From Escherichia coli (GTDB taxonomy: Bacteria; Pseudomonadota; Gammaproteobacteria; Enterobacterales; Enterobacteriaceae): a DNA stretch of 64,000 nucleotides. How positions within the stretch are numbered: position 1 is the first letter of the stretch; each line of letters begins with the position of its first letter. The position numbers and the translations under genes were made by a program. Positions 1-64,000 of this stretch are shown here, one piece after another. The notes under the pieces were generated by a model. The model did not search any database and was not told where the DNA came from. It was given only the letters and a program-made list of their open reading frames with translations. The stretch is from the NCBI RefSeq assembly GCF_003790525.1, contig NZ_CP033636.1; one strand, written 5' to 3'.

Positions 1-88
1 CAAAGCGACCATAAGTTGGTATGGTTTTTCCCGTATTACCATGTTCATGGGTAAACCAGAGGACGCTACTGCTTGCCAAAATCTTAAA

Positions 89-126
89 GGGGAGCCCGCA
101 GAATTCGGAAAAAATCGTACGCTAAG
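89..126. repeat. 38-bp terminal inverted repeat of Tn1721 (tet end)
   Basis: Read directly: GGGGAGCCCGCAGAATTCGGAAAAAATCGTACGCTAAG, which matches the Tn1721/Tn501-type IR as recalled; it abuts the 3' end of the truncated tnpA. Confidence 0.8.
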
Positions 127-1942
127 GTTTTCCGGGCATCCGTAAGGGCCGAAACTTCCCGTCTTCCAGTCTGCGGCTCTGCCGCCAGACGTAATCGCCG
201 GTTAGGTTGATGTGCTCCCAGCCCAGCGGCGACAGGAATTGCAGCAGCTCGCCGTCCACCGGCTTGCCGGCCTCGACCAACCCCTGGGTGGCGCGTTCCA
301 GGTACACCGTGTTCCACAGCACGATAGCCGCCGTCACCAGGTTGAGGCCGCTGGCCCGGTAGCGCTGCTGCTCGAAGCTCCGATCCCTGATTTCCCCAAG
401 GCGGTTGAAGAACACCGCCCTGGCCAGCGAGTTGCGCGCCTCACCTTTGTTCAGGCCGGCATGCACGCGGCGGCGCAGTTCAACACTTTGCAGCCAGTCC
501 AGGATGAACAGCGTGCGCTCGATCCGGCCCAGCTCGCGCAGGGCCACGGCCAGTCCGTTCTGGCGCGGGTAGCTGCCGAGCTTGCGCAGCATCAGCGAGG
601 CGGTGACGGTGCCCTGCTTGATCGAGCTGGCCAGGCGCAGGATGTCGTCCCAGTGGGCACGCACGTGCTTGATGTTCAGGGTGCCGCCGATCAGCGGGCG
701 CAACGTCGGGTAGGCTTGCACGCCCTGCGGCACGTACAGCTTGGTTTCGCCGAGGTCGCGGATGCGCGGCGCGAAGCGGAAGCCTAGCAGGTGCATCAGG
801 GCAAAGACGTGATCGGTGAAGCCGGCCGTGTCGGTGTAGTGCTCCTCGATCCGCAGGTCGGACTCGTGGTACAGCAGGCCGTCGAGCACATAGGTGGAAT
901 CGCGGACGCCGACATTCACCACGCGGGTGCTGAACGGCGCGTACTGGTCGGAGATATGGGTATAGAACAGCCGTCCCGGCTCGCTACCGTACTTCGGGTT
1001 GACGTGCCCGGTGCTCTCGCCCCGGCCACCCGCGCGGAAGCGCTGGCCATCGGAGGATGAGGTCGTGCCGTCGCCCCAGTGGGCGGCAAAGGCGTGGCGA
1101 TACTGGTGGTTGACCAGCTCGGCCAAGGCCGCCGAATAGGTTTCGTCGCGGATGTGCCAGGCTTGCAGCCAGGACAGCTTGGCGTAGGTCAGGCCGGGGC
1201 TCGACTCGGCCATCTTGGTCAGCCCGAGGTTGATCGCATCACCGAGGATTGCGGACAGCAGCAACGTCCTGTCTTTGGCCTCGGCCCCGTCCTTCAAGTG
1301 GGTGAAGTGGCGGCTGAAGCCCGTCCAGTCGTCCACGTCCATCAGCAGTTCGGTGATCTTGATGCGCGGCAGTAACTGGCTGGTTTGGTCGATCAGCGCC
1401 TGCGCCCGATCCGGCACCGCCGCATCCAGCGGGGTGATTTTCAGCCCTGACTCGGTGAGGATGGCATCGGGCAGCTCGTTGTCCTTGGCCAGGCGGGTGA
1501 CGGTGGCCAACTGCTCGTCCAGCAGCTGCAAACGCTCTTCCAGGTACTGGTCGCTGTTCGGGTTGATCGCCAGGGGCAGGGCCTGCTCGCGCTTGAGTGC
1601 GGCGAACTTCTCGGCCGGCAGCAGGTAGTCGTCGAAGTCGCGGAACTGCCGCGAGCCCTTGACCCAGATGTCGCCGGAGCGCAGGGCGTTCTTCAGCTCG
1701 GACAGGGCGCAGATTTCGTAGAATTTCCGGTCGAGGCCTTCCGGGGTGATCACCAGCGGCTTCCAGCGCGGCTTGATGAAGGCCGTGGGTGCATCGGCCG
1801 GCACCTTGCGCAGGTTGTCGGCGTTCATCTCACGCAGGGTCTGCACGGCTGCCAGCACGCCTTGCGCGGCCGGCCCGTGCTGTTCCCCAACTTTTCGCTC
1901 GGCGAAGAGTATGAACATGCGCCGCCGGCGACGAATCGCCAA
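122..1942 (-). pseudogene. tnpA: Tn3-family transposase TnpA, 5'-truncated (C-terminal ~600 aa only), Tn1721-type remnant
   Basis: 606-aa ORF aligns by eye with the C-terminal two-thirds of the full-length Tn21-type TnpA at 26136-29087; no N-terminal region present; ends inside the IR. Confidence 0.85.
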
Positions 1943-2269
1943 ATCTCACCGTATCTCCCGAGCGGACGATTTCGCACCGGTCTGCCCGTCGAAGGGCTTG
2001 CGATCGAACGGGGCGACCTTTTCTATGCATGTCCGCGAGCCAGCGTCTTTTATGGCACGGCGCTCGACGCCGACCTTCGGACGCGCGGCGTAAGCACGCT
2101 TGTCATGGCCGGGATAAGCACCACCGGCGTTGTTCTTTCAAGCGTCGCCTGGGCTAGTGATGCGGACTACGACGTGCGTTTGGTCCAGGACTGCTGCTAC
2201 GACCCGGATCGGGATGCCCACGAAGCTCTGTTGCGTTCCGGGTTCGGCGGACGTGTACAGGTCGTGTAA
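1862..2269 (+). pseudogene. possible isochorismatase-family hydrolase remnant
   Basis: ORF translation has a cysteine-hydrolase-like C-terminal pattern; overlaps the tnpA fragment; weak. Confidence 0.3.
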
Positions 2270-2406
2270 TTTTCGGGCCTCGCATGATCGCGGCCATAGC
2301 CGCAGGTGGATTGGTGCGAGGCAGGGCCAGTCCAAGTCAGGGTGCGGTCATCGCGGCGCCTGCAACTCTCAAAAACCCATCGCCGTAGCGGAGGTCTTGT
2401 AATCGC

Positions 2407-3291
2407 ATGTCATTACGCACGCCCGATTTATTGTTCACAGCGATAGCACCTGCCATTTGGGGCAGCACCTACATTGTCACCACCCAATACCTGCCGAACT
2501 TCTCACCGATGACGGTCGCGATGCTGCGGGCGTTGCCGGCGGGTTTATTGCTCGTGATGATCGTCCGACAGATTCCAACGGGAATCTGGTGGATGCGCAT
2601 CTTCATCCTCGGCGCACTTAATATTTCGCTATTCTGGAGCTTGTTGTTTATTTCGGTCTACCGCCTGCCGGGCGGGGTCGCGGCGACGGTAGGCGCTGTG
2701 CAGCCGCTGATGGTCGTGTTCATCTCTGCCGCTCTGCTAGGTAGCCCGATACGATTGATGGCGGTCCTGGGGGCTATTTGCGGAACTGCGGGCGTGGCGC
2801 TGTTGGTGTTGACACCAAACGCAGCGCTAGATCCTGTCGGCGTCGCAGCGGGCCTGGCGGGGGCGGTTTCCATGGCGTTCGGAACCGTGCTGACCCGCAA
2901 GTGGCAACCTCCCGTGCCTCTGCTCACCTTTACCGCCTGGCAACTGGCGGCCGGAGGACTTCTGCTCGTTCCAGTAGCTTTAGTGTTTGATCCGCCAATC
3001 CCGATGCCTACAGGAACCAATGTTCTCGGCCTGGCGTGGCTCGGCCTGATCGGAGCGGGTTTAACCTACTTCCTTTGGTTCCGGGGGATCTCGCGACTCG
3101 AACCTACAGTTGTTTCCTTACTGGGCTTTCTCAGCCCGGGGACCGCCGTGTTGCTAGGATGGTTGTTCTTGGATCAGACGCTGAGTGCGCTTCAAATCAT
3201 CGGCGTCCTGCTCGTGATCGGGAGTATCTGGCTGGGCCAACGTTCCAACCGCACTCCTAGGGCGCGTATAGCTTGCCGGAAGTCGCCTTGA
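2407..3291 (+). CDS. pecM: EamA/DMT-family transporter (PecM-like), typical of the Tn1721 tet(A) module
   Basis: 294-aa polytopic membrane protein with EamA-like repeats, in the expected position next to tetA(A). Confidence 0.8.
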   Translation: MSLRTPDLLFTAIAPAIWGSTYIVTTQYLPNFSPMTVAMLRALPAGLLLVMIVRQIPTGIWWMRIFILGALNISLFWSLLFISVYRLPGGVAATVGAVQPLMVVFISAALLGSPIRLMAVLGAICGTAGVALLVLTPNAALDPVGVAAGLAGAVSMAFGTVLTRKWQPPVPLLTFTAWQLAAGGLLLVPVALVFDPPIPMPTGTNVLGLAWLGLIGAGLTYFLWFRGISRLEPTVVSLLGFLSPGTAVLLGWLFLDQTLSALQIIGVLLVIGSIWLGQRSNRTPRARIACRKSP

Positions 3292-3322
3292 CCCGCATGG
3301 CATAGGCCTATCGTTTCCACGA

Positions 3323-4522
3323 TCAGCGATCGGCTCGTTGCCCTGCGCCGCTCCAAAGCCCGCGACGCAGCGCCGGCAGGCAGAGCAAGTAGAGGGCAGC
3401 GCCTGCAATCCATGCCCACCCGTTCCACGTTGTTATAGAAGCCGCATAGATCGCCGTGAAGAGGAGGGGTCCGACGATCGAGGTCAGGCTGGTGAGCGCC
3501 GCCAGTGAGCCTTGCAGCTGCCCCTGACGTTCCTCATCCACCTGCCTGGACAACATTGCTTGCAGCGCCGGCATTCCGATGCCACCCGAAGCAAGCAGGA
3601 CCATGATCGGGAACGCCATCCATCCCCGTGTCGCGAAGGCAAGCAGGATGTAGCCTGTGCCGTCGGCAATCATTCCGAGCATGAGTGCCCGCCTTTCGCC
3701 GAGCCGGGCGGCTACAGGGCCGGTGATCATTGCCTGGGCGAGTGAATGCAGAATGCCAAATGCGGCAAGCGAAATGCCGATCGTGGTCGCGTCCCAGTGA
3801 AAGCGATCCTCGCCGAAAATGACCCAAAGCGCGGCCGGCACCTGTCCGACAAGTTGCATGATGAAGAAGACCGCCATCAGGGCGGCGGCGACGGTCATGC
3901 CCCGGGCCCACCGGAACGAAGCGAGCGGGTTGAGAGCCTCCCGGCGTAACGGCCGGCGTTCGCCTTTGTGCGACTCCGGCAAAAGGAAACAGCCCGTCAG
4001 GAAATTGAGGCCGTTCAAGGCTGCCGCGGCGAAGAACGGAGCGTGGGGGGAGAAACCGCCCATCAGCCCACCGAGCACAGGTCCCGCGACCATCCCGAAC
4101 CCGAAACAGGCGCTCATGAAGCCGAAGTGCCGCGCGCGCTCATCGCCATCAGTGATATCGGCAATATAAGCGCCGGCTACCGCCCCAGTCGCCCCGGTGA
4201 TGCCGGCCACGATCCGCCCGATATAGAGAACCCAAAGGAAAGGCGTCGTCGCCATGATGGCGTAGTCGACAGCAGCGCCGGCCAGCGAGACGAGCAAGAC
4301 CGGCCGCCGCCCGAAACGATCCGACAGCGCGCCCAGCACAGGTGCGCAGGCAAATTGCATCAACGCATACAGCGCCAGCAGAATGCCATAGTGGGCGGTG
4401 ACGTCGTTCGAGTGAACCAGATCGCGCAGGAGGCCCGGCAGCACCGGCATAATCAGGCCGATGCCGACAGCGTCGAGCGCGACAGTGCTCAGAATTACGA
4501 TCAGGGGTCTGTTGGGTTTCAC
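3323..4522 (-). CDS. tetA: tetracycline efflux MFS transporter TetA(A)
   Basis: Translation matches TetA(A) from recall (KPNRPLIVILSTVALDAVGIGLIMPVLPGLLRDL...); start placed at the GTG giving 399 aa; the ORF track extends 25 codons further upstream. Confidence 0.9.
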   Translation of the reverse strand: MKPNRPLIVILSTVALDAVGIGLIMPVLPGLLRDLVHSNDVTAHYGILLALYALMQFACAPVLGALSDRFGRRPVLLVSLAGAAVDYAIMATTPFLWVLYIGRIVAGITGATGAVAGAYIADITDGDERARHFGFMSACFGFGMVAGPVLGGLMGGFSPHAPFFAAAALNGLNFLTGCFLLPESHKGERRPLRREALNPLASFRWARGMTVAAALMAVFFIMQLVGQVPAALWVIFGEDRFHWDATTIGISLAAFGILHSLAQAMITGPVAARLGERRALMLGMIADGTGYILLAFATRGWMAFPIMVLLASGGIGMPALQAMLSRQVDEERQGQLQGSLAALTSLTSIVGPLLFTAIYAASITTWNGWAWIAGAALYLLCLPALRRGLWSGAGQRADR

Positions 4523-4627
4523 GTCTGGCCTCCGGACCAGCCTCCGCTGGTCCGATTGAACGCGCGGATTCTTTATCACTGATAAGTTGGTGGACATATT
4601 ATGTTTATCAGTGATAAAGTGTCAAGC
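4523..4627. promoter_or_regulatory. divergent tetA/tetR promoter-operator region
   Basis: 105-bp intergenic region between divergent tetA(A) and tetR(A); operators expected from the known TetR system, not mapped base by base. Confidence 0.6.
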
Positions 4628-5278
4628 ATGACAAAGTTGCAGCCGAATACAGTGATCCGTGCCGCCCTGGACCTGTTGAACGAGGTCGGCGTAGACGGTC
4701 TGACGACACGCAAACTGGCGGAACGGTTGGGGGTTCAGCAGCCGGCGCTTTACTGGCACTTCAGGAACAAGCGGGCGCTGCTCGACGCACTGGCCGAAGC
4801 CATGCTGGCGGAGAATCATACGCATTCGGTGCCGAGAGCCGACGACGACTGGCGCTCATTTCTGATCGGGAATGCCCGCAGCTTCAGGCAGGCGCTGCTC
4901 GCCTACCGCGATGGCGCGCGCATCCATGCCGGCACGCGACCGGGCGCACCGCAGATGGAAACGGCCGACGCGCAGCTTCGCTTCCTCTGCGAGGCGGGTT
5001 TTTCGGCCGGGGACGCCGTCAATGCGCTGATGACAATCAGCTACTTCACTGTTGGGGCCGTGCTTGAGGAGCAGGCCGGCGACAGCGATGCCGGCGAGCG
5101 CGGCGGCACCGTTGAACAGGCTCCGCTCTCGCCGCTGTTGCGGGCCGCGATAGACGCCTTCGACGAAGCCGATCCGGACGCAGCGTTCGAGCAGGGACTC
5201 GCGGTGATTGTCGATGGATTGGCGAAAAGGAGGCTCGTTGTCAGGAACGTTGAAGGACCGAGAAAGGGTGACGATTGA
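4628..5278 (+). CDS. tetR: tetracycline repressor TetR(A)
   Basis: 216-aa translation from the ATG at 4628 (MTKLQPNTVIRAALDLLNEVG...) matches TetR(A) from recall. Confidence 0.9.
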   Translation: MTKLQPNTVIRAALDLLNEVGVDGLTTRKLAERLGVQQPALYWHFRNKRALLDALAEAMLAENHTHSVPRADDDWRSFLIGNARSFRQALLAYRDGARIHAGTRPGAPQMETADAQLRFLCEAGFSAGDAVNALMTISYFTVGAVLEEQAGDSDAGERGGTVEQAPLSPLLRAAIDAFDEADPDAAFEQGLAVIVDGLAKRRLVVRNVEGPRKGDD

Positions 5279-5362
5279 TCAGGACCGCTGCCGGAGCGCA
5301 ACCCACTCACTACAGCAGAGCCATGTAGACAACATCCCCTCCCCCTTTCCACCGCGTCAGAC

Positions 5363-5391
5363 GCCCGTAGCAGCCCGCTACGGGCTTTTTC
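5363..5391 (+). terminator. putative intrinsic terminator downstream of tetR
   Basis: Hairpin GCCCGTAGC-AGCCC-GCTACGGGC followed by TTTTT, read directly. Confidence 0.45.
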
Positions 5392-5669
5392 ATGCCCTGC
5401 CCTAGCGTCCAAGCCTCACGGCCGCGCTCGGCCTCTCTGGCGGCCTTCTGGCGCTCCTGCTGCGGCGTCCGCTCGTGGGCCGTGGCGCGGGTCCGCGCGC
5501 CGGCCTCGTGCGCCTGGCGCTCGCGGGCGAGGTCCAGGGCGGCCGTCTTCACGTTCTGCCTTGCGCAGATGAGATAGGAGAGCATGAAAAACCTCGGGGC
5601 AGCCATCGAATGATGCCATCTACAGGGGTTAAAATAACCACCATCATTTCATAACAATACCTGCTGACT

Positions 5670-6260
5670 ATGAAGATCTACGTCATCAAAATAGCAGTTC
5701 ATGGAGTCAGTCCGATGGTCTGGCGTCGGCTGAGAATTGCTGCCGACACGTCACTGGCCGCGCTTCACTTCATTTTCCAGATAGTGCAGGGCTGGGGGGA
5801 CGACCATCTCCATCAATTTCACATTTATGGCAAAGATTACGGTATCTCCTACGAAGGAGGCATCGGTTTTGTCGATAATCCGTTCCGGGTCGTGATTGAT
5901 GATTTTGCTTTTGATGCTGGCGATCGCTTTACCTATGAATACAATTTCTTTGAGCACTGGCTTCATGACATTCGTGTTGAGGCCATTTATGAAAACTCTA
6001 CGCTGAAAGCGCCGTTTTGTATAAGCGGCCATGGTATGCCCGGAGCCACAGCTGCGGATGAGTTCGATAAAACCCTGGCGTTTCTTGAAGCTATCGTTAA
6101 TGCGGATGATGAAACAACGGTCGGCGAGATCCGCCCTTTTGCTGACGACCTGGATGCTGTCAGGTTCAACCGCCACAAAATCAACCGGCAACTGAGCAGG
6201 CTCGACCTTGCATCTCCGGTACTGGAGCCTGAAGTTATCTGGCTGGGCCGTCGTCGCTGA
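5670..6260 (+). CDS. pRiA4b ORF-3-like family protein, often an IS passenger gene
   Basis: 196-aa translation resembles the plasmid pRiA4b ORF-3-like family; recall-based. Confidence 0.45.
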   Translation: MKIYVIKIAVHGVSPMVWRRLRIAADTSLAALHFIFQIVQGWGDDHLHQFHIYGKDYGISYEGGIGFVDNPFRVVIDDFAFDAGDRFTYEYNFFEHWLHDIRVEAIYENSTLKAPFCISGHGMPGATAADEFDKTLAFLEAIVNADDETTVGEIRPFADDLDAVRFNRHKINRQLSRLDLASPVLEPEVIWLGRRR

Positions 6261-6396
6261 CTGATGTCTATAAAGGTATACGTTTTCAGCATGCCTCTCA
6301 GATCCCCGAAAAAATGTCTATAAACCTCCCTAAATCAGTGTTTATGGATTATTCTTTAAATCTCTATGATGTTTAAAGACCTTCCGGAGGTTTTGC

Positions 6397-6969
6397 GTGC
6401 AATATGCCTACATCAGGGTAAGCTCGGCCGATCAGAATACGGCCCGTCAGGAAGAGGCATTGTCAAAGGCGGGTTTTCAGCCTGATAAAATTTGTGTTGA
6501 GCATGCCAGCGCGAAGGACACAAACCGCCCGGGGTTACAGGAACTCCTGGGGCAATTACGCCCTGGTGATACGCTTCTGGTTCATTCCATCGATCGCCTT
6601 TGCCGGAATATGTCGGATATGTGCGCTGTCACCACCCGGCTTCGTGACCAGGGCGTTACCCTTATTTTTCTGAAAGAGCAGCTGACGTTCAGCGCCGGCA
6701 CAAACAATCCGATGCAGGAACTGCAGCTGCACATGATGTCGGCATTCAGCCAGTTTGAACGAGCCTTACTGAAGGAAAGGCAGGCCGACGGCATCGCCGC
6801 GAAAAAAGCACGGGGTGAAAAAACAGGGCGCCCCGGCGCCGATATCAAAAAGATCCAGGAAATTGACGCACTCAGAAGCAGAGGGGTCAGGCTCAGGATC
6901 GCCTGCGACCATGCGGGCCTTGGCGTTTCCACATATTATAAGCTTCGTCACCAGATGAACAACCAGTAG
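6397..6969 (+). CDS. serine recombinase (resolvase/invertase family)
   Basis: N-terminal YIRVSS catalytic-serine motif and C-terminal HTH-like region. Confidence 0.7.
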   Translation: MQYAYIRVSSADQNTARQEEALSKAGFQPDKICVEHASAKDTNRPGLQELLGQLRPGDTLLVHSIDRLCRNMSDMCAVTTRLRDQGVTLIFLKEQLTFSAGTNNPMQELQLHMMSAFSQFERALLKERQADGIAAKKARGEKTGRPGADIKKIQEIDALRSRGVRLRIACDHAGLGVSTYYKLRHQMNNQ

Positions 6970-7002
6970 CCGGGAGATAGTCATCCACCACAGCAGGAGG
7001 CA

Positions 7003-8397
7003 ATGATGCAACTGACGCTCCAGATAGTCATCACCGATGAATCAGGCTCCAGTCGAACGGAGGAACTGATGACAATCCAGAAATCAGGGGAGACCCGGAA
7101 CGACATCGGATTATCGGTGTCAGAATCCAAGCTGTTGCTGAATACGGTCCAGCAGTCGGTGGTCCAGCTGCAGGCAGACGAATATACTCAACACCATATC
7201 CGGTGCCCTCACTGCCTTGCTGCGCGCAGAATCAAAGGCAAACAGAAAATACGGTACCGGACGCTGTTTGGCGTTATTCCGGTATCCGGGCTTCGGGTGT
7301 ACCGGTGCCGTTGTGAAGAGAGTGATACAAAGACAGTCAGTTTGCTCAGCGACTGGGCCGGCGATTATTCTCACCCGGCACTGAAATATATTGAAACCCG
7401 CTGGGCCTCGATGATCTCCTATGAAATGACGACTCGTCTGCTGAAAGATATTCTGCCGGTGGGCCACAGCCTGAATGCCTCAACGGTGAGGAATCATTTA
7501 TGCCAGGTGGCGCAGCGTCTTGACGCTGAGGCTGAAGCTCATTCAGGTTTTCTTTCCGGCTGCCCCCGCGACTGGGGGAACCTGCCCAGGCCAGGAAAAC
7601 CGCTTGTGGTGGGTATAGATGGTGGTTATGTTCGCGATCGGGATGACAAAAAGCGTAATTTTGAAATTATTGCCGGGAAGTCTTTTTCCGTTGGTGCGCC
7701 TGCTGACACCCGCCGCTTCGGTTTTGTTCAGAAGGATGACTGTCATCCGGAACGCAGGCTCATGACCCACCTTTCAGCGCAGGGAATGCAGGCCAACCAG
7801 CAGATATTTTTTCTGTCCGACGGCGCGGATAATCTCAGGGACCTCCAGTTCGGTATGTACCCTGAGTCAACGCATGTGCTGGACTGGTTTCATATCACCA
7901 TGAGGCTGAAGGTGCTCATGCAATATGCCCGGGGACTGCTGGTATCAGATCCAGAGGCGGGGAGTAAAGTTCTGGCACTGCTGGAAAGCATTAAACGATA
8001 TCTCTGGCATGGCAATGTTGTCGCTGCGCTGGAACATATTGATAATTGCGTTATGTATTGCGATGACCCTGAACTCAGCTATCCTAGCCTGAAATCCCTG
8101 CAAAAACATCTGGATGAAATGTATACCTACATCCGGAATAATAAGATGATGATCCCAAACTACGGCGAAATGCGTCGGTACGGAGAGCCGGTATCAACCG
8201 CGTTTGTGGAATCCACGATCAATGAAGTGATCGCCAGACGAATGGCCAAAAAGCAGCAGATGCAGTGGAGCAGAAAAGGGGCTCATTATTTGTTACAGAC
8301 CCGGACCGCCGTTTTGAATAACGAACTGCAGGATAAATTTGTCTGCTGGTATCCGGGTTTTCAAAGTGACGGGAAGGGACCAGCGATGGCAGCATAG
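7003..8397 (+). CDS. tnp: ISKra4-family transposase (ISKpn19-like), the usual neighbour of qnrS1
   Basis: 464-aa translation recalled as ISKpn19/ISKra4-family transposase; sits upstream of qnrS1. Confidence 0.65.
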   Translation: MMQLTLQIVITDESGSSRTEELMTIQKSGETRNDIGLSVSESKLLLNTVQQSVVQLQADEYTQHHIRCPHCLAARRIKGKQKIRYRTLFGVIPVSGLRVYRCRCEESDTKTVSLLSDWAGDYSHPALKYIETRWASMISYEMTTRLLKDILPVGHSLNASTVRNHLCQVAQRLDAEAEAHSGFLSGCPRDWGNLPRPGKPLVVGIDGGYVRDRDDKKRNFEIIAGKSFSVGAPADTRRFGFVQKDDCHPERRLMTHLSAQGMQANQQIFFLSDGADNLRDLQFGMYPESTHVLDWFHITMRLKVLMQYARGLLVSDPEAGSKVLALLESIKRYLWHGNVVAALEHIDNCVMYCDDPELSYPSLKSLQKHLDEMYTYIRNNKMMIPNYGEMRRYGEPVSTAFVESTINEVIARRMAKKQQMQWSRKGAHYLLQTRTAVLNNELQDKFVCWYPGFQSDGKGPAMAA

Positions 8398-8420
8398 CTC
8401 ACGCTGCCCCAATATTTTTT

Positions 8421-8858
8421 ATGCTCTCGGTCGTATGGAAGCTGGACCGCCTCGGTCGTGATCTTCGTCATCTCATTAATACAGTGCACGACCTGACCGC
8501 GAGGGGGACCGGTCTGAAAGTGCTGACCGGTCACGGGGCGACTATCGACACAACAACGGCCGCTGGCAAGCTTGTCTTCGGTATCTTTGCCGCACTGGCG
8601 GAGTTTGAGCGCGAACTGATTGCTGAAAGAACGACTGCAGGTCTGGCATCAGCAAGAGCCCGTGGGCGGAACGGCGGCCGACCTTATAAAATGACGCCAG
8701 TCAAACTGCGACTGGCAATGGCATCAATGGGACAATCAGAAACAAAGGTCAGTACGCTATGCCAGGAACTTGGGATAACCCGGCAAACTTTGTACAGGCA
8801 TATTTCCCCTGTTGGTCAACTGCGGGCGGACGGGATCAAGCTGCTCAACCGTGGATAA
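8421..8858 (+). pseudogene. serine recombinase/resolvase fragment lacking the N-terminal catalytic region
   Basis: Translation has the resolvase central and C-terminal HTH portions but no catalytic serine region; starts right after the ISKra4-family transposase. Confidence 0.6.
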
Positions 8859-9176
8859 TTTGAACGGACGGAAAAATCTGGGGTTCCGGCGTAGTACCCC
8901 TATCACCTCCACATTTTTGCAACAGTGCCTTATAAATGGCAGCCTTATGTTTACTTGCCAAGATGGGCTACCATATGATGTTTTATACTGAGCAATATTA
9001 ATATTATCTTTAATGGAAAAATTAAGCCCACTAAGTGACCCACTGCTATATGGCTCTATTGTGAAGACGCCTGAGGGTAAAAATTTATACATGGTTGTCC
9101 CTATGTCTATTATTGCAAGGTTGACAATATTATTCGTTTTATAAATTTGAGCGTTTAAAATCACACATCAAAGCAA

Positions 9177-9833
9177 TTAGTCAGGATAAACAACAATACC
9201 CAGTGCTTCGAGAATCAGTTCTTGCTGCCAGGCTGCAATTTTGATACCTGATGTATCGACTTTGCGGGGATCTAAACCGTCGAGTTCGGCGTGGCATAAA
9301 TTGGCACCCTGTAGGCTAAATTGCCCCCAGACATCTTCGGAAAAAACACCTCGACTTAAGTCTGACTCTTTCAGTGATGCACCCGCTAGGTTCGTTCCTA
9401 TCCAGCGATTTTCAAACAACTCACATTTTTCTAAACAAACCCTCTCCATATTGGCATAGGAAAGATTACATCCAGAAATAAATGCTGAGCAAAAGTACAT
9501 ACGATTACTCACTTGATGGGCAAAGTTTGTTCGGGAAAAGTTGGCACCTTTTAAATCACACGCACGGAACTCTATACCGTAGCAATTGGCATTACTGAAG
9601 TTTGCCATCGCAAGTTGGCATTGTTGGAAACTTGCATCACGAAGATCTGCGACATCAAAGTGGCAGCCTTCGATATCACCCTGTTCAATGAACTTGCAGT
9701 TGACGAATGTCGTATCACGCAAGTTAGCACGTCGAAAGTCGCTGCGAATGAATGTGCAAGCGGTGAAGGTGAGATCACTTAAGTCTTTATGTGAAAAGTT
9801 GTGGTGCCGATATGTATGATTGTAGGTTTCCAT
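9177..9833 (-). CDS. qnrS1: pentapeptide-repeat quinolone-resistance protein QnrS1
   Basis: 218-aa translation (METYNHTYRHHNFSHKDLSDLTFTACTF...ALGIVVYPD) matches QnrS1 from recall; tandem pentapeptide repeats visible. Confidence 0.9.
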   Translation of the reverse strand: METYNHTYRHHNFSHKDLSDLTFTACTFIRSDFRRANLRDTTFVNCKFIEQGDIEGCHFDVADLRDASFQQCQLAMANFSNANCYGIEFRACDLKGANFSRTNFAHQVSNRMYFCSAFISGCNLSYANMERVCLEKCELFENRWIGTNLAGASLKESDLSRGVFSEDVWGQFSLQGANLCHAELDGLDPRKVDTSGIKIAAWQQELILEALGIVVYPD

Positions 9834-10136
9834 GAGTACTCCTTGTTGAAAGGAGGGCTAGACTACCATTATACATATGCCAAGACATTAAAATAAAAGC
9901 CTGTTACATCAACACATTACAACCCCTCAATTTACCTGTTTTAAGTGGTCAAATTGGCGCGTAGAGCGCCTATCGCTCTTGCATTGGCACGCGGCCCTGT
10001 TGAAAAAAGTTATTCGCTTTAGATAGGGTTAGGAGAGCCGTGCTTCGCCGGTAAAAAATCGGACTATCCGACGCAGGGCGGACTCATCGGCGGAGAAGCA
10101 AACTTTGACTATATCTCCCTACACTTGGAAGAGGGC

Positions 10137-10847
10137 TAGACTGGCCCCATAGATCACCAGACACTTCGACTCTCTTAAAATAAGAGGTAGTCTTGGAACT
10201 ATGTTTAATACCAGTCAGAACGATAAGATGGTTGAAGTGTTATCAGGACCTGAGCGGCGTCGGCGTCGTACACCGCAGGAAAAAATTGCCATTATTCAGC
10301 AGACTATGGAGCCCGGTATGACCGTGTCTCATGTCGCGCGCCTGCATGGCATCAATGCAAACCAGATATTCAAATGGCGCAAGCAATATTAAGACGGTTC
10401 ACTGACGGCTGTTGCATCGGGCGAGGAAGTGGTGCCGGCCTCCGAACTCGCTGCCGCCAATAAGCAAATTCGCGAACTCCAGCGCCTTCTGGGCAAAAAG
10501 ACGATGGAAGCCGAGATACTCAAAGAGGCCGTGGAGTTCGGCCGGGCAAAAAAATGGATTGCGCATGCGCCCTCGTTGCCTGGGAACGACGAATAAGCGA
10601 CGTTTGCAGAAGTCTTAGCGTGTCGCGTGCGCAGTTGAGCATTCGGGTTCACCGGCCATCTGACTGACAGGATCGCAGACGGCAGCCCCGTTCTGACGAT
10701 ACCACCGTATTGTCCCGGATAAACATGGCGGTGGCTGACCTGCCGACGTATGGTTATCGCCGTGTGTGGGCGCTGCTGCGACGGGAGTCGGAGCGGGACG
10801 GCCTGCCTGTGGTTAATGCAAAGCGGGTGTATCGCATTATGAGAACG
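10137..10847 (+). mobile_element. IS3-family (IS2-like) remnant: orfA with an in-frame nonsense codon, orfB cut by IS26
   Basis: Left end TAGACTGGCCCC resembles IS2 IRL; the orfA frame 10201-10596 carries TAA at 10390-10392 where IS2 InsC continues QEGSL; sequence stops at IS26 (10848). Confidence 0.6.
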
Positions 10848-11667
10848 GGCACTGTTGCAAATAGTCGGTGGTGATAAACTTATCATCCCCTTTTGCTGAT
10901 GGAGCTGCACATGAACCCATTCAAAGGCCGGCATTTTCAGCGTGACATCATTCTGTGGGCCGTACGCTGGTACTGCAAATACGGCATCAGTTACCGTGAG
11001 CTGCAGGAGATGCTGGCTGAACGCGGAGTGAATGTCGATCACTCCACGATTTACCGCTGGGTTCAGCGTTATGCGCCTGAAATGGAAAAACGGCTGCGCT
11101 GGTACTGGCGTAACCCTTCCGATCTTTGCCCGTGGCACATGGATGAAACCTACGTGAAGGTCAATGGCCGCTGGGCGTATCTGTACCGGGCCGTCGACAG
11201 CCGGGGCCGCACTGTCGATTTTTATCTCTCCTCCCGTCGTAACAGCAAAGCTGCATACCGGTTTCTGGGTAAAATCCTCAACAACGTGAAGAAGTGGCAG
11301 ATCCCGCGATTCATCAACACGGATAAAGCGCCCGCCTATGGTCGCGCGCTTGCTCTGCTCAAACGCGAAGGCCGGTGCCCGTCTGACGTTGAACACCGAC
11401 AGATTAAGTACCGGAACAACATGATTGAATGCGATCATGGCAAACTGAAACGGATAATCGGCGCCACGCTGGGATTTAAATCCATGAAGACGGCTTACGC
11501 CACCATCAAAGGTATTGAGGTGATGCGTGCACTACGCAAAGGCCAGGCCTCAGCATTTTATTATGGTGATCCCCTGGGCGAAATGCGCCTGGTAAGCAGA
11601 GTTTTTGAAATGTAAGGCCTTTGAATAAGACAAAAGGCTGCCTCATCGCTAACTTTGCAACAGTGCC
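10848..11667 (+). mobile_element. IS26 copy 1 (820 bp, 14-bp terminal IRs GGCACTGTTGCAAA)
   Basis: Both IRs read directly at 10848-10861 and 11654-11667; length exactly 820 bp; no flanking 8-bp direct repeat. Confidence 0.95.
10911..11615 (+). CDS. tnp26: IS26 transposase Tnp26 (234 aa), carries V171M relative to copies 2 and 3
   Basis: Translation [21 protein letters not shown]...; codon AAC ATG ATT gives N-M-I where the other copies have N-V-I. Confidence 0.95.
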
Positions 11668-12673
11668 CACTAGTGAGGGGCGGCAGCGCATCAAGCGGTG
11701 AGCGCACTCCGGCACCGCCAACTTTCAGCACATGCGTGTAAATCATCGTCGTAGAGACGTCGGAATGGCCGAGCAGATCCTGCACGGTTCGAATGTCGTA
11801 ACCGCTGCGGAGCAAGGCCGTCGCGAACGAGTGGCGGAGGGTGTGCGGTGTGGCGGGCTTCGTGATGCCTGCTTGTTCTACGGCACGTTTGAAGGCGCGC
11901 TGAAAGGTCTGGTCATACATGTGATGGCGACGCACGACACCGCTCCGTGGATCGGTCGAATGCGTGTGCTGCGCAAAAACCCAGAACCACGGCCAGGAAT
12001 GCCCGGCGCGCGGATACTTCCGCTCAAGGGCGTCGGGAAGCGCAACGCCGCTGCGGCCCTCGGCCTGGTCCTTCAGCCACCATGCCCGTGCACGCGACAG
12101 CTGCTCGCGCAGGCTGGGTGCCAAGCTCTCGGGTAACATCAAGGCCCGATCCTTGGAGCCCTTGCCCTCCCGCACGATGATCGTGCCGTGATCGAAATCC
12201 AGATCCTTGACCCGCAGTTGCAAACCCTCACTGATCCGCATGCCCGTTCCATACAGAAGCTGGGCGAACAAACGATGCTCGCCTTCCAGAAAACCGAGGA
12301 TGCGAACCACTTCATCCGGGGTCAGCACCACCGGCAAGCGCCGCGACGGCCGAGGTCTTCCGATCTCCTGAAGCCAGGGCAGATCCGTGCACAGCACCTT
12401 GCCGTAGAAGAACAGCAAGGCCGCCAATGCCTGACGATGCGTGGAGACCGAAACCTTGCGCTCGTTCGCCAGCCAGGACAGAAATGCCTCGACTTCGCTG
12501 CTGCCCAAGGTTGCCGGGTGACGCACACCGTGGAAACGGATGAAGGCACGAACCCAGTGGACATAAGCCTGTTCGGTTCGTAAGCTGTAATGCAAGTAGC
12601 GTATGCGCTCACGCAACTGGTCCAGAACCTTGACCGAACGCAGCGGTGGTAACGGCGCAGTGGCGGTTTTCAT
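11668..12673 (-). pseudogene. intI1: class 1 integron integrase IntI1, 3' end disrupted by IS26 (nearly full length)
   Basis: Translation [20 protein letters not shown]... matches IntI1; about 335 native codons, then the reading frame runs into IS26. Confidence 0.9.
12558..12586 (+). promoter_or_regulatory. integron cassette promoter Pc, weak variant (TGGACA-N17-TAAGCT)
   Basis: Hexamers and 17-bp spacer read directly inside the intI1 coding region, oriented toward the cassettes. Confidence 0.75.
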
Positions 12674-12747
12674 GGCTTGTTATGACTGTTTTTTTGTACA
12701 GTCTATGCCTCGGGCATCCAAGCAGCAAGCGCGTTACGCCGTGGGTC

Positions 12748-12812
12748 GATGTTTGATGTTATGGAGCAGCAACGATGTTACGCAGCAGGGCAGTCGCCCT
12801 AAAACAAAGTTA
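12748..12812 (+). other. attI1 recombination site of the class 1 integron
   Basis: 5'-conserved-segment sequence GTTACGCAGCAGGGCAGTCGCCCTAAAACAAAGTTA read directly, ending at the first cassette junction. Confidence 0.75.
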
Positions 12813-12845
12813 TGCAGCCAAATCCCAACAATTAAGGGTCTTAAA

Positions 12846-13298
12846 ATGGTAAAAGATTGGATTCCCATCTCTCATGATAATTACAAGCAGGTGCAAGGAC
12901 CGTTCTATCATGGAACCAAAGCCAATTTGGCGATTGGTGACTTGCTAACCACAGGGTTCATCTCTCATTTCGAGGACGGTCGTATTCTTAAGCACATCTA
13001 CTTTTCAGCCTTGATGGAGCCAGCAGTTTGGGGAGCTGAACTTGCTATGTCACTGTCTGGCCTCGAGGGTCGCGGCTACATATACATAGTTGAGCCAACA
13101 GGACCGTTCGAAGACGATCCGAATCTTACGAACAAAAAATTTCCCGGTAATCCAACACAGTCCTATAGAACCTGCGAACCCTTGAGAATTGTTGGCGTTG
13201 TTGAAGACTGGGAGGGGCATCCTGTTGAATTAATAAGGGGAATGTTGGATTCGTTAGAGGACTTAAAGCGCCGTGGTTTACACGTCATTGAAGACTAG
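12846..13298 (+). CDS. arr-2: rifampin ADP-ribosyltransferase Arr (arr-2/arr-3 type; allele not resolved)
   Basis: 150-aa translation MVKDWIPISHDNYKQVQGPFYHGTK... matches Arr-2/3 from recall; first cassette after attI1. Confidence 0.85.
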   Translation: MVKDWIPISHDNYKQVQGPFYHGTKANLAIGDLLTTGFISHFEDGRILKHIYFSALMEPAVWGAELAMSLSGLEGRGYIYIVEPTGPFEDDPNLTNKKFPGNPTQSYRTCEPLRIVGVVEDWEGHPVELIRGMLDSLEDLKRRGLHVIED

Positions 13299-13490
13299 TC
13301 CTTTGCATAACAAAGCCATCAAACCGGACGCCAGAGATTCCGCGCCTGTTGCGCATGGCTTCGCCATTTTATGCGCAATAGGCGCGCCACCCTGTCGCCG
13401 TTTATGGCGGCGTTGGGCGCACAATAAGGCTCCTCGCAGAGTTGCTTGAAAGTTGTTACGATTCAAATTCAATCATGAGATAGTCAGCAG

Positions 13491-13560
13491 ATGAGCACTT
13501 CCAAGAACGCAGACAAGTAAGCCGCAGCAACCTTCATTTTTCGGTTGTTGCGGCGTTCTC
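13491..13560 (+). promoter_or_regulatory. cmlA translational-attenuation leader (9-aa leader peptide MSTSKNADK plus stem-loop)
   Basis: Leader ORF atgagcacttccaagaacgcagacaagtaa followed by inverted repeat GCCGCAGCAACC...GGTTGTTGCGGC, read directly; consistent with known inducible cmlA regulation. Confidence 0.7.
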
Positions 13561-13618
13561 ATGAATCCTTTTGCTCTACGGGAGCGCCGCCAAATCCTTT
13601 GTTCAAGGAGATGGTTTC

Positions 13619-14878
13619 GTGCGCTCAAAAAACTTTAGTTGGCGGTACTCCCTTGCCGCCACGGTGTTGTTGTTATCACCGTTCGATTTATTGGCATCAC
13701 TCGGCATGGACATGTACTTGCCAGCAGTGCCGTTTATGCCAAACGCGCTTGGTACGACAGCGAGCACAATTCAGCTTACGCTGACAACGTACTTGGTCAT
13801 GATTGGTGCCGGTCAGCTCTTGTTTGGACCGCTATCGGACCGACTGGGGCGCCGCCCCGTTCTACTGGGAGGTGGCCTCGCCTACGTTGTGGCGTCAATG
13901 GGCCTCGCTCTTACGTCATCGGCTGAAGTCTTTCTGGGGCTTCGGATTCTTCAGGCTTGTGGTGCCTCGGCGTGCCTTGTTTCCACATTTGCAACAGTAC
14001 GTGACATTTACGCAGGTCGCGAGGAAAGTAATGTCATTTACGGCATACTCGGATCCATGCTGGCCATGGTCCCGGCGGTAGGCCCATTGCTCGGAGCGCT
14101 CGTCGACATGTGGCTTGGGTGGCGGGCTATCTTTGCGTTTCTAGGTTTGGGCATGATCGCTGCATCTGCAGCAGCGTGGCGATTCTGGCCTGAAACCCGG
14201 GTGCAACGAGTTGCGGGCTTGCAATGGTCGCAGCTGCTACTCCCCGTTAAGTGCCTGAACTTCTGGTTGTACACGTTGTGTTACGCCGCTGGAATGGGTA
14301 GCTTCTTCGTCTTTTTCTCCATTGCGCCCGGACTAATGATGGGCAGGCAAGGTGTGTCTCAGCTTGGCTTCAGCCTGCTGTTCGCCACAGTGGCAATTGC
14401 CATGGTGTTTACGGCTCGTTTTATGGGGCGTGTGATACCCAAGTGGGGCAGCCCAAGTGTCTTGCGAATGGGAATGGGATGCCTGATAGCTGGAGCAGTA
14501 TTGCTTGCCATCACCGAAATATGGGCTTCGCAGTCCGTGTTAGGCTTTATTGCTCCAATGTGGCTAGTGGGTATTGGTGTCGCCACAGCGGTATCTGTGT
14601 CGCCCAATGGCGCTCTTCGAGGATTCGACCATGTTGCTGGAACGGTCACGGCAGTCTACTTCTGCTTGGGCGGTGTACTGCTAGGAAGCATCGGAACGTT
14701 GATCATTTCGCTGTTGCCGCGCAACACGGCTTGGCCGGTTGTCGTGTACTGTTTGACCCTTGCAACAGTCGTGCTCGGTCTGTCTTGTGTTTCCCGAGTG
14801 AAGGGCTCTCGCGGCCAGGGGGAGCATGATGTGGTCGCGCTACAAAGTGCGGAAAGTACATCAAATCCCAATCGTTGA
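13619..14878 (+). CDS. cmlA: chloramphenicol efflux MFS transporter CmlA (cmlA5-like)
   Basis: 419-aa translation from a GTG start (RSKNFSWRYSLAATVLLLSPFDLLASLGMDMYLP...) matches CmlA from recall. Confidence 0.88.
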   Translation: MRSKNFSWRYSLAATVLLLSPFDLLASLGMDMYLPAVPFMPNALGTTASTIQLTLTTYLVMIGAGQLLFGPLSDRLGRRPVLLGGGLAYVVASMGLALTSSAEVFLGLRILQACGASACLVSTFATVRDIYAGREESNVIYGILGSMLAMVPAVGPLLGALVDMWLGWRAIFAFLGLGMIAASAAAWRFWPETRVQRVAGLQWSQLLLPVKCLNFWLYTLCYAAGMGSFFVFFSIAPGLMMGRQGVSQLGFSLLFATVAIAMVFTARFMGRVIPKWGSPSVLRMGMGCLIAGAVLLAITEIWASQSVLGFIAPMWLVGIGVATAVSVSPNGALRGFDHVAGTVTAVYFCLGGVLLGSIGTLIISLLPRNTAWPVVVYCLTLATVVLGLSCVSRVKGSRGQGEHDVVALQSAESTSNPNR

Positions 14879-15142
14879 GAGAATGTGGCAAGCTATCGCC
14901 CAACAAATCGCTGCAGCCGACCCAAAACCGCTACGCGGTTTCGGTCGGCTGAGCTCAGGCGTTAGGCCTCGCCGAAGCGAAAGATCGCTACTTGAAGTGT
15001 TGACGCCTTTGTTTTAAAGTTTCGCGTCTATCTTTCTGATTTTGTTAAAAAATCAGACTTTGATTAATCATGTTAGACGTCAGAGGTATTTTGACTTAAA
15101 CGCCTCTGAGGTCGAATTAACGTTAGCCACCAAGAAGGTGCC

Positions 15143-15943
15143 ATGAAAACATTTGCCGCATATGTAATTATCGCGTGTCTTTCGAGTACGGCATTAGCTG
15201 GTTCAATTACAGAAAATACGTCTTGGAACAAAGAGTTCTCTGCCGAAGCCGTCAATGGTGTCTTCGTGCTTTGTAAAAGTAGCAGTAAATCCTGCGCTAC
15301 CAATGACTTAGCTCGTGCATCAAAGGAATATCTTCCAGCATCAACATTTAAGATCCCCAACGCAATTATCGGCCTAGAAACTGGTGTCATAAAGAATGAG
15401 CATCAGGTTTTCAAATGGGACGGAAAGCCAAGAGCCATGAAGCAATGGGAAAGAGACTTGACCTTAAGAGGGGCAATACAAGTTTCAGCTGTTCCCGTAT
15501 TTCAACAAATCGCCAGAGAAGTTGGCGAAGTAAGAATGCAGAAATACCTTAAAAAATTTTCCTATGGCAACCAGAATATCAGTGGTGGCATTGACAAATT
15601 CTGGTTGGAAGGCCAGCTTAGAATTTCCGCAGTTAATCAAGTGGAGTTTCTAGAGTCTCTATATTTAAATAAATTGTCAGCATCTAAAGAAAACCAGCTA
15701 ATAGTAAAAGAGGCTTTGGTAACGGAGGCGGCACCTGAATATCTAGTGCATTCAAAAACTGGTTTTTCTGGTGTGGGAACTGAGTCAAATCCTGGTGTCG
15801 CATGGTGGGTTGGGTGGGTTGAGAAGGAGACAGAGGTTTACTTTTTCGCCTTTAACATGGATATAGACAACGAAAGTAAGTTGCCGCTAAGAAAATCCAT
15901 TCCCACCAAAATCATGGAAAGTGAGGGCATCATTGGTGGCTAA
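15143..15943 (+). CDS. blaOXA-10: class D beta-lactamase, OXA-10 family
   Basis: 266-aa translation [32 protein letters not shown]... matches OXA-10 from recall; STFK and KTG motifs present. Confidence 0.9.
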
Positions 15944-15959
15944 AACAAAGTTAAACATC

Positions 15960-16751
15960 ATGAGGGAAGTGGTGATCGCCGAAGTATCGACTCAACTATC
16001 AGAGGTAGTTGGCGTCATCGAGCGCCATCTCGAACCGACGTTGCTGGCCGTACATTTGTACGGCTCCGCAGTGGATGGCGGCCTGAAGCCACACAGTGAT
16101 ATTGATTTGCTGGTTACGGTGACCGTAAGGCTTGATGAAACAACGCGGCGAGCTTTGATCAACGACCTTTTGGAAACTTCGGCTTCCCCTGGAGAGAGCG
16201 AGATTCTCCGCGCTGTAGAAGTCACCATTGTTGTGCACGACGACATCATTCCGTGGCGTTATCCAGCTAAGCGCGAACTGCAATTTGGAGAATGGCAGCG
16301 CAATGACATTCTTGCAGGTATCTTCGAGCCAGCCACGATCGACATTGATCTGGCTATCTTGCTGACAAAAGCAAGAGAACATAGCGTTGCCTTGGTAGGT
16401 CCAGCGGCGGAGGAACTCTTTGATCCGGTTCCTGAACAGGATCTATTTGAGGCGCTAAATGAAACCTTAACGCTATGGAACTCGCCGCCCGACTGGGCTG
16501 GCGATGAGCGAAATGTAGTGCTTACGTTGTCCCGCATTTGGTACAGCGCAGTAACCGGCAAAATCGCGCCGAAGGATGTCGCTGCCGACTGGGCAATGGA
16601 GCGCCTGCCGGCCCAGTATCAGCCCGTCATACTTGAAGCTAGACAGGCTTATCTTGGACAAGAAGAAGATCGCTTGGCCTCGCGCGCAGATCAGTTGGAA
16701 GAATTTGTTCACTACGTGAAAGGCGAGATCACCAAGGTAGTCGGCAAATAA
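15960..16751 (+). CDS. aadA1: aminoglycoside 3''-adenylyltransferase AadA1
   Basis: 263-aa translation MREVVIAEVSTQLSEVVGVIERHLEPTLLAVHLYGSAVDGGLKPHSDIDLLV... matches AadA1; start 17 nt after the blaOXA-10 stop. Confidence 0.9.
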   Translation: MREVVIAEVSTQLSEVVGVIERHLEPTLLAVHLYGSAVDGGLKPHSDIDLLVTVTVRLDETTRRALINDLLETSASPGESEILRAVEVTIVVHDDIIPWRYPAKRELQFGEWQRNDILAGIFEPATIDIDLAILLTKAREHSVALVGPAAEELFDPVPEQDLFEALNETLTLWNSPPDWAGDERNVVLTLSRIWYSAVTGKIAPKDVAADWAMERLPAQYQPVILEARQAYLGQEEDRLASRADQLEEFVHYVKGEITKVVGK

Positions 16752-16752
16752 T

Positions 16753-16813
16753 GTCTAACAATTCGTTCAAGCCGACGCCGCTTCGCGGCGCGGCTTAACT
16801 CAAGCGTTAACCC
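16753..16813 (+). other. attC (59-be) of the aadA1 cassette
   Basis: GTCTAACAATTCGTTCAAGCCGACGCCGCTTCGCGGCGCGGCTTAACTCAAGCGTTA read directly and recognised as the aadA1 attC. Confidence 0.75.
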
Positions 16814-16816
16814 AGG

Positions 16817-17299
16817 ATGAGAACCTTGAAAGTATCATTGATGGCTGCGAAAGCGAAAAACGGCGTGATTGGTTGCGGTCCAGACATACCCTGGTCCGCG
16901 AAAGGGGAGCAGCTACTTTTTAAAGCATTGACCTACAATCAGTGGCTTCTGGTGGGTCGCAAGACGTTTGAATCTATGGGCGCACTCCCCAATAGGAAAT
17001 ACGCGGTCGTTACCCGCTCAGGTTGGACATCAAATGATGACAATGTAGTTGTATTTCAGTCAATCGAAGAGGCCATGGACAGGCTAGCTGAATTCACCGG
17101 TCACGTTATAGTGTCTGGTGGCGGAGAAATTTACCGAGAAACATTACCCATGGCCTCTACGCTCCACTTATCGACGATCGACATCGAGCCAGAGGGGGAT
17201 GTTTTCTTCCCGAGTATTCCAAATACCTTCGAAGTTGTTTTTGAGCAACACTTTACTTCAAACATTAACTATTGCTATCAAATTTGGAAAAAGGGTTAA
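16817..17299 (+). CDS. dfrA14: trimethoprim-resistant dihydrofolate reductase, DfrA14-like
   Basis: 160-aa translation [68 protein letters not shown]...; dfrA1/5/14 family, allele uncertain. Confidence 0.75.
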
Positions 17300-17482
17300 C
17301 AAAGCTATGCAATCGACGGCAAAAAGCTTCGTTCGCTTCGCGCACTACGCCTTTTCCGCGATTGATAGCGACGTTATGTGAATATTGAAATGAGCATTCC
17401 AAAGAAAGGAAGTAGAAAAATTATCGTGGGCGAAAATGAGTTTTTGTGGCTCATTAGGTCAAAACTCACATATTCGCAGGAC

Positions 17483-18721
<1,239 letters not shown>

Positions 18722-18830
18722 CTGTCAGACCAAGTTTACTCATATATACTTTAGATTGATTTAAAACTTCATTTTTAATTTAAAAGGATCTAGGTGAAGA
18801 TCCTTTTTGATAATCTCATGACCAAAATCC

Positions 18831-18868
18831 CTTAACGTGAGTTTTCGTTCCACTGAGCGTCAGACCCC
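18831..18868. repeat. 38-bp terminal inverted repeat of Tn3 (bla-proximal end)
   Basis: CTTAACGTGAGTTTTCGTTCCACTGAGCGTCAGACCCC read directly; reverse complement of the Tn3 IR. Confidence 0.85.
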
Positions 18869-19740
18869 ATATCGGGCGGATCGTGGCCGGCATCACCGGG
18901 GCGACTGGGGCGGTAGCCGGCGCTTATATTGCCGATATCACTGATGGCGATGAGCGCGCGCGGCACTTCGGCTTCATGAGCGCCTGTTTCGGGTTCGGGA
19001 TGGTCGCGGGACCTGTGCTCGGTGGGCTGATGGGCGGTTTCTCCCCCCACGCTCCGTTCTTCGCCGCGGCAGCCTTGAACGGCCTCAATTTCCTGACGGG
19101 CTGTTTCCTTTTGCCGGAGTCGCACAAAGGCGAACGCCGGCCGTTACGCCGGGAGGCTCTCAACCCGCTCGCTTCGTTCCGGTGGGCCCGGGGCATGACC
19201 GTCGTCGCCGCCCTGATGGCGGTCTTCTTCATCATGCAACTTGTCGGACAGGTGCCGGCCGCGCTTTGGGTCATTTTCGGCGAGGATCGCTTTCACTGGG
19301 ACGCGACCACGATCGGCATTTCGCTTGCCGCATTTGGCATTCTGCATTCACTCGCCCAGGCAATGATCACCGGCCCTGTAGCCGCCCGGCTCGGCGAAAG
19401 GCGGGCACTCATGCTCGGAATGATTGCCGACGGCACAGGCTACATCCTGCTTGCCTTCGCGACACGGGGATGGATGGCGTTCCCGATCATGGTCCTGCTT
19501 GCTTCGGGTGGCATCGGAATGCCGGCGCTGCAAGCAATGTTGTCCAGGCAGGTGGATGAGGAACGTCAGGGGCAGCTGCAAGGCTCACTGGCGGCGCTCA
19601 CCAGCCTGACCTCGATCGTCGGACCCCTCCTCTTCACGGCGATCTATGCGGCTTCTATAACAACGTGGAACGGGTGGGCATGGATTGCAGGCGCTGCCCT
19701 CTACTTGCTCTGCCTGCCGGCGCTGCGTCGCGGGCTTTGG
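18869..19740 (+). pseudogene. tetA: second, 5'-truncated copy of tetA(A); its 3' end is also replaced after codon ...RRGLW
   Basis: Translation matches the C-terminal ~280 aa of TetA(A); the DNA diverges from the complete copy after GGGCTTTGG at 19740. Confidence 0.85.
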
Positions 19741-19925
19741 AGAAATTCTTCAAATTCCCGTTGCACATAGCCCGGCAATTCCTTTCCCTGCTCTGCCATA
19801 AGCGCAGCGAATGCCGGGTAATACTCGTCAACGATCTGATAGAGAAGGGTTTGCTCGGGTCGGTGGCTCTGGTAACGACCAGTATCCCGATCCCGGCTGG
19901 CCGTCCTGGCCGCCACATGAGGCAT
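19741..19925 (-). pseudogene. IS91-family ISCR2-type transposase, N-terminal ~62 codons only
   Basis: Translation MPHVAARTASRDRDTGRYQSHRPEQTLLYQIVDEYYPAFAALMAEQGKELPGYVQREFEEFL recalled as the ISCR2 Tnp N-terminus; reading frame then enters the tetA fragment. Confidence 0.6.
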
Positions 19926-20036
19926 GTTCCGCGTCCTTGCAATACTGTGTTTACATACAGTCTATCGCTTAGCGGAAAGTTCTTTTACCCTCAGCCGAAA
20001 TGCCTGCCGTTGCTAGACATTGCCAGCCAGTGCCCG

Positions 20037-20342
20037 TCACTCCGCGGTCTTCACTGCGTGATCGAGTTGATCGACACCCGCCGTGACACGCTCCATGAAG
20101 TGCCTGCCTGCGTCTGTTAGCCGAACGCCCCGCGCATGGCGCTCAAATAGCAGGACACCAAGGTTATCCTCCAGCGCTTTCACACGCGCGCTGACGCTCG
20201 ACTGGCTGATACCAAGTGCCTTGGCCGCATGCCGAAAATTCAGATGCTCGGCGACGGCGATGAACTGAACAAGGGAAATGAGCGGTATCCTGCCAGACAG
20301 GATACCGACATTCACGAGGTTTCGATGGTTAGTGCGCCGCAT
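20037..20342 (-). pseudogene. lysR: LysR-family regulator fragment, the usual floR neighbour
   Basis: 101-aa translation with an N-terminal LysR HTH (LVQFIAVAEHLNFRHAAKALGISQSSVSARVKALE); shorter than a full LysR protein. Confidence 0.7.
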
Positions 20343-20369
20343 CGGAGCGGGCCTGCTACCAGTCGTCGG

Positions 20370-21584
20370 TTAGACGACTGGCGACTTCTCGGTGGCAGCC
20401 CCACGGAGCCGAAGGAGCACCAGCCCCAACGAAACCAGTACCGCCATCGCCGTGGCGTAACAGATCACGGGCCACGCTGTGTCACCGTTTAAAAGTGCCA
20501 CCGCCAATGTCCCGACAATGCTGACTATCAGGCTTTGAACGCAGAAGTAGAACGCGACCGCTGATCCCGCGATGTCGTCGAACTCTGCCAAAGCGCCGTT
20601 CGCGGTAACGGACACCGTGAAGACAATACCGACCGCGACAACCCACATCGGTAGGATGAAGGTGAGGAATGACGGCGAGCCGTAAAGTTCGCCGATCCCC
20701 AACAGGACCGCTCCGCAAACAAGCAACGCCATCCCACGCGCCACGCATCCTGCGATGCCCCATCTGGCGACAAAGGACTTCGCGAAACGGGTTGTCACGA
20801 TCATTACAAGCGCGACAGTGGCGAAGGCAAAGCTGAATCCGATCTCGGAATATTCCGCTTGGCCTATGAGCACACGGGTAGCCGTCGAGAAGAAGACGAA
20901 GTAGGTGCCCATACCGGCGCTAAAGCCGACAGTGTAAACCCAAAAAGCCGGACTCGCGAAGATCGGCAAGACAGATCGGCGCGTCTTGACTTGATCCAGA
21001 GGGCGGGTTTCGTGCCACCTGAAACCCGCATTTAGGAGTGCGAGCATCGCCAGTATAGCCAAAGTAATGAATATCGCCTGCCATCCCAAGAACTCGCCGA
21101 TCAATGCTCCGGCGATAGGGCCGAGCGCAGGCACGAACGCCAGCATCGAACTGAAAAGGCCGTAGATGACGACACCCTCAGGACGGTTGGCATAAACGTC
21201 GCGAACCGTCGCGAACGTCGCCACCAGCATGGCCGACGCGCCCACTGCTTGAAGTAGACGGAAAGCGACAAAGGCCGGTGCAGTTGAAGACCAAGCTGCT
21301 CCCAGAGACGCAATGACGAAAGCCGTTGCGCCCGCAAGTAGAATTGGCCGTCGCCCGATTCTGTCTGAGAGCGGACCAAAAATCACCTGGCCCACGCCGA
21401 GCATCACCATATAGAGGCTCAACGTGAGTTGGATCATAGCGGGCGTCGTGTTCAGGATGCCGGGCATCGCTGGAACGACAGGGAGATAAATATCCATCGC
21501 CAGTGAAGCGAGGATGTCGAAAGGAGCCATCAGCAGCAGTGCTGCCGGCAGCGTATAGGCCCACGCGGGGCGTGTGGTGGTCAT
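20370..21584 (-). CDS. floR: florfenicol/chloramphenicol MFS exporter FloR
   Basis: 404-aa translation MTTTRPAWAYTLPAALLLMAPFDILASLAMDIYLPVVPAMPG... matches FloR from recall. Confidence 0.9.
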   Translation of the reverse strand: MTTTRPAWAYTLPAALLLMAPFDILASLAMDIYLPVVPAMPGILNTTPAMIQLTLSLYMVMLGVGQVIFGPLSDRIGRRPILLAGATAFVIASLGAAWSSTAPAFVAFRLLQAVGASAMLVATFATVRDVYANRPEGVVIYGLFSSMLAFVPALGPIAGALIGEFLGWQAIFITLAILAMLALLNAGFRWHETRPLDQVKTRRSVLPIFASPAFWVYTVGFSAGMGTYFVFFSTATRVLIGQAEYSEIGFSFAFATVALVMIVTTRFAKSFVARWGIAGCVARGMALLVCGAVLLGIGELYGSPSFLTFILPMWVVAVGIVFTVSVTANGALAEFDDIAGSAVAFYFCVQSLIVSIVGTLAVALLNGDTAWPVICYATAMAVLVSLGLVLLRLRGAATEKSPVV

Positions 21585-21800
21585 GACGAATCAACCCTCG
21601 ATTAAGGAATACCGGGCGACGTCTGCTCGTCAGCAATCAGATGAGACTAGCCTTACAGAGCGCCGCAACAACAATACTGGTTGTTGCGGCTTACTTGTCT
21701 GCTGACTTGGAATTTCCCATCTGATTACTCCACGCTTACGAATATGAATTGCTACATTTTATCCGATTATCTTTTGCTTCGCAATGCGGCATGGGCGCAC

Positions 21801-22685
21801 TCAGCGTTCCAGCCCCCTCTGCCGCCCTAACTGCCACGACACCGACCCGCCCTGCACGATGCCCATAACCTCGCGGCCGAGTTGGCGGTCGATGATCGGC
21901 CGCCACGGGACAAGGGTGAACTCATGGGATTTCTCGACCACGGCGAACTTGCCGCTCGATAGATGCACGGTTCCGGTAAACTTGCCGCTGACGCTCTCGC
22001 CGTCCGTGGCGGCGCGGAACGGCAGGCCCTTACTCAAAGCCATATCCGATCCGACGCCGGCTACCTCGCGCTCCCGCAGGATGGCGAGAAGGTTGCGCCG
22101 GTAGAAGACGCGGCTGTCCCGGCTGCGGGTGGCGTCGCCCTGTTCGATATGGTGCTCGCGGCGCTGGTCCATGGCTTCGCGGACTTGTTGCCCGAAGCCG
22201 GTTGGCGCAAGGTCGGCCGTCTCGCCGTGGATCAGCCGCCGGTCCAGCCAGGTCGCGCCGTCCGATCCGATCTGTTTGTTCAGATCGACCGGGGAAAGGA
22301 CGCGAACGCTGGCCTGACTGTCTCGGCCGGCGTCATGGGCGGCGGCACGGCTGACCAGATCATCGGGGATGCGCCATTGGTCGGCGTCGATCCGCTCGAC
22401 GATACCGGCCCGGCGTAGCGCCTCCAGCCGGCGCACATGGGCATCGACATAGCCCTCATAGTCGCCGCCTGGAACGCGGCACGTATAGGAAGAATAAACG
22501 CCCTTTTCACCCAAGTCCAACAGCTTTGGACCGCAGTTGACTCTTTCGACACCCCTGCGATGCAACCCAATCCGGCTGACGGGGAGCCAGCAACGCTGAA
22601 AATTTACCCTCCTCTTTCCCACTAGCGGCTCCTTTTCCGACAACCAGCACGGCGGATCCCTGCCGCGGCGCTGTGAACGCAGCAT
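21801..22685 (-). CDS. relaxase-like (virD2-like) protein fragment commonly found between ISCR2 and floR
   Basis: 294-aa ORF in the position expected for the virD2-like remnant of ISCR2-floR modules; identity by recall only. Confidence 0.45.
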   Translation of the reverse strand: MLRSQRRGRDPPCWLSEKEPLVGKRRVNFQRCWLPVSRIGLHRRGVERVNCGPKLLDLGEKGVYSSYTCRVPGGDYEGYVDAHVRRLEALRRAGIVERIDADQWRIPDDLVSRAAAHDAGRDSQASVRVLSPVDLNKQIGSDGATWLDRRLIHGETADLAPTGFGQQVREAMDQRREHHIEQGDATRSRDSRVFYRRNLLAILREREVAGVGSDMALSKGLPFRAATDGESVSGKFTGTVHLSSGKFAVVEKSHEFTLVPWRPIIDRQLGREVMGIVQGGSVSWQLGRQRGLER

Positions 22686-22715
22686 TTTGATTGGTATCGT
22701 TGGCCTTCAGGCTCG

Positions 22716-33112: not shown

Positions 33113-33586
33113 TACTATGTGGCAGCATAAATCTTGTTAGCGATACAACTTTATTGTCTCATCGCTCCTCTTTGCAACCAGCTACATACGATCATAAGTG
33201 ACACAACATTAATATGAAGCGACATTCACCAAATTAACCTTCGTCATTTCAGATAGTTAGCTTACTTGCATGTCCTCATCCCATGAAGGGGAGGGCCTAC
33301 CCCTGGCATCGAGCAAAACTGACCACCCTGCCCTTATTAAGACCCCACATGCGGCAATGGTGCCCTGTCCACGCCGCCCGCGATTTTTGAGGAAATGGGA
33401 AGAAAATAAAAAGAAAACAAAAAGTTATCGGCTGAAGTATCGGCGCAGATCGGGAATCAGGCGAAGCCTGACAGCACGTTGGGGCCTGGCAGGGGGCTTG
33501 AGGGATGAGGACATGCAACTCTGATAGCCTTCCCGCCACGGGGTCGGTTAAATTCGTATCCGGCCGGTGCAATTCCAACGGCCGCG

Positions 33587-34018
33587 TTACCAGTTCGCCG
33601 GGTAGCATGGCCAGCAAAGCCAGGCATCGAGCACCCGGGTTTCACTAACGGCCGCTGCATAGACGCCGGTATCCGGAAAGAAATAAACCGGGGTGGCGTT
33701 GTTCAGCTGGTCGCCTTCATCGGCCAGAGCGCCGATCACCTCATGAGGCTTCAGCAGCATATCCGTTAAATATTCATCCGGGTGGATGGCATTCAGCGAT
33801 ATGGCCATCTCCAGAAATTCATCCAGTGTGTGGCGGGTACGATACCCCCGGAAAACCTCGTATGAAGGCGTGACGCATTCACCATCCAGGGAACAGGCAT
33901 CGTACCCGGCCAGCTGCTCTTCGGTGAGTCCGGAGGCATGCTTTGCCACAAGATTCGTAAACTGCTCTTTATCGTCCATCACAATCCTTACTCTGTAGGG
34001 GCCTGTTTGTGTTATCAC
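33587..34018 (-). CDS. hypothetical protein
   Basis: 143-aa ORF; no recognised family. Confidence 0.3.
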   Translation of the reverse strand: MITQTGPYRVRIVMDDKEQFTNLVAKHASGLTEEQLAGYDACSLDGECVTPSYEVFRGYRTRHTLDEFLEMAISLNAIHPDEYLTDMLLKPHEVIGALADEGDQLNNATPVYFFPDTGVYAAAVSETRVLDAWLCWPCYPANW

Positions 34019-34321
34019 TGCTTCCGGATTTTACATCGCACAACCCGGCAGGTATCCGGTCGCCCGGGCGTCCTTTGCGGTCATGTTAGCCTTTGGCCTG
34101 TATTACGACGAATCCCTTTCACTACACGGGCTCGCAGGGTGACACCTCCCCTTTTCACCGGAAGCGAAAGAGGAAGAACAGTTTAACAGCCCGGATCCTC
34201 AATAATTTTTGCATAACGGACTAAATGACCGGTTTATGCAGCCCCTGTTACTTACTGTCGCGGTAAGGATAAAACCCTGGTTATGAAACAGAGTTTGTAT
34301 CGACGTTTAGGTTTTGGTTGA

Positions 34322-34693
34322 ATGAGTAACTCTAAGCAACCGGAATATGACATGGCCAAAGTACAAGGGCTCTTTGTTGGATACCGAAAATTTGCTGTTG
34401 ATCGCGAGTGGCTTCGGCAGCAGGAAGAACAACGTTATCGGGATCGCCAGCGACAATTTGATGAATGGTCCAGAAAATGGGTCACTGTAACTAGGCTAAA
34501 AGAGACTCGTTTATGGACTGACGGAGCCATCAGGCGATGGCTGGGTGAACCTCAGCAACAGGGTAAATATAAAGTTTTCCCCGTTGAAGCGGTTTTGGCT
34601 GCTGAGAAGTTGAATGAGTTTCAGCTCTGGCTTAAACCCCGGCTGGAAAAGAAACGTGCCCAGCATCACCACTTTTTAATTCCATTTCTGTAA
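34322..34693 (+). CDS. hypothetical basic protein
   Basis: 123-aa ORF rich in Arg/Gln/Trp; no recognised family. Confidence 0.3.
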   Translation: MSNSKQPEYDMAKVQGLFVGYRKFAVDREWLRQQEEQRYRDRQRQFDEWSRKWVTVTRLKETRLWTDGAIRRWLGEPQQQGKYKVFPVEAVLAAEKLNEFQLWLKPRLEKKRAQHHHFLIPFL

Positions 34694-34784
34694 AGTAGAA
34701 ACAACGACAGTTCCGGCTGCATTCAAGGCTTCGGCATCTGGTCAGAAGTAAAGCGCCATTTTTCATTATAAGGGAGGTTAGATA

Positions 34785-34976
34785 GTGGAAGGTATTGAGA
34801 CACTGAGTTTGCGGCTTGATGAGAACGAAACTATGGCCCTTGCTCAATTTGTTAAACGTCTGAGCTGGAGCGATCTACGTGGTTGTGCTGTGAGTGACGA
34901 AGAAGCCTGGGTAATGAAAAGCGCAGTTGATAAATTACAACAGGCGTTAAGGGAAGAAGGTTATGCGCCTCGATGA
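34785..34976 (+). CDS. hypothetical small acidic protein
   Basis: 63-aa ORF; no recognised family. Confidence 0.25.
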   Translation: MEGIETLSLRLDENETMALAQFVKRLSWSDLRGCAVSDEEAWVMKSAVDKLQQALREEGYAPR

Positions 34977-35025
34977 TGCAGGCTTCGTGTTATTTTCCGA
35001 TGACAAATTTTCTTAAGGACTAAGT

Positions 35026-35307
35026 ATGAGCCAGCACTGGTATGAGGTGAAAAGCAATCAGGGAATTGTTCAGGTGATGTTAGGCTGGGATCCACCTTTG
35101 CAGTGGTTTCATATGTGCATTGATTATGACATTAATGCAGCAGAAGACCCACTCTATACTAATCTGGCTGAACCTGATCCCTACTACGTTACTCCGGAAT
35201 ATCTGCAATTTGTACTTGAACGCTTCGAAATAACGGATATTGTAATAAAGCCCGATACCTCTGGGCTTTACGAAGAATTATTAATGGATCAGCTTTTAGA
35301 CCGATAG
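35026..35307 (+). CDS. hypothetical small acidic protein
   Basis: 93-aa ORF starting 50 bp after the previous small ORF. Confidence 0.3.
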   Translation: MSQHWYEVKSNQGIVQVMLGWDPPLQWFHMCIDYDINAAEDPLYTNLAEPDPYYVTPEYLQFVLERFEITDIVIKPDTSGLYEELLMDQLLDR

Positions 35308-35647
35308 CTAAGCTGCCAGCAACAGACGTGCTGACATAATCGTCACTTAACTGTAATGTCAGATACTTCAGGTACAAATGTCCGGACTCGTTTGAAACCT
35401 ATCCAAAACTGTAAATATATTTTCGTTATAATATAACCTTAATTGAATTGCTTTCTAACAGTTCCCACTCTTCTTTTCTAAGTACATTTTTAATTATTGT
35501 TCCATTGGCAAGCGTCAGCTCATACTCCCTGTCACTATAAATAAGGTTTTTATTTTCGACTCGTCGAAAGCTGGTAATGGCAACCTTTCTTTATCCACCT
35601 AACGAATAATTATCTTTGATTTCTGCGAACATTTAAACTCCCGTATA

Positions 35648-35779
35648 TTAACGTCTTAAAGACAACTGAACCTTCTCGGCCCTTTCTGCGCCCCGACTAA
35701 TGATACTATCGTAGTTGTCGATTTCATCATCAGTTGGTGATTCTTCAGCTATCCATTTCAGGTACTTGATGCGGTCCAT
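35648..35779 (-). CDS. small ORF (43 aa) with strong Shine-Dalgarno, not in the supplied ORF track
   Basis: Translated by hand from the minus strand: MDRIKYLKWIAEESPTDDEIDNYDSIISRGAERAEKVQLSLRR; GGGAGGAG lies just upstream of the ATG. Confidence 0.25.
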   Translation of the reverse strand: MDRIKYLKWIAEESPTDDEIDNYDSIISRGAERAEKVQLSLRR

Positions 35780-35869
35780 ATGCTCCTCCCTGTACGATTT
35801 CCAGTGAACAAAGGCTCTACAGTATTAAGCTGCTGTAGAGCTCCTTTAACCATGCGAAAACTGTGCGTA

Positions 35870-37111
35870 TTACAGGATGCCTAACCTTTTTGTTTCATCG
35901 ATCCACGGTCTGAATTCTTCCAGTAAATTATCATATAACTTTTCATCGCTGATCGAACCGAAATCATCCATGGCAAAGAAGTGGGTGTTATCAACCCGGC
36001 GGTCAGTAAAGTCATCCAGATTTTTGAGGATACCGTAGCTTGAACCACCCAGGCCGACAAACTTCCAGAAGATGGGGTAGTTGGCAGAACGCCGGATTGC
36101 ATCTTTAATCGCCCGGGTCTTGCTGATCCCGCCATCGGTAATAAATACAACATATACCGGGATTTTCGAGTCCTTAAAGTAGTCGACAATTTCTTCCATC
36201 ACAGGGGGCTCATTGTTTGTCCCACCAAGTCCCGGCAGGTTCTCCCAGGCTGAACGCTTTCCAGACCCGCGAATGGACTGAATATATGTGTCCAGGTTGT
36301 CCAGTGTGACGTTTGGATACTTCTTGTGCTTCTCTCCAAATCCCCAGACATCCATTTCACCGTCGTCGTCGAACTGGGCGGCAAGAACGGCGATGCGGTC
36401 CAGCACAGACTGAACGTTGCCCTTACTGAACTGGCCACTCATTGAGCCGGATGCGTCAAGTACAAATGCAACCGCTGCCTCAAGGGTGTCCAGTTTATTT
36501 TTAGTGAGACTGACCGAGGCTTTTTTAGCGAGGCTTACGAGGCGCGGAGATCTGGTTTCAAGTTTCTTTTCCAGACTGATACGAGCAGGCTTTGCTGGCT
36601 GCGGAGCTGGCTGTGCGACATCAACGCCAAAGCTAATGGCCAGAGGCTCAAGACCACCGTTGAAACCCTGCCCGAGCGCACGAAGCTTCCAGGCGCCATT
36701 GTGCCGATATACTTCACCCAGGATGATTGCTTTCTCACTGCGGCCCTGAGTCTCAGCCTGAAAATCAGCGATACCAGGAGCCTGAATGCTCAATAAACTG
36801 AGCCCACTGATAGTATCTTCACCATCAATGACAACGGTGATCGCAATCTTACTGACGTTCGCCGGAACACGATCCAGTGCTATCTCAATGCTGGACTGCT
36901 GAGAACCGGTAACGAGCTTTACTGCCCCTTCAGGAGAAGACAGATTATTATAAAAGATAAAGTCAGAATCGCCGGTTACCTTTCCCTGAGCATTAAGCAG
37001 GAAGAGGCAGGTATCGGGTTCGCCTTTAAAGCCGGATTTGGCAGGGTACTGAAGATTCAGCCTGATCGCAGATTGCTGAAGCGGTATGTTTTGTCCGGAT
37101 TGTAGATTCAC
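35870..37111 (-). CDS. terF: TerF-like protein (N-terminal TerD-type domain plus C-terminal vWA domain)
   Basis: 413-aa translation; N-terminal half resembles TerA/TerD family, C-terminal half has a vWA MIDAS motif (DASGSMSG). Confidence 0.65.
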
Positions 37112-37497
37112 ATTAACTCTCCTGATTTTTGATTATTTTTAAAGCGCAGCGCTTATATATGTTCCCCAGGCTTAGTTCAGGACGCTGGATTTCTGGTGAG
37201 GCGTATATATGGTGTGACACCATATTTCATCACGCTGAAGTTTCTATACCTGTTGAACTGGAATTTTGATTGACCGGGTATCTTATGTTCCAGATCCCGT
37301 TCCTTCATAAACCGCAAAAGTAACATATATCAGAGGGGCATTCTGTTGATAAAAGGCACGGAATACCGGCTTTAACCAGCAACCAGAGATAAATCCGTTT
37401 CCTGCCTTTAAAAGGCTCAGGTCTGAATTAACATGACCTGCTTTCTGAAATTTCCAGTCCCCTTTCTACTACTCCCTCCTGAAAGCGGATCGCAACC

Positions 37498-37522
37498 AAA
37501 AAAAACCCCGGCATTGCCGGGG
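37498..37522 (-). terminator. intrinsic terminator immediately downstream of terE
   Basis: On the minus strand: CCCCGGCAATGCCGGGG hairpin followed by eight T; begins 18 bp after the terE stop. Confidence 0.75.
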
Positions 37523-37539
37523 TATGATTCAGCGTTGTT

Positions 37540-38115
37540 TTAGATGTTAACGCCGTGCTGGGAGGCAAGAGCCGCCAGGCCACCGGCAAAGCCCTGACCG
37601 ACAGCTTTAAACTTCCACTCAGCGCCATGACGATACAGTTCACCGAAGACCATAGCGGTTTCGGTTGAGGCATCTTCAGACAGATCGAAACGGGCAATTT
37701 CCGTGCCGTTGTCGTTGTTGTAAACGCGTATGAAGCTGTTGCTCACCATGCCGAAGTTTTGTTTACGCGCTTCTGCATCATAGATGGTAACGGCAAACAC
37801 CAGTTTTTTGATATCTGCTGAGACTTTGGTCAGATCGATTTTGACCTGCTCATCGTCACCGTCGCCTTCACCGGTACGGTTGTCGCCCTGGTGCTCTACC
37901 GCGCCATCAGGGCTGGTTTTGTTATTGAAGAAAATGAAATGCGCATCTGACAGCACTTTACCGTCTTCGCCTACTGCGAACACGGAAGCGTCCAGGTCAA
38001 AAGCCTGACCGTCAGTTACACGGGCATCCCAGCCGAGGCCAACCATAGCGATATTCATGGTTGGTGCTTCTTTGGTCAGAGATACGTTGCCGCCTTTTAC
38101 GAGAGAAACTGCCAT
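37540..38115 (-). CDS. terE: tellurium resistance protein TerE (TerD family)
   Basis: 191-aa translation from [19 protein letters not shown]...; the ORF track extends 68 codons further upstream. Confidence 0.85.
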
Positions 38116-38182
38116 TTTTAGCTCCTGCAAACAGTTGAATGAGGGCTGCATTAACAGCCCCGGGTGAAAAGTTACTTTTCGA

Positions 38183-38761
38183 TCAGGACGCGTTAATGCC
38201 GTACTGAGCACATACAGATGCCAGACCACCAGCATAACCCTGGCCCACTGCGCGGAATTTCCACTCACCATTGTGGCGATACAGCTCGCCGAACAGCATG
38301 GCAGTCTCAGTGGACGCATCTTCGGTCAGATCGTAGCGAGCGACTTCAGTCTGGTTATCGTCATTGACCAGGCGAATAAACGCACCGGATACCTGACCAA
38401 AGCTCTGGCGACGAGCCTGAGCATCATGGATAGTGACAACGAAGATGATCTTGTCAACATCAGACGGGACGGCGTCCAGTTTAATTTTCAGCGATTCATC
38501 ATCACCATCACCTTCACCGGTACGGTTATCACCGGTATGGGTTACGGAACCGTCAGATGACGTCAGGTTGTTATAGAAGATGAAATCTGAATCGCCGCGC
38601 ACTTTGCCGTTTGAGGCCAGCAGGAACGCTGAAGCATCCAGGTCAAAGTCCTGACCGTCTGTTGAACGCGCATCCCAGCCAAGGCCCACCAGGACGTTTT
38701 TCATTGACGGAGCTGCTTTACTCAGGGAGACGTTCCCGCCTTTGGAAAGAGAAACACTCAT
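38183..38761 (-). CDS. terD: tellurium resistance protein TerD
   Basis: 192-aa translation [47 protein letters not shown]... with the [13 protein letters not shown] motif. Confidence 0.9.
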
Positions 38762-38809
38762 AAAATAACCTCTTCGATTAGTAATTGTTCAGGTTAACAC
38801 TTAAGGGGA

Positions 38810-39850
38810 TTAACTCCCCTTTTCCTCAGATTCAGGTTTGCCCGGGAACATGACGCTTGCGAGAATGCCCAGCGCCAGTACACCCAGTACAACATACAGG
38901 CTGGTTGTTGCCGCGATGCTGTAACCATGATGCCAGATGTGATCGGTCGCATTCAGGCCGAGTTTTGCCGCGATGAAGAACAGCAGCACGATAACGGCCT
39001 TCTCCAGATGAACCAGGTACTGTTTCAGTGCCTCAAGGACAAAGTACAGAGTACGCAGGCCCAGGATAGCAAACATCATGGCACTATAGACGATAAGCGG
39101 TTCACGACTGACGGCAATGATTGCCGGTACCGAGTCAAACGCGAACATTACGTCCGAGAGTTCAACCACAGCTACACACAGGAACAGCGGGGTCGCATAC
39201 AGCGCCGCTTTTTTACCACGGCCAATGGTGACATCGCTGTTTTCTGGTTTCGCCAGTTCAGCATCCACTTCCTTCTGGTTAAGCAGGAAGGCATGCCCTC
39301 TGAGCTTCGGCCAGATAGGGAAGAAGCGTTTAACCATGCGGTAAGCCAGATGCTGGGAGTAATCCTCAATTTCATCATCGTCATCACCGCTTTTAAGCAT
39401 CATGACCGCTGTCCAGGCAACGATAATAGCGAAGACAACTTCAACGTACGGCCCCAGACTCAGCAGGCTCGTACCGATGGCGACAAAGATGCCCCTGAAG
39501 ACAATGGCACCAATGATCCCCCAGTAGAGAACACGGTGGCGATAACGATCCGGAACGGCGAACCAGGAGAAGATGGCCATCATGACGAACAGGTTATCGA
39601 CCGACAGCACTTTCTCCAGCGCATAACCCGTGACAAACAGACTGGCAACCTCAGCACCGTGGTGGATATAGAGGAAACCGGCAAATGCCATCGCAACCAC
39701 AACCCAGAATACGGACCAGAGCGCCGCACTCTTCAGCGAGATAGGCTTGTCATCACGGTGCATAAACAGGTCAATAAAGATGGCACCGACTGAAAGCGCA
39801 ATAAAAACAATGACCGTTTCAGTCGGGAAGCCGATGTGTGTGGAAACCAT
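38810..39850 (-). CDS. terC: tellurium resistance integral membrane protein TerC
   Basis: 346-aa polytopic membrane protein in the expected operon position. Confidence 0.88.
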   Translation of the reverse strand: MVSTHIGFPTETVIVFIALSVGAIFIDLFMHRDDKPISLKSAALWSVFWVVVAMAFAGFLYIHHGAEVASLFVTGYALEKVLSVDNLFVMMAIFSWFAVPDRYRHRVLYWGIIGAIVFRGIFVAIGTSLLSLGPYVEVVFAIIVAWTAVMMLKSGDDDDEIEDYSQHLAYRMVKRFFPIWPKLRGHAFLLNQKEVDAELAKPENSDVTIGRGKKAALYATPLFLCVAVVELSDVMFAFDSVPAIIAVSREPLIVYSAMMFAILGLRTLYFVLEALKQYLVHLEKAVIVLLFFIAAKLGLNATDHIWHHGYSIAATTSLYVVLGVLALGILASVMFPGKPESEEKGS

Positions 39851-39872
39851 ATTTTACCCTTAGGGATGTGGA

Positions 39873-40328
39873 TCAGAGGCCAAATTCAGCCGGGTCGAAG
39901 CCCAACGCGATAGCGATCTCGCGGGAGGCCAGTTTCTCGTCCTGATCGAAGTTACCGTCACTTTTCGCAACGGCAATACCAACACGTAAGGCCAGCTGAG
40001 CGGCCTCAGGCTGATCTTTCAGCGCCAGGATGTATTTCATGGTTTCGCCCTTGCCGATTTCAACATCGAAATCGAAGCTTGAAACCAGTTTATTGAAGAA
40101 CTCAATCACCTCATTGGTATCGAAGACCTTCAGCTCTTCTGAAGAGCGCAGAAAGCCCATCATTTTCTGCTTTTCTTCCGAACTTACGCCGTCACTCGAT
40201 ACGGCAATACGGGCACATACAGCAACGGTGCCCTGCATGAATTTTTTGTTTTTGAAACGGCCAACCTGGCGGGTCAGTTCGTCACGGCCTGAGTTAATGG
40301 CACCTTTAACTTTGTCGAAAAAGCTCAT
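39873..40328 (-). CDS. terB: tellurium resistance protein TerB
   Basis: 151-aa translation from MSFFDKVKGAINSGRDELTRQVGRFKNKKF...; the ORF track extends 20 codons upstream. Confidence 0.85.
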   Translation of the reverse strand: MSFFDKVKGAINSGRDELTRQVGRFKNKKFMQGTVAVCARIAVSSDGVSSEEKQKMMGFLRSSEELKVFDTNEVIEFFNKLVSSFDFDVEIGKGETMKYILALKDQPEAAQLALRVGIAVAKSDGNFDQDEKLASREIAIALGFDPAEFGL

Positions 40329-40350
40329 ACCTGTTTCCTTTGTTGCTGTG

Positions 40351-41508
40351 TTATTTAGAACCGGCGCTCCAGCGAAATCCCCAGCCAAATGCCCGGTCCA
40401 TTTCGTCCTGGCCTTTGAAGTACTGGTTAATTCGCTCGACTTTAATTGCGCCGTTTTCGTTTACGAGTCTGGCAATGGCGCACAATGTGCGACGGTTTTC
40501 ACCTTCGGTCAGGCGGGTCTCAATGGGCGGTTGATCCGGCACATGAATGGTGACCACACCATCAGTCTTGTCCCAGCTGGGAACACCTTCATAAATAAAG
40601 GCGTAAATCAGCACTTCGCGGATATGCTTCCATTCACGTCCATTGATATGCAGCCACTCGCCGTCTGATACATCACCCGTACGGTCATCGCCCTTGAGCT
40701 GAACATACGGTTCATCCCGATAATTACCGAATGCATTACCGAGCGCCTGAATGACCGATTTATACCCGTCCTGAAGCTCAACAAAGGCCCCCAGATCCAG
40801 GTCGATTCCTTTGGAGCCGAACATGCCTGCAAAGCCTGATTTGCCGCTGCCCCGGTGCCAGTTCAGGTTGATCCGGATTTCACCGAAGTTATCCCGTTTG
40901 GTCAGGCTGATTGCAGGCTTCTCTTTTGTCAGCGATACCTTGCTCAGGCTGATTTTTGTCTCAACTGGCGGAGGGGTTACAACCGGAGGAGTCGGGGCTG
41001 CGGGAGCCGGTTCGTCGGCAATATTTACGCCGAAATGCTCTGCCAGCGGTTTAAGTCCACCGTTGAACCCCTGCGCAACGAAGCGGAATTTCCAGTCATT
41101 ATTACGACGGTAAAATTCACCCAGAATTAAGGCTGCTTCCTGACGGCCGCTCAGTTCGACACTGCCGCTAACCAGGCCGGTAGCCCCTTGCTCCACGTCG
41201 ATGGAAAGATTACGAAGACCGGACACCGTCTGCCCACCGTCACAGGTCACGGTGAACGCAATTTTCTGGACATCAGGTTTCAGCCGGTTGAGCGCGACAG
41301 TAAAGGTTGAGTACTGGCCTTCACTGACCAGGCTGACGGTACCATCATCGTTACGTGGCTGACCATAAAACACCATGTCCGCATCACCCTGCACCTTCCC
41401 GTCGGCATACAGGCGAAACGCCGAAGCATCCACCTGGCCGCCCGAGGTGATCCGGACCCGCAACTCCTGGGCTGGAACGGGGGCATTGCCCCCCGGCGTC
41501 AGGTTCAT
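40351..41508 (-). CDS. terA: tellurium resistance protein TerA (tandem TerD-like domains)
   Basis: 385-aa translation with two TerD-like halves; operon position. Confidence 0.85.
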   Translation of the reverse strand: MNLTPGGNAPVPAQELRVRITSGGQVDASAFRLYADGKVQGDADMVFYGQPRNDDGTVSLVSEGQYSTFTVALNRLKPDVQKIAFTVTCDGGQTVSGLRNLSIDVEQGATGLVSGSVELSGRQEAALILGEFYRRNNDWKFRFVAQGFNGGLKPLAEHFGVNIADEPAPAAPTPPVVTPPPVETKISLSKVSLTKEKPAISLTKRDNFGEIRINLNWHRGSGKSGFAGMFGSKGIDLDLGAFVELQDGYKSVIQALGNAFGNYRDEPYVQLKGDDRTGDVSDGEWLHINGREWKHIREVLIYAFIYEGVPSWDKTDGVVTIHVPDQPPIETRLTEGENRRTLCAIARLVNENGAIKVERINQYFKGQDEMDRAFGWGFRWSAGSK

Positions 41509-42089
41509 TAGCGAATAACCGCTGAAACGATATCGGAGTGCATATCGTCAATTGTGCGGCCGCGACAGGCATGGCCAAGGGCGGTAAAGTCCCAGTTGCC
41601 GTTATTACGGCGCAGCGAAGAAATAACGATCCCGGTATGTGAGCCCTGCTCAGTCAGCTTGTAGCGAGCCAGCTCTTTGCCGGTTTGATCGACAACGCGG
41701 CAGAACGCGTTTTCGACGTCATTGAACGACTGACCACGGAAGCTGTTTACCGTAAACGCCAGGTATTCAACGTTTGCAGGCAGTCGGGAGAGGTTGACCT
41801 TAATCACCTCATCGTCACCGTCACCCTCACCGGTCAGGTTATCGCCACTGTGCACAACAGCGCCGCAGGTGGATTCCAGTTTGCGGAACCAGATGGTGTC
41901 AATTGTTTTACCGGTGCTGTCCATTAATACGCAGCCAGCATCGAGATCGATTGAGTCGTTGCCTCCAAACAATCCTCCAAGAAGACCTTTTTTCTTAACC
42001 GGATCCCAACCGAGACCGAAATGAAGCTGGCTTAATGCAGATGATTCTTTGCTGAGTGATACCGTCTGGTTCTTAACTAATGAAACCAT
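41508..42089 (-). CDS. terZ: tellurium resistance protein TerZ (TerD family)
   Basis: 193-aa translation MVSLVKNQTVSLSKESSALSQLHFGLGWDP...; first gene of the operon. Confidence 0.85.
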   Translation of the reverse strand: MVSLVKNQTVSLSKESSALSQLHFGLGWDPVKKKGLLGGLFGGNDSIDLDAGCVLMDSTGKTIDTIWFRKLESTCGAVVHSGDNLTGEGDGDDEVIKVNLSRLPANVEYLAFTVNSFRGQSFNDVENAFCRVVDQTGKELARYKLTEQGSHTGIVISSLRRNNGNWDFTALGHACRGRTIDDMHSDIVSAVIR

Positions 42090-42411
42090 GTTTTATTCCT
42101 TAAAATGGTAATGACCGAGACAATCAAAGGTATATTTAGTAACTGACGAAGAAAATCATATCATGATGAAGTTCTCTGACAAGGGAAATTTTGGTAGTTT
42201 TCTTCAAAAACACAAAAATAAATCCTTTTCATGGTGTTCATTTTTCTATTTTTAATTTAAATATCAATACGTTATAAGGTACTAAAAAAACACTGACGCA
42301 CTCCATAACCACTGAAGTTATTAATCATATTATGATTGACATGTAGCGTAGACACTCATAGACTCACTTCTCAATCATAAATTTGCATGGCGTTCCGGAT
42401 AATTAAAAAAA
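42090..42411. promoter_or_regulatory. AT-rich divergent promoter region between terZ and the ter-linked operon
   Basis: 322-bp AT-rich intergenic region between divergently oriented gene sets; promoters not mapped. Confidence 0.5.
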
Positions 42412-43470
42412 ATGAACAAGAAAATTTGGTTTATGGAAGGTTTGTCCTCCCAGCGAGATATTATTCAGGGGGTAAAATCATTTGCACAAAAAAATAATTT
42501 TGCTATTACCGTATTTGCCTCCCACCGTAACGAAAGACATGAAATTCTTTCCGTTGCCGATTATTCTTTGACTGAACCTGAAGATCCTCAAAAACGTCTT
42601 CAGTTTATTCAGGAAACCATTCAGACCTACGGCATCCACCATATTCATACTGGCCGTAACAGCCAGTGGTTTGAAGAACACCGTTCAGCCATTGAATCGA
42701 CCGGAGCCACCCTTACTACCGGTGCAACAGGCGTCGACTGGTTAACTCTGGCTGACGAAAAAGTTACTTTTGCTCAGTTTATGGAGCAAAACGGGCTCCC
42801 GGTCGTACCGTCCTGGCGGGTGAATACGCTGGCAGAATTAAAGACGCACCTCGCGGCCCCGCCGTTCTCGGACAGCCCGGTATGCGTGAAGCCGGTGACG
42901 GGTATCTATGGCATGGGATTCTGGCGCTTTGATGACAGTGCTTCGCCCATGGCCGTCTTTAATCATCCCGAACATCGTCTGGTCAGTCCGCAACAGTATA
43001 TTGCAGCAGCATCGGCTTCTGAGTCGTTTAAACCCCTTGTTTTGATGCCGTACCTGCCAGGCCCGGAATTTTCCGTCGATATCCTCGCGGATAAGGGCGA
43101 AATACTCGCAGCCGTGGGACGCCGTAAGGAAGGGGCTATCCAGTATCTGGTAAACGAAGGAAGCGCCTGGGAACTGGCTTGTGACTGCGCCCGGGTTATG
43201 AAGGCCGACGGGCTGGTGAATGTTCAGACGCGAAACGATGTGAATGGCAACCCGGTGCTGCTTGAAACCAACATGCGTCCGTCAGGCGGGGTGGGTTATA
43301 CCCTTCACAGCGGGGTGAACCTTCCCGGGTTGTTTGCTGCCTTTAAGCTCGGTCTGATGTCTGAAGATGCGGTGATCCAGAGCGCCAGAAATACCTTTTC
43401 TCCGGTTGCAGTGAGATCCATCACAGATGTCATCGTTTACCCGGAATCACTCTCTAACCATCTGAATTAA
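42412..43470 (+). CDS. ATP-grasp family enzyme (ter-linked)
   Basis: 352-aa ORF; ATP-grasp assignment from sequence pattern and from the published ter gene-neighbourhood analysis as recalled; not verified by search. Confidence 0.55.
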   Translation: MNKKIWFMEGLSSQRDIIQGVKSFAQKNNFAITVFASHRNERHEILSVADYSLTEPEDPQKRLQFIQETIQTYGIHHIHTGRNSQWFEEHRSAIESTGATLTTGATGVDWLTLADEKVTFAQFMEQNGLPVVPSWRVNTLAELKTHLAAPPFSDSPVCVKPVTGIYGMGFWRFDDSASPMAVFNHPEHRLVSPQQYIAAASASESFKPLVLMPYLPGPEFSVDILADKGEILAAVGRRKEGAIQYLVNEGSAWELACDCARVMKADGLVNVQTRNDVNGNPVLLETNMRPSGGVGYTLHSGVNLPGLFAAFKLGLMSEDAVIQSARNTFSPVAVRSITDVIVYPESLSNHLN

Positions 43471-43479
43471 GGCGTGTTT

Positions 43480-44622
43480 ATGTCTGATACCCTCGAAGAT
43501 ATGATTTATCGCCGTACCCTCTCATGCGGTACGATACAGGTAACCCGCGACCAGGGTGATGTTTCGCTCGATGACCTGTTTGATATCGCTGAAAGACGTA
43601 ACCCGAAACGCGCCTTTCTGTTTGTCAGCAAAGTACTCGGCAGGCACATTCCCGTGCCACCCTCAGTCATGCGGCAGGCCTACAGACAGCTTGCCAGCCA
43701 GTTCCCCGCAACGCTGACAGGGCCCGTACTTTTTATCGGTATGGCTGAAACCGCCGTTGGGCTAGGGGCCGGTGTGTTTGATGAAGTGCGCCACCAGCAT
43801 CGTGAATCTGTCTATCTGACCTCTACCCGTCACCCGGTTGATGGCACGTTACTTTGCGAGTTCAAGGAAGAACACAGCCACGCCACCGATCATCTGATCT
43901 ATCTGCCAGATGATGAAGAGAAAAGACGTCGTGTTACCAACGCACGAACGCTGGTTTTGATTGATGACGAGGCAACCACCGGTAATACCTTTATTAACCT
44001 GCTTTCTGCCCTGCGTAATACCGGCAAGCTTCAACATATTGAACAGGTTATCGCCGTTACGCTTACCGACTGGAGTAGCAACGCCCTGTCGGAGCGCACA
44101 TCCTTGCCCGTCACTTCGGTTTCGCTTGTAAGCGGTCAGTGGGGATGGACCCCATTACCTGATGCACCTGTCCCGGACATGCCGAAAGTCAACGTAACTT
44201 CACGCGGAGAATGGGACATCCTGGGAAAACAGTCCTGGGGTCGACTGGGGATGCTCGCACCTGCGGCCGATCTCGGCCATGAGGTCTCCGTCCGCAAGGG
44301 GGAACGTATTCTGGTTCTCGGGACCGGGGAATTCGTCTGGGAGCCGTTCCTGCTTGCTGAACGGCTCGAAGCTGCCGGAGCACAGGCACTTTATGGTTCG
44401 ACCACCCGCTCCCCTATCGCCGTTGGTTATGCCATTGAGTCCGCCATTTCCTTTACGGATAACTACGGGCTGGGCATCCCCAATTTTGTCTATAACGTCG
44501 CCCACCAGCAGTTTGACCGTATTCTTGTGTGTACTGAGACACCCGCAGAAAGTATTGACACGCAGCTTCTTAAAGCCCTGGCTGAGGTTGCGCCCGTCGT
44601 GGAGATTGTTACCTATGAATAA
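43480..44622 (+). CDS. phosphoribosyltransferase (PRTase)-domain protein (ter-linked)
   Basis: PRPP-binding-like motif LVLIDDEATTGNTF; start placed at the first ATG (the ORF track begins 6 nt earlier at GTG). Confidence 0.6.
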   Translation: MSDTLEDMIYRRTLSCGTIQVTRDQGDVSLDDLFDIAERRNPKRAFLFVSKVLGRHIPVPPSVMRQAYRQLASQFPATLTGPVLFIGMAETAVGLGAGVFDEVRHQHRESVYLTSTRHPVDGTLLCEFKEEHSHATDHLIYLPDDEEKRRRVTNARTLVLIDDEATTGNTFINLLSALRNTGKLQHIEQVIAVTLTDWSSNALSERTSLPVTSVSLVSGQWGWTPLPDAPVPDMPKVNVTSRGEWDILGKQSWGRLGMLAPAADLGHEVSVRKGERILVLGTGEFVWEPFLLAERLEAAGAQALYGSTTRSPIAVGYAIESAISFTDNYGLGIPNFVYNVAHQQFDRILVCTETPAESIDTQLLKALAEVAPVVEIVTYE

Positions 44623-45388
44623 ACCCGTTGTTCTGAGCGACCTTGACGACACGCTCTTTCAGACCCGTCGTAAAATGGTGGACGAGCTGGCCCTGGAGCC
44701 ATTCCGTACCGGTGCCGTTGATCGCACCCTGAATCCACGAAGCTTTATGACGGAAGAACAGTCCATGTTGGTGGACTGGCTCCTGGAGCAGGCTGAACTC
44801 ATACCTGTTACCGCCCGGGGAACTGAAGAAATCAGCCGCGTCCGGATCCCTTTCCACTCCTGGGCAATCACCACGCACGGGGCCGTCATTCTCACGCCTG
44901 AAGGCAAACCCGACGAGGAGTGGAAGGCCCATATGCTTGGCCAGCTGGCTCCCTACCAGGAAAAGCTGACATCGATGCAGCGTCTGATCACTGAAATGAT
45001 GGACGCAAAAGGGATCAATGCCTGGGCAAGGCTGAACTTCGAATACGGTGAAACGGCGGTTTATATGGTGATGAAGCACCGCGACAGCACCCGCCTTGAC
45101 GAGCTCAATGCCATTGCAGATGAGATAGAAACGGTGTTTCCGACCGAGGGCTTCTACATCCACCGCAACAGTAATAACGTGGCCTGGCTTCCCACCCCGG
45201 TTGAGAAAGGGCTGGCCGTCAGATGGCTGCTTGAAAAACTTCGGGCTGAACGCGGAGTCTTCCCCGTAATTGGCCTGGGCGACAGCCTGAGCGATCATCG
45301 TTTTATGAAACTGTGCAGCTGGTTTGGCATCCCGCGTCAGAGTCAGTTTGCAGATGCCATTTCACAGCGAATTTTTGGAGAAAATTAA
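44615..45388 (+). CDS. HAD-superfamily hydrolase (ter-linked)
   Basis: N-terminal motif VVLSDLDDTLF (DxDxT); ATG overlaps the preceding stop (atgaataa). Confidence 0.65.
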   Translation: MNKPVVLSDLDDTLFQTRRKMVDELALEPFRTGAVDRTLNPRSFMTEEQSMLVDWLLEQAELIPVTARGTEEISRVRIPFHSWAITTHGAVILTPEGKPDEEWKAHMLGQLAPYQEKLTSMQRLITEMMDAKGINAWARLNFEYGETAVYMVMKHRDSTRLDELNAIADEIETVFPTEGFYIHRNSNNVAWLPTPVEKGLAVRWLLEKLRAERGVFPVIGLGDSLSDHRFMKLCSWFGIPRQSQFADAISQRIFGEN

Positions 45389-45389
45389 A

Positions 45390-46469
45390 ATGCAGCCACA
45401 TGACACATTTACCGGCTCATACCAGCCCGGTGACGTGGAATTTCTGCTAAAGCCGGTTGTCATTGAGATGACGCCGGTTGAGCAAAAAGAAGAGCTGATT
45501 CAGTCAGGGAAGAAACATTATTCGGACATGCTCAGTCAGGAGCCAGCGCCAACACAATGGCATCTTGATTTGTTTCACCGGGCGCTGGATCGGGGCGCAG
45601 AGAGACTTGCAAAAGAAGTCACACAGCTCGCTATTGCTCTGGCCAAACGCTTTGGTGATGAGCCCATTGTACTGGCCAGTCTTGTCAGGGCTGGCGTGCC
45701 GCTCGGCGTTATGCTGCACCAGGCCCTGCGTGACATGGGGAAAACCTCATGGCATTACGGTATCAGCATTATCCGGGATCGTGGAATTGACGGTGCAGCC
45801 CTCGACGTCATTGAAGAGCGGCATGGTACCAGCGGTATTGTCTTTGTTGACGGATGGACAGGTAAAGGCGCAATTACCGGAGAGCTTGTACGCGCACTGA
45901 AAGATCGCCCGGGCTATCCTGAGCAGCCGCGACTGGTTGTCCTGGCCGATCCCTGTGGCTGCTCCTGGCTTGCAGCCAGTGATGATGACTGGCTCATTCC
46001 TTTTGGCATCATGGGTGCGCCGGTGTCAGGCCTGATCTCCCGGTCAGTGTGGTCCTCTGAAGGATTACACGGGTGCATGGTTTGCGAGCATCTCAGTGAA
46101 TTCGAATGCAGCCGGATGCTTGTCGATACCGTCGCTCATTTCCGTAAGAAGTTAACCCCGTCATCCCTCGCTCCCCTGAGCTGGAATACGGAGTCAGCCC
46201 GGATCTTATGGCAGACAAGTCGCGACGTTATCGCGTTCCTGGCCGATGAATTTAAAGTGGACAGCGTCAATCGTATAAAACCCGGTATTGCTGAAGCAAC
46301 CCGGGCTGTATTACGTCGGGTACCGGACCATGTATTTGTGCGTTCTATTGACGACCCGGACGTTGCCTTGCTTGTAGGGCTTGCTCGTGAAAAGGGAATA
46401 GTTGTTACAGAAATGGGGGGAACCCTCGGCCAGTATCGGGCTGTAACCATTATCAAGAAGGTACTTTGA
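45390..46469 (+). CDS. conserved ter-linked protein of unknown function (possible degenerate PRTase-like fold)
   Basis: 359-aa ORF from the ATG at 45390; segment IVFVDGWTGKGAITG loosely resembles a PRTase signature. Confidence 0.4.
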   Translation: MQPHDTFTGSYQPGDVEFLLKPVVIEMTPVEQKEELIQSGKKHYSDMLSQEPAPTQWHLDLFHRALDRGAERLAKEVTQLAIALAKRFGDEPIVLASLVRAGVPLGVMLHQALRDMGKTSWHYGISIIRDRGIDGAALDVIEERHGTSGIVFVDGWTGKGAITGELVRALKDRPGYPEQPRLVVLADPCGCSWLAASDDDWLIPFGIMGAPVSGLISRSVWSSEGLHGCMVCEHLSEFECSRMLVDTVAHFRKKLTPSSLAPLSWNTESARILWQTSRDVIAFLADEFKVDSVNRIKPGIAEATRAVLRRVPDHVFVRSIDDPDVALLVGLAREKGIVVTEMGGTLGQYRAVTIIKKVL

Positions 46470-47425
46470 TGAAAAATCGTCTTTCTCCCTGGAATCTGGG
46501 AGCCACGCTATACATGCCTGCAACACGGGAAGATATTGCTGATGCCGTCCTGCACGGGAAAATCCCGGGTTTGCGCTCTCTGGTGATTTGCCTGGAGGAT
46601 GCTGTCAGTGAAGCAGACATCCCCGTCGCCCTCAAAAATCTGGAGCACCTGCTGCACGAGCTCAGTAACAGCATGCATAGCCTGGGTAAAAATGACTGGC
46701 CTCTGGTGTTCATTCGCCCCCGGCATGCCGAAATGGGCAGATGGTTAAAAGCGCATTATGATCTTTCCGCTGTCGACGGGTTTGTGTTGCCGAAATTTAC
46801 CCTCAGTTCGTTAGCTGAATGGTGGGATATCATGGGCGGGACTCACCTGTGCATGATGCCAACGCTGGAAACAGAAGACGTCTTTGACGTGGTTCAGATG
46901 CGGGAGCTGGCCACCCGTCTGGTGGAACATCCCTGCCACGACCGCATTATTGCGCTTCGAATCGGCGGCAACGATCTTATGAACGTTGTGTCGCTTCGCC
47001 GTCCCCGGGACCTGACGCTGTATGACAGCCCGATGGGCTACGTCATCAAAATGCTCGTTTCGGTCTTCGGCCCGCGTGATTTTGCCCTGACCGCGCCCGT
47101 ATGTGAGCATATTGACGATCATGCCGTAATGGCCAGAGAGCTGGCTCTTGATATGGCACATGGGCTTGTTGGGAAAACGGCCATTCACCCGGGTCAGATA
47201 GAGGTCATTCAAAACGCGCTGATGGTCACTCAGGGTGAGCATTCTGACGCTCTGCGGATCCTGAACTCTACCCAGGCCGTGTTTAAGTCGCAGGGAGCAA
47301 TGTGTGAACCCGCCACACATCGCCGCTGGGCGGCTGGCATTCTGGACAGAGCTCGTTTTTATGGGTTACAGAACGAGCAAAGCGCTGATGGAATCAGATT
47401 ACTTACCGTGACCCAGCATCATTAA
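46469..47425 (+). CDS. CitE/HpcH-like aldolase or citrate-lyase beta-like TIM-barrel protein (ter-linked)
   Basis: Pattern ...LYMPATR...LRSLVICLEDAV resembles CitE/HpcH; ATG overlaps the preceding stop codon. Confidence 0.55.
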   Translation: MKNRLSPWNLGATLYMPATREDIADAVLHGKIPGLRSLVICLEDAVSEADIPVALKNLEHLLHELSNSMHSLGKNDWPLVFIRPRHAEMGRWLKAHYDLSAVDGFVLPKFTLSSLAEWWDIMGGTHLCMMPTLETEDVFDVVQMRELATRLVEHPCHDRIIALRIGGNDLMNVVSLRRPRDLTLYDSPMGYVIKMLVSVFGPRDFALTAPVCEHIDDHAVMARELALDMAHGLVGKTAIHPGQIEVIQNALMVTQGEHSDALRILNSTQAVFKSQGAMCEPATHRRWAAGILDRARFYGLQNEQSADGIRLLTVTQHH

Positions 47426-47435
47426 GGAAATCATA

Positions 47436-48644
47436 ATGGGGTTCAGATTCAGAAAGTCGATCAACATTATTCCTGGTGTTCGCCTCAACCTGAGTAACGG
47501 TGCACCGAGCCTGAGTGTCGGGCCGAGAGGTGCTTCCGTTTCTTTTGGAAGCCGGGGGACCTATGCCAATCTGGGCTTGCCCGGTACCGGGCTGAGTTAC
47601 CGTACCCGGCTTGATCGGGCCGCGCGTTCCGGAGGTGGGAACCGGACGGCTACCGACCCGGGGCTCAGACAGGCGCTTGAGGAGGAAGCCGCTGATCTCA
47701 TGTCAGCGGTGACCGCAATCCGTAATATTCACGAGCTGACGCCGGATCCTAAAACAGGCATCAGCTGGGCAGAGCTGGAAGCAGTATACCTGCATAACAG
47801 AACGTCGCCTTTTCAGGTTCCGGCACCGGTGCGTCCAGAAAAGCCAGACTATCTTGCATTGCCGGAAAAGCCTGCCGAGAGCGAAGGCATTAGTTTTCTG
47901 GGTAAATGGTTTGAATCGGAATCAGCTAAAGCTGAGCGCCACGCCGAAAATCTTCGCCGGTGGCAGCAGGAGCTGATTGATGTGGAGCGTGAGAATACCC
48001 TTCGACAGCACCGGTACCAGCAACAACGGACGGCCTGGGCCGAACAGTATGCAAACTGGAAGTTTGAGGCTGAAGAACATGAAAAACGGCTCGCCACGGC
48101 TCAGGCAGATGCCCGGCAGCAGTTCCGGACAGACGCCGCGTTTTTCGAATCATACCTGGCGGGTGTGCTGGCAGAAACTGAATGGCCGCGTGAAACGCTT
48201 GTTGCATTTGAAGTAAAGCCGGAGCTATCAGCAGTCCTGCTGGATGTTGATTTAGCTGAGATTGAAGATTTCCCTGATAAGATTTACGGCGTTAATGCCC
48301 GGGGCACGGAGCTGACGGAAAAAGCCATGACGCAAAAAGCCGTACGCGAAAACTATGCCCGCCACGTCCATGGCTGCTTGTTCCGCCTGGTCGGTATCGT
48401 TTTACATACGCTACCGTTCGACAACGTGATTGTGTCAGGCTTTACGCAACGGGTCAGTAAGCGGACCGGCTATCTGGAGGATGAGTATATCCTGTCCTGC
48501 AAATGCAGTCGCAGCCAGATGTCGTCAGTAAATTTTGCAGGCTTAGAACACATTGATCCGGTTGAAGCGTTAGGCGATCACCCGGTTATTCGAAAGATGA
48601 GCAGTACCTTCATTTTTCAGCCTATTGAACCACTAACCCTTTAA
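47436..48644 (+). CDS. DUF4236-domain protein (ter-linked)
   Basis: N-terminus MGFRFRKSINIIPGVRLNLSNGAPSLSVGPRGASVSFG is characteristic of DUF4236 as recalled. Confidence 0.5.
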   Translation: MGFRFRKSINIIPGVRLNLSNGAPSLSVGPRGASVSFGSRGTYANLGLPGTGLSYRTRLDRAARSGGGNRTATDPGLRQALEEEAADLMSAVTAIRNIHELTPDPKTGISWAELEAVYLHNRTSPFQVPAPVRPEKPDYLALPEKPAESEGISFLGKWFESESAKAERHAENLRRWQQELIDVERENTLRQHRYQQQRTAWAEQYANWKFEAEEHEKRLATAQADARQQFRTDAAFFESYLAGVLAETEWPRETLVAFEVKPELSAVLLDVDLAEIEDFPDKIYGVNARGTELTEKAMTQKAVRENYARHVHGCLFRLVGIVLHTLPFDNVIVSGFTQRVSKRTGYLEDEYILSCKCSRSQMSSVNFAGLEHIDPVEALGDHPVIRKMSSTFIFQPIEPLTL

Positions 48645-48661
48645 GCAGGCTAAATCTTACG

Positions 48662-49129
48662 ATGCAATTAAATACCAGACAGGCCCGGATTTTTAAGCTT
48701 GCCAACTTACTGGGCACCGGCAAGCCCGTTTCCGCTGCCGACATTATAACCAGTCTGGAATGCTCAGAGCCGACATTAACCCGGGCACTCAAAGAGCTAC
48801 GCGAGTCATATTCTGCGGAGATCAAATACAGCAAGGCAGGTCATTCCTACCATCTCGTTAATCCGGGCCAGCTGGATAAAAAGACCCTTCGCCGGATGAA
48901 TGAAGCGCTCGCACAGAATGCTGAACTGAAAACCGGTGAGTCCACAGGGAAGGTCGTACTCGATAAGGATAAAAAAACAGCCGTGTCATTATCGCTACGC
49001 ATGCGGATTTTAAGAAAAATTGACCGTCTGGCTGCGCTGAGTGGCTCGACCCGAAGTGAAGCGGTAGAGAAGCTGGCTCTGCACTCCGTTGATGAACTGA
49101 TAAAAGAATACAGCGCTAAAAAGTCCTGA
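48662..49129 (+). CDS. terW: putative transcriptional regulator TerW
   Basis: 155-aa HTH-like protein at the end of the ter-linked operon; length and position fit TerW; recall-based. Confidence 0.55.
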   Translation: MQLNTRQARIFKLANLLGTGKPVSAADIITSLECSEPTLTRALKELRESYSAEIKYSKAGHSYHLVNPGQLDKKTLRRMNEALAQNAELKTGESTGKVVLDKDKKTAVSLSLRMRILRKIDRLAALSGSTRSEAVEKLALHSVDELIKEYSAKKS

Positions 49130-49143
49130 CGCTAAATCTCAGA

Positions 49144-49168
49144 CCGGGGTGAAAACCCCGGTTTTGTC
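49144..49168 (+). terminator. intrinsic terminator downstream of terW
   Basis: CCGGGG-TGAAAA-CCCCGG hairpin followed by TTTTGTC, 15 nt after the terW stop. Confidence 0.7.
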
Positions 49169-49591
49169 ATATTTCACCTCTGTATCTGCGTGACGGAGTT
49201 TTGATCTATTCTCCTCCCGCAATGTCAGCAGCGCCTTTCTGCCTACAAAACCTGGTGTCTTGACATCCTCTTGTGCTACACATCAATCTTTGGGCGATTT
49301 ACACTCCATTCATGCAGATCTGTGATGTATGATGATTTTCATACATAAGAAAGTTTATTTTTGCCGGAGTTTTTTTCAGAAATTTATATTCCAGTACGGT
49401 CTGAATTTTTTTCTCTGATAAGAGGCCATTCACATGTCGGTAATTCAATGGTGGTTAACTTATTTCTTTAATGCCGCTTCTGAGTATTTAATCTCCACCC
49501 GACAGATGTCGTGCCGTTTTATCAAATCTACAAACTCTGGCCTCTTCCTGAAACTACTCTCCTCTTCCGATCTCTTAAGAAGGAATTACAT

Positions 49592-50230
49592 TTGAGACGC
49601 TTACCCGTATATCTGCTACTCGACACGTCCGGCTCTATGCACGGAGAGCCTATCGAAGCGGTTAAGAATGGCGTTCAGACGCTGCTTACCACGCTGAAAC
49701 AGGATCCGTATGCACTCGAAACGGCTTACGTGTCAGTGATCACCTTTGATTCTTCAGCCCGACAGGCAGTCCCCCTGACAGACCTCCTGAGTTTCCAGAT
49801 GCCAGCACTAACAGCCAGCGGCACCACCTCTCTTGGCGAAGCGCTTTCCCTCACGGCCAGCTCCATTGCCAAAGAAGTACAGAAAACGACGGCTGACACT
49901 AAAGGTGACTGGCGTCCCCTTGTATTCCTGATGACGGATGGAAGTCCGAATGATGACTGGCGTAAAGGCCTGAATGACTTTAAAGCGGCCAGAACCGGCG
50001 TTGTTGTGGCATGTGCAGCCGGGCATGATGCCGATACCAGCGTCCTCAAAGAAATCACTGAAATCGTGGTTCAGCTCGATACAGCTGACAGTTCGACGAT
50101 TAAAGCTTTCTTTAAATGGGTCAGTGCGAGCATTTCGGTAGGCAGTCAGAAAGTGGAGTCCAGCAAAAAAGAAGTGATCGGTCTTGAAGACCTGCCACCG
50201 CCGCCGCCAGAAGTAAACGTGGTCTTATAA
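49592..50230 (+). CDS. terY: vWA-domain protein, TerY-like paralog 1 (TTG start inferred)
   Basis: MIDAS motif LLLDTSGSM; start set at TTG (RRLPVYLLLDTSGSM) to match the 213-aa paralog; the ORF track starts 27 codons earlier at ATG. Confidence 0.6.
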   Translation: MRRLPVYLLLDTSGSMHGEPIEAVKNGVQTLLTTLKQDPYALETAYVSVITFDSSARQAVPLTDLLSFQMPALTASGTTSLGEALSLTASSIAKEVQKTTADTKGDWRPLVFLMTDGSPNDDWRKGLNDFKAARTGVVVACAAGHDADTSVLKEITEIVVQLDTADSSTIKAFFKWVSASISVGSQKVESSKKEVIGLEDLPPPPPEVNVVL

Positions 50231-50252
50231 TTTTATTAATTAAGGGGATGTC

Positions 50253-50894
50253 ATGTCTGTCAGTCTGAGCAAAGGCCAGGGCGTAAGCCTGAAAAAAAAT
50301 GAATACGATCTCTCGTCCGTTACTATCGGCCTGGGTTGGGATATTAATGAGGAAAAGAAAGGTTTCCTCGGCGGGATCTTTGGTAAAAAAGAAGAAGAAT
50401 ACGACCTTGATGTGATCGCTTTCCTGTGTAATTCAGCCGGAAAGGTGACCGATCTCGGCAATGTGGAAAATGGTAAACCAACGCTTGTGAATGGCGATAT
50501 CATCTTTTTCAACAGCCTTCGCCATAAGTCAGGAAATATCTGGCTGACGGGCGATAACCGAACCGGAGCCGGTGATGGTGACGATGAGCAAATTATTGTG
50601 CGCCTGAATTCCCTTGACGCTCAGTACGAGAAAATTGTGTTCATCGTTCAGATCTACAATGGTGAAAAGCTCCAGCAGCACTTTGGTAAAGTTCAGAATG
50701 CCTTCATCCGGGCAGTAGATGCCCGTAATATTGAAATGGCACGATTCGATCTTTCTGGCGGACCCGCCTTCGCCAGCCAGCGCTCCATGGTTTTTGCCGA
50801 GCTGATACGCGAGGCTACAGGCTGGAAACTCAGGGCAATTGGTGAGCCTTCAGAATCAGATTCGTTTGTCTCGCACCTGAGGAATTACATGTGA
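50253..50894 (+). CDS. terX: TerD-family protein TerX
   Basis: 213-aa translation [30 protein letters not shown]... with the GDNRTGAGDGDDE motif. Confidence 0.75.
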   Translation: MSVSLSKGQGVSLKKNEYDLSSVTIGLGWDINEEKKGFLGGIFGKKEEEYDLDVIAFLCNSAGKVTDLGNVENGKPTLVNGDIIFFNSLRHKSGNIWLTGDNRTGAGDGDDEQIIVRLNSLDAQYEKIVFIVQIYNGEKLQQHFGKVQNAFIRAVDARNIEMARFDLSGGPAFASQRSMVFAELIREATGWKLRAIGEPSESDSFVSHLRNYM

Positions 50895-51532
50895 TGCGCC
50901 GCCTGCCTGTTTACCTTGTTATCGACACATCCGGCTCGATGCGCGGTGAGTCCATCCATTCCGTTAACGTTGGAATTCAGGCGATGCTTAGCGCTCTTCG
51001 CCAGGATCCCTACGCCCTCGAAAGCGTTCATATCTCCATTATCACCTATGACAATGAGGCGCGTGAGTTCATTCCTCTCACGCCGCTGGAAGACTTCCAG
51101 TTTTCTGACATCGTTGTGCCAAGCGCAGGCGGGACGTTCACCGGTGCTGCCCTTGAATGTCTGATGCAGTGTGTTGAACGGGATGTACGTCGCTCAGATG
51201 GTGATACAAAAGGAGACTGGCGTCCTCTGGTATTCCTGATGACTGATGGAACCCCTTCTGATGCCCTGGCGTACGGTGAAGCGGTAAAAGCGATTCGCGG
51301 CCGGGGATTCGGATCCATCATTGCCTGCGCCGTTGGTCCTAAAGCAGGCCATGAGCACTTAAAACAGCTCACCGATAAGGTTGTGTCTCTGGAGACGCTA
51401 GATTCAACCGCGTTTGCAGGTTTCTTTAAATGGGTATCGGCCAGCGTGTCTTCCGGCAGCACAAGCGCGGGGATCAATAACGGAACTGATACCCTTCCCC
51501 CTCCTCCACCAGAAATCCAGCTGGTGCTCTGA
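50894..51532 (+). CDS. terY: vWA-domain protein, TerY-like paralog 2
   Basis: MRRLPVYLVIDTSGSMRGES...; ATG overlaps the terX stop by 1 nt. Confidence 0.7.
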   Translation: MRRLPVYLVIDTSGSMRGESIHSVNVGIQAMLSALRQDPYALESVHISIITYDNEAREFIPLTPLEDFQFSDIVVPSAGGTFTGAALECLMQCVERDVRRSDGDTKGDWRPLVFLMTDGTPSDALAYGEAVKAIRGRGFGSIIACAVGPKAGHEHLKQLTDKVVSLETLDSTAFAGFFKWVSASVSSGSTSAGINNGTDTLPPPPPEIQLVL

Positions 51533-51617
51533 CAGACAGAAAGGTGCTGCTTTCCGGGCAGCACCTTTCTGTACAGCAACGTTTTCTGCTGGCCGTACCA
51601 GCCGTACGAGGAAAATT

Positions 51618-52658
51618 ATGAGACGCCTTCCCGTGTTTTTTGTCCTGGACTGTTCAGAGTCCATGATTGGTGAAAACCTGAAAAAAATGACTGATGGTCT
51701 GCAAATGATCATCGGAGATTTAAGAAAGGATCCACACGCACTTGAAACAGCCTGGGTTTCGGTAATCGCATTTGCCGGTGTAGCCCGTACGATTGTACCT
51801 CTTCACGAAATTGCCTCGTTCTACCCTCCCCGCCTTCCCGTTGGCGGCGGTACGAGCCTTGGGGCCGCATTGCGTGAGCTGACCGTACAAATTGATACCC
51901 AGGTCAGAAAAACCACTCATGAGGCTAAAGGCGACTGGAAACCCGTCGTGTATCTCCTTACCGACGGACGTCCGACTGACGACACAACCGCAGAAGTGAA
52001 GCGCTGGAAGGATCACTACGCGAGTAAAGTGAATCTCATTGCCGTTGGCCTGGGGCCGTCAGCGGACCTGAATACCCTGCGGCAACTGACAGAGAATGTC
52101 ATGCTGTTCACCGAGTCTCAGGAAGGGGACTTTACCCGCTTCATCAAATGGATCACAGCCTCGGTTACGGCGCACAGCCGCAGCGTCGGAGACGACAAAC
52201 AACCTGAGCTCAGCCAGACTGAATACATAGTCCGGCTGGCCAAGGACGAGCCAGTAAAAGCGTACGACGAAAACTGCGTTACGCTTACCGGCCGTTGCAG
52301 CAAGACCCGTCGTCCGTATCTGATGAAGTATGAACGGCCACCAGCAAGGATTTCCGGGCTCGATTTCAGCCTGAACCTGAACAGCTTTAATATTGCCGGA
52401 TGCTATCCCATCGATGAAGACTATTTTGCATGGTCAGATGCCACCGCTACCGGTTTGCAGGTAAACACCAGCGAACTGCATGGCGTACCGGGTTGCCCTC
52501 ACTGCGGTAATGCCAGTGCGTTTGCCCTGTGCTCATGCGGAAAATTGCTGTGCATTGACGGCCCGGATGACGTGATCTGCCCGTGGTGTGAAACAGGTCT
52601 GTCATTCAGCAATGATGGCGGAAACACTAACTTCGACGTAAACAGAGGGAGAGGTTGA
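51618..52658 (+). CDS. vWA-domain protein, TerY-like paralog 3, with C-terminal Cys-rich zinc-ribbon-like tail
   Basis: MRRLPVFFVLDCSESM...; C-terminus CPHCGNASAFALCSCGKLLCIDGPDDVICPWC. Confidence 0.65.
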   Translation: MRRLPVFFVLDCSESMIGENLKKMTDGLQMIIGDLRKDPHALETAWVSVIAFAGVARTIVPLHEIASFYPPRLPVGGGTSLGAALRELTVQIDTQVRKTTHEAKGDWKPVVYLLTDGRPTDDTTAEVKRWKDHYASKVNLIAVGLGPSADLNTLRQLTENVMLFTESQEGDFTRFIKWITASVTAHSRSVGDDKQPELSQTEYIVRLAKDEPVKAYDENCVTLTGRCSKTRRPYLMKYERPPARISGLDFSLNLNSFNIAGCYPIDEDYFAWSDATATGLQVNTSELHGVPGCPHCGNASAFALCSCGKLLCIDGPDDVICPWCETGLSFSNDGGNTNFDVNRGRG

Positions 52659-54295
52659 TGTCGCAAAATGTTTTACTTGAAGAGAAGATTATCCGCTTAG
52701 TGCTGTCTGAGCTGGGCCACCCTGTAGAAGGTGAGCGGCTTTTTCTTCTATCGCACGACCCTTCCCTTACTGAAGAGATTATGCGGCTTAAAGAGCGGAT
52801 TGAGAGCCTTGCACAGGGTTTATCTGCGCGGGTTAGCGAAGGTTATAACGACGCAGAGATCGCCCCCTCGTCAGCATCCAGCCTTTCCGATCAGCAACAA
52901 ACGGTCGTAAGTGATGCTGATAACCCGGGCATTGACGCTACCGATACACCATTACTGCAACCCCTGCCAGAAAATGAACCTCATCCTCCGTTCTGGAAGC
53001 TGATGCCTTATTACGAATTTGATAAACCAGCACAGAGGGAAGACGAAAACCTGTCTTCCCTGGTATTAAAACCCGGGCAGATACCGACAGGCCAGCAGCG
53101 GGCCGGATTAGCTGTGCCACCTGCCGTTCCCCCGAGAGCTAAAATAGTTATTCCCAACGCCCGCGCAGGCGAACGTTTCTCTTCGCCGGTTGCTATAGTT
53201 CTGGATGAGGGCCAGCAGGCTACTGTCAGGGACGTTGTCTTTCCCAGGAACATTGGCCTGACCTTTGACAAAGAGCATAAGTTGCTGACAGGTACACCCA
53301 CCGAAAGCGGCGATATAGAGCTTTCAGTACTCTGGTCATGCGCTTCGCACGACGAATGCGAAACAAAACAGCTTTTTATAGTCAATCCCGATCCGAGAAG
53401 CCTGTGGAAGGTGGTAGAGCCACCAGCAGACGCTTCCTACCCTAAGTCCCATCTGGACGCTGCTGGCCTGGTCAGGGGTGACATACGTATTGCTGCCGCC
53501 AGTCGCCGGGGACGATCTCATGAGCATGCCGGGAGCTTCAGAGATGACGACTTCTATATCAACCACTGCCAGGAAACAGGATGGTCTGTCATGCTGGTCG
53601 CAGACGGGGCCGGTAGTGCGGTAAATTCCCGGGAAGGCTCCCGGATTGCAGTCCAAACGGCTGGCGATTACCTTTTCAATCAGCTCAGTGGTTTGAAAGG
53701 CGTCCATCTAAAGCAGCACATCACGGCGTGGGAAGGGAGCGATCAGCAGGCAACCATAAACGCCATGCTTCATCATTTTAAACAGGCAGCTACGCTCGCG
53801 GTCAACAGTATCCAGAACGAAGCCATTTGTGCAGAACAACCTGTGAAATCCTATTCAACAACCCTACTGGCAACTGTAGCGCTACGAACTGATAACGAGC
53901 TGTTTGCGGCTGCATTCTGGCTTGGTGATGGTGCGATAGGTGCATACAGCCCTTCCGGTAAAGTCAGGATACTGGGAAATCCCGATAGCGGAGAATACGC
54001 AGGACAAACCCGCTTTCTTGACCAGAGCATTATCGCAGACCCCTCGTTTAGCGGCCGCATCAGCGTGGGTAAATGGAATGATGTATCTCACTTGATCCTC
54101 ATGACAGATGGCGTATCAGACCCTCTGTTTGAGACAGATAACGGGCTTCGCAGTGACGAAAAATGGACCCGTCTCCTTGATGAGCTCATCCCTGTCCTTA
54201 CAGACGCCAGTATTGCGCCTGAGAGGTTAGGCGACTGGCTTAACTTTTTCTCCACAGGGAACCACGATGACCGCACTATTGCGGTGTTGTGGTAA
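52658..54295 (+). CDS. PP2C-family Ser/Thr protein phosphatase
   Basis: Motifs MLVADGAGS and MTDGVSD in a 545-aa ORF; ATG overlaps the previous stop. Confidence 0.65.
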   Translation: MSQNVLLEEKIIRLVLSELGHPVEGERLFLLSHDPSLTEEIMRLKERIESLAQGLSARVSEGYNDAEIAPSSASSLSDQQQTVVSDADNPGIDATDTPLLQPLPENEPHPPFWKLMPYYEFDKPAQREDENLSSLVLKPGQIPTGQQRAGLAVPPAVPPRAKIVIPNARAGERFSSPVAIVLDEGQQATVRDVVFPRNIGLTFDKEHKLLTGTPTESGDIELSVLWSCASHDECETKQLFIVNPDPRSLWKVVEPPADASYPKSHLDAAGLVRGDIRIAAASRRGRSHEHAGSFRDDDFYINHCQETGWSVMLVADGAGSAVNSREGSRIAVQTAGDYLFNQLSGLKGVHLKQHITAWEGSDQQATINAMLHHFKQAATLAVNSIQNEAICAEQPVKSYSTTLLATVALRTDNELFAAAFWLGDGAIGAYSPSGKVRILGNPDSGEYAGQTRFLDQSIIADPSFSGRISVGKWNDVSHLILMTDGVSDPLFETDNGLRSDEKWTRLLDELIPVLTDASIAPERLGDWLNFFSTGNHDDRTIAVLW

Positions 54296-54320
54296 GGGAT
54301 ACGCTTCTTCGGTGATCAAT

Positions 54321-55820
54321 ATGGCAAATATTGTTACGTGCAAAACAAAGGACGGCGAAACAGTCCAGTATGTTGACGAGGTAATTGGTTCGGGCTCGAT
54401 GAAGGATGTTTACTTCTCGCCTGATAAATCATACGTCGTCGCTTTTTATCATAAACCGCAGAACGAGCAGGCCCGGGATCGGATTGATATGATCACCGGA
54501 CGCTACAGGCAAAACATTTTTGGCCAGTCCGGAGGTGAATACTGGAAGGACCTGTTTTGCTGGCCGACCCACGTTGTTGAGCATGGGGATAAAATCGGCA
54601 TCGTGGTTCCAACCTACAAAAGCTACTTTTTCTTTAAATACGGCTCTAAAAACGATGATTTTCTTGGCATAAAAGGCCGTGAAAAGGAAGGCAAATGGTT
54701 TGCCAGCGCCAGCAACCAGAATAAATTTCTCGACCCACGTGAACGAGGCAATACGCTTACCTATCTCAAGGTCTGTCTGCTGCTAACAAGAGCCGTCAGA
54801 AGGATGCATGCGGCAGGTCTCTGTCACAGCGATCTAAGCTATAAAAACGTGCTTATCGATCCAGAAATGGGACATGCCTGCATCATTGACGTAGACGGCC
54901 TGGTTGTCCCTGGAAAGTATCCTCCCGACGTCGTGGGCACCCCGGATTTTATCGCTCCGGAAGTGGTGAAAACCAGCCATCTTTCCAAAGAGGATCCGAA
55001 CCGCGTATTGCCAAGCATTTCTACTGACCGTCATGCGCTGTCGGTGCTTATCTACATGTATCTGTTCTTCCGTCATCCGCTACGTGGCGGAAAAATACAT
55101 GACATGTCGGATGAAGTACGTGATGAGACCTTATCTATGGGTGAGAAGGCACTCTTCATTGAACATCCGACAGACAAAAGCAATGCAGTCAAAGTCAGTC
55201 AGCTATCCTCCTTTTCACTGCCCTGGGCTGACCCGGAGAAAATTCCTTACACCATCATGGGCCCTTATTTGACGCCTTTGTTTGAACGCGCCTTTATTGA
55301 TGGCTTACACGATGCCAATAAACGCCCGACCGCCGATGAGTGGGAAAGTGCCCTGGTTAAAACAGTCGATCTGATACAGCCCTGCCAGAACAAGGCGTGT
55401 GAACAGAAATGGTACGTTTTCTCAGGTAAGACAAAGCCGGTTTGTCCCTACTGCGGTACGCCATACAAGGGTAAATTACCGGTTCTAAATTTATATTCAT
55501 CCCGAAAGGAAGGCAGTTATCGTCCTGACGACCACCGGTTGATGGTGTGGAGCGGGCAGTCAATCTATGCGTGGCATGTGAATCGCCTCATTGCGCCAAA
55601 TGAGCGCACAACCGATGCACAAAGGAAACGAGTTGGGTATTTTGTTTTCCATAACGATCAGTGGTGGTTAGTAAATGAAGGCATAAATGGGCTTATGTCA
55701 TTACCGGATAAACGACAGATTGCCATTGGGGAAAAAATTGAACTGACGAATAACGCTCAGTTTGTTCTGTCAAAGGAGGAAGGCGGCAGGCTGGTCGTCG
55801 TTCAGTTAGTTGAAAACTAA
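54321..55820 (+). CDS. Ser/Thr protein kinase with C-terminal zinc-ribbon
   Basis: Catalytic-loop-like HSDLSYKNVLID and IIDVDG; Cys cluster CQNKACEQKWYVFSGKTKPVCPYCG; start at the ATG of MANIVTCK. Confidence 0.65.
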   Translation: MANIVTCKTKDGETVQYVDEVIGSGSMKDVYFSPDKSYVVAFYHKPQNEQARDRIDMITGRYRQNIFGQSGGEYWKDLFCWPTHVVEHGDKIGIVVPTYKSYFFFKYGSKNDDFLGIKGREKEGKWFASASNQNKFLDPRERGNTLTYLKVCLLLTRAVRRMHAAGLCHSDLSYKNVLIDPEMGHACIIDVDGLVVPGKYPPDVVGTPDFIAPEVVKTSHLSKEDPNRVLPSISTDRHALSVLIYMYLFFRHPLRGGKIHDMSDEVRDETLSMGEKALFIEHPTDKSNAVKVSQLSSFSLPWADPEKIPYTIMGPYLTPLFERAFIDGLHDANKRPTADEWESALVKTVDLIQPCQNKACEQKWYVFSGKTKPVCPYCGTPYKGKLPVLNLYSSRKEGSYRPDDHRLMVWSGQSIYAWHVNRLIAPNERTTDAQRKRVGYFVFHNDQWWLVNEGINGLMSLPDKRQIAIGEKIELTNNAQFVLSKEEGGRLVVVQLVEN

Positions 55821-55986
55821 CGGACGCCCATTACGACTAAAACGTTCTGGCAGCATACTGAACCTGTTTAATGAATCACTATATTAAGCAGTGTCAAATT
55901 TAAGCTGCCAGAAAAAACTGACTGTCTGTGCCGGATATGCGGTACACCGCCTGCGGCAAGGGTTTAATGCGCAAAGCCCAAGTTAT

Positions 55987-57099
55987 TTATAAAAGTGAAT
56001 AATTTTGTGACTCTACCCTGCCGCTCTTCTTTCCAGTGTCATGGTTTTTAACATCTGAAATACTGACATTGTTAAGCCGGTGATTGTAAAAGGCGATGCG
56101 GACAATCTCATGAAGATATTCAAGTTCGTTTTGTGTCAAGGACTGGCCTTCCTGGGTTTTTGAAATCATTTCCTGCCAGCAGATCAGTCTTTCGTAACTG
56201 ACATGTTCGCTGTTTTCCAGGCAGTGCAACCTGAAATAGCGAAGGAACAAAGGAAATTCATCGGTCTGAGCGATGTCATAAGCCCGAACCGTTAACCGAC
56301 ACAGACATACAATCGTATCCTGCTGTAACCTGACTAGCGCGTTATGACTGCCCGGAAGGATATCAGGCAATTTCATCTTACAGTCAGCAAGGCGCTGAAG
56401 AAGAGGCCCTTCCTCTGAAGGCTCCCGTCCCCGATACTCCTGAAGAGGTTCAGATTCAAGTTCATGCATTAATGGATGATATAGCCATTCCCGGGAACTG
56501 GTCTCATCAATGATCAGGCTTTCAATGCACTCACTGTATGTTGTTTTACGTCGCCCGAGCTGCACCTGACTGATTTCATATTCAATATCAGGAAGATCGA
56601 TACGCAATGCGGCAACTCTTTCGGAAGGATGAAGATGGTCAAAGGTTAACTTCTCTGAAATGCTGCGATCCCTGTCCAGAAAGACGGCCACACATAAATC
56701 ATTAACCTTTACGAACAGATCAGCTGTGCCTCCGAACATACTGCCGCTTCCACTAACCTCATTCAGTGAAACCGGCCCACCATCGTCGCCAGCGAGAAGA
56801 TTTGGGAAACCAAGAACCTGGTGCTCGTTGATGACTTCAATAATCTTTCCCCGGATGGCTTCCATCAGACCATCACAGTCACCGGCTACAGCTGTACTGT
56901 GTGAGAAATGCCAAAGCTTGACCTCCCCCTGCTTTGCTAACAGATCAGTTTTGCAAGCGGGGCAGATGCAGTTACAGTCAATACCCCGGCTGACCTCTGT
57001 AATATCTAAAAAGAGTCCTGATTCTCGCTGGAGTCCAAATGGAATACCAAATGTATAACTCTTACGCATGGCTGCACCCCGTTTTTGATAATGATTCAA
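55987..57099 (-). CDS. CoiA-like zinc-finger protein (competence-protein CoiA family, predicted nuclease-related); start uncertain
   Basis: Motif DCNCICPACKTDLLAKQGEVKLWHFSH resembles the CoiA N-terminal zinc-finger/HFxH signature; recall-based. Confidence 0.4.
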   Translation of the reverse strand: MNHYQKRGAAMRKSYTFGIPFGLQRESGLFLDITEVSRGIDCNCICPACKTDLLAKQGEVKLWHFSHSTAVAGDCDGLMEAIRGKIIEVINEHQVLGFPNLLAGDDGGPVSLNEVSGSGSMFGGTADLFVKVNDLCVAVFLDRDRSISEKLTFDHLHPSERVAALRIDLPDIEYEISQVQLGRRKTTYSECIESLIIDETSSREWLYHPLMHELESEPLQEYRGREPSEEGPLLQRLADCKMKLPDILPGSHNALVRLQQDTIVCLCRLTVRAYDIAQTDEFPLFLRYFRLHCLENSEHVSYERLICWQEMISKTQEGQSLTQNELEYLHEIVRIAFYNHRLNNVSISDVKNHDTGKKSGRVESQNYSLL

Positions 57100-57429
57100 A
57101 CTATATCCGAAATAACGGAGGAGGATTTCTGTAAAACGTATTAAAAGAAATGATTTTTCCGTCTTCCAGATTAATGTTTGACAAAAATCAAATGAGAGCC
57201 TTACAAATATTGAGAGAGAAGTTTAGGTAAAGTAACTTTTATCACTTCTAATAAAATGAAGGAGAATATCGGATGTATTTAGCAGTGGGCTTGGCTTATG
57301 ATTAAAGTTTTTCTCCGAACTTAATAAACAACTTTAAAAGACAGGCTATTACAATGCCTTTAGCCCCGAAAGGGGCATAAACTATTTTCAAATCTAGGCA
57401 CAGTCTTTTTGTTGTGCCAATATTAATAA

Positions 57430-57648
57430 TTACTCGCGAACAAAGGTCCACACACTCGCAGGAACTTTGTCATATAACTTTTTCATTGTCAGTTCGGCTT
57501 TACGATGATCATAAGCACCAGAAATTTCAAGAGAGGCGACACCCGAGTTTTTTTCACATAACCTTTCAAATACTTTTTCGAGCGTTTCGAACGAACTACA
57601 CTTACGGAATTTCATTAAATAAGACTGCTTTGTGTCAGACATAATCAA
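57430..57648 (-). CDS. hha: Hha/YmoA-family nucleoid-associated modulator
   Basis: Translation ...KQSYLMKFRKCSSFETLEKVFE...DHRKAELTMKKLYDKVPASVWTFVR aligns by eye with E. coli Hha. Confidence 0.7.
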   Translation of the reverse strand: MIMSDTKQSYLMKFRKCSSFETLEKVFERLCEKNSGVASLEISGAYDHRKAELTMKKLYDKVPASVWTFVRE

Positions 57649-57803
57649 CCTTCTTTAGACAGGCCTCAACTGGCCAGGGATAATCTTAATATCATTTTTC
57701 ACTTAAGCCTAACGATTTCACAACCTTTTTCGTTGTTTCCACCCTGTTCATAACCAGGTACATGAGTGCTAAAATGACCTGTAATTAAAACCAGTGTATC
57801 CCG

Positions 57804-58988
57804 GTGAGCAGGATGAAGAATCAATCAGTGATCAGACAGTTTTCGGAAAGCGAATTGCATCAGCAGCTGGAAACGTTCGGCAACCATGATAAACAGCTTT
57901 CACGCTTGATCCGTTACTTTTCCCATCTGAGATACAACACTGCTAAAACCTATCTGCACTGGCTACGAGTATGGAACGAATGGTATCTGGCGAATGCCCG
58001 GTTGCATACAGACTGGCCAGTAAGTTCGCTCCCCGTGTCTGAGGACGCTCTGCTTGCGTTTATGGGGCATCTTGAAGGCAAATTGTCACGAAGCAGCATA
58101 AACAGCTGTCTTCAGGCCTTAAATAGTATCCATAAAAAAGGGCTTAACCTGCCCGGGATTATTACGTCTGAAGCATGGTACATGCTGGAAGCCTTAAAAC
58201 AATCGGAAGCCCGGAAGCGAAAGACGACTAAACAGGCAACTCCCTTTCTTATTGGCGATCTCAAGGCTCTGATAAAGTTACGCAGTACTACAAACTCAGT
58301 TCGTAAACTTCGTGACCTGTGCCTGATCTGGACAGGCTTTGAAACACTGCTCCGTTCATCCGAAATTCGACGTATACGTCTGAAAGATCTGTCTCTGGAT
58401 AGTATGACCGGTGAATTTAACCTGACGGTATACCGTACAAAAACGAACATTAGTACACTTCTTACCTACCGGCTGACACGTCAGTTAACTAACTGCCTCT
58501 TGAGATTGATGAACCTCGTGAAAATGGATCAGCACAGTCATCCGGATGAATTCCTTTTCCAGGCCGTAAATTTCCATGATACAGGCTATATGCCACCCGG
58601 CTGGAAGCTTCGGAGTAAGGGGAATGAGCTATCTGAACTTCTTAAAAGGCATAACCTACCCTATCGTGCTAAGCAAAGTCTTCTGAACGATGAAGATGAA
58701 GAAGACACTGTGGACGATGCCGGTATGCTCAGCAAAAATTCCCTTTTACGAGCATTTAAAGAGATGTGGAATGAGCTTTATCCAAATGAGACTAAAACTC
58801 GTTACTGGACAGGGCACAGCGTTCGTGTAGGCGGAGCGATACAGCTAAATATTGAAGGTTACTCGCTACCACAGATTATGGAAATGGGGAACTGGTCGAA
58901 TGAAGAAATGGTTATGCGCTACATTCGTAATATTGAAGCTGGTAAAAAAGCAATGATCAAGCTTATGCGAAATGCCTTTGATGAATAG
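57804..58988 (+). CDS. tyrosine site-specific recombinase (phage-integrase family)
   Basis: C-terminal catalytic signature ...HSVRVGGAIQL...MEMGNWSNEEMVMRYI (His/Arg/Tyr region). Confidence 0.65.
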   Translation: MSRMKNQSVIRQFSESELHQQLETFGNHDKQLSRLIRYFSHLRYNTAKTYLHWLRVWNEWYLANARLHTDWPVSSLPVSEDALLAFMGHLEGKLSRSSINSCLQALNSIHKKGLNLPGIITSEAWYMLEALKQSEARKRKTTKQATPFLIGDLKALIKLRSTTNSVRKLRDLCLIWTGFETLLRSSEIRRIRLKDLSLDSMTGEFNLTVYRTKTNISTLLTYRLTRQLTNCLLRLMNLVKMDQHSHPDEFLFQAVNFHDTGYMPPGWKLRSKGNELSELLKRHNLPYRAKQSLLNDEDEEDTVDDAGMLSKNSLLRAFKEMWNELYPNETKTRYWTGHSVRVGGAIQLNIEGYSLPQIMEMGNWSNEEMVMRYIRNIEAGKKAMIKLMRNAFDE

Positions 58989-59009
58989 CGCCCTCACGGG
59001 CGCATAACT

Positions 59010-59360
59010 TTATTTTTTCTTGAACGGGTTAAGTCTGGTGAGATTAGAGAGTGCCCCTCCCGGAGGCAAAATTCCCGTTCTTTTATATTTGTACACGCCA
59101 TTTAATTTCATTGTCTGGATTCCAAGATTAATAAGCGTGACAAGTTTAAGGGTATACAGAAGTGTAAATTGTGGAGCAACCTGAATAAAAACCAATAACA
59201 AGCCTGCACACATTACACGTAGCCATGCCGCGTACTCCATGCTCAGCGGACGCTTGAAATAGAATCTTTCGAGCAAATCAACTGTCTTATTACTGATCCA
59301 CGCCGCCGCCACGGAGAGTAACAACACGATGCACACCATAATGCCCAGTTCCATTTTCAC
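59010..59360 (-). CDS. hypothetical membrane protein
   Basis: 116-aa ORF with two hydrophobic segments. Confidence 0.3.
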   Translation of the reverse strand: MKMELGIMVCIVLLLSVAAAWISNKTVDLLERFYFKRPLSMEYAAWLRVMCAGLLLVFIQVAPQFTLLYTLKLVTLINLGIQTMKLNGVYKYKRTGILPPGGALSNLTRLNPFKKK

Positions 59361-60195
59361 TCCCTTCTCTTTTAGTCTCTTTAAGTTGAGGCTTAGCCAC
59401 AGTAGTTTTGTTTTTTGCTTTTTTCTTAGGTTTGGTATGATGAAACAGAAAACAATCCACCATTACCCAACCATTTTTATATCGAGCCACCAGCATCTTC
59501 TGGCTGGGGTAATGAGCATGAAACAGCATTTTCACGTCCATGGTGCCCATCAACGACTGTTTGCGCTTTAGCTCATCCTCAGCCATCTGAAATTCTTGTA
59601 AGAATTCTGAAGACAGACGCTGACGCAGGATTCTTATGGCACTGGAGTTTTCATCATTCTTTGCCAGATGCCCGAAGCGTACTAGTGCCTTGTGGGTTAT
59701 CTGGATGGGTCCCAGATGAGAGCTGAGCTGTTCGTACTGCCAGAAGTAGGTCAAATCCACCTTAACCCAGCTGATGCTGTCCAGCAGAGCCTCGTTCATG
59801 ATGGTTCCGGACATTGGTACCATTGTCAGCCTGGCCAGACGCATATGTATGTAGTCCGTAAGCAACCTCAGCGACTCAGGAACGTTTTTATTGAGCAGGA
59901 GATGCTGAAGCACCGGGGTTGCGGTCTGCCAACACAGATTGCGCCCGTCAGGCAGGAAAGCAAACTTTTGATCGTCAGGCGCAGAGTTCGAAGCGTTTTC
60001 CTTACGAAGCAAAAAATAATGGCCGCACAGCAGCTCTGCTCTTACCTGGTCCTCGTCAGGGTCATGTCGGGCTTTACTTAGATCAACGGTAAGCACAACG
60101 CGGTTAATCGCATCAGCGTGATATTTTTTTACCCAGACGCAGACACGATAGAGACGCTCATCGATTTTCTGGCTGGCTGTGGAAATCCATTGCAT
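59290..60195 (-). CDS. hypothetical protein
   Basis: 301-aa ORF; no recognised family; 3' end overlaps the next ORF. Confidence 0.35.
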   Translation of the reverse strand: MQWISTASQKIDERLYRVCVWVKKYHADAINRVVLTVDLSKARHDPDEDQVRAELLCGHYFLLRKENASNSAPDDQKFAFLPDGRNLCWQTATPVLQHLLLNKNVPESLRLLTDYIHMRLARLTMVPMSGTIMNEALLDSISWVKVDLTYFWQYEQLSSHLGPIQITHKALVRFGHLAKNDENSSAIRILRQRLSSEFLQEFQMAEDELKRKQSLMGTMDVKMLFHAHYPSQKMLVARYKNGWVMVDCFLFHHTKPKKKAKNKTTVAKPQLKETKREGSENGTGHYGVHRVVTLRGGGVDQ

Positions 60196-60204
60196 TGTTG
60201 TTCC

Positions 60205-61185
60205 TTAATTTTCGGGGCTGACAATGAAAATGCCCAGCTCAGCCCCCGGCACGAGTTCTGTATATTTCAGGCTCAGCTTCCGTTGGTTGGACGGGCCCTG
60301 GCTGTTTTCAGGAGCCCAGTCAGAGAGCGTTTTTAATTGAGGTATGTTGCCTGCTGCGAAAATGGGCAAGGATGCTTTTACTACTGAATAATCAGTCTCA
60401 GCATATTTATTCCCGTTTCGTTCCTGCCCTTCAGGCCTAAATGCAAAAATGTGAGCAATCGGAACAGGGAAAGAGTTAGTTCGACAAAGGCGATAAGATT
60501 CGCCCTGCTTCAGTGGGTGAAATTCAAGACGGTGTAAAGCCTTATCGATATTAGACACGACATTCAAATTGGTAGTTGCTACATTTTTTACTTCTGAGGC
60601 TCTCCTGCGCTCCAACAAACTCACAAGTTGCTCTGCTGTTTTAACTTCCTGGTTTCGGTTTAGCCGCCATGAAAAAGTAACTTTTTTAAGCTGGGACTTG
60701 ATGAAAAGGACATTTCTTGTTGAGTGCATAGCGACAAGGCCCGGGAGCTTCTTGTGCACTTTATCAAAACGGACATTCTTTTTATTATCGATACGCCTCA
60801 TTGCCGCAGCAAAATCATTTTTTGCTTCATTTATAGATGTGATCAAGCTTTCGAGAAGATCTGCTCTTTCTGGGACAATGATAAGACCCGGGTATTTAGT
60901 GGTCACTTTGGTGGAATCATGACTTAATGACTCTATGTCATCCACACAGATGTCAGTAAGTGCCTGAATAATTTCCTCAACCGAAGCATCGTCTTTAACA
61001 CTAACCCTGATGGGTTTAACCTGCTTCAGTCGCTCTTCTGTTCGAGATACGGTGGAGACAGTCATCAGGTTTGCCATCAGCGGGGGGGTGTTCGAAAGAA
61101 AACACTTAAGCGAGTCGATACGTTCCAGAATCTGGTCACGAAAATAGGGCAAATCGTCATAACTCATACGTTTCTCCAGGCTCAT
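60205..61185 (-). CDS. possible Tus-like replication terminus-binding protein
   Basis: By-eye similarity to E. coli Tus over KVHKKLPGLVAMHSTRNVLF...FSWRLNRNQEV...LVSLLER; low-identity, unverified. Confidence 0.35.
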   Translation of the reverse strand: MSLEKRMSYDDLPYFRDQILERIDSLKCFLSNTPPLMANLMTVSTVSRTEERLKQVKPIRVSVKDDASVEEIIQALTDICVDDIESLSHDSTKVTTKYPGLIIVPERADLLESLITSINEAKNDFAAAMRRIDNKKNVRFDKVHKKLPGLVAMHSTRNVLFIKSQLKKVTFSWRLNRNQEVKTAEQLVSLLERRRASEVKNVATTNLNVVSNIDKALHRLEFHPLKQGESYRLCRTNSFPVPIAHIFAFRPEGQERNGNKYAETDYSVVKASLPIFAAGNIPQLKTLSDWAPENSQGPSNQRKLSLKYTELVPGAELGIFIVSPEN

Positions 61186-61257
61186 GTTATTTCAAATCAA
61201 TTTTGCTGCCCTGGCTGACCTTGCAGAACATAAATGTCATGTAAACCTCTAAAGAAG

Positions 61258-61704
61258 TCATTTTGAAACAGCTTTCACAGCATGCGATTTATGTTCGATA
61301 GGGCTCATGAACAAAGGATGATAATGGAGACGCCATGGATAGTGGATAGTCTTACCCACCTGGGTGATCCGATTGAGGCGAAAACGACCATTTATACAGT
61401 CAACTGACCAAAGCCCGGGAGAAACTAACCTCTTCCAGCGGTAAAAAGAGAAACCTGCAACACAGAGGTCATGCTCCAGGAAATGTTGAGTTTCGACGAC
61501 GCGAACTTTTATCAAAAACCCCAGCATTGGCGAAAACCAGATCAACAACCATGTTGGCGGCAGGATGACTTTGTTCAGGAGATGATCTGTCATAAGCAAG
61601 GCAGATAACATCAGAAAACTGATAGTCAACCACAGGGCCATCCAACCGGCCCATACGCGGCTCTGACAGGGTTTCCATTCGAGAAGAAAAAGTTTTTTAT
61701 GCAT
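61258..61704 (-). CDS. hypothetical membrane protein
   Basis: 148-aa ORF with hydrophobic N-terminal half. Confidence 0.3.
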   Translation of the reverse strand: MHKKLFLLEWKPCQSRVWAGWMALWLTISFLMLSALLMTDHLLNKVILPPTWLLIWFSPMLGFLIKVRVVETQHFLEHDLCVAGFSFYRWKRLVSPGLWSVDCINGRFRLNRITQVGKTIHYPWRLHYHPLFMSPIEHKSHAVKAVSK

Positions 61705-61720
61705 TCTGCCCCGCCTAATT

Positions 61721-62257
61721 TTAATGTATTGCCGAAGTATGCTGCATCATGATGGTGGTGCGGGGAAAGATTTCAAACTTCCACAATTCTGAAGCCGTGT
61801 TCCAACCATGAAAGATCCCGTCTCCACAGCGAGTGTTAAAAGCAAGAATTTCATCCCTGACCTGGTAAGCGAGCACTTCTGGCATATCAATAAATTCAGG
61901 TAAGGAAAGAAGAATCCCATGGATAACTTCTCCGGTTAACTTACTCATAACCTCTTCCTCAGACAGGGCAGCGTCCGGGAACAAACACGACGGAAGTGAA
62001 AAACAACATAGGTCAAGACCAAGAGCAGCCCTTCCTGCGTCGTAGCCTTCTTCATTAACGACAAAACGAAAGAATTTTTCAGCCTCACCCAGTAATGTTG
62101 ACGGTCCTTCAGACGGAACTTCAATACCACTGAAGACTTTATCGGTCCAGTTGGTAAATGGACTGGTGAAAACCCAACAAATTAAGGATAACGCCAGCTC
62201 TTCCTTAAACATACGTTCAGTGCCGGTTGTTCTGGAAAGTTGCTTTTGAGTACTCAT
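61721..62257 (-). CDS. hypothetical protein
   Basis: 178-aa ORF; no recognised family. Confidence 0.3.
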   Translation of the reverse strand: MSTQKQLSRTTGTERMFKEELALSLICWVFTSPFTNWTDKVFSGIEVPSEGPSTLLGEAEKFFRFVVNEEGYDAGRAALGLDLCCFSLPSCLFPDAALSEEEVMSKLTGEVIHGILLSLPEFIDMPEVLAYQVRDEILAFNTRCGDGIFHGWNTASELWKFEIFPRTTIMMQHTSAIH

Positions 62258-62330
62258 GTTTTACCTGTTGCATGAAATTATTGATGTTATATAAACACAA
62301 CCGGCATTTTATCTAATAGGTTTGAAAACA

Positions 62331-62588
62331 CTAAAAATCGCAAATGCTGGTACCTTTCTGTTTTAAGAGATTTTCAAGGTAAAGTGAGCCGAGATCAATT
62401 GGCTGGTTCTCTTCAAGACAGGCTCGCACAAGATCTTCAATAGAGACCGAATCAACCCCCCTTCCCTGTAAAATTTCTTTAGCAGATGCCAGCGTTTTAT
62501 GAACGCTTCGACTTAGTTGTAATCTGACTTGTGTGCGGGTATCAAAAAGACAATCTTCTGTGACACTTTGTGAAACGGTTCTACTCAT
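62331..62588 (-). CDS. hypothetical small protein
   Basis: 85-aa ORF; no recognised family. Confidence 0.25.
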   Translation of the reverse strand: MSRTVSQSVTEDCLFDTRTQVRLQLSRSVHKTLASAKEILQGRGVDSVSIEDLVRACLEENQPIDLGSLYLENLLKQKGTSICDF

Positions 62589-62595
62589 TGAAAAA

Positions 62596-64000: not shown

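Follow-up and report, generated by a model that had tools for sequence, protein, structure and literature searches.

Genes and boundaries of the element

The window analysed here, a 64,000-nt stretch of Escherichia coli DNA, carries at 5578-8428 (+ strand) a 2,851-bp unit annotated as a complete ISKpn19 (ISKra4 family, ISAzba1 group). Three adjoining genes, all on the + strand, lie within it: a gene for a PRiA4_ORF3 family protein (5670-6260, 196 aa, referred to here as ORF3), a small serine recombinase gene of the resolvase/invertase type (6397-6969, 190 aa) and an ISKra4-family DDE transposase gene (7003-8397, 464 aa, or 463 aa if the second ATG at 7006 is used). This arrangement agrees with the initial annotation, which had described an ORF3-like gene and a complete serine recombinase next to, and on the same strand as, an ISKra4-family transposase. 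ORF3 matched the Pfam family PF07929 (PRiA4_ORF3) with E 8e-32 and 110.7 bits, the cut-off being 26.6, and it covers model positions 1-171 of 173; PHROGs and NCBIfam gave no family match. Its sole relative in the PDB is 2i1s, a 'hypothetical protein' (E 2e-12), and because that alignment begins at residue 2, sequence comparison supports a start at 5670 over the PGAP alternative at 5715. A relative of ORF3 carries the NCBI name 'IS1096 element passenger TnpR family protein', and IS1096 of Mycobacterium smegmatis (tnpA plus a 'tnpR' passenger) has a passenger of the PRiA4_ORF3 family, as ISKpn19 does. The IS1096 transposase belongs to a different family from that of ISKpn19, and the IS1096 'TnpR' is not known to be a serine recombinase.

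The recombinase gene is full length and matched PF00239 (Resolvase) over residues 3-141 (E 1e-39), and its PDB matches were the Gin invertase (4m6f, E 3e-24), the Tn3 resolvase (5cy1, E 2e-16) and the gamma-delta resolvase (E ~5e-15). Ser9 and the DRLxR motif align to all three of these proteins and the catalytic residues are intact; against Gin, Arg7, Ser9 and D65-R66...R69 are aligned and the alignment reaches residue 183, across the DNA-binding region. The protein is 36% identical to the adjoining Tn3-type resolvase and has the small serine recombinase layout, with an N-terminal catalytic domain and a C-terminal helix-turn-helix. In IS607-type transposases the helix-turn-helix precedes the catalytic domain. 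An IS607-type serine transposase was accordingly rejected as the mobility enzyme, given a score of 25.7 bits against a cut-off of 110 and the N-terminal position of the catalytic domain. The DDE transposase, a prokaryotic Mutator-like enzyme (p-MULT 4), matched NCBIfam NF033572 well above the cut-off (380.7 bits against 205, E 1e-113), and PGAP names it 'ISKra4-like element ISKpn19 family transposase'. A promoter and terminator scan of 5400-8600 gave nothing over the shuffle background that clarifies expression of these genes.

A repeat search of the window recovered an imperfect pair of 26-nt inverted repeats (22/26, 85% complementary, arms 2,799 nt apart) that encloses all three genes, and its arms equal the published left and right ends: IRL, GAGAGCATGAAAAACCTCGGGGCAGC, at 5578-5603 (+) and IRR, GCTGCCCCAATATTTTTTATGCTCTC, at 8403-8428 (+). 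The termini read 5'-GAGAG...CTCTC-3', with the 3' end reading ...GCTCTC. The unit matched the reference copy of the Klebsiella pneumoniae plasmid pK245 (NC_010886.1, 35120-37970) at 2851/2851 nt, with the same repeats and the same three ORFs; only the flanks differ. In ISfinder practice, an isoform has more than 95% nucleotide identity to the reference, and the window copy is 100% identical to that of pK245. An allele difference was observed at window position 7910, where both of these copies have A and the majority allele of other plasmids has C, giving K303T in the transposase.

Length and inverted repeats also agree with the values in Table S1 of Guerillot et al., 2014 (PMC3942029), where the ISKpn19 entry gives 2851 bp, an IR of 26 nt with 22 matches and the extra ORFs 'pRiA4b_ORF-3, S Recomb'; the placement in the ISAzba1 group and p-MULT 4 is taken from the same entry. 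The 26-nt repeats ending in C fit the criterion for the ISKra4 family, whose terminal inverted repeats are 18-39 bp long with a conserved terminal cytosine (PMC3942029). The proposal that ORF3 and the recombinase are passengers inside the element was thus borne out by repeats that include 5670-6969, and ISKpn19 boundaries excluding that interval, named beforehand as the contrary outcome, did not occur. The extent first assigned, 5670-8420, held all three genes and stopped short of the true ends at 5578 and 8428.

These ends are not a chance inverted repeat, because the 2,851-bp unit has identical termini in about 20 unrelated contexts, and because matches in other plasmids to the left flank alone end exactly at 5577 and matches to the right flank alone begin exactly at 8429. 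The same observations bear on the alternative that the insertion sequence consists of the transposase gene alone, bounded by nearby ends, and that the recombinase and the ORF3-like gene are flanking plasmid DNA. A transposase-only makeup is usual for insertion sequences, and the ends of the window copy are not marked by a target duplication. Against this, no inverted-repeat partner of 8403-8428 lies near 6970-7002, the full unit is invariant over those unrelated flanks with 9-bp duplications bracketing six of the copies, and it is identical to the reference ISKpn19, whose structure as published in Table S1 includes both ORFs (PMC3942029). We give the transposase-only alternative almost no chance, and we read 5578-8428 as one intact ISKpn19 with both upstream ORFs integral to it rather than flanking DNA (probability about 0.93). 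The passenger-gene interpretation is correct but not new, as the three-gene structure of ISKpn19 is already catalogued.

Flanks of the window copy and target sites of ISKpn19

To the right of ISKpn19 lies a Tn3-family resolvase gene reduced to its 3' 430 nt (truncated tnpR, 8429-8858, + strand, PF00239), which belongs to the qnrS1 platform and not to the insertion sequence. This remnant covers PF00239 model positions 68-144 only. The intact 615-bp gene is present in plasmid pKO200862_3 and in one further record (L026); the break falls after nt 185, with loss of the catalytic serine, and PGAP calls the remnant a pseudogene in three other records (L009-L011). Truncation of the resolvase by the element, as first proposed, is therefore real, with the junction at 8428/8429 rather than 8421; the ORF called from 8421 begins at an ATG inside IRR. 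The ISKpn19-truncated tnpR-qnrS1 platform has been described as widely found (PMC5034289). To the left lies the tet(A) module of Tn1721, whose sequence runs precisely up to the tip of IRR-I, an internal inverted repeat. In an uninterrupted Tn1721 (L007), ATGAGATAG is followed directly by the 38-bp IRR-I (GGGAGCCCGCAGAATTCGG...), and by this comparison ATGAGATAG at 5569-5577 of the window represents what was once the left half of a 9-bp target site. Alignment with ISKpn19 had been suggested earlier for finding the inverted repeats and the target duplication; both repeats were located, but the window copy has no duplication (left 9-mer ATGAGATAG, right 9-mer GGTCGTATG), because its flanks have separate origins.

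One criterion of the ISKra4 family is an insertion site flanked by direct repeats of 8 or 9 bp (PMC3942029), and Table S1 of the same study gives DR 0 for the reference ISKpn19 and also for other ORF3-carrying relatives. In our comparison, a 9-bp target duplication surrounds the whole three-gene unit in six copies (L013, L014, L016, L021, L022 and L023), and since these duplications lie outside all three genes, ISKpn19 moves as a whole three-gene unit. ISKpn19 insertion recurs at one kind of site: in at least 13 independent events the element has gone in at the outer tip of a 38-bp inverted repeat of the Tn3 family, where the 9-bp duplication consists of 8 flank bases and the first G of the repeat. 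The repeats targeted would include those of Tn3/Tn2, Tn21/TnAs3, Tn1696-like elements, Tn6322 and both ends of Tn1721, and IRR appears almost always to face the targeted repeat. On balance we lean slightly toward a site-specific ISKpn19, with primary insertions at the outer tips of Tn3-family repeats and copies without duplications, that of the window included, as putative secondary outcomes of recombination or deletion acting through the IS. ORF3 or the recombinase may be the factor that selects the target.

Tn21-family transposons reportedly serve as targets of IS4321 and IS5075 (IS1111 group) at their 38-bp terminal inverted repeats (Partridge and Hall, 2003), and ISKpn19 resembles them in landing repeatedly at Tn21-family 38-bp repeats. 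IS4321 and IS5075 insert inside the repeat, have a DEDD transposase and are not known to make a target duplication, whereas ISKpn19 enters at the outer tip, generates a 9-bp duplication and also uses repeats of the Tn3/Tn2 and Tn1721 types. In the literature searched, no description was found of any such targeting by ISKpn19.

Other searches concerned copies without duplications. The flanks of four copies (L001-L004) were contiguous in no plasmid among the matches listed, a spread sample, and these copies therefore sit at seams. In the two-copy plasmid pKPC2_095005, a split duplication was not found: the copies are inverted, and both the outer and the inner flanks mismatch. Chromosomal E. coli copies were considered as simple insertions and rejected, since all three examined lie inside resistance islands, and the tet(A)-IS-qnrS1 block of the window recurs in two of them. 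Exact-match scans with the IRR 26-mer gave 0 hits in GTDB representative genomes and 0 in JGI metagenomes.

For the window copy, the left (IRL) junction is best read as the left half of an ISKpn19 insertion at the tip of Tn1721 IRR-I and the right (IRR) junction is the widespread ISKpn19-truncated tnpR-qnrS1 junction, the two having probably been joined via recombination between two ISKpn19 copies or by IS-mediated deletion. The presumed ancestral copy, ATGAGATAG-ISKpn19-ATGAGATAG-IRR-I, was absent from PLSDB, and the 5' half of the resolvase gene was not found adjoining IRL, the sole near match (L017) being cut 106 bp further on. It could be argued that the copy never transposed as a unit here and that IS26 or Tn3-family elements joined tet(A), ISKpn19 and qnrS1 fragments at the IS ends, as IS26 and Tn3-family remnants are plentiful near the window copy and the tet(A)-ISKpn19-truncated tnpR-qnrS1 arrangement recurs as a block in plasmids and E. 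coli chromosomes. We consider such assembly quite improbable. The junctions on both sides coincide exactly with the IS tips and not with IS26 or Tn3 ends, and the arrangement on the left is precisely that seen in 12 other ISKpn19 insertions at Tn3-family IR tips; these features point to an order of events in which ISKpn19 inserted first and exchange or deletion by way of the IS itself came afterwards. The route of exchange may have been homologous recombination, site-specific recombination or IS-mediated deletion.

Possible roles of the passenger genes

In the proposed mechanism, the DDE transposase would carry out cutting and joining, and the serine recombinase would act on a candidate res-like site in the 136-bp intergenic region upstream of its gene (6261-6396, + strand), resolving cointegrates or recombining two copies, like tnpR and res of Tn3. 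Support for the candidate site comes from motifs counted post hoc: TGTYTA occurs four times in this region (6265, 6315, 6339 and 6370, all on the + strand) and is absent from the rest of the 2,851 bp on either strand. The same region has two occurrences of TGTCTATAAA, and a GTATAC palindrome lies at 6276-6281. All four TGTYTA half-sites are in direct orientation, unlike the inverted pairs typical of resolvase sites, and no inverted half-site pairs were recognised in 6261-6396. In a 91%-identical variant of the element (L018), the intergenic region is no more conserved than the coding sequence (92.6% against 85.8-95.5%).

The likeness to the Tn3 family (tnpA, tnpR and res) lies in the pairing of a DDE transposase with a small serine recombinase, whose gene in both cases follows a short non-coding region. 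The two differ in that the ISKpn19 transposase is Mutator-like, in contrast to Tn3 TnpA, its 26-nt inverted repeats are unrelated to those of Tn3, its target duplication is 9 bp rather than the 5 bp of Tn3, and Tn3 has a res site where ISKpn19 has a candidate res-like region only. Cointegrate resolution is also the role that Guerillot et al. proposed for the recombinase, by analogy with Tn3 (PMC3942029). By this analogy, action on the candidate site, resolving cointegrates or recombining two copies, appears the likeliest role, although we hold it at roughly even odds. A counterpoint comes from the target duplications: with efficient Tn3-like resolution most copies should keep them, and 0/5 copies sampled without bias did so.

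The shortage of duplications also fits a different account, in which both ORFs lie inside ISKpn19 but are cargo that takes no part in moving it; the recombinase could then be a captured invertase or resolvase that acts elsewhere, and ORF3 an unrelated hitch-hiker. The best PDB match of the recombinase is indeed the DNA invertase Gin and not a resolvase, 6261-6396 is devoid of recognised inverted half-site pairs, and the recombinase is missing in relatives such as a Nitrosomonas element (L030, ORF3-transposase) and ISAra2, an element of the same family branch as ISKpn19 for which Table S1 lists ORF3 and no recombinase (PMC3942029). The wider family speaks otherwise. ORF3 is common to a monophyletic set of 12 elements, five of which independently keep a serine recombinase, and in one of the 12 a tyrosine recombinase replaces it (PMC3942029); this retention and replacement therefore argues for a selected recombination function. 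A Vibrio relative (L029) retains the order ORF3-resolvase-transposase at 58% ORF3 identity, and the recombinase has kept its catalytic residues in a copy shared without change by hundreds of plasmids. Passive cargo thus seems rather unlikely to us.

Further relatives are similar in structure. ISAfe13 and ISCot1 of the ISAzba1 group have pRiA4b_ORF-3 and a serine recombinase like ISKpn19, and together with ISAra2 they are of similar size (2,868, 2,802 and 2,535 bp, respectively) with termini also GAGAG/CTCTC, in hosts that differ from those of ISKpn19 (Acidithiobacillus, Odyssella and Agrobacterium, respectively), as entered in Table S1 (PMC3942029). Both the Vibrio and the Nitrosomonas relatives have a homologous IRL, about 90 bp upstream of ORF3. 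As relatives that have no recombinase keep it, ORF3 is probably a conserved core passenger of this branch of the ISKra4 family, judging from sequence comparison. Our guess is that it has an accessory or regulatory function and might help to choose the target.

Distribution and significance

ISKpn19 was found in 718 of 5,426 complete E. coli genomes (13%). Among plasmids, a 3,251-bp query (window 5378-8628, which takes in the element and 200 bp to either side) was matched over at least 80% of its length by at least 1,756 records. The element is among the commonest adjoining qnrS1, tet(A), blaKPC and blaOXA-181, and knowing the 2,851-bp three-gene unit avoids both labelling the two ORFs as plasmid genes and misplacing breakpoints. 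The IR-tip targeting, a by-product of this analysis, could matter more than the annotation itself. If true, homing to the tips of Tn3-family repeats together with exchange of flanks would explain why ISKpn19 is so frequent at the seams of resistance mosaics, and it would give a testable role to the widespread, uncharacterised PRiA4_ORF3 protein family.

Ends and gene content of ISKpn19

The best inverted repeat in window 5200-8900 was a 26-nt pair (22/26; 5578-5603 and 8403-8428) spanning 2,851 bp, the left (IRL) and right (IRR) inverted repeats of ISKpn19. When window 5378-8628 was compared with 72,556 plasmids by megablast, matches started at 5578 or a few bases before and stopped at 8428; matches to the left flank alone stopped at 5577 and those to the right flank alone began at 8429. 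Identical tips occurred amid unrelated flanks in other replicons (L001-L004, L008, L011-L017, L020-L023 and L028), with a perfect 9-bp direct repeat just outside both tips in six copies of that set. The window copy was also identical at 2851/2851 positions to the copy of pK245, the source of the ISKpn19 definition. Taken together, the plasmid match limits, shared tips, 9-bp repeats and pK245 identity establish 5578 and 8428 as the element ends.

The initial annotation had proposed that a pRiA4b ORF-3-like gene and a complete serine recombinase gene upstream of an ISKra4-family transposase might be passengers of the element. All three gene identities were borne out: a PRiA4_ORF3 protein (ORF3; 5670-6260, 196 aa; PF07929, E 8e-32), a serine recombinase (6397-6969, 190 aa; PF00239, E 1e-39) and the transposase (7003-8397; NF033572, score 380.7 bits, cut-off 205). 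Over its whole length the recombinase can be aligned with Gin invertase (E 3e-24), and also with Tn3 and gamma-delta resolvases, and this alignment showed that the nucleophilic serine and DRLxR motif are kept; the sole structural relative of ORF3 was 2i1s, itself uncharacterised. Both upstream genes are enclosed by the ends at 5578-8428, in agreement with Table S1 of Guerillot et al. (2014; PMC3942029). That study assigns ISKpn19 to the p-MULT 4 / ISAzba1 group, and the table lists 2851 as TE length, 22 matches over an IR length of 26, DR 0, a transposase of 463 aa and the entry “Additional ORF: pRiA4b_ORF-3, S Recomb”; its printed IR sequences agree with those of the window. The two ORFs are thus part of ISKpn19, as had been correctly read, and this is already documented.

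The one base that sets the window copy apart from most other ISKpn19 copies is at window position 7910, which is A in the window and the pK245 reference and C in L002-L004, the copies covered by base-by-base comparison. With C, residue 303 of the transposase becomes T instead of K; the alleles correspond to PGAP WP_001493761.1 and WP_014839878.1. The copy in L001 (3001-5850) is 2,850 bp, one base less than the others, and its ISKra4 transposase has no annotation in the record, suggestive of a frameshift.

Passenger genes and a possible mechanism

According to PMC3942029, 12 ISAzba1-group elements have the pRiA4 ORF in common. Homologues of ORF3, sharing 56-93% identity with it, occur commonly among Enterobacterales, Vibrio and Nitrosomonas. 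A Vibrio contig keeps the ORF3-resolvase-transposase order of ISKpn19, whereas a Nitrosomonas contig carries ORF3-transposase without the recombinase; in both, a GAGAGCATAAAAAAGTG..GGG terminus lies ~90 bp upstream of ORF3. From these gene sets, ORF3 is the passenger that stays constant, and the recombinase, though frequent, is dispensable. The 91%-identical variant of L018 shares no more than 66% identity with ISKpn19 over its left 92 bp. Upstream of this variant are two ~256-bp elements (L018 354-609 and 2564-2819), each bounded by Tn3-family-type 38-bp repeats (GGGGTTTGA...ACGCTAAG), that look like MITEs.

The mobile unit is the three-gene unit, which makes 9-bp duplications and whose copies often lie at seams between unrelated DNA. 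Movement would be catalysed by the DDE transposase; the recombinase may act on a site within 6261-6396, resolving cointegrates or recombining ISKpn19 copies, and ORF3 could be an accessory factor. Within ISKpn19, TGTYTA is confined to this intergenic stretch, where it occurs four times (6265, 6315, 6339, 6370; all + strand), together with two copies of TGTCTATAAA, the first followed by a GTATAC palindrome. These motifs make 6261-6396 a candidate region for binding of the recombinase or for crossover. Weak points of this mechanism are the direct orientation of the TGTYTA motifs, the lack of conservation contrast over 6261-6396 in the L018 variant, and the rarity of duplication-bearing copies.

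Flanks of the window copy

The window opens with 16 kb of typical multiresistance mosaic, in which G+C falls from ~0.65 to ~0.50 near 5.5 kb. A Tn1721-type 38-bp inverted repeat (89-126) is followed by a truncated Tn3-family tnpA (122-1942, − strand), an EamA/DMT transporter gene, tet(A) (3323-4597, − strand) and tetR (4601-5278). Downstream of ISKpn19 are a truncated resolvase (8429-8858), a pentapeptide-repeat gene (9177-9833; annotated QnrS1 in identical loci) and, beyond it, an IS3-type fragment, then IS26 and integron cassettes. A Tn3/Tn2-type 38-bp repeat is present on the minus strand at 18831-18868. The repeat at 89-126, adjoining the truncated tnpA, is most likely IRR-II of Tn1721. 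Neither IRR-I nor the Tn1722 part of Tn1721 is present in the window, which leaves IRR-II and ISKpn19 as the two borders of the tet module.

On the left, ISKpn19 is flanked by the Tn1721 tet(A) module; in an uninterrupted Tn1721 (L007), the 9-mer ATGAGATAG (window 5569-5577) runs straight into the internal IRR-I, GGGAGCCCGCAGAATTCGG... On the right is a Tn3-type resolvase gene. L005 and L026 carry this gene intact; in the window it is cut after nt 185, and 8430-8855 matches the resolvase domain at model positions 68-144 only. Truncation of a resolvase by the element, initially placed at about 8421, was therefore upheld, with the position corrected to a remnant at 8429-8858. An ATG at 8421, inside IRR, is in frame with this remnant. 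The resulting 145-aa ORF (8421-8858) retains the C-terminal DNA-binding part but not the catalytic serine, and is a PGAP pseudogene in identical loci. As its two flanks are unrelated, the window copy is hybrid-flanked and hence has no target-site duplication. The block with both flanks also occurs in other plasmids and E. coli chromosomes, and truncated ISEcl2-qnrS1-truncated tnpR-ISKpn19 is a widely found platform (PMC5034289); an ancestral full ISKpn19 insertion at IRR-I was not found in PLSDB. Comparison of window 8429 with L005, L017 and L026 shows that one Tn3-like tnpR-tnpA module beside qnrS1 has three different ISKpn19 junctions within ~1 kb. The window junction follows nt 185 of tnpR, that of L017 (IRL side) lies 106 bp further along tnpR, and that of L002/L026 (IRL side) is at the adjacent tnpA 5′ end.

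Insertion at the tips of Tn3-family repeats

The search for the missing partner junction turned up many independent sites at which 9 bp separate IRR from the outer tip of a Tn3-family 38-bp repeat. Such junctions (window 5569-5577; loci L012-L017 and L020-L025) amount to 13 sites, each with a 9-mer of its own, and involve six repeat sequences, the repeat types being Tn1721 tnpA-end, Tn1721 mcp-end, Tn21/TnAs3, Tn6322, Tn1696-like mer end and Tn3/Tn2. The 9-bp target comprises 8 flank bases and the first G of the repeat, the ninth base being that G at every site, and IRR faces the repeat in 13/13; a 14th site, L011-left, has equal spacing with the IS orientation reversed. Intact 9-bp duplications were present at 6 of the 13, in contrast to the DR 0 of the published table.

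Because queries containing a repeat had yielded most of these cases, a sample chosen without bias was then examined. Including the window, a repeat came directly after the 9-mer in three of five left flanks, and the remaining two were also Tn3-family DNA (in one a tnpA 5′ end, in the other the remnant of a repeat). The 9-mer runs directly into a Tn1721 repeat in the empty site L025 (for L003) and into a Tn3-type repeat in the empty site L024 (for L004). Where the IRR-side flank was other than a Tn3-family repeat, duplications were found in none of six contexts. The searchable literature holds no mention of ISKpn19 targeting repeat tips, which is no proof of being unpublished; this target choice is the sole part of the present findings that may be new.

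Follow-up and report, generated by a model that had tools for sequence, protein, structure and literature searches.

A 711-bp ISEcl2 remnant beside qnrS1 in Escherichia coli, with two premature stops and an IS26 truncation

The segment at positions 10137–10847 of the 64,000-nt stretch of Escherichia coli DNA analysed here (the window) corresponds to the ΔISEcl2 already familiar from the qnrS1 platform, here in a configuration with IS26 that is likewise known, and is in that sense an ordinary molecular fossil. We hold it to be nearly certain that it is a non-functional ISEcl2 relic, a marker of history only, and that the element was dead before IS26 reached it. The 711-bp remnant retains a single inverted repeat, lacks the catalytic domain and is interrupted by two stop codons, so that it can neither produce a transposase and transpose nor be moved in trans. 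An initial annotation had described an IS2-like remnant, doubly inactivated by a nonsense codon in orfA and by IS26. Its coordinates are borne out, and the IS2 TnpA and TnpB profiles align, the more exact name being ISEcl2; of the double inactivation, both the TAA and the IS26 truncation stand, but a further stop, the TGA at 10665–10667, had been missed. The features on which the argument turns are as follows.

9177–9833, minus strand: qnrS1 (ORF; 218 aa, pentapeptide-repeat quinolone-resistance protein), divergent from ISEcl2
9834–10136: spacer from the qnrS1 start codon to the left inverted repeat (IRL) of ISEcl2, exactly 303 bp
10137–10847, plus strand: ΔISEcl2 (first 711 bp; IS3 family, IS2 group), without catalytic core and without right inverted repeat (IRR)
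10137–10176, plus strand: IRL, about 40 bp, TAGACTGGCCCCATAGATCACCAGACACTTCGACTCTCTTA
10201–10596, plus strand: orfA frame (131 codons in intact relatives), ATG at 10201, end TAA at 10594–10596, broken at codon 64
10390–10392, plus strand: premature stop TAA at orfA codon 64; ancestral GAA (Glu), G>T at 10390
10548–10554, plus strand: A7 slippery run, read as A AAA AAA in frame with orfA; conserved in all relatives and presumed to be the programmed −1 frameshift site
10554–10847, plus strand: 5′ part of orfB, 98 of 292 codons, −1 frame, from the ATG at 10554; HTH_21 region only, rve/DDE core missing
10617, plus strand: sub-lineage SNP (orfB Gly>Ser), A in the window against G in pK18An, S56 plasmid A and all relatives
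10665–10667, plus strand: second premature stop, TGA at orfB codon 38; ancestral TGG (Trp), G>A at 10667
10848–11667, plus strand: IS26 copy 1 (820 bp), 14-bp inverted repeat GGCACTGTTGCAAA from 10848; truncates ISEcl2 and the 3′ end of intI1

Identity and setting of the remnant

The left end of the element is preserved: the remnant begins at 10137 with TAGACTGGCCCC..., an IS2-type left inverted repeat (TAGACTGGCCCCATAGATCACCAGAC...), and this IRL, whose length was set at the point where the left and right ends lose their resemblance, matches imperfectly the reverse complement of the right end in full-length copies (TGGATTTGACCCTATATATCCAGACG...CTCTCTTA). It is the only terminal repeat in the window, the IRR being present in pK18An and in the 1333-bp relatives described below, and a search of all 64,000 nt found the rest of ISEcl2 (nt 712–1282, including the IRR) nowhere else in the window. 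The PGAP/RefSeq label on the remnant is [quoted passage not shown].

The window carries, in this order, an ISKpn19-type transposase gene (7003–8397), a truncated resolvase gene (8421–8858), qnrS1, ΔISEcl2, IS26 and a truncated intI1. QnrS1 (WP_001516695.1) is annotated at the same relative position at loci L001, L002, L004, L005 and L012. The name ISEcl2 comes from later papers, which give it to the IS lying 303 bp upstream of qnrS1 (PMC5027574, PMC5034289, PMC9044524), and from the matching 303-bp geometry, a distance likewise found in PMC9044524. The ΔISEcl2-qnrS1-ΔtnpR-ISKpn19 platform is already in the literature (PMC5027574, PMC5034289, PMC9044524), and the IS2-like copy beside qnrS1 has been termed defective ("defective versions of IS2-like ... 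insertion sequences"; PMC8953408). The ΔISEcl2 of that platform, part of "Tn6292", is 99.7–100% identical to the window over the 711 bp in more than 1,800 plasmids, and its orientation, its 303-bp distance and its neighbours (ISKpn19 transposase, truncated resolvase, qnrS1 and IS26) are those of the window. Nothing substantial sets the two apart: the window has the sub-lineage SNP (A at 10617), and of the several truncation points known it has the one made by IS26 at nt 711. The full 711 bp of the window recur at 100% identity in other plasmids.

The family assignment draws on profile matches. With codon 64 repaired, OrfA carries the Pfam domain HTH_Tnp_1 (PF01527; E=3.2e-20), which is DNA-binding and of the repressor type, and its residues 10–131 cover positions 1–121 of the 121 in the NCBIfam profile "IS2 repressor TnpA" with 211.9 bits; in an intact relative, OrfB matches the "IS2 transposase TnpB" profile over its full length with 481.5 bits. 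Both scores fall under the curated IS2 cut-offs of NCBIfam (229 bits for TnpA and 597 bits for TnpB), so that the element belongs to the IS2 group of the IS3 family without being IS2 itself. The IS2 of Escherichia coli is alike in its family organisation and in the end-to-end matches to the TnpA and TnpB profiles, and it presumably shares with the remnant the atypical left end that starts with TA rather than TG; with the profile scores too low, however, "IS2-like" is right and "IS2" is wrong. In the OrfB of the remnant, Pfam recognises HTH_21 alone; in the intact relative, rve (E=3.7e-18) and rve_3 are found in addition. The remnant thus descends from the IS2 group of the IS3 family without being a functional member of it. 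The most distant E. coli chromosomal matches are about 73% identical and cover part of orfA only. One E. coli match (H66) was rejected as an IS2 reference, being a partial, unnamed transposase pseudogene, and the NCBIfam profiles were used in its place.

Four full-length relatives served for comparison, with identities given over the 711 bp of the remnant:

Lonsdalea quercina (L007): 1333 bp, 96.1%
Salmonella Weltevreden plasmid (L003): 1333 bp, 93.9%
Entomohabitans teleogrylli (L010): 1333 bp, 87%
Serratia quinivorans (L008): 1333 bp, 86%

These 1333-bp IS2-group elements share with the window the IRL, a 131-codon orfA, the A7 slippery site and an overlapping orfB. They differ in having GAA and TGG where the window has stops, in retaining both inverted repeats and in the absence of a 51-bp deletion that is taken up below, and none of them lies beside qnrS1. 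The OrfB of 292 aa is uninterrupted in three of the four. Environmental Enterobacterales associated with plants and insects harbour the nearest intact relatives. The closest full-length relative of all, in Lonsdalea quercina (NZ_JIBQ01000008.1, 2008–3340), has an intact orfA and an orfB stop of its own (...TDNGSA*RAHE...), and with this separate stop that copy may be inactive too. A 41-nt degenerate pattern spanning codon 64, intended to detect an un-mutated ISEcl2 ancestor, had no match of any kind in 100,044 species-representative genomes; a 28-nt pattern of the frameshift site, searched in species-representative genomes, recovered five relatives at 83–96% identity and no copy at 99% or above.

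A possible residual role beside qnrS1

Among the alternatives to a dead relic, the one that survives best, and to which we nonetheless give very little chance, holds that the remnant has been kept as something that still works: either a 63-aa, HTH-only OrfA regulator is made from a promoter in the IRL, or the IRL itself is regulatory sequence for qnrS1. Such a role would fit the presence of the left end in nearly every qnrS1 context and an erosion that always proceeds from the right, and the 63-aa product does retain most of the HTH region (Pfam HTH_23, residues 25–68). However, remnants down to 35–72 nt stand beside qnrS1, so the peptide is not needed, and a qnrS1 region in which ΔISEcl2 is replaced by ΔISKpn19 has been published (PMC5034289). 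Between the IS and the gene, a consensus scan of 9780–10260 detected nothing resembling a promoter on the strand of qnrS1; on the plus strand it gave one weak site, at chance level. Rfam, run at permissive thresholds over 8800–10900, gave no match. IS3-family OrfA needs its C-terminal coiled-coil part for multimerisation, and the 63-aa fragment is without it, which also speaks against a working regulator. The constancy of the left end is explained by linkage to a selected gene, as longer deletions would reach the upstream region of qnrS1. A residual role of the remnant, be it as a 63-aa HTH peptide or as regulatory sequence of qnrS1, is unlikely.

The remaining point in favour of such a role is a 19-nt similarity: the IRL junction resembles sequence lying shortly before the qnrS1 start codon. 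The two members of the pair are TTGAAAGGAGGGCTAGACT at 9846–9864, which extends from 12 to 30 nt upstream of the qnrS1 ATG, and TTGGAAGAGGGCTAGACT at 10125–10142, which consists of flank and the first 6 nt of the IRL. Their local alignment score of 26 was reached by one of 2000 shuffles and by none of 377 other segments of the window. The similarity could be due to chance, to IR-directed targeting, to a small duplication or to a shared binding site. SOS-independent quinolone induction has been reported for qnrS1, and a part in qnrS1 regulation of this or another kind for the invariant left portion of ISEcl2, whether as IRL-proximal sequence or through the 63-aa OrfA fragment, seems to us a shade less probable even than the residual role as a whole.

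The premature stops and their fixation

The reading of the remnant as a dead relic starts from the TAA at 10390–10392, which had been called a nonsense codon from the outset. Codon 64 is GAA in all four full-length relatives, each of which has an OrfA of 131 aa, and orfB codon 38 is TGG in all four; the two ancestral codons are thus reconstructions from relatives at 86–96% identity. Had the TAA been the natural end of orfA in a different IS3-family member, the initial claim would have fallen, and it is true that at least 1,000 public contigs carry a protein call for the 63-aa ORF (10201–10392), which bears the UniRef name "IS2 repressor TnpA". Nevertheless, we consider a natural terminus extremely improbable: the frame continues to code after the TAA, with residues 65–124 identical to those of the intact relatives; Glu64 (...KQYEDGSL...) and a 131-aa OrfA are found in every full-length relative and in every 131-aa OrfA inspected in the cluster that the 63-aa ORF forms at 90% identity; the repaired protein fills the whole IS2 TnpA profile, 121 of 121 positions; and the A7 run lies 156 nt downstream of the TAA, where a frameshift site would be out of the reach of translation. 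That the A7 run is the site of the shift from orfA to orfB, and that frameshifting takes place there, we presume from established IS3-family biology.

In the orfA-only region, the remnant differs from the Lonsdalea copy by 11 synonymous and 2 non-synonymous changes, and the stop is one of the latter two. With the changes mostly synonymous, most of the divergence arose under purifying selection, and the inactivating hits in ISEcl2 are comparatively recent. Of orfB, 98 codons are retained counting from its ATG and 84 counting from the end of the orfA frame; the earlier estimate that IS26 copy 1 cuts orfB after about 85 codons was accurate on the latter count.

In PLSDB the two stops are fixed, practically all qnrS1-linked copies having them. 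The 711 bp of the window match 1,811 PLSDB plasmid records and 769 E. coli RefSeq records at 99% identity or above. A 71-nt probe across the TAA is matched exactly by 1,635 of 1,638 PLSDB records, 1,555 of which cover it in full, the partially covering ones being copies cut just before the stop; the same nonsense codon thus recurs in other qnrS1 contexts, as had been suggested for checking. The corresponding probe across the TGA is matched exactly by 1,540 of 1,544 records, with 1,537 covering it in full. No copy at 99% or above with the ancestral GAA or TGG was seen among the PLSDB matches. With 711 bp at least 99% identical in more than 1,800 plasmids and hardly any further decay, the pattern fits a recent global spread of the qnrS1 module. 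That the stops are sequencing or assembly errors in the window is virtually inconceivable, as the same bases recur in independent plasmid records, about 1,550 for the TAA and about 1,535 for the TGA, spread over more than 20 genera, and in the 769 E. coli records.

The stops are also found outside the reach of IS26. The longest qnrS1-linked form, in the Klebsiella pneumoniae plasmid pK18An (L005), is 1282 bp long and has both inverted repeats, and the window is 99.7% identical to its nt 1–711; a second copy, in plasmid A of E. coli S56 (L001), is truncated by Tn3 and has no contact with IS26. Both of these copies carry both stops. As they were never touched by IS26, ISEcl2 was dead before the IS26 cut, and the earlier view of the remnant as an older layer beneath the IS26 events is upheld. 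Both copies have, in addition, a 51-bp in-frame deletion that takes out 17 codons of the DDE core and removes ESLEWLTDNGSAYRAHETR; the deleted ...WLTDNGS... stretch we take, from established knowledge of the IS3 family, to contain the second catalytic Asp motif.

These longer copies bear on another alternative, in which read-through or recoding of the stops keeps the 1282-bp copies active and the segment in the window was recently cut from a live element. The 1282-bp form does keep both inverted repeats, and the substitutions relative to other elements are mostly synonymous; still, we see practically no prospect for this reading. It would require two different stops (TAA and TGA) in two frames to be overcome, and the 51-bp deletion has cost the element the conserved DDE-core segment ...LEWLTDNGSAYRAHE.... 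The distribution, too, is that of a passenger and not of a transposing IS: the median number of places per E. coli genome with ISEcl2 is one, and each of the seven copies inspected adjoins qnrS1. The target-site duplication of IS2 is 5 bp, and the 1282-bp copy in pK18An lies between AGGGC and CTGTA without a target duplication; as the flanks differ, the original insertion site has not been preserved.

The IS26 junction and a proposed order of events

The two ends of the remnant behave differently. The left junction, the IRL at 303 bp from qnrS1, is constant, whereas the right end of ISEcl2 varies: the full 1282 bp, a cut at about nt 1108 at a Tn3 inverted repeat, the cut at nt 711 at IS26, further ends at nt 578 and, again at IS26, at nt 250, and stubs of 35–149 nt were all seen. 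The remnant can therefore be used as a typing marker, its right truncation point separating lineages of the qnrS1 module. A 71-nt sequence spanning the junction of ISEcl2 nt 711 with IS26 is found in 181 PLSDB plasmids, 177 of them with an exact match (E. coli 126, Salmonella 38); the junction has thus been inherited and is not a new event in the window. Plasmid pEC6622-1 has the same arrangement of ISEcl2, IS26 and intI1.

IS26 copy 1 is not flanked by an 8-bp target duplication (TGAGAACG on the left and CACTAGTG on the right), which fits a deletion or cointegrate event, mediated by IS26 and uniting two regions that had been apart, and not a simple insertion; the partner 8-mers, direct or reverse-complemented, were not found at the other IS26 copies or the IS1006 copy of the window. 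The three IS26 copies (10848–11667, 17483–18302 and 29503–30322) are not identical, the second differing from copy 1 by 1 nt and the one at 29503 by 4 nt, and a matching pair of 8-bp flanks was found at none of them. The transposase of copy 1 is the variant WP_086525284.1 and not the common WP_001067855/858. On the far side of this IS26, the intI1 ORF (11561–12673, minus strand) has lost its 3′ end to copy 1 and reads on into IS26, giving 370 aa; a rifampicin ADP-ribosyltransferase gene follows at about 12846–13298, within an ORF at 12603–13298, and PGAP annotates arr-2 at the matching position of pEC6622-1.

The lesions and their fixation were observed, as were the differing truncation points and the IS26 junction that other plasmids share; from these, an order of events can be reconstructed. 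ISEcl2 would first have become linked to qnrS1, its left end 303 bp upstream and the element pointing away from the gene. The ancestor of the sampled qnrS1-linked copies would then have gained the Glu64>stop change in orfA, the Trp38>stop change in orfB and the 51-bp deletion. The resulting dead element of 1282 bp may have spread with qnrS1 in the ΔISEcl2-qnrS1-ΔtnpR-ISKpn19 platform through many genera, while its right side was probably eroded by different mobile elements, lineage by lineage. In the lineage of the window, an IS26 event would have taken away all of the element past nt 711 and fused what was left to a class 1 integron.

It has often been suggested that ISEcl2 mobilised qnrS1. 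Every qnrS1-linked copy examined is defective, the 1282-bp form with its two ends among them, and ISEcl2 could thus have mobilised the gene only before the lesions arose or with a helper element.

The erosion of the remnant is continuing in the E. coli plasmid p2017-19-1CC_2 (L013), where an extra IS26 at 2048–2867 lies within the 711-bp remnant, flanked by an 8-bp duplication, GGCGCAAG, of ISEcl2 nt 240–247; qnrS1 itself is truncated in this plasmid.

Other traces of mobile elements lie on the opposite side of qnrS1 in the window. At 8901–8929 on the minus strand, 24 of 29 positions match the left end of IS26 (GGCACTGTTGCAAAAATGTGGAGGTGATA), with a perfect 14-bp IS26 inverted repeat and no IS body. 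The 38 nt at 8863–8900, which start with GGGG and follow directly after the truncated resolvase gene, look like a terminal repeat of the Tn3 family, and a partner for this stretch was not found in the window. The 67-nt block formed by the two (8863–8929) is identical in all five qnrS1 loci fetched, so that the qnrS1 segment appears to be bounded by an old IS6-family end on one side and by the ISEcl2 IRL on the other. Farther along the window, at 23548–24366, lies an 819-bp IS6-family element that has the 14-bp terminal repeats of IS26 and is 75% identical to it; it is IS1006, matching at 100% records annotated as "IS6-like element IS1006", with Acinetobacter plasmids as its most frequent carriers (414 of 940 matching records).

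Follow-up and report, generated by a model that had tools for sequence, protein, structure and literature searches.

The window, by which we denote the complete stretch of 64,000 nucleotides analysed here (Escherichia coli, contig NZ_CP033636.1), carries a multiresistance region of an IncHI2 plasmid that is near-identical (99.9% over 25 kb) to pNDM33-1 and pNDM-TJ33, two plasmids described in PMC8407110. The region contains three copies of IS26. ISKpn19, qnrS1 (9177..9833, minus strand) and a decayed IS2-like remnant of the IS3 family (10201..10847, plus strand) lead up to copy 1 (10848..11667, plus strand), which cuts the TnpB of the remnant at residue ~97. Copy 1 is followed by intI1 without its last 8 bp (11668..12673, minus strand), arr-2, cmlA5, blaOXA-10, aadA1 and a dfrA14 cassette, which borders one side of copy 2 (17483..18302, plus strand). 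On the other side of copy 2 lie a blaTEM remnant, a tet(A) remnant, floR, IS1006 (23548-24366, 819 bp, an element of the IS26 family), IS5075 and TnAs3, the last of which adjoins copy 3 (29503..30322, plus strand), beyond which the plasmid backbone begins. The open reading frame of intI1 runs 107 nt into copy 1, down to position 11561 on the minus strand, creating a 370-aa fusion whose C-terminus consists of about 35 foreign residues. The IS2-like remnant contains in-frame stops in the orfA and orfB frames alike, and it was therefore decayed, or already defective, before or after its truncation by IS26.

Several repeats and relics surround these elements. A solitary perfect 14-bp end of the IS26 type in IRR orientation, without an IS26 body, is located in the ISKpn19/qnrS1 interval (8916-8929) and could be the remnant of an earlier IS26 or the terminus of another element sharing it. 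A full and a truncated tet(A), oriented oppositely, form a perfect inverted repeat of 874 nt (3351-4224 and 18869-19742), through which the intervening ~14.6-kb segment with copies 1 and 2 could potentially be inverted. Within tnpA of TnAs3, an in-frame length difference of 15 bp to pNDM33-1 is found at ~28247, and related plasmids have the transposase gene in either a 2,952-nt or a 2,967-nt form. Lastly, direct repeats with 78-86% identity (140-1020 and 26154-27034) are apparently related segments of Tn3-family elements.

Alignment of the 820-bp copies shows that all three IS26 differ from each other, in agreement with the initial annotation. Copy 1 is full-length and bounded by perfect 14-bp terminal inverted repeats (IRL, GGCACTGTTGCAAA, 10848..10861, plus strand; IRR, 11654..11667, minus strand), and its tnp26 (10911..11615, plus strand) encodes 234 aa plus stop. 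It is separated from copy 2, a canonical IS26 with the transposase WP_001067855.1, by a single mismatch, A for G at IS26 nt 574 (window position 11421). As the tnp26 frame starts at nt 64 of the element (window position 10911), nt 574-576 constitute codon 171 (11421..11423, plus strand), and the ATG of copy 1 and the GTG of copies 2 and 3, which had been noted before, are read directly from the sequence; the resulting V171M transposase is RefSeq WP_086525284.1. Copies 1 and 2 are thus identical at 819 of 820 nucleotides and at 233 of 234 amino acids. Copy 3 differs from copy 2 by a silent change at nt 459 (G>A) and by a GG>AA exchange at nt 613-614 causing G184N (WP_001067858.1), the combination that, according to PMC9412624 and PMC9019673, defines IS26-v1. 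Copy 1 has G184 and the canonical bases at nt 459, 613 and 614 and is accordingly not IS26-v1. Although the change from GTG to ATG might create an internal start at codon 171, the sole Shine-Dalgarno-like element upstream is a weak GGA.

In related plasmids, the v1 allele was found at the site of copy 3 only together with the same right-hand backbone flank (AATCTTCC...), the site being otherwise occupied by canonical IS26. With G184N, the family-profile score increases by about 2-2.6 bits, indicating that N resembles the family consensus more than G does.

[quoted passage not shown] Its transposase scores 275.3 bits against NCBIfam NF033587 (cut-off 125) and 164.7 bits against Pfam PF13610 (cut-off 27). 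Under the ISfinder rule for isoforms (>95% nucleotide and >98% amino acid identity, as quoted in PMC6807381), copy 1 is an IS26 isoform. We regard it as an ordinary IS26 and find no sign of a novel type of element.

None of the three copies in the window is flanked by an 8-bp target-site duplication (TSD). The flanks of copy 1 are unrelated (left, TGAGAACG; right, CACTAGTG), as is expected once flanks have been replaced after insertion, and a comparison of the 8-bp flanks of all three copies, in which reverse complements were included, revealed no match.

A one-base difference within a multi-copy repeat, a setting prone to polishing errors, might be suspected to be a sequencing or assembly error of this record. 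This explanation has next to no probability, as 87 independent PLSDB plasmids, which come from several countries and bacterial genera, have the identical base at the identical junction, and the exact V171M protein is encoded on 323 contigs of a large protein collection, in which the entry Q6SJ60_ECOLX (at least 1,000 contigs) represents the G184N protein. The independent records of pNDM33-1 and pNDM-TJ33 have the same three alleles at the matching three junctions, and a Salmonella plasmid from Wuhan carries V171M at the copy-1 junction. Because 574A recurs at the same junction in independent plasmids, sequencing error is excluded, and the V171M change is genuine and inherited.

To determine the frequency of the allele, we used a 41-mer centred on the variant, such that a megablast hit was seeded only when the variant base was present. 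In this survey, for which the initial annotation had called, 574A was found at 94 places in 91 of 72,556 PLSDB plasmids and at 77 places in 74 of 5,426 complete E. coli genomes, 74 of these places being plasmid-borne and three chromosomal. In the same genomes, 574G (canonical at nt 574 and thus including IS26-v1) occurs at 21,869 places in 3,354 genomes (median 5, maximum 52 per genome), and IS26-v1, identified by AA at nt 613-614, at 5,426 places in 1,674 genomes (median 3, maximum 18). The V171M allele accordingly makes up 77 of about 21,950 IS26 copies (~0.35%). It has a median of one and a maximum of two copies per genome and is single-copy in 71 of the 74 E. coli carriers, while the replicons hosting it have 2-14 IS26 ends each. 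The carrier plasmids range from 40 to 407 kb, have unrelated replicon types and were found in Escherichia, Klebsiella, Salmonella, Enterobacter, Shigella, Leclercia and Citrobacter.

Linkage of the allele to its surroundings was counted in PLSDB with composite queries joining allele and flank. Of the 91 carriers, 87 (96%) have the IS2-like remnant that adjoins qnrS1 as left flank, making the remnant the constant left neighbour of the allele, and 84 (92%) have intI1 minus 8 bp as right flank. Likewise, of the 24 longest contigs with a gene for exactly this V171M protein, all but one (23) have qnrS1 on the left, so that the ISKpn19-qnrS1 module accompanies nearly all V171M copies. The junction of IS26 with the shortened intI1, regardless of the allele, is present in 791 PLSDB plasmids. 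V171M is thus a rare marker of one widely travelled qnrS1-IS26-integron junction. Such shared flanks make it very improbable that nt 574 is a recurrent mutation site at which the allele arose several times independently, even though a copy with IS26-v1 background also carries 574A (plasmid pEC6622-1) and the arr-2/cmlA5, dfrA12 and dfrA14 cassette arrays are each found with both alleles.

The same junction exists with the canonical base. In the IncX1 plasmid CP010168, which has G at nt 574, only two of 5,420 bases around copy 1 differ, one of them being nt 574 itself, and canonical IS26 occupies the left junction, on the qnrS1 side, in about 90 PLSDB records. V is found at position 171 in IS1006 and most relatives, which identifies A as the derived state, and given the near-identical module with canonical G, the best interpretation of V171M is a point mutation that happened once, long ago, and has since travelled with the module. 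As the alleles are split nearly 1:1 at the left junction (87 versus about 90), the single origin is an argument from parsimony and not a proof.

The integron segment bracketed by copies 1 and 2 also occurs elsewhere, its left copy being either V171M (locus L010) or canonical (locus L016). Since this bracketed unit recurs, copies 1 and 2 were probably not acquired separately. The initial annotation had inferred independent acquisitions or divergence instead of recent duplication of one copy. Its negative half is borne out, as no copy is a fresh duplicate of another; of its two alternatives, divergence applies to copy 1 and predates this plasmid, the allele having been inherited together with the junction (87 of 91 carriers), and copy 3 represents a distinct, long-known lineage, IS26-v1. 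That the mutation arose within this plasmid, following a local IS26 duplication, would agree with the single base separating copies 1 and 2, but it is extremely improbable, because the allele with both flanks resides in plasmids whose replicon types are unrelated and whose sizes span 40 to 407 kb, and no copy has a TSD or a flank pattern suggesting local copy-in. The three alleles of the window would rather have come together by piecewise assembly from IS26-bounded segments than by duplication in place.

Linkage between allele and flanks is strong but not complete. Two loci have identical flanks on both sides and differ in the allele (G in L003, A in L006), and the arrays with both alleles, mentioned above, follow the same pattern. 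In another V171M carrier (L011), the right flank has been exchanged and is now mph(A). The IncHI2 plasmid pEC6622-1 (NZ_CP096588.1) contains, at 3389-4208, a hybrid IS26 combining 459A, 574A and 613-614AA, whose transposase (V171M+G184N) is WP_248638087.1. As this plasmid also holds a standard V171M copy, gene conversion is favoured, and the hybrid likely resulted from conversion between IS26 copies. More generally, the allele swaps fit homologous recombination or gene conversion among IS26 copies. Conversion of a single-residue marker has been observed during the targeted conservative reaction, for which branch migration of a Holliday junction was proposed (Harmer & Hall, PMC7885326). Part of the "canonical" calls could, however, be artefacts that arose when repeats were polished with short reads. 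The IS26 neighbouring the hybrid in pEC6622-1 has another single change (nt 379 C>A).

At the protein level, residue 171 lies two residues ahead of the catalytic E173 within the most conserved motif, NN-V-I-E-x-DH. A search of the PDB for a solved transposase structure of the IS6/IS26 family gave only weak matches to retroviral integrases. In the AlphaFold model (mean pLDDT 91.6), residue 171 is the second residue of a predicted helix (170-184) that holds E173 and the invariant K180 and ends at G184, the site changed in IS26-v1. To assess the variability of the position, we compared the 150 best-ranking family representatives that a search among 1.84 billion proteins had retrieved. In these, N169, N170, E173, D175 and K180 vary little or not at all, whereas relatives with less than 90% identity have V (48), I (29), R (5), G (4), L (3) or T (2) at position 171; Met was absent there from all 150. 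Compared to the canonical transposase, V171M changes the Pfam score from 164.3 to 164.7 bits (+0.4) and the NCBIfam score from 275.6 to 275.3 bits (-0.3). These data point to a tolerated substitution, and the allele is probably near-neutral. None of the papers covered by a full-text search mentions V171M of IS26.

Two carriers provide indirect evidence on the mobility of V171M copies. One is a Salmonella contig (L012) with a V171M IS26 that is inserted into a Gifsy-2-like side-tail-fibre gene and flanked by an 8-bp duplication, AAATATCG, of which the uninterrupted Gifsy-2 gene has a single copy; the reconstructed empty site matches Salmonella prophage Gifsy-2 and has no match in the E. coli genomes. 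[quoted passage not shown] This fresh TSD-flanked insertion and the adjacent deletion precise to the IS end indicate that V171M copies can still move, and the V171M IS26 is, judged from these footprints, probably still active. Alternatively, canonical Tnp26 encoded by other IS26 copies in the same host could have carried out both events in trans, even though a preference of Tnp26 for acting in cis is expected (PMC7885326).

A different reading is that V171M alters the behaviour of the transposase and that the allele persists through this property, as a hypomorph in copy-in, as a hyperactive variant like G184N, or by failing to cooperate with canonical Tnp26 in the targeted conservative reaction. 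The position of residue 171, two before E173 and in the predicted helix that ends at the hyperactive-variant site G184, is compatible with such an effect, as is the absence of Met from the 150 best representatives. The allele is single-copy in nearly all its E. coli genomes, other IS26 alleles having medians of 3-5, and the near-absence of multi-copy 574A from hosts with 2-14 IS26 ends would fit reduced copy-in activity; a young allele, however, would equally have a low copy number. For IS1006/IS1008, it was shown that both partners of the targeted reaction must make the same transposase (PMC7885326). Against these points stand the conservative nature of the hydrophobic swap at a position where relatives have V, I, L, R, G or T, the essentially unchanged profile scores, the insertion and the adjacent deletion seen with V171M copies, and the exchange of right flanks in some carriers such as L011. 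On balance, we consider altered behaviour unlikely. A more specific version, in which V171M shifts the activity or partner compatibility of Tnp26 and thereby turns copy 1 into a comparatively inert, "locked" boundary stabilising the qnrS1-integron junction, would account for the wide spread of a single-copy allele as a passenger, and we consider it quite unlikely.

The explanation that we prefer for the whole set of observations, and to which we assign a probability of roughly 0.8, is one old G>A mutation that was carried along with its junction, is near-neutral and left a transposase that probably works. According to this explanation, the transition at nt 574 most likely arose once, in an IS26 that already sat between the module of ISKpn19, qnrS1 and the IS2 remnant and intI1 minus 8 bp. 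The allele would then have been a mostly passive passenger as the module moved among IncHI2, IncF, IncX, IncN and other plasmids and into a few chromosomes, with occasional reshuffling of 574A by recombination or gene conversion among IS26 copies. Its protein product differs from the canonical one by a conservative exchange of hydrophobic residues. The position concerned varies within the family and lies near the beginning of the predicted helix with the catalytic E173. The allele, its distribution, its linkage to the flanks and the events precise to the IS end are direct observations; the single origin, the near-neutrality and the retained catalytic activity are inferences.

The mechanistic importance of the allele is small, as it represents an IS26 with one tolerated amino-acid change. 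As an epidemiological marker, which is its main use, 574A could be employed to trace the module of qnrS1, IS26 and truncated intI1 through IncHI2, IncF, IncX and IncN plasmids and chromosomes of E. coli, Salmonella, Klebsiella and other hosts. It can also expose gene conversion, as with the loci that have the same flanks and different alleles and with the V171M+G184N hybrid. In general, the IS26 copies of one resistance region are not interchangeable, and collapsing or polishing of repeats can erase such markers.

Among known elements, copy 1 is closest to canonical IS26 (WP_001067855.1), with which it shares the length, the identical 14-bp ends, the 705-bp gene and the D78/D138/E173 triad, and from which it differs by nt 574 G>A and V171M. 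IS1006, located between two of the IS26 copies, shares the 14-bp ends without a mismatch, and its transposase (85% identity to Tnp26) has V at the equivalent of residue 171, but it is a separate IS with about 73% nucleotide identity. V171M belongs to the same class of isoforms, with 1-3 base differences and one amino-acid change, as IS26-v2 to -v4, minor variants named by Harmer, Pong & Hall 2021 (J Antimicrob Chemother 76:2213; as cited in PMC12540391); since v1 and v3 both have G184N, only v2 or v4 could match V171M among the named variants. A further parallel is IS26-v1 (IS15-delta-1 / IS15DI, G184N), for which enhanced cointegration activity was reported (Pong et al. 2019, as cited in PMC9019673, PMC9412624 and PMC8477213). 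Like IS26-v1, V171M is a natural allele with one residue changed in the catalytic domain, within the predicted helix 170-184. Unlike IS26-v1, which has three base changes, is common and has a measured higher activity, V171M affects a different residue, is rare and is found as a single copy.

Follow-up and report, generated by a model that had tools for sequence, protein, structure and literature searches.

The segment at 10848-18302 of the window (the whole 64-kb stretch of DNA analyzed here) is almost certainly a known, widely disseminated resistance module, namely a class 1 integron remnant between two directly oriented copies of IS26. In order, the unit comprises IS26, intI1 (335 of 337 codons), the weak promoter PcW, attI1, arr-2, cmlA5, blaOXA-10/aadA1, dfrA14, a 109-bp relic, and IS26; individual features below lie on the plus strand unless the minus strand is given. 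This five-gene, IS26-flanked integron is already known and ordinary, with identical copies in plasmids of many bacterial species. An arrangement IS26-int1-arr-2-cmlA5-blaOXA-10-ant(3'')-dfrA14-IS26 without a 3'-conserved segment (3'-CS) has been described (PMC10026359), with 84 sequences belonging to 21 species.

Among the matches listed, at least 15 E. coli records contain the 7457-bp unit in full at 100.0% identity and full coverage, and at least 80% of it is covered in 67 of 5426 genomes. Its 5817-bp core was found at 100.0% identity and full coverage in at least 30 plasmids from many genera, again among the matches listed, and at least 80% of the core is covered in 195 plasmids. The first 25 kb of the window occur in one piece at 100.0% in several plasmids among the listed matches. 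That the structure is an artefact of assembly, or resembles such a unit by chance, was considered and rejected, because 100.0% matches over 7.5 kb and 25 kb recur in many complete and independent assemblies from different species and countries; the likelihood of either is vanishingly small.

Arr-2, CmlA5, OXA-10, AadA1, and DfrA14 are each 100% matches according to the annotation of a record that matches the 5817-bp core at 100.0%. Family HMMs concur on all five resistance gene identities, and the gene annotations of matching records agree throughout the unit. The array order and allele families had been proposed in a sequence-only reading, and the database comparison, the annotations, and the HMMs bear them out. 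In that reading, the last gene was called dfrA14-like; the family was right, and the caution was not needed, given that the allele is the reference dfrA14. Judged by their families, the five genes are predicted to confer resistance to rifampicin, chloramphenicol, beta-lactams, streptomycin/spectinomycin, and trimethoprim. Comparisons to other arrays and folding predictions served to set the cassette boundaries, with attC defined by its R''/R' cores and by the folded bottom strand. This precise mapping, suggested earlier as a check, located four attC sites (arr-2, cmlA5, aadA1, dfrA14), with blaOXA-10 having none of its own, and the cassette identities are those claimed. The constituents of a class 1 integron are present, that is, intI1, attI1, Pc, and cassettes with predicted attC sites.

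The integrase gene intI1 lies on the minus strand at 11668-12673 (NCBIfam PRK15417, 797 bits; cut-off 435) and is cut short by IS26, with codon 335 of 337 the last one retained. All 335 remaining residues (335/335) are identical to those of the 337-aa IntI1, and the last two codons are replaced by IS26, which encodes a 35-codon tail in an open reading frame of 370 aa (11561-12673); the earlier estimate of about 335 codons followed by IS26 was thus accurate. In records matching at 100.0%, the 370-aa protein is annotated as WP_024166810.1. The integron may be a frozen fossil, in which the tailed IntI1 is inactive and the array changes only through intact IntI1 acting in trans or through homologous recombination. 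Consistent with this, IntI1 lacks its last two residues and carries 35 foreign ones after the catalytic tyrosine, the array is strikingly invariant, with 100.0% identity across many hosts among the matches listed, and class 1 integrons are often present additionally in the hosts of such plasmids. However, the clipping costs IntI1 no more than 2 of its 337 native residues, and the protein still has all six residues of the catalytic set (R146, K171, H277, R280, H303, and Y312) together with R32/H39, the excision-proficient form. Moreover, the same two IS26 junctions enclose both a one-cassette array and the five-gene array, so that at least one cassette-level change followed the clipping of intI1 or was brought in by homologous recombination. 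On balance, we place the chance of an inactive, fossil integrase just short of even.

By pattern extraction, Pc (12558-12586) consists of TGGACA (12558-12563), 17 nt, and TAAGCT (12581-12586) and lacks a TGN-10 motif, and the earlier assignment to the weak variant PcW holds. The P2 region (12677-12702) reads TTGTTA, 14 nt, TACAGT, with one G only and without the GGG insertion; with a spacer of 14 nt, compared to 17 nt for active P2 in the work that defined the Pc variants and their relative strengths (PMC2791841), it is predicted to be inactive. The attI1 site (12763-12829) matched the Rfam family RF02912, "attI site", at 77 bits versus a gathering score of 56. It contains an exact CCCTAAAACAAAGTT at 12797-12811, and its crossover lies between G12809 and T12810.

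The arr-2 cassette (603 bp, 12810-13412; gene 12846-13298) has an attC of 114 bp including the R' core (13305-13418), the bottom strand of which folds at -36.8 kcal/mol (z -3.4). Its boundary was taken from the alignment with an array in which arr-2 precedes dfrA27 and cmlA8 follows aac(6')-IIa. The cmlA5 cassette (1549 bp, 13413-14961; gene from GTG 13619 to 14878) has a 70-bp attC at 14898-14967, identified by R''/R' search and folding (z -3.65). Retention of the cmlA attenuation leader, as claimed earlier, is corroborated by a 9-codon leader peptide, MSTSKNADK, read directly from the sequence at 13491-13520, and by two predicted hairpins 3' of it. The first of these has 12 bp, the second pairs the AAGGAG ribosome-binding site and the GTG start, and the attenuator fold has an MFE of -50.1 kcal/mol (z -2.8). 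Leader peptide and predicted attenuator hairpins are hallmarks of chloramphenicol-inducible translation attenuation.

Following the cmlA5 cassette, there is a 161-bp leader (14962-15122) bounded by G|TTAGGC and G|TTAGCC, and a search of this stretch for an attC detected no R''/R' pair. The leader is missing between cmlA8 and blaOXA-246 in one comparison array (L003), is present in 248 plasmid records, and directly follows attI3 in pUL3AT, a plasmid with a class 3 integron. According to a review that cites Naas 2001, blaOXA-10/aadA1 is driven by a promoter located 5' of the blaOXA-10 cassette (PMC8876359), and we infer that this promoter is situated within the 161-bp leader. A simple sigma-70 scan predicted no promoter in the leader and equally missed Pc itself, and our statements on promoters are therefore based on the literature.

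The blaOXA-10 gene (15143-15943; HMM NF000386, 625 bits) is part of a cassette body that begins at 15123, and the normal attC of this cassette, seen in arrays L003 and L006, is missing here. The aadA1 cassette part (856 bp, 15951-16806; gene 15960-16751; HMM 597.6 bits, cut-off 587), the start of which was derived from the match start points of aadA1 in other contexts, has a 60-bp attC at 16753-16812 (fold z -3.66). Between the blaOXA-10 stop codon (15941-15943) and the aadA1 ATG at 15960 there are 16 nt, rather than the 17 nt given earlier, and no attC, so two complete genes share one attC in the manner of a fused cassette. A single fused cassette had been proposed on the basis of a plain short spacer. 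The absence of an attC from the gap stands, but the spacer is in fact a hybrid attI1-type site, GGCTAAAACAAAGTT (15938-15952), composed of the blaOXA-10 stop codon and the last attI1 bases. It matches the end of attI1 at 13 of 15 positions and keeps the G|TT crossover point (GGCTAAAACAAAG|TT).

In the sequence-only reading, and usually in the literature, blaOXA-10 and aadA1 are regarded as permanently fused through a simple deletion of the blaOXA-10 attC, so that they move only jointly via the aadA1 attC. The short gap without an attC fits this explanation, the review puts the fusion down to the blaOXA-10 attC having been deleted and terms arrays of this kind permanent (PMC8876359), and the fused form is dominant, with aadA1 directly behind in about 27 of 33 evenly sampled rows matching blaOXA-10 itself. 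By contrast, a simple deletion does not sit well with a junction that copies the attI1 end including its crossover point. Furthermore, an identical left half of the junction precedes aacA4 in 10 plasmid records and the 3'-CS directly in 5 Pseudomonas plasmids, the latter having been predicted beforehand and found at 191/191, which makes three different right-hand partners (aadA1, aacA4, and the 3'-CS). The upstream neighbor of the blaOXA-10 unit varies, too, and can be the cmlA5 attC, attI1, or the aac(6')-IIc attC. We consider a permanent fusion by simple deletion possible, and lean against it. The gap appears to be a copy of the attI1 end rather than the product of a plain attC deletion and, because the same junction occurs with other partners, the "fusion" may still be a usable recombination site.

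The dfrA14 cassette (567 bp, 16807-17373; gene from TTG 16826, or ATG 16817, to 17299) has an 86-bp attC at 17294-17379 (fold -19.9 kcal/mol, z -3.06), and the 109-bp relic follows at 17374-17482. Integron DNA thus ends at 17482, including the dfrA14 attC and the relic, and not at 17299 as first delimited. An array ending at IS26 without qacEdelta1-sul1 had been described; the absence is correct, but IS26 does not abut the array, as the relic intervenes. The relic matches the segment after dfrA14 in the intI1-dfrA14-mobC-IRt-IS6100 integron lineage (bioRxiv 10.1101/2021.07.12.451971). No difference from L007 occurs before the IS26 junction, beyond which L007 goes on to a MobC-like ORF, followed by IRt and IS6100; in the present unit, IS26 cuts the relic ahead of mobC. 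Searches of the 64-kb window that allowed up to 3 mismatches gave no hit to the beginning of either the 3'-CS or sul1, in agreement with the claim that the integron lacks a 3'-CS, and IRi and IRt were likewise not detected in the window with up to 3 mismatches. The end of intI1, where IRi would lie, was removed by IS26. With no qacEdelta1-sul1 and no IRi/IRt, the unit belongs to neither the clinical sul1 type nor the Tn402 type. Because the relic derives from the dfrA14-mobC-IRt-IS6100 lineage, the qacEdelta1-sul1 end probably never adjoined dfrA14, and the missing 3'-CS would most simply be inherited from this lineage rather than reflect removal by IS26.

The pKP167-261-type unit, present in many Enterobacterales plasmids, has the same gene order, no 3'-CS, and flanking IS26 (PMC10026359); nothing substantive differs, apart from a V171M transposase in the left IS26 here. 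The array of In53/Tn2000 from E. coli MG-1 (Naas et al. 2001, J Bacteriol 183:235) contains the run arr-2-cmlA5-blaOXA-10-aadA1, as quoted in PMC10656743. It shares the fused blaOXA-10/aadA1 and, unlike the present unit, is without dfrA14. As reportedly described by Naas et al. in 2001, intI1 of In53 is likewise interrupted by IS26, and the IS26 copies of In53/Tn2000 are said to be oppositely oriented, in a unit with target-site duplications. The intI1-dfrA14-mobC-IS6100 integron (L007, L008) has the same PcW 5'-CS, the dfrA14 cassette, and the 109 bp after attC. It has a complete intI1 and keeps mobC, IRt, and IS6100, whereas in the present unit nothing past the 109 bp survived IS26, and dfrA14 is preceded by four extra genes. 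An IS26-intI1-dfrA14-IS26 skeleton in an IncX1 plasmid (L004, CP090279) shares both IS26 junctions, the 370-aa intI1 ORF, and dfrA14 with the 109 bp. It lacks the 3997-bp arr-2-cmlA5-blaOXA-10/aadA1 block, has 4 differing positions in 3458 bp, carries PcH1 (TAAACT), and differs at two adjacent bases in the right IS26. In an IncC plasmid of Proteus mirabilis (L010), compared over the stretch ending after cmlA5, the integron begins intI1-dfrA14-arr-2-cmlA5 and shares these three cassettes, with dfrA14 first instead of last and intI1 complete. We take its full array to be dfrA14-arr-2-cmlA5-blaOXA-10-aadA1.

These likenesses suggest a simple history. With dfrA14 as its sole cassette, an IS26-intI1-dfrA14-109 bp-IS26 skeleton exists that shares both IS26 junctions, and the intI1-dfrA14-mobC-IRt-IS6100 lineage would be the source of dfrA14 and the 109 bp. 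The arr-2-cmlA5-blaOXA-10/aadA1 block would be that known from In53/Tn2000, and the present array could most simply be viewed as an In53-type block at attI1 of the dfrA14 integron. Insertion or loss of the block, and IntI1 action or homologous recombination, are all possible. Counting against this simple history, the dfrA14-only skeleton examined (L004) has PcH1 and not PcW, and the cassettes also occur in other orders, for example, dfrA14-arr-2-cmlA5 in L010. Concerning the unit as a whole, nothing that we found contradicts its identification as the known IS26-flanked module.

From the sequence and the literature, PcW would be the only promoter of the integron platform serving the array, P2 being inactive. 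As the first cassette, arr-2 adjoins PcW, the promoter reported upstream of blaOXA-10 would drive blaOXA-10/aadA1, and dfrA14 in the last position would rely on read-through. The cmlA5 gene is reported to have a promoter of its own. With promoters thus reported for cmlA5 and upstream of blaOXA-10/aadA1, the weak Pc is less important than the sequence-only reading had implied.

The left IS26 (10848-11667), with 14-bp terminal inverted repeats, and the right IS26 (17483-18302), in the same orientation, both match an IS6-family HMM. Directly oriented copies enclosing a passenger segment constitute the layout of an IS26 pseudo-compound transposon. Lacking IRi, IRt, tni genes, and the 3'-CS, the unit would move only via IS26, by cointegrate formation or as a translocatable unit, or by homologous recombination. 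No 8-bp target-site duplication, which is expected only after some insertion routes, was found around the IS26-bounded unit (outer flanks TGAGAACG versus CTTTTTTG), and there is thus no direct sign of how it reached its present position. The two IS26 copies differ by 1 nt, and the transposase gene of the left copy (10911-11615) encodes V171M relative to the right copy, a variant that several of the matching records carry, too.

Comparison with matching records and arrays bore out the gene order and cassette identities that a sequence-only reading had claimed for the IS26-bounded integron unit (10848-18302); the observation is confirmed and its interpretation is supported, with small corrections only. 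Cassette boundaries were mapped against arrays that place the same cassettes beside different neighbours, chiefly L003, an aac(6')-IIa / cmlA8 / blaOXA-246 / arr-2 / dfrA27 array ending in the qacEdelta1-sul1 conserved segment (3'-CS), and from break-points of BLAST matches. A script demanding at least 6/7 complementarity between R'' and R' found solely the cmlA5 attC because R' cores within an array are hybrids with the next cassette, and the other boundaries were therefore mapped by comparison. The site attI1 (12763-12829, crossover between G12809 and T12810) is followed by the cassettes of arr-2 (12810-13412, 603 bp; attC 13305-13418, 114 bp) and cmlA5 (13413-14961, 1549 bp; attC 14898-14967, 70 bp), by blaOXA-10 (15143-15943), by the aadA1 cassette part (15951-16806, 856 bp; gene 15960-16751; attC 16753-16812, 60 bp) and by the dfrA14 cassette (16807-17373, 567 bp; attC 17294-17379, 86 bp). 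The bottom strands of all four attC sites folded better than shuffled controls (z -3.1 to -3.7). The lack of an attC between blaOXA-10 and aadA1 stood; missing from the earlier account of the array were a 161-bp leader ahead of blaOXA-10 (14962-15122) and a 109-bp relic past dfrA14 (17374-17482).

The gap between blaOXA-10 and aadA1, previously put at 17 nt, measured 16 nt (15944-15959). GGCTAAAACAAAGTT, which spans the junction, agrees with the final 15 nt of attI1 at 13 positions; apart from attI1 itself, the window holds no further match of this kind. Elsewhere, matches to aadA1 start at the cassette start or, where aadA1 comes first, 10 nt earlier inside attI1. Together, these matches indicate that the junction consists of the blaOXA-10 stop codon, the end of attI1 and the aadA1 cassette. 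In place of its attC, blaOXA-10 would thus have acquired a hybrid simple site of attI1 type, GGCTAAAACAAAG|TT. By inspection, a crossover at G|TTAGCC x T|TTAGGG regenerates the junction exactly, the former being the bottom strand of the R'' core (inverse core) of the blaOXA-10 attC and the latter that of the attI1 L box. We infer that the junction was born by such a crossover between R'' and the L box; illegitimate attC x attI recombination has already been named among the sources of fusions (PMC8876359).

The left half of the blaOXA-10 junction, GGTGGCTAAAACAAAG|TT, also occurs with other partners. An identical left half precedes aacA4 in pPALO532 and nine further plasmid records. Excision of aadA1 would be predicted to join it directly to the 3'-CS, and a synthetic junction of this form has 191/191 matches in five Pseudomonas plasmids. 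Exact-pattern scans for the junction in two large collections, one of genome contigs and one of metagenome contigs, gave 0 matches. Upstream of blaOXA-10 the neighbour varies as well: the leader is preceded by the cmlA5 attC in some arrays and by attI1 in others, and a third form has the aac(6')-IIc attC followed by a short 20-nt 5' end. The varied partners could reflect either a hybrid site that still serves as a crossover point or recurrence of the same illegitimate event. Since the same left half is joined to aadA1, to aacA4 and, directly, to the 3'-CS, we raise the possibility, on balance somewhat doubtful, that the hybrid site is still usable by IntI1 and that blaOXA-10 is a cassette carrying a portable attI-like site behind which cassettes are exchanged. 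The so-called fusion of blaOXA-10 and aadA1 may therefore not be a dead end, and a recombinogenic junction would slightly revise the view of fused cassettes as permanent. The behaviour of this attI1-type junction is the only mildly new point of the analysis.

The 161-bp leader separates the cmlA5 attC from G|TTAGCC, the point at which the blaOXA-10 cassette usually begins; it is missing from L003 and was found in 248 plasmid records. In the IncQ2 plasmid pUL3AT (1646-1806), it is present at 99.4% identity in a class 3 integron, directly after attI3 and ahead of blaOXA-256. Two hairpins lie in the leader, a perfect one of 9 bp and another of 11 bp, and we considered whether the leader could be an independent cassette without an ORF. 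As a standard cassette this was rejected: there is no R''/L''...L'/R' structure, the hairpins are flanked by 5'-GTTA...TAAC-3', which is the reverse of attC, and the segment also sits at the 5' end of the blaOXA-256 cassette integrated at attI3. A search for R''/R' pairs combined with folding found no attC-like ends on the leader, which therefore travels as the 5' leader of blaOXA-10. PMC8876359, with reference to Naas et al. 2001, attributes transcription of blaOXA-10/aadA1 to a dedicated promoter that lies upstream of blaOXA-10. A sigma-70 consensus scan, too strict to inform here, returned no promoter in the leader and likewise missed Pc. In a Pseudomonas putida IncP plasmid (NZ_CP046873.1, about 6100-7340), the leader is broken at position 58 by the IS30-like ISPpu17; the array of that plasmid is aac(6')-Ib-cr5 / qnrVC1 / aacA4 / blaOXA-10/aadA1 / dfrA14 / mobC / IRt / IS6100, with a complete intI1.

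At the right end, the absence of qacEdelta1-sul1 proposed earlier was upheld, and searches of the entire 64-kb window for the start of the 3'-CS, the start of sul1, IRi and IRt found none of them. The 109 bp past the dfrA14 attC were considered as a truncated cassette of unknown identity; this was rejected, as they are identical to the start of a segment that continues to a MobC-like ORF, IRt and IS6100 in the P. putida plasmid and in L008, a further member of the same lineage. An intI1-dfrA14-mobC-IS6100 lineage in which the 3'-CS is replaced has been described on more than 100 plasmids (bioRxiv 10.1101/2021.07.12.451971). Given the identity of the 109 bp to this lineage, the absence of qacEdelta1-sul1 is most simply inherited; IS26 probably merely trimmed the mobC side.

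Sequence reading and comparison showed that intI1 (11668-12673, minus strand) is clipped as the sequence-only reading had described, after about 335 codons. The ORF encodes 370 aa, of which residues 1-335 are identical to the 337-aa IntI1 and 35 codons derive from IS26. It matches NCBIfam PRK15417 at 797 bits, is annotated as IntI1 by PGAP in matching records, and keeps R146, K171, H277, R280, H303 and Y312 as well as R32 and H39. The promoter Pc (12558-12586) is TGGACA-17-TAAGCT, with TCG preceding the -10 box and hence no TGN-10 motif, and P2, with a spacer of 14 nt, is inactive. By published definitions (PMC2791841), this is plain PcW, 25-fold weaker than PcS, in agreement with the weak Pc proposed earlier; the same work links PcW to IntI1 R32_H39, the variant of highest excision activity. 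The attI1 site matches Rfam RF02912 at 77 bits, the only Rfam match in a search of 10000-19000. This model is titled "putative aminoglycoside riboswitch / attI site" and hits attI1 here, though the first cassette, arr-2, is not an aminoglycoside resistance gene.

An IncX1 plasmid (CP090279) has both IS26 junctions as in this unit, with dfrA14 as the only cassette and 4 differences in 3458 bp. One of the 4 differing positions lies in the -10 box, so that its Pc is PcH1 rather than PcW. PcW is present in L008, with dfrA14 as first cassette and a complete intI1, and a Proteus mirabilis IncC-plasmid array has the order dfrA14-arr-2-cmlA5, unlike the unit here. The arr-2-cmlA5-blaOXA-10-aadA1 run is that of In53/Tn2000 (PMC10656743). 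The present array would be most simply accounted for by an In53-type block at attI1 of a dfrA14 integron. Because the IS26 junctions are common to the one-cassette and five-gene forms, there was at least one cassette-level change after clipping, or import by homologous recombination. Linked to the proposal of a usable hybrid site is the possibility, likewise somewhat doubtful, that the 370-aa IntI1-IS26 read-through protein has kept its activity and itself added or removed the four-gene block inside the IS26-bounded skeleton; a cassette-level change after clipping need not be the work of the clipped IntI1. Since IRi, IRt and tni are missing, the unit must move by IS26 or by homologous recombination. 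No target-site duplication flanks the unit.

Arr-2, CmlA5, OXA-10, AadA1 and DfrA14 are annotated at 100% identity in a record that matches the 5817-bp core of the unit at a listed 100.0%, and family HMMs for all five genes scored above their cut-offs. The gene previously called dfrA14-like is dfrA14 itself. The attenuation leader ascribed to cmlA is retained: a leader ORF of 9 codons (MSTSKNADK) was read from the sequence, a 12-bp hairpin lies downstream, and both the AAGGAG ribosome-binding site and the GTG start codon are base-paired within a second hairpin, which is the architecture expected for translation attenuation. The record NZ_CP096588.1 matches the full unit at a listed 100.0%, and in it PGAP calls aadA1 a "frameshifted" pseudogene (839 nt, window 15960-16798). 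Despite this label, the 263-codon ORF is intact and scored 100% AadA1; the label is apparently an artefact of annotation, and through it aadA1 and dfrA14 vanish from PLSDB CDS tables.

At least 30 plasmid records, from Escherichia, Klebsiella, Salmonella, Shigella and Yokenella, contain the entire core at a listed identity of 100.0%, and at least 80% of it was covered in a single place in 195 plasmid records. The 7457-bp unit is matched over its full length, with identity listed as 100.0%, by at least 15 E. coli records; 67 of 5426 complete genomes cover 80% or more of it. The structure is already known as a published multidrug-resistance module; PMC10026359 describes the unit with the 3'-CS missing and reports 84 near-identical sequences in 21 species. 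The module is spread by IS26 among plasmids of Enterobacterales and other Gram-negative bacteria, and its interest is epidemiological, not conceptual. For integron typing, the relevant points are the 161-bp leader within a cassette-like unit, the attI1-derived junction and the absence of the 3'-CS, probably inherited from the dfrA14-mobC-IS6100 lineage.

The left (10848-11667) and right (17483-18302) IS26 copies are both on the plus strand and differ by 1 nt, which gives V171M in the left transposase (gene 10911-11615). This position is two residues ahead of the glutamate that is usually assigned as the catalytic E of the DDE triad. One record that matches the full unit at a listed 100.0% is annotated with the same V171M transposase (WP_086525284.1). 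Several E. coli plasmids carry the first 25 kb of the window uninterrupted, with identity listed as 100.0%. Just upstream of the unit are qnrS1 (9177-9833, minus strand) and a transposase fragment (10201-10847) cut by the left IS26, frameshifted and incomplete according to the annotation of a matching record. Upstream of qnrS1, a solitary 14-bp IS26 terminal inverted repeat (8916-8929) matches over these 14 bp only, with no IS26 body. To the right of the unit the sequence is a mosaic of the kind that IS26 typically builds: the second IS26 directly adjoins a 3' piece of blaTEM and part of a tet-type MFS gene (18303-19770), and the annotation of pEC6622-1, a matching plasmid, places an IS91-family fragment and floR further right. 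An 819-bp element (23548-24366) shares its 14-bp ends with IS26 but did not align to it by megablast; a matching plasmid record annotates it as IS1006.

Follow-up and report, generated by a model that had tools for sequence, protein, structure and literature searches.

The window, the whole 64-kb stretch of DNA analyzed here, carries on its minus strand the genes terZ, terA, terB, terC, terD, terE, and terF (Table 1). The gene coordinates are those of the RefSeq annotation of an identical plasmid, pEC6622-1, mapped onto the minus strand of the window, and many IncHI2 plasmids of E. coli, Salmonella, and Klebsiella share the region from terD to terF at 100% identity. The terE product matches the TerD family of Pfam (E = 5.6e-86), and the open reading frame list contains a longer frame that shares the terE stop at 37540. 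TerF is composed of two domains, a TerD domain (residues 1–161) and a vWA-TerF-like domain (residues 212–412), and is named "vWA domain-containing protein" in RefSeq. The Pfam matches confirm the identities of terE and of terF, as a fusion of TerD and vWA domains, that had been assigned beforehand from the sequence. The locus tag Z1178 was considered for terF and rejected, as it denotes a different protein.

The start codon of terF is a GTG at 37111, and the Shine-Dalgarno sequence ahead of it, AGGAG, is invariant in every lineage aligned. The RefSeq records of identical IncHI2 plasmids annotate no feature in the gap between terE and terF. Upstream of the cluster, the likely terZABCDE promoter is the top promoter-like site on the minus strand in both promoter scans. 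On the distal side, a 43-codon "hypothetical protein" (35648–35779, minus strand) is annotated 90 nucleotides 3′ of terF on the IncHI2 plasmid; a 151-codon open reading frame is observed at this position in IncHI2A, and the 43-codon frame of IncHI2 may be a truncated gene. Approximately 3 kb past terF, the minus strand carries a helix-turn-helix (HTH) gene (98 aa) and a HipA-family toxin gene (441 aa) at 31360–32986, which the RefSeq annotation of the identical plasmid describes as a type II toxin-antitoxin pair.

Table 1. Features of the ter region, in positions of the window
Feature	Position	Strand	Description	Source
Likely terZABCDE promoter	42155–42182	−	TTGTCA-16-TATGAT, extended −10 TG, ~65 nt 5′ of terZ
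terZ	42089–41508	−		RefSeq annotation, mapped
terA	41508–40351	−		RefSeq annotation, mapped
terB	40328–39873	−		RefSeq annotation, mapped
terC	39850–38810	−		RefSeq annotation, mapped
terD	38761–38183	−		RefSeq annotation, mapped
terE	37540–38115	−	191 aa, TerD domain; last gene ahead of the terminator	RefSeq, Pfam
Predicted terminator hairpin	37505–37523	−	ACCCCGGC-AAT-GCCGGGGT; 8 pairs (7 G-C), 3-nt loop	Sequence, pattern scan, folding, inverted-repeat finder
T8 tract (U-tract of terminator)	37498–37505	−		Sequence
Spacer, terminator to terF	37112–37497	−	386 nt, 42% GC, no credible gene
Fast-diverging 5′ part of spacer	37380–37497	−	20–30% mismatches plus indels	Window versus O104
Best σ70-like match in spacer	37280–37308	−	ATGAAG-17-TAAGAT	7.9 bits, rank 33 in 12 kb
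Perfect 19-bp palindrome	37207–37225		ATATGGTGT-C-ACACCATAT (= ATATGGTGTCACACCATAT), 96 nt 5′ of terF	Inverted-repeat search
Small open reading frame	37113–37223	−	36 codons, TAA 1 nt before terF GTG	ORF list
Shine-Dalgarno sequence of terF	37119–37123	−	AGGAG, 7 nt 5′ of GTG	Sequence
terF	35870–37111	−	413 aa, TerD and vWA-TerF-like domains	ORF list, Pfam, RefSeq

Predicted Terminator Downstream of terE

On the minus strand, terE ends in ATC TAA, with the stop codon at 37542–37540, and is separated by 16 nucleotides, AACAACGCTGAATCAT, from a hairpin that reads A-CCCCGGC-AAT-GCCGGGG-T (37523–37505) and presents an AAU loop in RNA. The T8 tract is contiguous with the stem, its first T pairing with the stem A. 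The original prediction, made from the sequence, had placed a hairpin with a T8 tract at 37498–37522, 18 bp from the stop codon; the site stands, and each figure is off by 1–2 nucleotides, the element spanning 37523–37498 at a distance of 16 nucleotides. The hairpin energy is −15.3 kcal/mol, and the 56-nucleotide context of the hairpin folds with −19.9 kcal/mol (z = −3.2).

Two pattern scans of differing stringency place this element in context. In a loose scan of 12 kb, the terE hairpin ranks first among 14 terminator-like matches, the loose pattern itself not being enriched (14 observed versus 12.8 in shuffles). A strict scan of 64 kb on both strands, for a mismatch-free stem of 7 bp or more that includes six or more G-C pairs and is followed by 7 or more T in 8, retrieves two sites in the window and none in 30 shuffles, which, together with the sequence and the folding, bears out the presence of a hairpin and T8 tract after terE. 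The other site retrieved by the strict scan, GGCACGG-TTT-CCGTGCC followed by T8 at 63714–63730 on the minus strand, is the only equal of the terE terminator in the window. No second strong terminator is found by pattern scan within terZ–terE. The terE element thus displays the features of an intrinsic terminator: a G-C-rich stem with a short loop, an adjoining U-tract, a sense orientation 3′ of a stop codon, and conservation with compensatory change. The 3′ end of terZABCDE transcripts is predicted to lie in the T8 tract or just past it.

The terE–terF Junction in Other Bacteria

For comparison, terF loci were gathered from one genome per species and a terE-like gene was then located upstream of each, which gave 37 junctions with terE ahead of a co-directional terF. 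In 33 of the 37, a hairpin with an energy of −10.6 kcal/mol or lower, accompanied by a T-rich tail, begins 7–27 nucleotides after the terE stop; the hosts include Klebsiella, Enterobacter, Pantoea, Erwinia, Yersinia, Rahnella, Xenorhabdus, Shewanella, and others. The stems vary by lineage, with arms CCCCGG/CCGGGG, GCCCCG/CGGGGC, GCCCGG/CCGGGC, GAGCCTCTTC/GAAGGGGCTT, and GGGCAAAC/GTTTGCCC. An alignment of 27 distinct sequences yields a consensus fold of seven pairs, four of which show double compensatory changes. The structure and the T-tail are conserved and the sequence is not, as expected if the terminator is functional, and the conservation across junctions marks the predicted terminator as an old feature of the terE–terF junction that is maintained by selection. 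The junction of Superficieibacter contains the hairpin with a tail of only T4. In two Serratia junctions (L029 and L048), a REP-like element, CTCCCTCTCCC..GGGAGAGGGTTGGGGTGAGGGG, replaces the terminator and is not followed by a T-tract.

The sequence behind the terminator is far more variable. Gaps of 724–765 nucleotides in Lelliottia/Citrobacter, Escherichia sp. ESNIH1, Rahnella, and Shewanella contain an extra co-directional gene, likewise present in the terE–terF slot of Enterobacter mori, which is predicted to encode a membrane protein of 216–227 aa and starts 12–20 nucleotides past the T-tail (L007 2335–2982; L014 2325–2981; L025 2318–2968; L042 2327–2974; L104 1619–2278). The protein has the N terminus MAKKK and the C terminus ...REKGVNFYIHGDFGSR..FSNKQKRDEC..RDYGY. 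It matches no Pfam or NCBIfam family, its 65 homologue clusters are all annotated "hypothetical," and it may represent an unnamed member of the ter cluster. Remnants of the gene are detected with a profile HMM in Lonsdalea (24 bits) and in a Klebsiella metagenome-assembled genome (10 bits), and in Klebsiella sp. BIGb0407 only its start, MAKRKDG, is recognizable by eye (L037 2848–2967, and the gaps L013 2554–2766 and L010 2791–3000). The extra gene has apparently been lost repeatedly.

terF itself is separable from the genes that precede it. It is found without terE within 3 kb upstream in ~14 genomes, mostly of Xenorhabdus and also of Chimaeribacter, Silvania, Budvicia, and Frischella (for Xenorhabdus and Chimaeribacter, on the same strand, L023 3001–4254 and also L021, L022, L026, L030–L032, L034, L035, L046, and L052), and in Xenorhabdus beddingii it stands alone between opposite-strand genes. 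Within E. coli, O104:H4 has a full 413-codon terF (L003 3491–4732), and in O157:H7 strain 2-6-2 the gene comprises only 128 codons that encode the TerD domain alone (L002 3483–3869) and is followed by a transposase fragment and iha. Insertion sequences interrupt or replace the terE–terF region in other E. coli. Strain 2014C-3599 has an IS3-family element where the distal spacer and terF would be (L005 3331–4544), and plasmid pEC261_1 has an IS1 within its spacer (L087 1774–2470). The terminator hairpin itself is interrupted by an IS4-family element in E. coli strain 48 (L103 1590–1680). The terE–terF junction is a target of insertion sequences, here of IS1 and of the IS3 and IS4 families. terF is thus a separable module, and the slot that follows the terminator has been plastic in evolution.

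The Spacer Upstream of terF

A noncoding gap of ~385 bp had been predicted, and this holds closely: the spacer measures 386 nucleotides (37497–37112) and contains no credible gene. Its GC content of 42% compares with 50–52% in the flanking genes. The spacer occurs only in IncHI2 (100% identity to the window), in IncHI2A (about 92–93%), in the chromosomal tellurite islands of E. coli O157/O104 (about 86%), and in one metagenome lineage, and no similarity to the spacers of other terE–terF junctions is detected. It diverges by 9–13%, as against 10–22% at the four-fold degenerate sites of terD, terE, and terF; between the window and O104, the spacer differs at ~13% of sites overall, and the four-fold degenerate sites differ at 10% in terD, 22% in terE, and 12% in terF. 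As this divergence is approximately the synonymous rate of the flanking genes, the spacer drifts at a roughly neutral rate. The changes are unevenly placed, with ~9% mismatches in the 3′ ~270 nucleotides versus 20–30% mismatches plus indels in the first ~120 nucleotides. A poly-G tract just 3′ of the terminator varies in length among O104:H4, O157:H7, and another E. coli (L003 ~3135–3150 compared with L002 and L005) and may be a slippage-prone homopolymer.

No Rfam family matches the spacer above threshold, its RNA fold is unremarkable (z = −1.4), and an inspection of its composition for Rho utilization finds a G-rich 5′ half and an excess of C over G that is only modest and near terF. The spacer also contains the 19-bp palindrome, which is unique in the window, is intact in IncHI2A and in the metagenome lineage (L093), and carries two changes in O104/O157; it may bind a protein or may be no more than a hairpin. 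The palindrome was rejected as a repeated operator on the grounds that it is unique in the window and that matches to a looser motif fall only within coding sequence, and it bears no resemblance to the inverted repeats upstream of terZ.

The 36-codon open reading frame that abuts terF has 7 of its 12 substitutions at codon position 3 (a manual tally of the alignments, with an estimated p of ~0.07), contains a 1-nucleotide deletion in IncHI2A that shifts the frame and shortens it, and is cut by a premature stop in the metagenome contig L102. A translationally coupled leader peptide was rejected in view of the frameshift, the stop variant, and the non-significant codon-position bias, and the frame is probably not a gene. 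Most likely, the spacer as a whole is a lineage-specific, largely neutral stretch and not a dedicated regulatory region.

Transcription of terF

The comparative data bear directly on how terF is transcribed. In the 23 short junctions (gaps of 59–137 nucleotides), the T-tail is separated from the terF start by 22–97 nucleotides; Klebsiella pK2044-type plasmids, for example, have an annotated gap of 87 nucleotides with 47 nucleotides from tail to ATG. A σ70 position-weight scan of these 23 junctions, from the last 60 nucleotides of terE through to terF, yields no promoter signal, the median best score being 4.0 bits versus 5.8 bits in coding controls of equal length. The short distances between tail and terF, combined with the absence of a promoter signal there, make read-through the simplest candidate for the ancestral route to terF.

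The explanation that we favor, and hold to be fairly probable, is that the terminator closes terZABCDE and residual read-through feeds terF. The hairpin and T8 tract (37523–37498) would act as a functional Rho-independent terminator at which most transcripts from the terZ promoter (~42182–42155) stop, to give a terZABCDE mRNA of ~4.65 kb. That the terminator ends most of these transcripts, and in this way defines the terZABCDE mRNA, is in our judgment very probable from its anatomy and conservation. The terminator would set the terZABCDE core apart from a loosely attached module consisting of terF, preceded in some lineages by the membrane-protein gene. Most likely, terF would be reached only by the few polymerases that pass the terminator, and the level of TerF would be far below the levels of TerZ through TerE. 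In this plasmid, read-through as the main supply of terF is only slightly favored by the sequence; for relatives with a short gap the estimate is higher. We infer termination in vivo, its efficiency, and the read-through into terF from sequence.

The original prediction had terZABCDE terminate here and terF form a separate transcription unit, given the terminator and the long gap, or be expressed by regulated read-through. Its first part is well founded, as judged from the terminator features and from covarying conservation across the Enterobacterales. The step from a long gap to a separate terF unit is not supported by the sequence: no σ70-like promoter stands out, the spacer is lineage-specific and changes at about the synonymous rate, and in most relatives 22–97 nucleotides, again devoid of a promoter-like signal, separate the T-tail from terF or from an extra gene ahead of it. 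Read-through fits the comparative data better, and nothing points to its being regulated. The only Rfam match over the hairpin is anti-hemB at 24.8 bits, below the gathering score of 49.5, and neither an antiterminator nor an untranslated leader for attenuation is found; as terE is translated on the 5′ side of the hairpin, an antiterminator would have to lie within that gene.

Published work describes the cluster as terZABCDEF, a single ter operon (PMC8115787, PMC12054061). No mention of a terminator after terE was found in the accessible literature, a scope outside of which lie the original sequence and RT-PCR papers. terF is reported to be dispensable for tellurite resistance (PMC8123226), as is also indicated by transposon work in the form cited in PMC12054061. 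In arrays of O157:H7 Sakai, terZ, terD, and terE drop on entry into stationary phase, and terA and terF are unchanged (PMC2241611); an earlier RT-PCR study, as cited there, described terD, terE, and terZ as constitutive and terB, terC, and terF as tellurite-dependent. In K. pneumoniae, tellurite induces terZBCDE, with terF not listed, manganese induces terBCDE, and zinc induces all genes (PMC12054061). These reports fit a discontinuity between terE and terF weakly. Because terA, in the middle of the operon, does not follow terZ, terD, and terE, the expression data are inconsistent within the core operon itself and constitute weak evidence. Were terF transcribed solely by read-through, terE and terF should be induced by the same factor.

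The main alternative is that terF is served by a promoter within the spacer that is weak or active only under certain conditions, which is possible and on present evidence the less probable course. In its full form, in which termination is complete and terF is a separate unit driven from the spacer, perhaps under control through the palindrome, it is unlikely. The scan that bears on it is a σ70 position-weight scan only, with weights set from general consensus frequencies, which weak, activator-dependent, or alternative-sigma promoters would escape. The candidate ATGAAG and TAAGAT hexamers are kept in O104 and IncHI2A, with the −10 hexamer becoming TAAAAT in IncHI2A, but their score of 7.9 bits, the best in the spacer, is below the median best score per 400-nucleotide tile (8.2 bits) and far below that of the terZ promoter (13.4 bits); a second promoter scan finds none on the minus strand within the spacer. 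The palindrome would rarely arise by chance (~385 × 4^−9 for a single loop size); three of four lineages retain it, but it is degraded in the O104/O157 lineage. Likewise, the 3′ 250 nucleotides of the spacer are better conserved than its 5′ part, and, with the palindrome, could mark a real regulatory site, but the spacer as a whole drifts at about the synonymous rate, tolerates an IS1, and is missing from most terE–terF junctions. The strength of the terminator and the length of the gap do argue for a separate unit, and the same is true of the monocistronic terF of Xenorhabdus beddingii and of the expression of terF reported to be unlike that of terZ, terD, and terE (PMC2241611, PMC12054061). 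Furthermore, an untranslated leader of 386 nucleotides would expose read-through RNA to decay or Rho, such that read-through alone may yield very little TerF in this lineage.

It is doubtful that the spacer is the decayed remnant of the 216–227-aa membrane-protein gene, that is, a pseudogene scar devoid of regulatory meaning. The gene is intact in this slot in Lelliottia/Citrobacter, whose TerF is ~91–92% identical to that of the window, and in ESNIH1, Enterobacter mori, Rahnella, and Shewanella, it has left clear remnants in Lonsdalea and the Klebsiella metagenome-assembled genome, and, by eye, GGGTG..ATATGGGAAAGGGG of O104 resembles the ribosome-binding and start region of the gene, GGGTGTCAGGTATGGCAAAGAGG. 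All searches for a remnant in the spacer are nevertheless negative: there is no DNA similarity (local alignment z ≤ 2.2 versus shuffles, and no blastn match), no tblastn match is better than E = 0.2 in a tiny database, and a profile HMM of 58 sequences scores at most 0 bits in all translated frames, as compared with 10–24 bits for true remnants.

Less probable again is a reading in which the conserved 3′ half of the spacer (~37112–37379) is a control region of terF, the palindrome being the operator for a regulator that acts on a weak promoter and the module having been inserted behind an ancestral terminator; if so, terF would be an independently switched TerD-vWA gene in the IncHI2 and O157-O104 lineage. 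Lastly, that the hairpin is a 3′ stabilizer, a processing barrier, or a regulated attenuator, with terE and terF largely co-transcribed, agrees with the single-operon view of terZABCDEF (PMC8115787, PMC12054061), with the two Serratia junctions whose REP-like hairpin has no T-tract, and with the zinc response of all ter genes including terF in K. pneumoniae, but is improbable. A perfect T8 directly on a G-C-rich stem, with a tail that 33 of 37 junctions conserve, points to termination and not to a mere stabilizer; no Rfam family and no alternative antiterminator are detected; and terE is translated on the 5′ side of the hairpin, so that a leader for attenuation is lacking.

If the terminator closes terZABCDE and read-through feeds terF, the name terZABCDEF is a common simplification of a terZABCDE unit, closed by a conserved terminator, and a loose terF module. 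Polar effects of ter mutations on terF should then be small, and terF levels in qRT-PCR need not track those of terZ through terE. The terminator also accords with a terF that, in many strains, is dispensable, truncated, or displaced. It would be an ordinary intrinsic terminator, in a resistance locus well known from EHEC islands and from IncHI2 plasmids that are common in the clinic, and no long-standing question is opened by it.

Comparison with Known Systems

Similar to the canonical intrinsic terminators that close E. coli operons, the terE element has a G-C-rich stem of 7–8 bp, a short loop, and a U8 tract ~16 nucleotides past the stop codon, and its structure is conserved among orthologues and its sequence is not. 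It differs from canonical operon-end terminators in that a co-directional gene, terF, traditionally placed in the same operon, follows it, and in that the 3′ end is here predicted from sequence. Partial terminators within operons are known to set unequal expression, as in the rplL-rpoB attenuator and the terminator before dnaG in rpsU-dnaG-rpoD. As in these cases, the terE terminator lies between co-directional genes, terF has no recognizable promoter in most relatives, and the downstream gene is expected to be needed in smaller amounts. Unlike these attenuators, the terE terminator is followed in this lineage by 386 untranslated nucleotides, which is unusual for elements of this type, and the read-through is a predicted one.

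A further counterpart is the terZABCDEF cluster of IncHI2 plasmid R478/pMER610, the window being 100% identical to many IncHI2 plasmids from terD to terF. The tellurite-adherence island of E. coli O157:H7 and its O104 equivalent contain the same terminator and an 86%-identical spacer. The accessible literature on the R478/pMER610 and O157:H7 clusters describes one terZABCDEF operon, whereas the arrangement read from the DNA here would be a terZABCDE unit followed by a terF module.

Follow-up and report, generated by a model that had tools for sequence, protein, structure and literature searches.

A CoiA-related, probably non-catalytic protein encoded in the backbone of IncH-type conjugative plasmids

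Genuine CoiA proteins of Bacillota combine an N-terminal CoiA_N domain (PF25164), a CoiA nuclease domain (PF06054), and a CoiA_C domain (PF25166), and serve as D-loop resolvases during natural transformation. CoiA has been described as a structure-specific endonuclease and D-loop resolvase, and residues D95 and E105 of the S. pneumoniae protein are both needed for transformation (bioRxiv 10.1101/2024.02.06.579203). CoiA is reported to be restricted to Bacillota, where its gene belongs to the competence regulon. In contrast, the gene that we describe here is carried by conjugative plasmids of Enterobacteriaceae. It lies in a 64,000-nucleotide stretch of Escherichia coli contig NZ_CP033636.1 (hereafter, the window), and its features are as follows.

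55987..57069, minus strand: coding sequence of the CoiA-like protein, 360 amino acids plus stop, identical to WP_001232449.1 (PGAP)
56875..57069, minus strand: CoiA_N-type zinc finger, residues 1-65 (Pfam PF25164, hhalign, conservation, and AF2), with candidate ligands C32, C34, C36, C39, H54, H57, and C65 and an IPFG motif
56464..56874, minus strand: central α/β domain, residues 66-202 (AF2, the bridging alignment through the E-subgroup described below, and column tables)
56350..56463, minus strand: linker, residues 203-240, of lower AF2 confidence, with a conserved Y-x-GR-x-P-x-E-x-GPL-x-QR motif
56026..56349, minus strand: helical-bundle domain, residues 241-348
57077-57080: Shine-Dalgarno sequence GGGG, upstream of the ATG at 57069

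The open reading frame extends over 55987..57099 on the minus strand, which would give 370 amino acids if translation began at a TTG. That was the length assigned by the first-pass annotation, and although the reading frame is real, the length is not upheld. All homologues align with MRKS at their N terminus, cross-lineage DNA conservation starts precisely at the ATG at 57069, and PGAP places the start there as well. The protein thus almost certainly begins at this ATG, with the N terminus MRKSYTFG. The TTG at 57099 borders a conserved -10-like box.

We find the DNA of the gene in 1,212 plasmid records, and the protein is matched in 2,809 (tblastn). Copies from IncHI2 and IncHI1 plasmids differ with pN = 0.16 and pS = 0.85 (saturated), and constraint extends to all domains (pN 0.11-0.20 per domain, against a pS of about 0.85). 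This pattern is far more consistent with a real gene under strong purifying selection than with a chance open reading frame. The neighbors hha, a tyrosine recombinase gene, and a tus-like gene accompany it in IncHI2, IncHI1, and Klebsiella IncFIB/HI1B plasmids and in two metagenomic lineages (L002 and L004); five metagenome contigs were too short to inform on gene context. The gene belongs to the conserved backbone of IncH-type conjugative plasmids, and R27 ORF R0176 is its orthologue. IncHI2, IncHI1, and Klebsiella IncFIB/HI1B plasmids are prominent vehicles of resistance to multiple drugs, to colistin (mcr-9), and to carbapenems, and in its roughly 2,800 sequenced plasmid records the gene is still annotated as hypothetical. 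Scans of the protein against NCBIfam and PHROGs gave nothing meaningful, searches of PDB sequences, whether by single sequence or by a 121-sequence profile, yielded spurious matches only, and nothing relevant was found in the literature on WP_001232449, IncHI2 and CoiA, plasmid CoiA-like proteins, or DUF7828/DUF7830/PF25164.

The N-terminal domain carries the clearest signal of kinship with CoiA. Pfam matches CoiA_N at residues 33-59 of the 360-amino acid protein (E = 1.6e-7), and all 61 relatives scanned also match it. The CxC...CxxC...HFxH signature first noticed in the sequence is present, as CxCxCPxC…WHFSH; in 360-residue numbering it reads C32-x-C34-x-C36-P-x-C39 … W53-H54-F-S-H57 … C65. 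C36, C39, H57, and C65 are invariant in 121 family members. When the family alignment was compared with 12 genuine CoiA sequences by hhalign, only the zinc finger aligned (92%, E = 5.9e-7). AF2 models this domain with pLDDT mostly of 91-98, and 79 over the first ten residues.

The central domain required a less direct route. PF06054 matched neither the protein nor any of the 61 relatives, even at E <= 0.1, and fold searches with the central domain gave no significant nuclease match. Direct hhalign comparison of the trimmed central domain with CoiA was weak (P = 0.0045, probability 7.7%). The wider family comprises about 4,000 clusters, mostly gammaproteobacterial in the samples examined, and includes a small subgroup that retains the acidic residues of CoiA (the E-subgroup). 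The N-terminal 215 amino acids of this subgroup align with CoiA residues 1-170 over 138 columns (hhalign 96.9%, E = 1.7e-10), spanning the zinc finger and the α1-β3 nuclease core (α1, β1, β2, and β3), with the α1 Glu, β1 Glu, β2 Asp, and β3 Glu columns in register. Because the E-subgroup aligns with genuine CoiA through both finger and core, the central domain appears to derive from the CoiA PD-(D/E)XK nuclease core, indirectly, by way of this bridge only. The fold searches not being significant, the tentative fold assignment is based on the homology bridge and on the order of secondary structures in the AF2 model (α-β…β-β-α-β-α; pLDDT 91-98). The model used was built from the 121-sequence alignment; with 9 close homologues as input, regions beyond the central domain were poorly modeled. 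The proposed relationship to nucleases therefore holds for the CoiA_N finger and, through the bridge, for descent of the core, but not for PF06054 or a recognizable nuclease fold. The domain closes with a family-wide motif, R193-x-W195-x-Y-H198-P199, in which W195, H198, and P199 are strongly conserved across more than 100 family members. This conservation suggests a functional site.

The residues that would make this core a CoiA-type nuclease are largely gone. The four core-acid columns are occupied by M69 (α1 Glu), S108 (β1 Glu), D117 (β2 Asp), and F130 (β3 Glu), so that only D117 is kept; the absence of conserved catalytic residues, named at the outset as evidence against a nuclease, is what we observe for three of the four acids. 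At the α1 position, Glu is present in 8/9 E-subgroup sequences, an aromatic residue (F, Y, or W) in 73 of the 101 majority sequences, and Met in 10/11 members of the plasmid clade. The β3 position has Glu (9/9) in the E-subgroup, Tyr or Phe (75/101) in the majority, and Phe (10/11) in the plasmid clade. In the resulting motif, D117 … F130-L-D132, β3 lacks its canonical acid, and the acidic constellation of PD-(D/E)XK enzymes is not present. The net charge has also reversed: CoiA has a pI of 9.46 and a net charge of +18, whereas the plasmid clade has a pI of 5.25 and a net charge of -14 (central domain alone, -11; window protein, pI about 5.2). From the residue losses and the shift from basic to acidic, we infer that CoiA-type metal-dependent endonuclease function has been lost in the plasmid protein. 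A tyrosine nucleophile at the "YFTH" motif of the majority family was also considered as an explanation and was dropped, since Phe occupies this site in the plasmid clade.

Beyond the core, a linker with pLDDT of 58-79 (below 50 at residues 217-219) leads to the C-terminal helical bundle. The bundle is limited to the mobile-element clade, which comprises the IncH lineages, P0013, and P0014; in most members of the wider family a Cys-rich zinc ribbon takes its place. Pfam finds no CoiA_C (PF25166) match, and hhalign comparison of the C-terminal region with that of CoiA gave P = 0.28. By these comparisons, the bundle appears unrelated to CoiA_C.

On balance, the protein is probably a non-catalytic accessory protein derived from CoiA, with a degenerate nuclease core, that belongs to the IncH backbone and acts outside the ter system. 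It consists of three domains: a CoiA_N finger, a degenerate CoiA-derived α/β core, and a clade-specific helical bundle. The zinc finger and the dead-nuclease scaffold may bind a nucleic acid or protein partner, and the helical domain may mediate oligomerization or partner contacts. A recognition or adaptor role without catalysis would thus be likelier than CoiA-type cleavage. This changes the reading of the locus, from a CoiA-like neighbor of the ter genes to a CoiA-derived protein that has lost its catalytic acids and that is a member of the hha/recombinase/tus block.

The strongest competing explanation, although an unlikely one, is an active nuclease whose site has been remodeled from D117 and clade-specific acids (D132, D134, and D158) and that processes plasmid or incoming DNA. 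Its substrates might be, for example, recombination or replication intermediates near tus, the recombinase, or rep, by analogy with the D-loop resolvase CoiA. PD-(D/E)XK enzymes can relocate catalytic residues, and loss of the canonical residues is no proof of inactivity. The descent of the central domain from a nuclease core, purifying selection on every domain, and neighbors engaged in DNA transactions (a tyrosine recombinase, a Tus-like protein, and Rep) are all consistent with activity, as is the structure-specific endonuclease activity of CoiA itself (bioRxiv 10.1101/2024.02.06.579203). Within the clade alignment, 9 of 11 members keep D117 and all 11 have D132, which sits two residues past F130 on β3, at the "K" position of ExK; D134, R135, and D158 are near-invariant, and D161, E163, and E165 are further conserved acids. 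However, M, S, and F replace three of the four canonical acids, and the protein is acidic, unlike CoiA, and has neither a PF06054 match nor a significant nuclease fold match. D117 gives way to Pro in P0010 and P0013, as D132 does to Asn in the Klebsiella orthologue, so the deep clade has no invariant residue among the catalytic candidates. Deletion of the gene from R27 was also without effect on stability (PMC4853401).

A role in plasmid-borne defense, exclusion, or anti-defense, such as sensing or blocking foreign DNA or countering a host system, is less likely still. Members of the wider family have suggestive neighbors, among them type III and BPTD_3080-like restriction enzymes, HsdM- and Mod-like methyltransferases, a PrimPol-helicase, an LmuB-like SMC ATPase, HipBA, and integrases. 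In the P0013 lineage, the gene lies 18 bp downstream of a gene for a DUF6933 protein that matches the PADLOC candidate PDC-S63 (E = 1e-42). The finger also weakly resembles the N terminus of DruB, and plasmid maintenance does not require the gene (PMC4853401). The DruB (Druantia type I) likeness is seen in several members of the wider family (PADLOC E = 7e-4 to 0.08), but it is marginal and spans only about 40-70 residues; the window protein has no such match, and no Druantia genes lie nearby. With PADLOC-DB 2.0, PADLOC returned for the window protein only a weak CorA-like match in the C-terminal helices (E = 0.0023), which we judged spurious, and no matches for nine neighboring window proteins. 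Clustering of neighbors across 45 genomes found none conserved in more than 6 of the 45 wider-family loci, and no phage homologues were found for the wider-family member searched. The IncH context itself is a block of replication, termination, and nucleoid-protein genes, not a defense island.

Experimental data for any orthologue come solely from R27, in the form of a deletion and a transcriptome (PMC4853401, PMC7366339). R0176 (WP_001232452.1) shares about 73% identity over its full length with the window protein, and the two were equated by gene order and coordinates. In the backbone it is placed like the window gene with respect to hha, the Cre-like recombinase gene, and tus, but R27 differs in having an IS1-RepFIA-IS1 insertion between the gene and hha and in lacking a downstream ter cluster. 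The Del15 interval of R27 (150,566-156,499) includes R0176, and its deletion left the plasmid stable in E. coli MG1655, in a study that assayed stability only (PMC4853401). R0176 was 5.24-fold up at 37 °C relative to 25 °C, the strongest such induction of any gene, and in an htdA mutant, in which transfer is derepressed, it was the sole gene down while 139/181 were up (PMC7366339). It is thus the only gene of the plasmid whose regulation runs counter to that of the transfer regulon. The gene has its own conserved promoter-like box, and the R27 copy is expressed in the vegetative, non-transferring state, being high at 37 °C and, alone among the plasmid genes, going down on derepression of tra; the plasmid replicates and is stably inherited without it. 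Under the preferred, non-catalytic reading, it would serve an accessory role separate from the transfer programme.

A more specific proposal, which we regard as speculative and improbable, makes the pseudo-nuclease a switch component of the thermoregulated IncH lifestyle. Made in the non-transferring state (37 °C, HtdA active), it would bind without cutting and thereby hold back conjugative DNA processing or recombination in the warm-blooded host. Its target would be a DNA structure or a protein of the machinery for transfer, recombination, or silencing, with relaxosome intermediates or the Hha/H-NS complex as examples.

Two elements upstream of the gene bear on its expression.

57100..57107, minus strand: -10-like box GATATAGT, about 30 nt upstream of the ATG (upstream alignment)
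57229..57239, strand-symmetric: palindrome AAAGTAACTTT, about 160 nt upstream of the ATG, a candidate operator

The box, GATATA(G/C)T, is invariant across four lineages and is also found in R27. Promoter and terminator scans around the gene performed no better than shuffles and, because the generic promoter scan did not call the box, its conservation makes it a putative promoter element only. The IncHI2, IncHI1, L002, and L004 lineages all keep the palindrome upstream of the gene, amid otherwise divergent intergenic DNA. Four copies occur in the window against 0.02 expected, and 18 copies occur in 159 kb of loci from the full-length clade against none in 610 kb of wider-family loci. Among the sampled loci, the palindrome is found only where the full-length clade gene is present, including copies of AAAGTWACTTT in the non-IncH lineage P0014. 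This distribution would fit a regulator that binds DNA specifically at AAAGTWACTTT and controls its own expression through the upstream copy, yet we give such a role little credence. P0013 loci lack the palindrome, several copies are homologous positions within the tus-like gene, and one is at the P0014 gene start. Coding constraint may account for these copies, because those in tus-like and P0014 genes both encode K-K-V-T-F. In addition, two of the window copies fall in the ter region, the protein is acidic, and the site could be bound by any other backbone regulator.

The ter signaling module had been noted as a neighbor, with its kinase gene (54267..55820, plus strand) convergent with the CoiA-like gene. 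Both the adjacency and the orientation stand, with a gap of 166 bp, but a functional link does not. Ter genes adjoin the gene in IncHI2 only and are absent within the inspected 7-10 kb on each side in R27 and p109/9 (both IncHI1), Klebsiella IncFIB/HI1B, L002, and L004. The adjacency is an accident of IncHI2 plasmid structure. Coupling of the protein to the module (TerY vWA, PP2C phosphatase, and Ser/Thr kinase), in which it might be phosphorylated by the kinase or serve as a DNA-processing output, is extremely improbable: adjacency and convergent orientation in IncHI2 are its sole evidence, while orthologues at 73% (full length, R27 and p109/9), 62%, 58%, and 34% (full length, Klebsiella IncFIB/HI1B) identity have no ter genes nearby and yet keep hha, the recombinase, and the tus-like gene, convergent genes are unable to share a transcript, and Pfam finds no phospho-binding or vWA-related domain in the protein.

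A Foldseek search of AFDB50 gave 521 matches at E <= 1e-3, and the best 50 of the 521 were all uncharacterized or automatically named CoiA-like proteins, with no Bacillota CoiA among them. Proteins named [quoted passage not shown] mostly gammaproteobacterial and uncharacterized, have CoiA_N overlapping DUF7828/DUF7830. They share with the window protein the finger and central domain (profile positions of about 9-210), D117, the K/R-x-W-x-Y-H-P motif, and the derived loss of the α1 and β3 Glu to hydrophobic or aromatic residues. They differ in that most are 270-320 amino acids long and end in a CxxC…CxxC zinc ribbon instead of a helical bundle, and in that they are basic and retain the β1 Glu, H133, and R136, which are lost in the plasmid clade. 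Their genes are scattered and mostly chromosomal, in variable or restriction-modification islands.

With CoiA itself, the window protein has in common the CPxC…(W/P)HFxH…C finger and the order of finger followed by α/β core. It differs from CoiA in the undetected PF06054 and PF25166, in a large insertion between α1 and β1, in the loss of three of four acids, including the equivalent of S. pneumoniae E105, and in being acidic where CoiA is basic. The label "competence protein CoiA" on gammaproteobacterial and plasmid proteins is therefore misleading: most proteins so labeled lack two of the four core acids of CoiA, one of which is the Glu required for CoiA function.

The first-pass annotation described a 370-aa protein at 55987-57099, convergent with the kinase gene of the ter (tellurite-resistance) module. 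A TTG-initiated open reading frame (ORF) on the minus strand and its convergence with the kinase gene (54267-55820; named 'lipopolysaccharide kinase InaA family protein' by PGAP) are borne out, but its length is not: the start should be placed at the ATG at 57069, yielding a 360-aa protein with the N-terminus MRKSYTFG. This is because all homologues start at this position, as do the coordinates of WP_001232449.1 (PGAP); the conserved stretch in an upstream-region alignment of four lineages starts exactly at this ATG, with GGGG before it; and a conserved −10-like box, GATATAGT (57100-57107), lies immediately next to the TTG at 57099.

The CoiA-like gene is clearly genuine. Its DNA is found in 1,212 plasmid records and its protein in 2,809. 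When the copies from IncHI2 and IncHI1 are compared, each domain shows a non-synonymous divergence of 0.11-0.20, and synonymous divergence is saturated at ~0.85. Some copies on natural IncHI2 plasmids (records H22, H23, H40, and H45) are truncated or IS1-interrupted; PGAP names the truncated N-terminal fragments 'competence protein CoiA family protein' and the intact gene 'hypothetical protein'.

The Cys/His signature claimed earlier is present (C-N-C-I-C-P-A-C, with W-H-F-S-H 13 residues on). The sole direct library match is to Pfam CoiA_N (PF25164; residues 33-59, E = 1.6e-7), and searches of NCBIfam, PHROGs, PADLOC, and PDB sequences returned nothing meaningful. The label 'CoiA-like N-terminal domain-containing' is already in UniProt. 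Close homologues form just 12 clusters at 90% identity, reaching down to 53%; searching 1.84 billion representatives with their profile retrieves 4,029 proteins (E ≤ 1e-3). Only three of the profile matches listed are full-length (P0008, P0013, and P0014); hundreds of 270-320 aa cover only positions ~9-210. CoiA_N is matched by all 61 sampled relatives, with DUF7828 and DUF7830 matches overlapping the same zinc finger, while PF06054, the nuclease family proposed as a Pfam check, is matched by none of the 61. In many relatives, the C-terminus is a zinc ribbon, where the CoiA-like protein has a helical domain, a bundle unrelated to CoiA_C. AlphaFold2, run with a 121-sequence alignment, gave a confident model (mean pLDDT 90.5, pTM 0.74).

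Predicted domains of the CoiA-like protein (AlphaFold2 model)
Residues 1-65: small β-rich zinc finger
Residues 66-202: α/β domain (α, β, β-meander, β, β, α, β, α, α, β)
Residues 203-240: linker, weaker in the model
Residues 241-348: helical bundle

The CoiA_N-type finger (~50-70 N-terminal residues; P0034, P0146, and others) weakly resembles Druantia DruB models at their N-terminus (PADLOC E = 7e-4 to 0.08 for wider-family fingers), which suggests a module shared with at least one defence protein.

Our reference set comprised genuine Bacillus CoiA proteins, all with PF25164, PF06054, and PF25166. In profile-profile comparison with these, the whole wider family (relatives sharing finger and central domain) aligns through the zinc finger alone (92%, E = 5.9e-7), and the match of the excised central domain is weak (P = 0.0045; reversed control 0.39), though its positions make sense. 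A minority of nine sequences that keep CoiA's acidic residues, the E-subgroup (e.g., P0034 and P0089), has kept motifs resembling those of CoiA, in the same order: C…E(T/S)xxH…AKQ, LE, PD, and IEV. Its N-terminal 215 residues align with CoiA 1-170 (probability 96.9%, E = 1.7e-10, 138 columns), spanning finger, α1, β1, β2, and β3. Through this alignment, the central domain of the wider family is, judged from sequence, a homologue of the CoiA nuclease core.

Residues at the four acidic columns common to CoiA and the E-subgroup (B. subtilis-type CoiA numbering; Sp, S. pneumoniae; E-subgroup n = 9, majority n = 101, plasmid clade n = 11)
α1 Glu: CoiA E64; E-subgroup E 8/9; majority F 34, Y 31, W 8; plasmid clade M 10/11; CoiA-like protein M69
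β1 Glu: CoiA E89; E-subgroup E 7/9; majority E 59, D 17; plasmid clade S 6/11; CoiA-like protein S108
β2 Asp: CoiA D100 (Sp D95); E-subgroup D 9/9; majority D 99/101; plasmid clade D 9/11, P 2/11; CoiA-like protein D117
β3 Glu: CoiA E113 (Sp E105); E-subgroup E 9/9; majority Y 58, F 17; plasmid clade F 10/11, Y 1/11; CoiA-like protein F130

S. pneumoniae CoiA mutants D95A and E105A do not restore transformation (bioRxiv 10.1101/2024.02.06.579203); the CoiA-like protein therefore lacks a residue essential in CoiA. The proposed kinship with CoiA and nucleases thus stands in part: finger and core are homologous to CoiA, but PF06054 is unmatched and the active site is, by its residues, degenerate. 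Across the deep plasmid clade (full-length relatives on mobile elements, including a Klebsiella orthologue at 34% identity), invariance is confined to the zinc ligands and W195-x-Y-H198-P199 and does not extend to any candidate catalytic acid (D117 is Pro in two members; D132 is Asn in Klebsiella). On balance, we infer a CoiA-derived, probably non-catalytic zinc-finger protein with a binding or adaptor role, not DNA cleavage. Because the plasmid clade has conserved acids of its own (D132, D134, D158, D161, E163, and E165), the active site might have been relocated; that the protein still works as a nuclease through a remodelled site is a reading we consider rather unlikely.

In ~90% of the ~4,000-cluster wider family, the α1 and β3 Glu are co-ordinately replaced by aromatic residues (columns 69, 73, and 130-136 of the wider-family alignment, A3) and a Y-F-T-H-P-G-R motif is gained; D117, E108, K193, W195, and H198 are still kept. 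Either the site was inactivated long ago, or it has been remodelled. For these proteins, the automatically assigned name 'Competence protein CoiA' is misleading.

The neighbourhoods of relatives point to a role in defence, exclusion, or anti-defence, which we nevertheless regard as improbable. The deeper full-length relatives P0013 and P0014 (40% and 32% identity) are likewise borne by mobile elements, but hha is missing there. P0013 belongs to a Tn5053-like module of MOBF-type plasmids and starts 18 bp after the gene for a DUF6933 protein, whose PADLOC match is the defence candidate PDC-S63 (E = 1e-42); P0014 lies in an integrase-bearing element. Wider-family genes often lie near restriction-modification enzymes, a PrimPol-helicase, serine recombinases, or an LmuB-like ATPase. 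In 45 species-representative genomes, no partner of the wider family is conserved: the most frequent neighbour cluster is limited to 6 of the 45 loci. A search for phage homologues of a wider-family member gave none, and nine neighbours of the CoiA-like gene in the window had no PADLOC match.

Several of these loci have a distinctive organization. P0013 (L060 3974-9038, L061, and L062; Salmonella/E. coli MOBF-type plasmids) ends a conserved five-gene string of serine resolvase, 552-aa DDE-transposase-like protein (weak IS481/IS21 matches), AAA_16/22 ATPase, DUF6933, and CoiA-like protein, which looks like a Tn5053/Tn402-type transposition module plus a two-gene cargo or accessory pair. On a metagenome contig (L007 325-6954), an island bounded by integrase and HipBA encodes a type III restriction enzyme (PADLOC REase_III, E = 1e-303) and an 893-aa LmuB-like SMC ATPase, followed after 25 bp by P0021; this may be a Lamassu-like arrangement with the CoiA-like protein replacing an effector or accessory subunit. 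In five of six Vibrionaceae loci (L022, L025, L029, L032, L045, and L051), a divergent gene lies ~151 bp upstream, encoding a 783-aa protein with a CRISPR-associated PrimPol-like part and an XPB/RadD-like helicase part; in the sixth it lies ~4.8 kb downstream.

The 11-bp palindrome AAAGTWACTTT occurs four times in the window (0.02 expected; four copies reached in 0 of 100 shuffles), and also in L002, L004, L005, L006, L059, and L063. Loci of the full-length clade hold 18 copies in 159 kb, versus none in 610 kb of wider-family loci.

Copies of AAAGTWACTTT and genes around the CoiA-like gene in the window
38168-38178 and 42760-42770: palindromes in the ter region (one in the terD-terE spacer, one inside an ATP-grasp gene)
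57229-57239: palindrome upstream of the CoiA-like gene, conserved in four lineages
57804-58988 (+): Cre-like tyrosine recombinase
59010-59360 (−) and 59290-60195 (−): ORFs overlapping by ~70 nt
60205-61185 (−): Tus-like 'DNA replication terminus site-binding protein'
60674-60684: palindrome inside the tus-like gene, at a homologous position, coding K-K-V-T-F

That the CoiA-like protein is a sequence-specific regulator of this palindrome, a reading that overlaps with a binding role, is doubtful.

The window matches IncHI2 plasmids (e.g., pSTM6-275). The gene is flanked on one side by hha, the recombinase, two small ORFs, and the Tus-like protein, and on the other by the ter cluster (TerY, TerD, TerY, TerY-C, PP2C, and kinase). 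L004 (62% identity), L002/L003 (58%), IncHI1 plasmids p109/9 and R27, and Klebsiella IncFIB/HI1B plasmids, the last with RepB downstream, all keep hha, recombinase, and tus-like genes as a block, with no ter genes in the 7-10 kb inspected on either side. In p109/9 and R27, an IS1-RepFIA-IS1 insertion separates hha from the CoiA-like gene, which is followed downstream by HNH-endonuclease and hypothetical genes. The ter adjacency, correctly noted as a position, is therefore IncHI2-specific and incidental as a link, and a ter-module component is very improbable. The Tus-like and Cre-like genes are conserved with hha in all IncH lineages examined. The overlapping ORFs between them are annotated likewise in pSTM6-275, R27, and p109/9, and Pfam and PADLOC assign nothing to either. 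The window is a strong mosaic in base composition, with segments of 0.60-0.64 GC (1-6000 and 26001-30000) and an IncH backbone of 0.40-0.46 GC around the gene (56001-64000), consistent with acquired high-GC modules within an AT-rich backbone.

The R27 orthologue (154,290-155,363) corresponds to ORF R0176, judged from its coordinates and the order of the genes. A study that deleted R27 segment by segment did obtain deletion 15 (150,566-156,499), which covers this ORF; among the deletions, number 16 (incC) alone made the plasmid less stable in E. coli MG1655 (PMC4853401). The R0176 microarray signal rises from 154 at 25 °C to 807 at 37 °C, a 5.24-fold change that is the largest in that direction; in the htdA mutant, whose transfer is derepressed, 139 of the 181 genes expressed at 25 °C are up and a single one, R0176, is down (PMC7366339). 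Its expression thus runs opposite to the conjugation regulon.

The CoiA-like gene belongs to the IncH backbone and has its own candidate promoter; its putative binding or adaptor protein is probably made in the vegetative state and dispensable for plasmid maintenance. The gene matters because it is so widespread on resistance plasmids and so unusually regulated. New here are the CoiA homology of the core and its degenerate state, a C-terminal domain specific to the clade, the gene's placement in the right genomic block, and the tie to published R0176 data. The plasmid clade also differs from CoiA in charge: it is acidic (pI 5.25, net charge −14, central domain −11), the majority of the wider family has a pI of 8.4, and CoiA is basic (pI 9.46, net +18).
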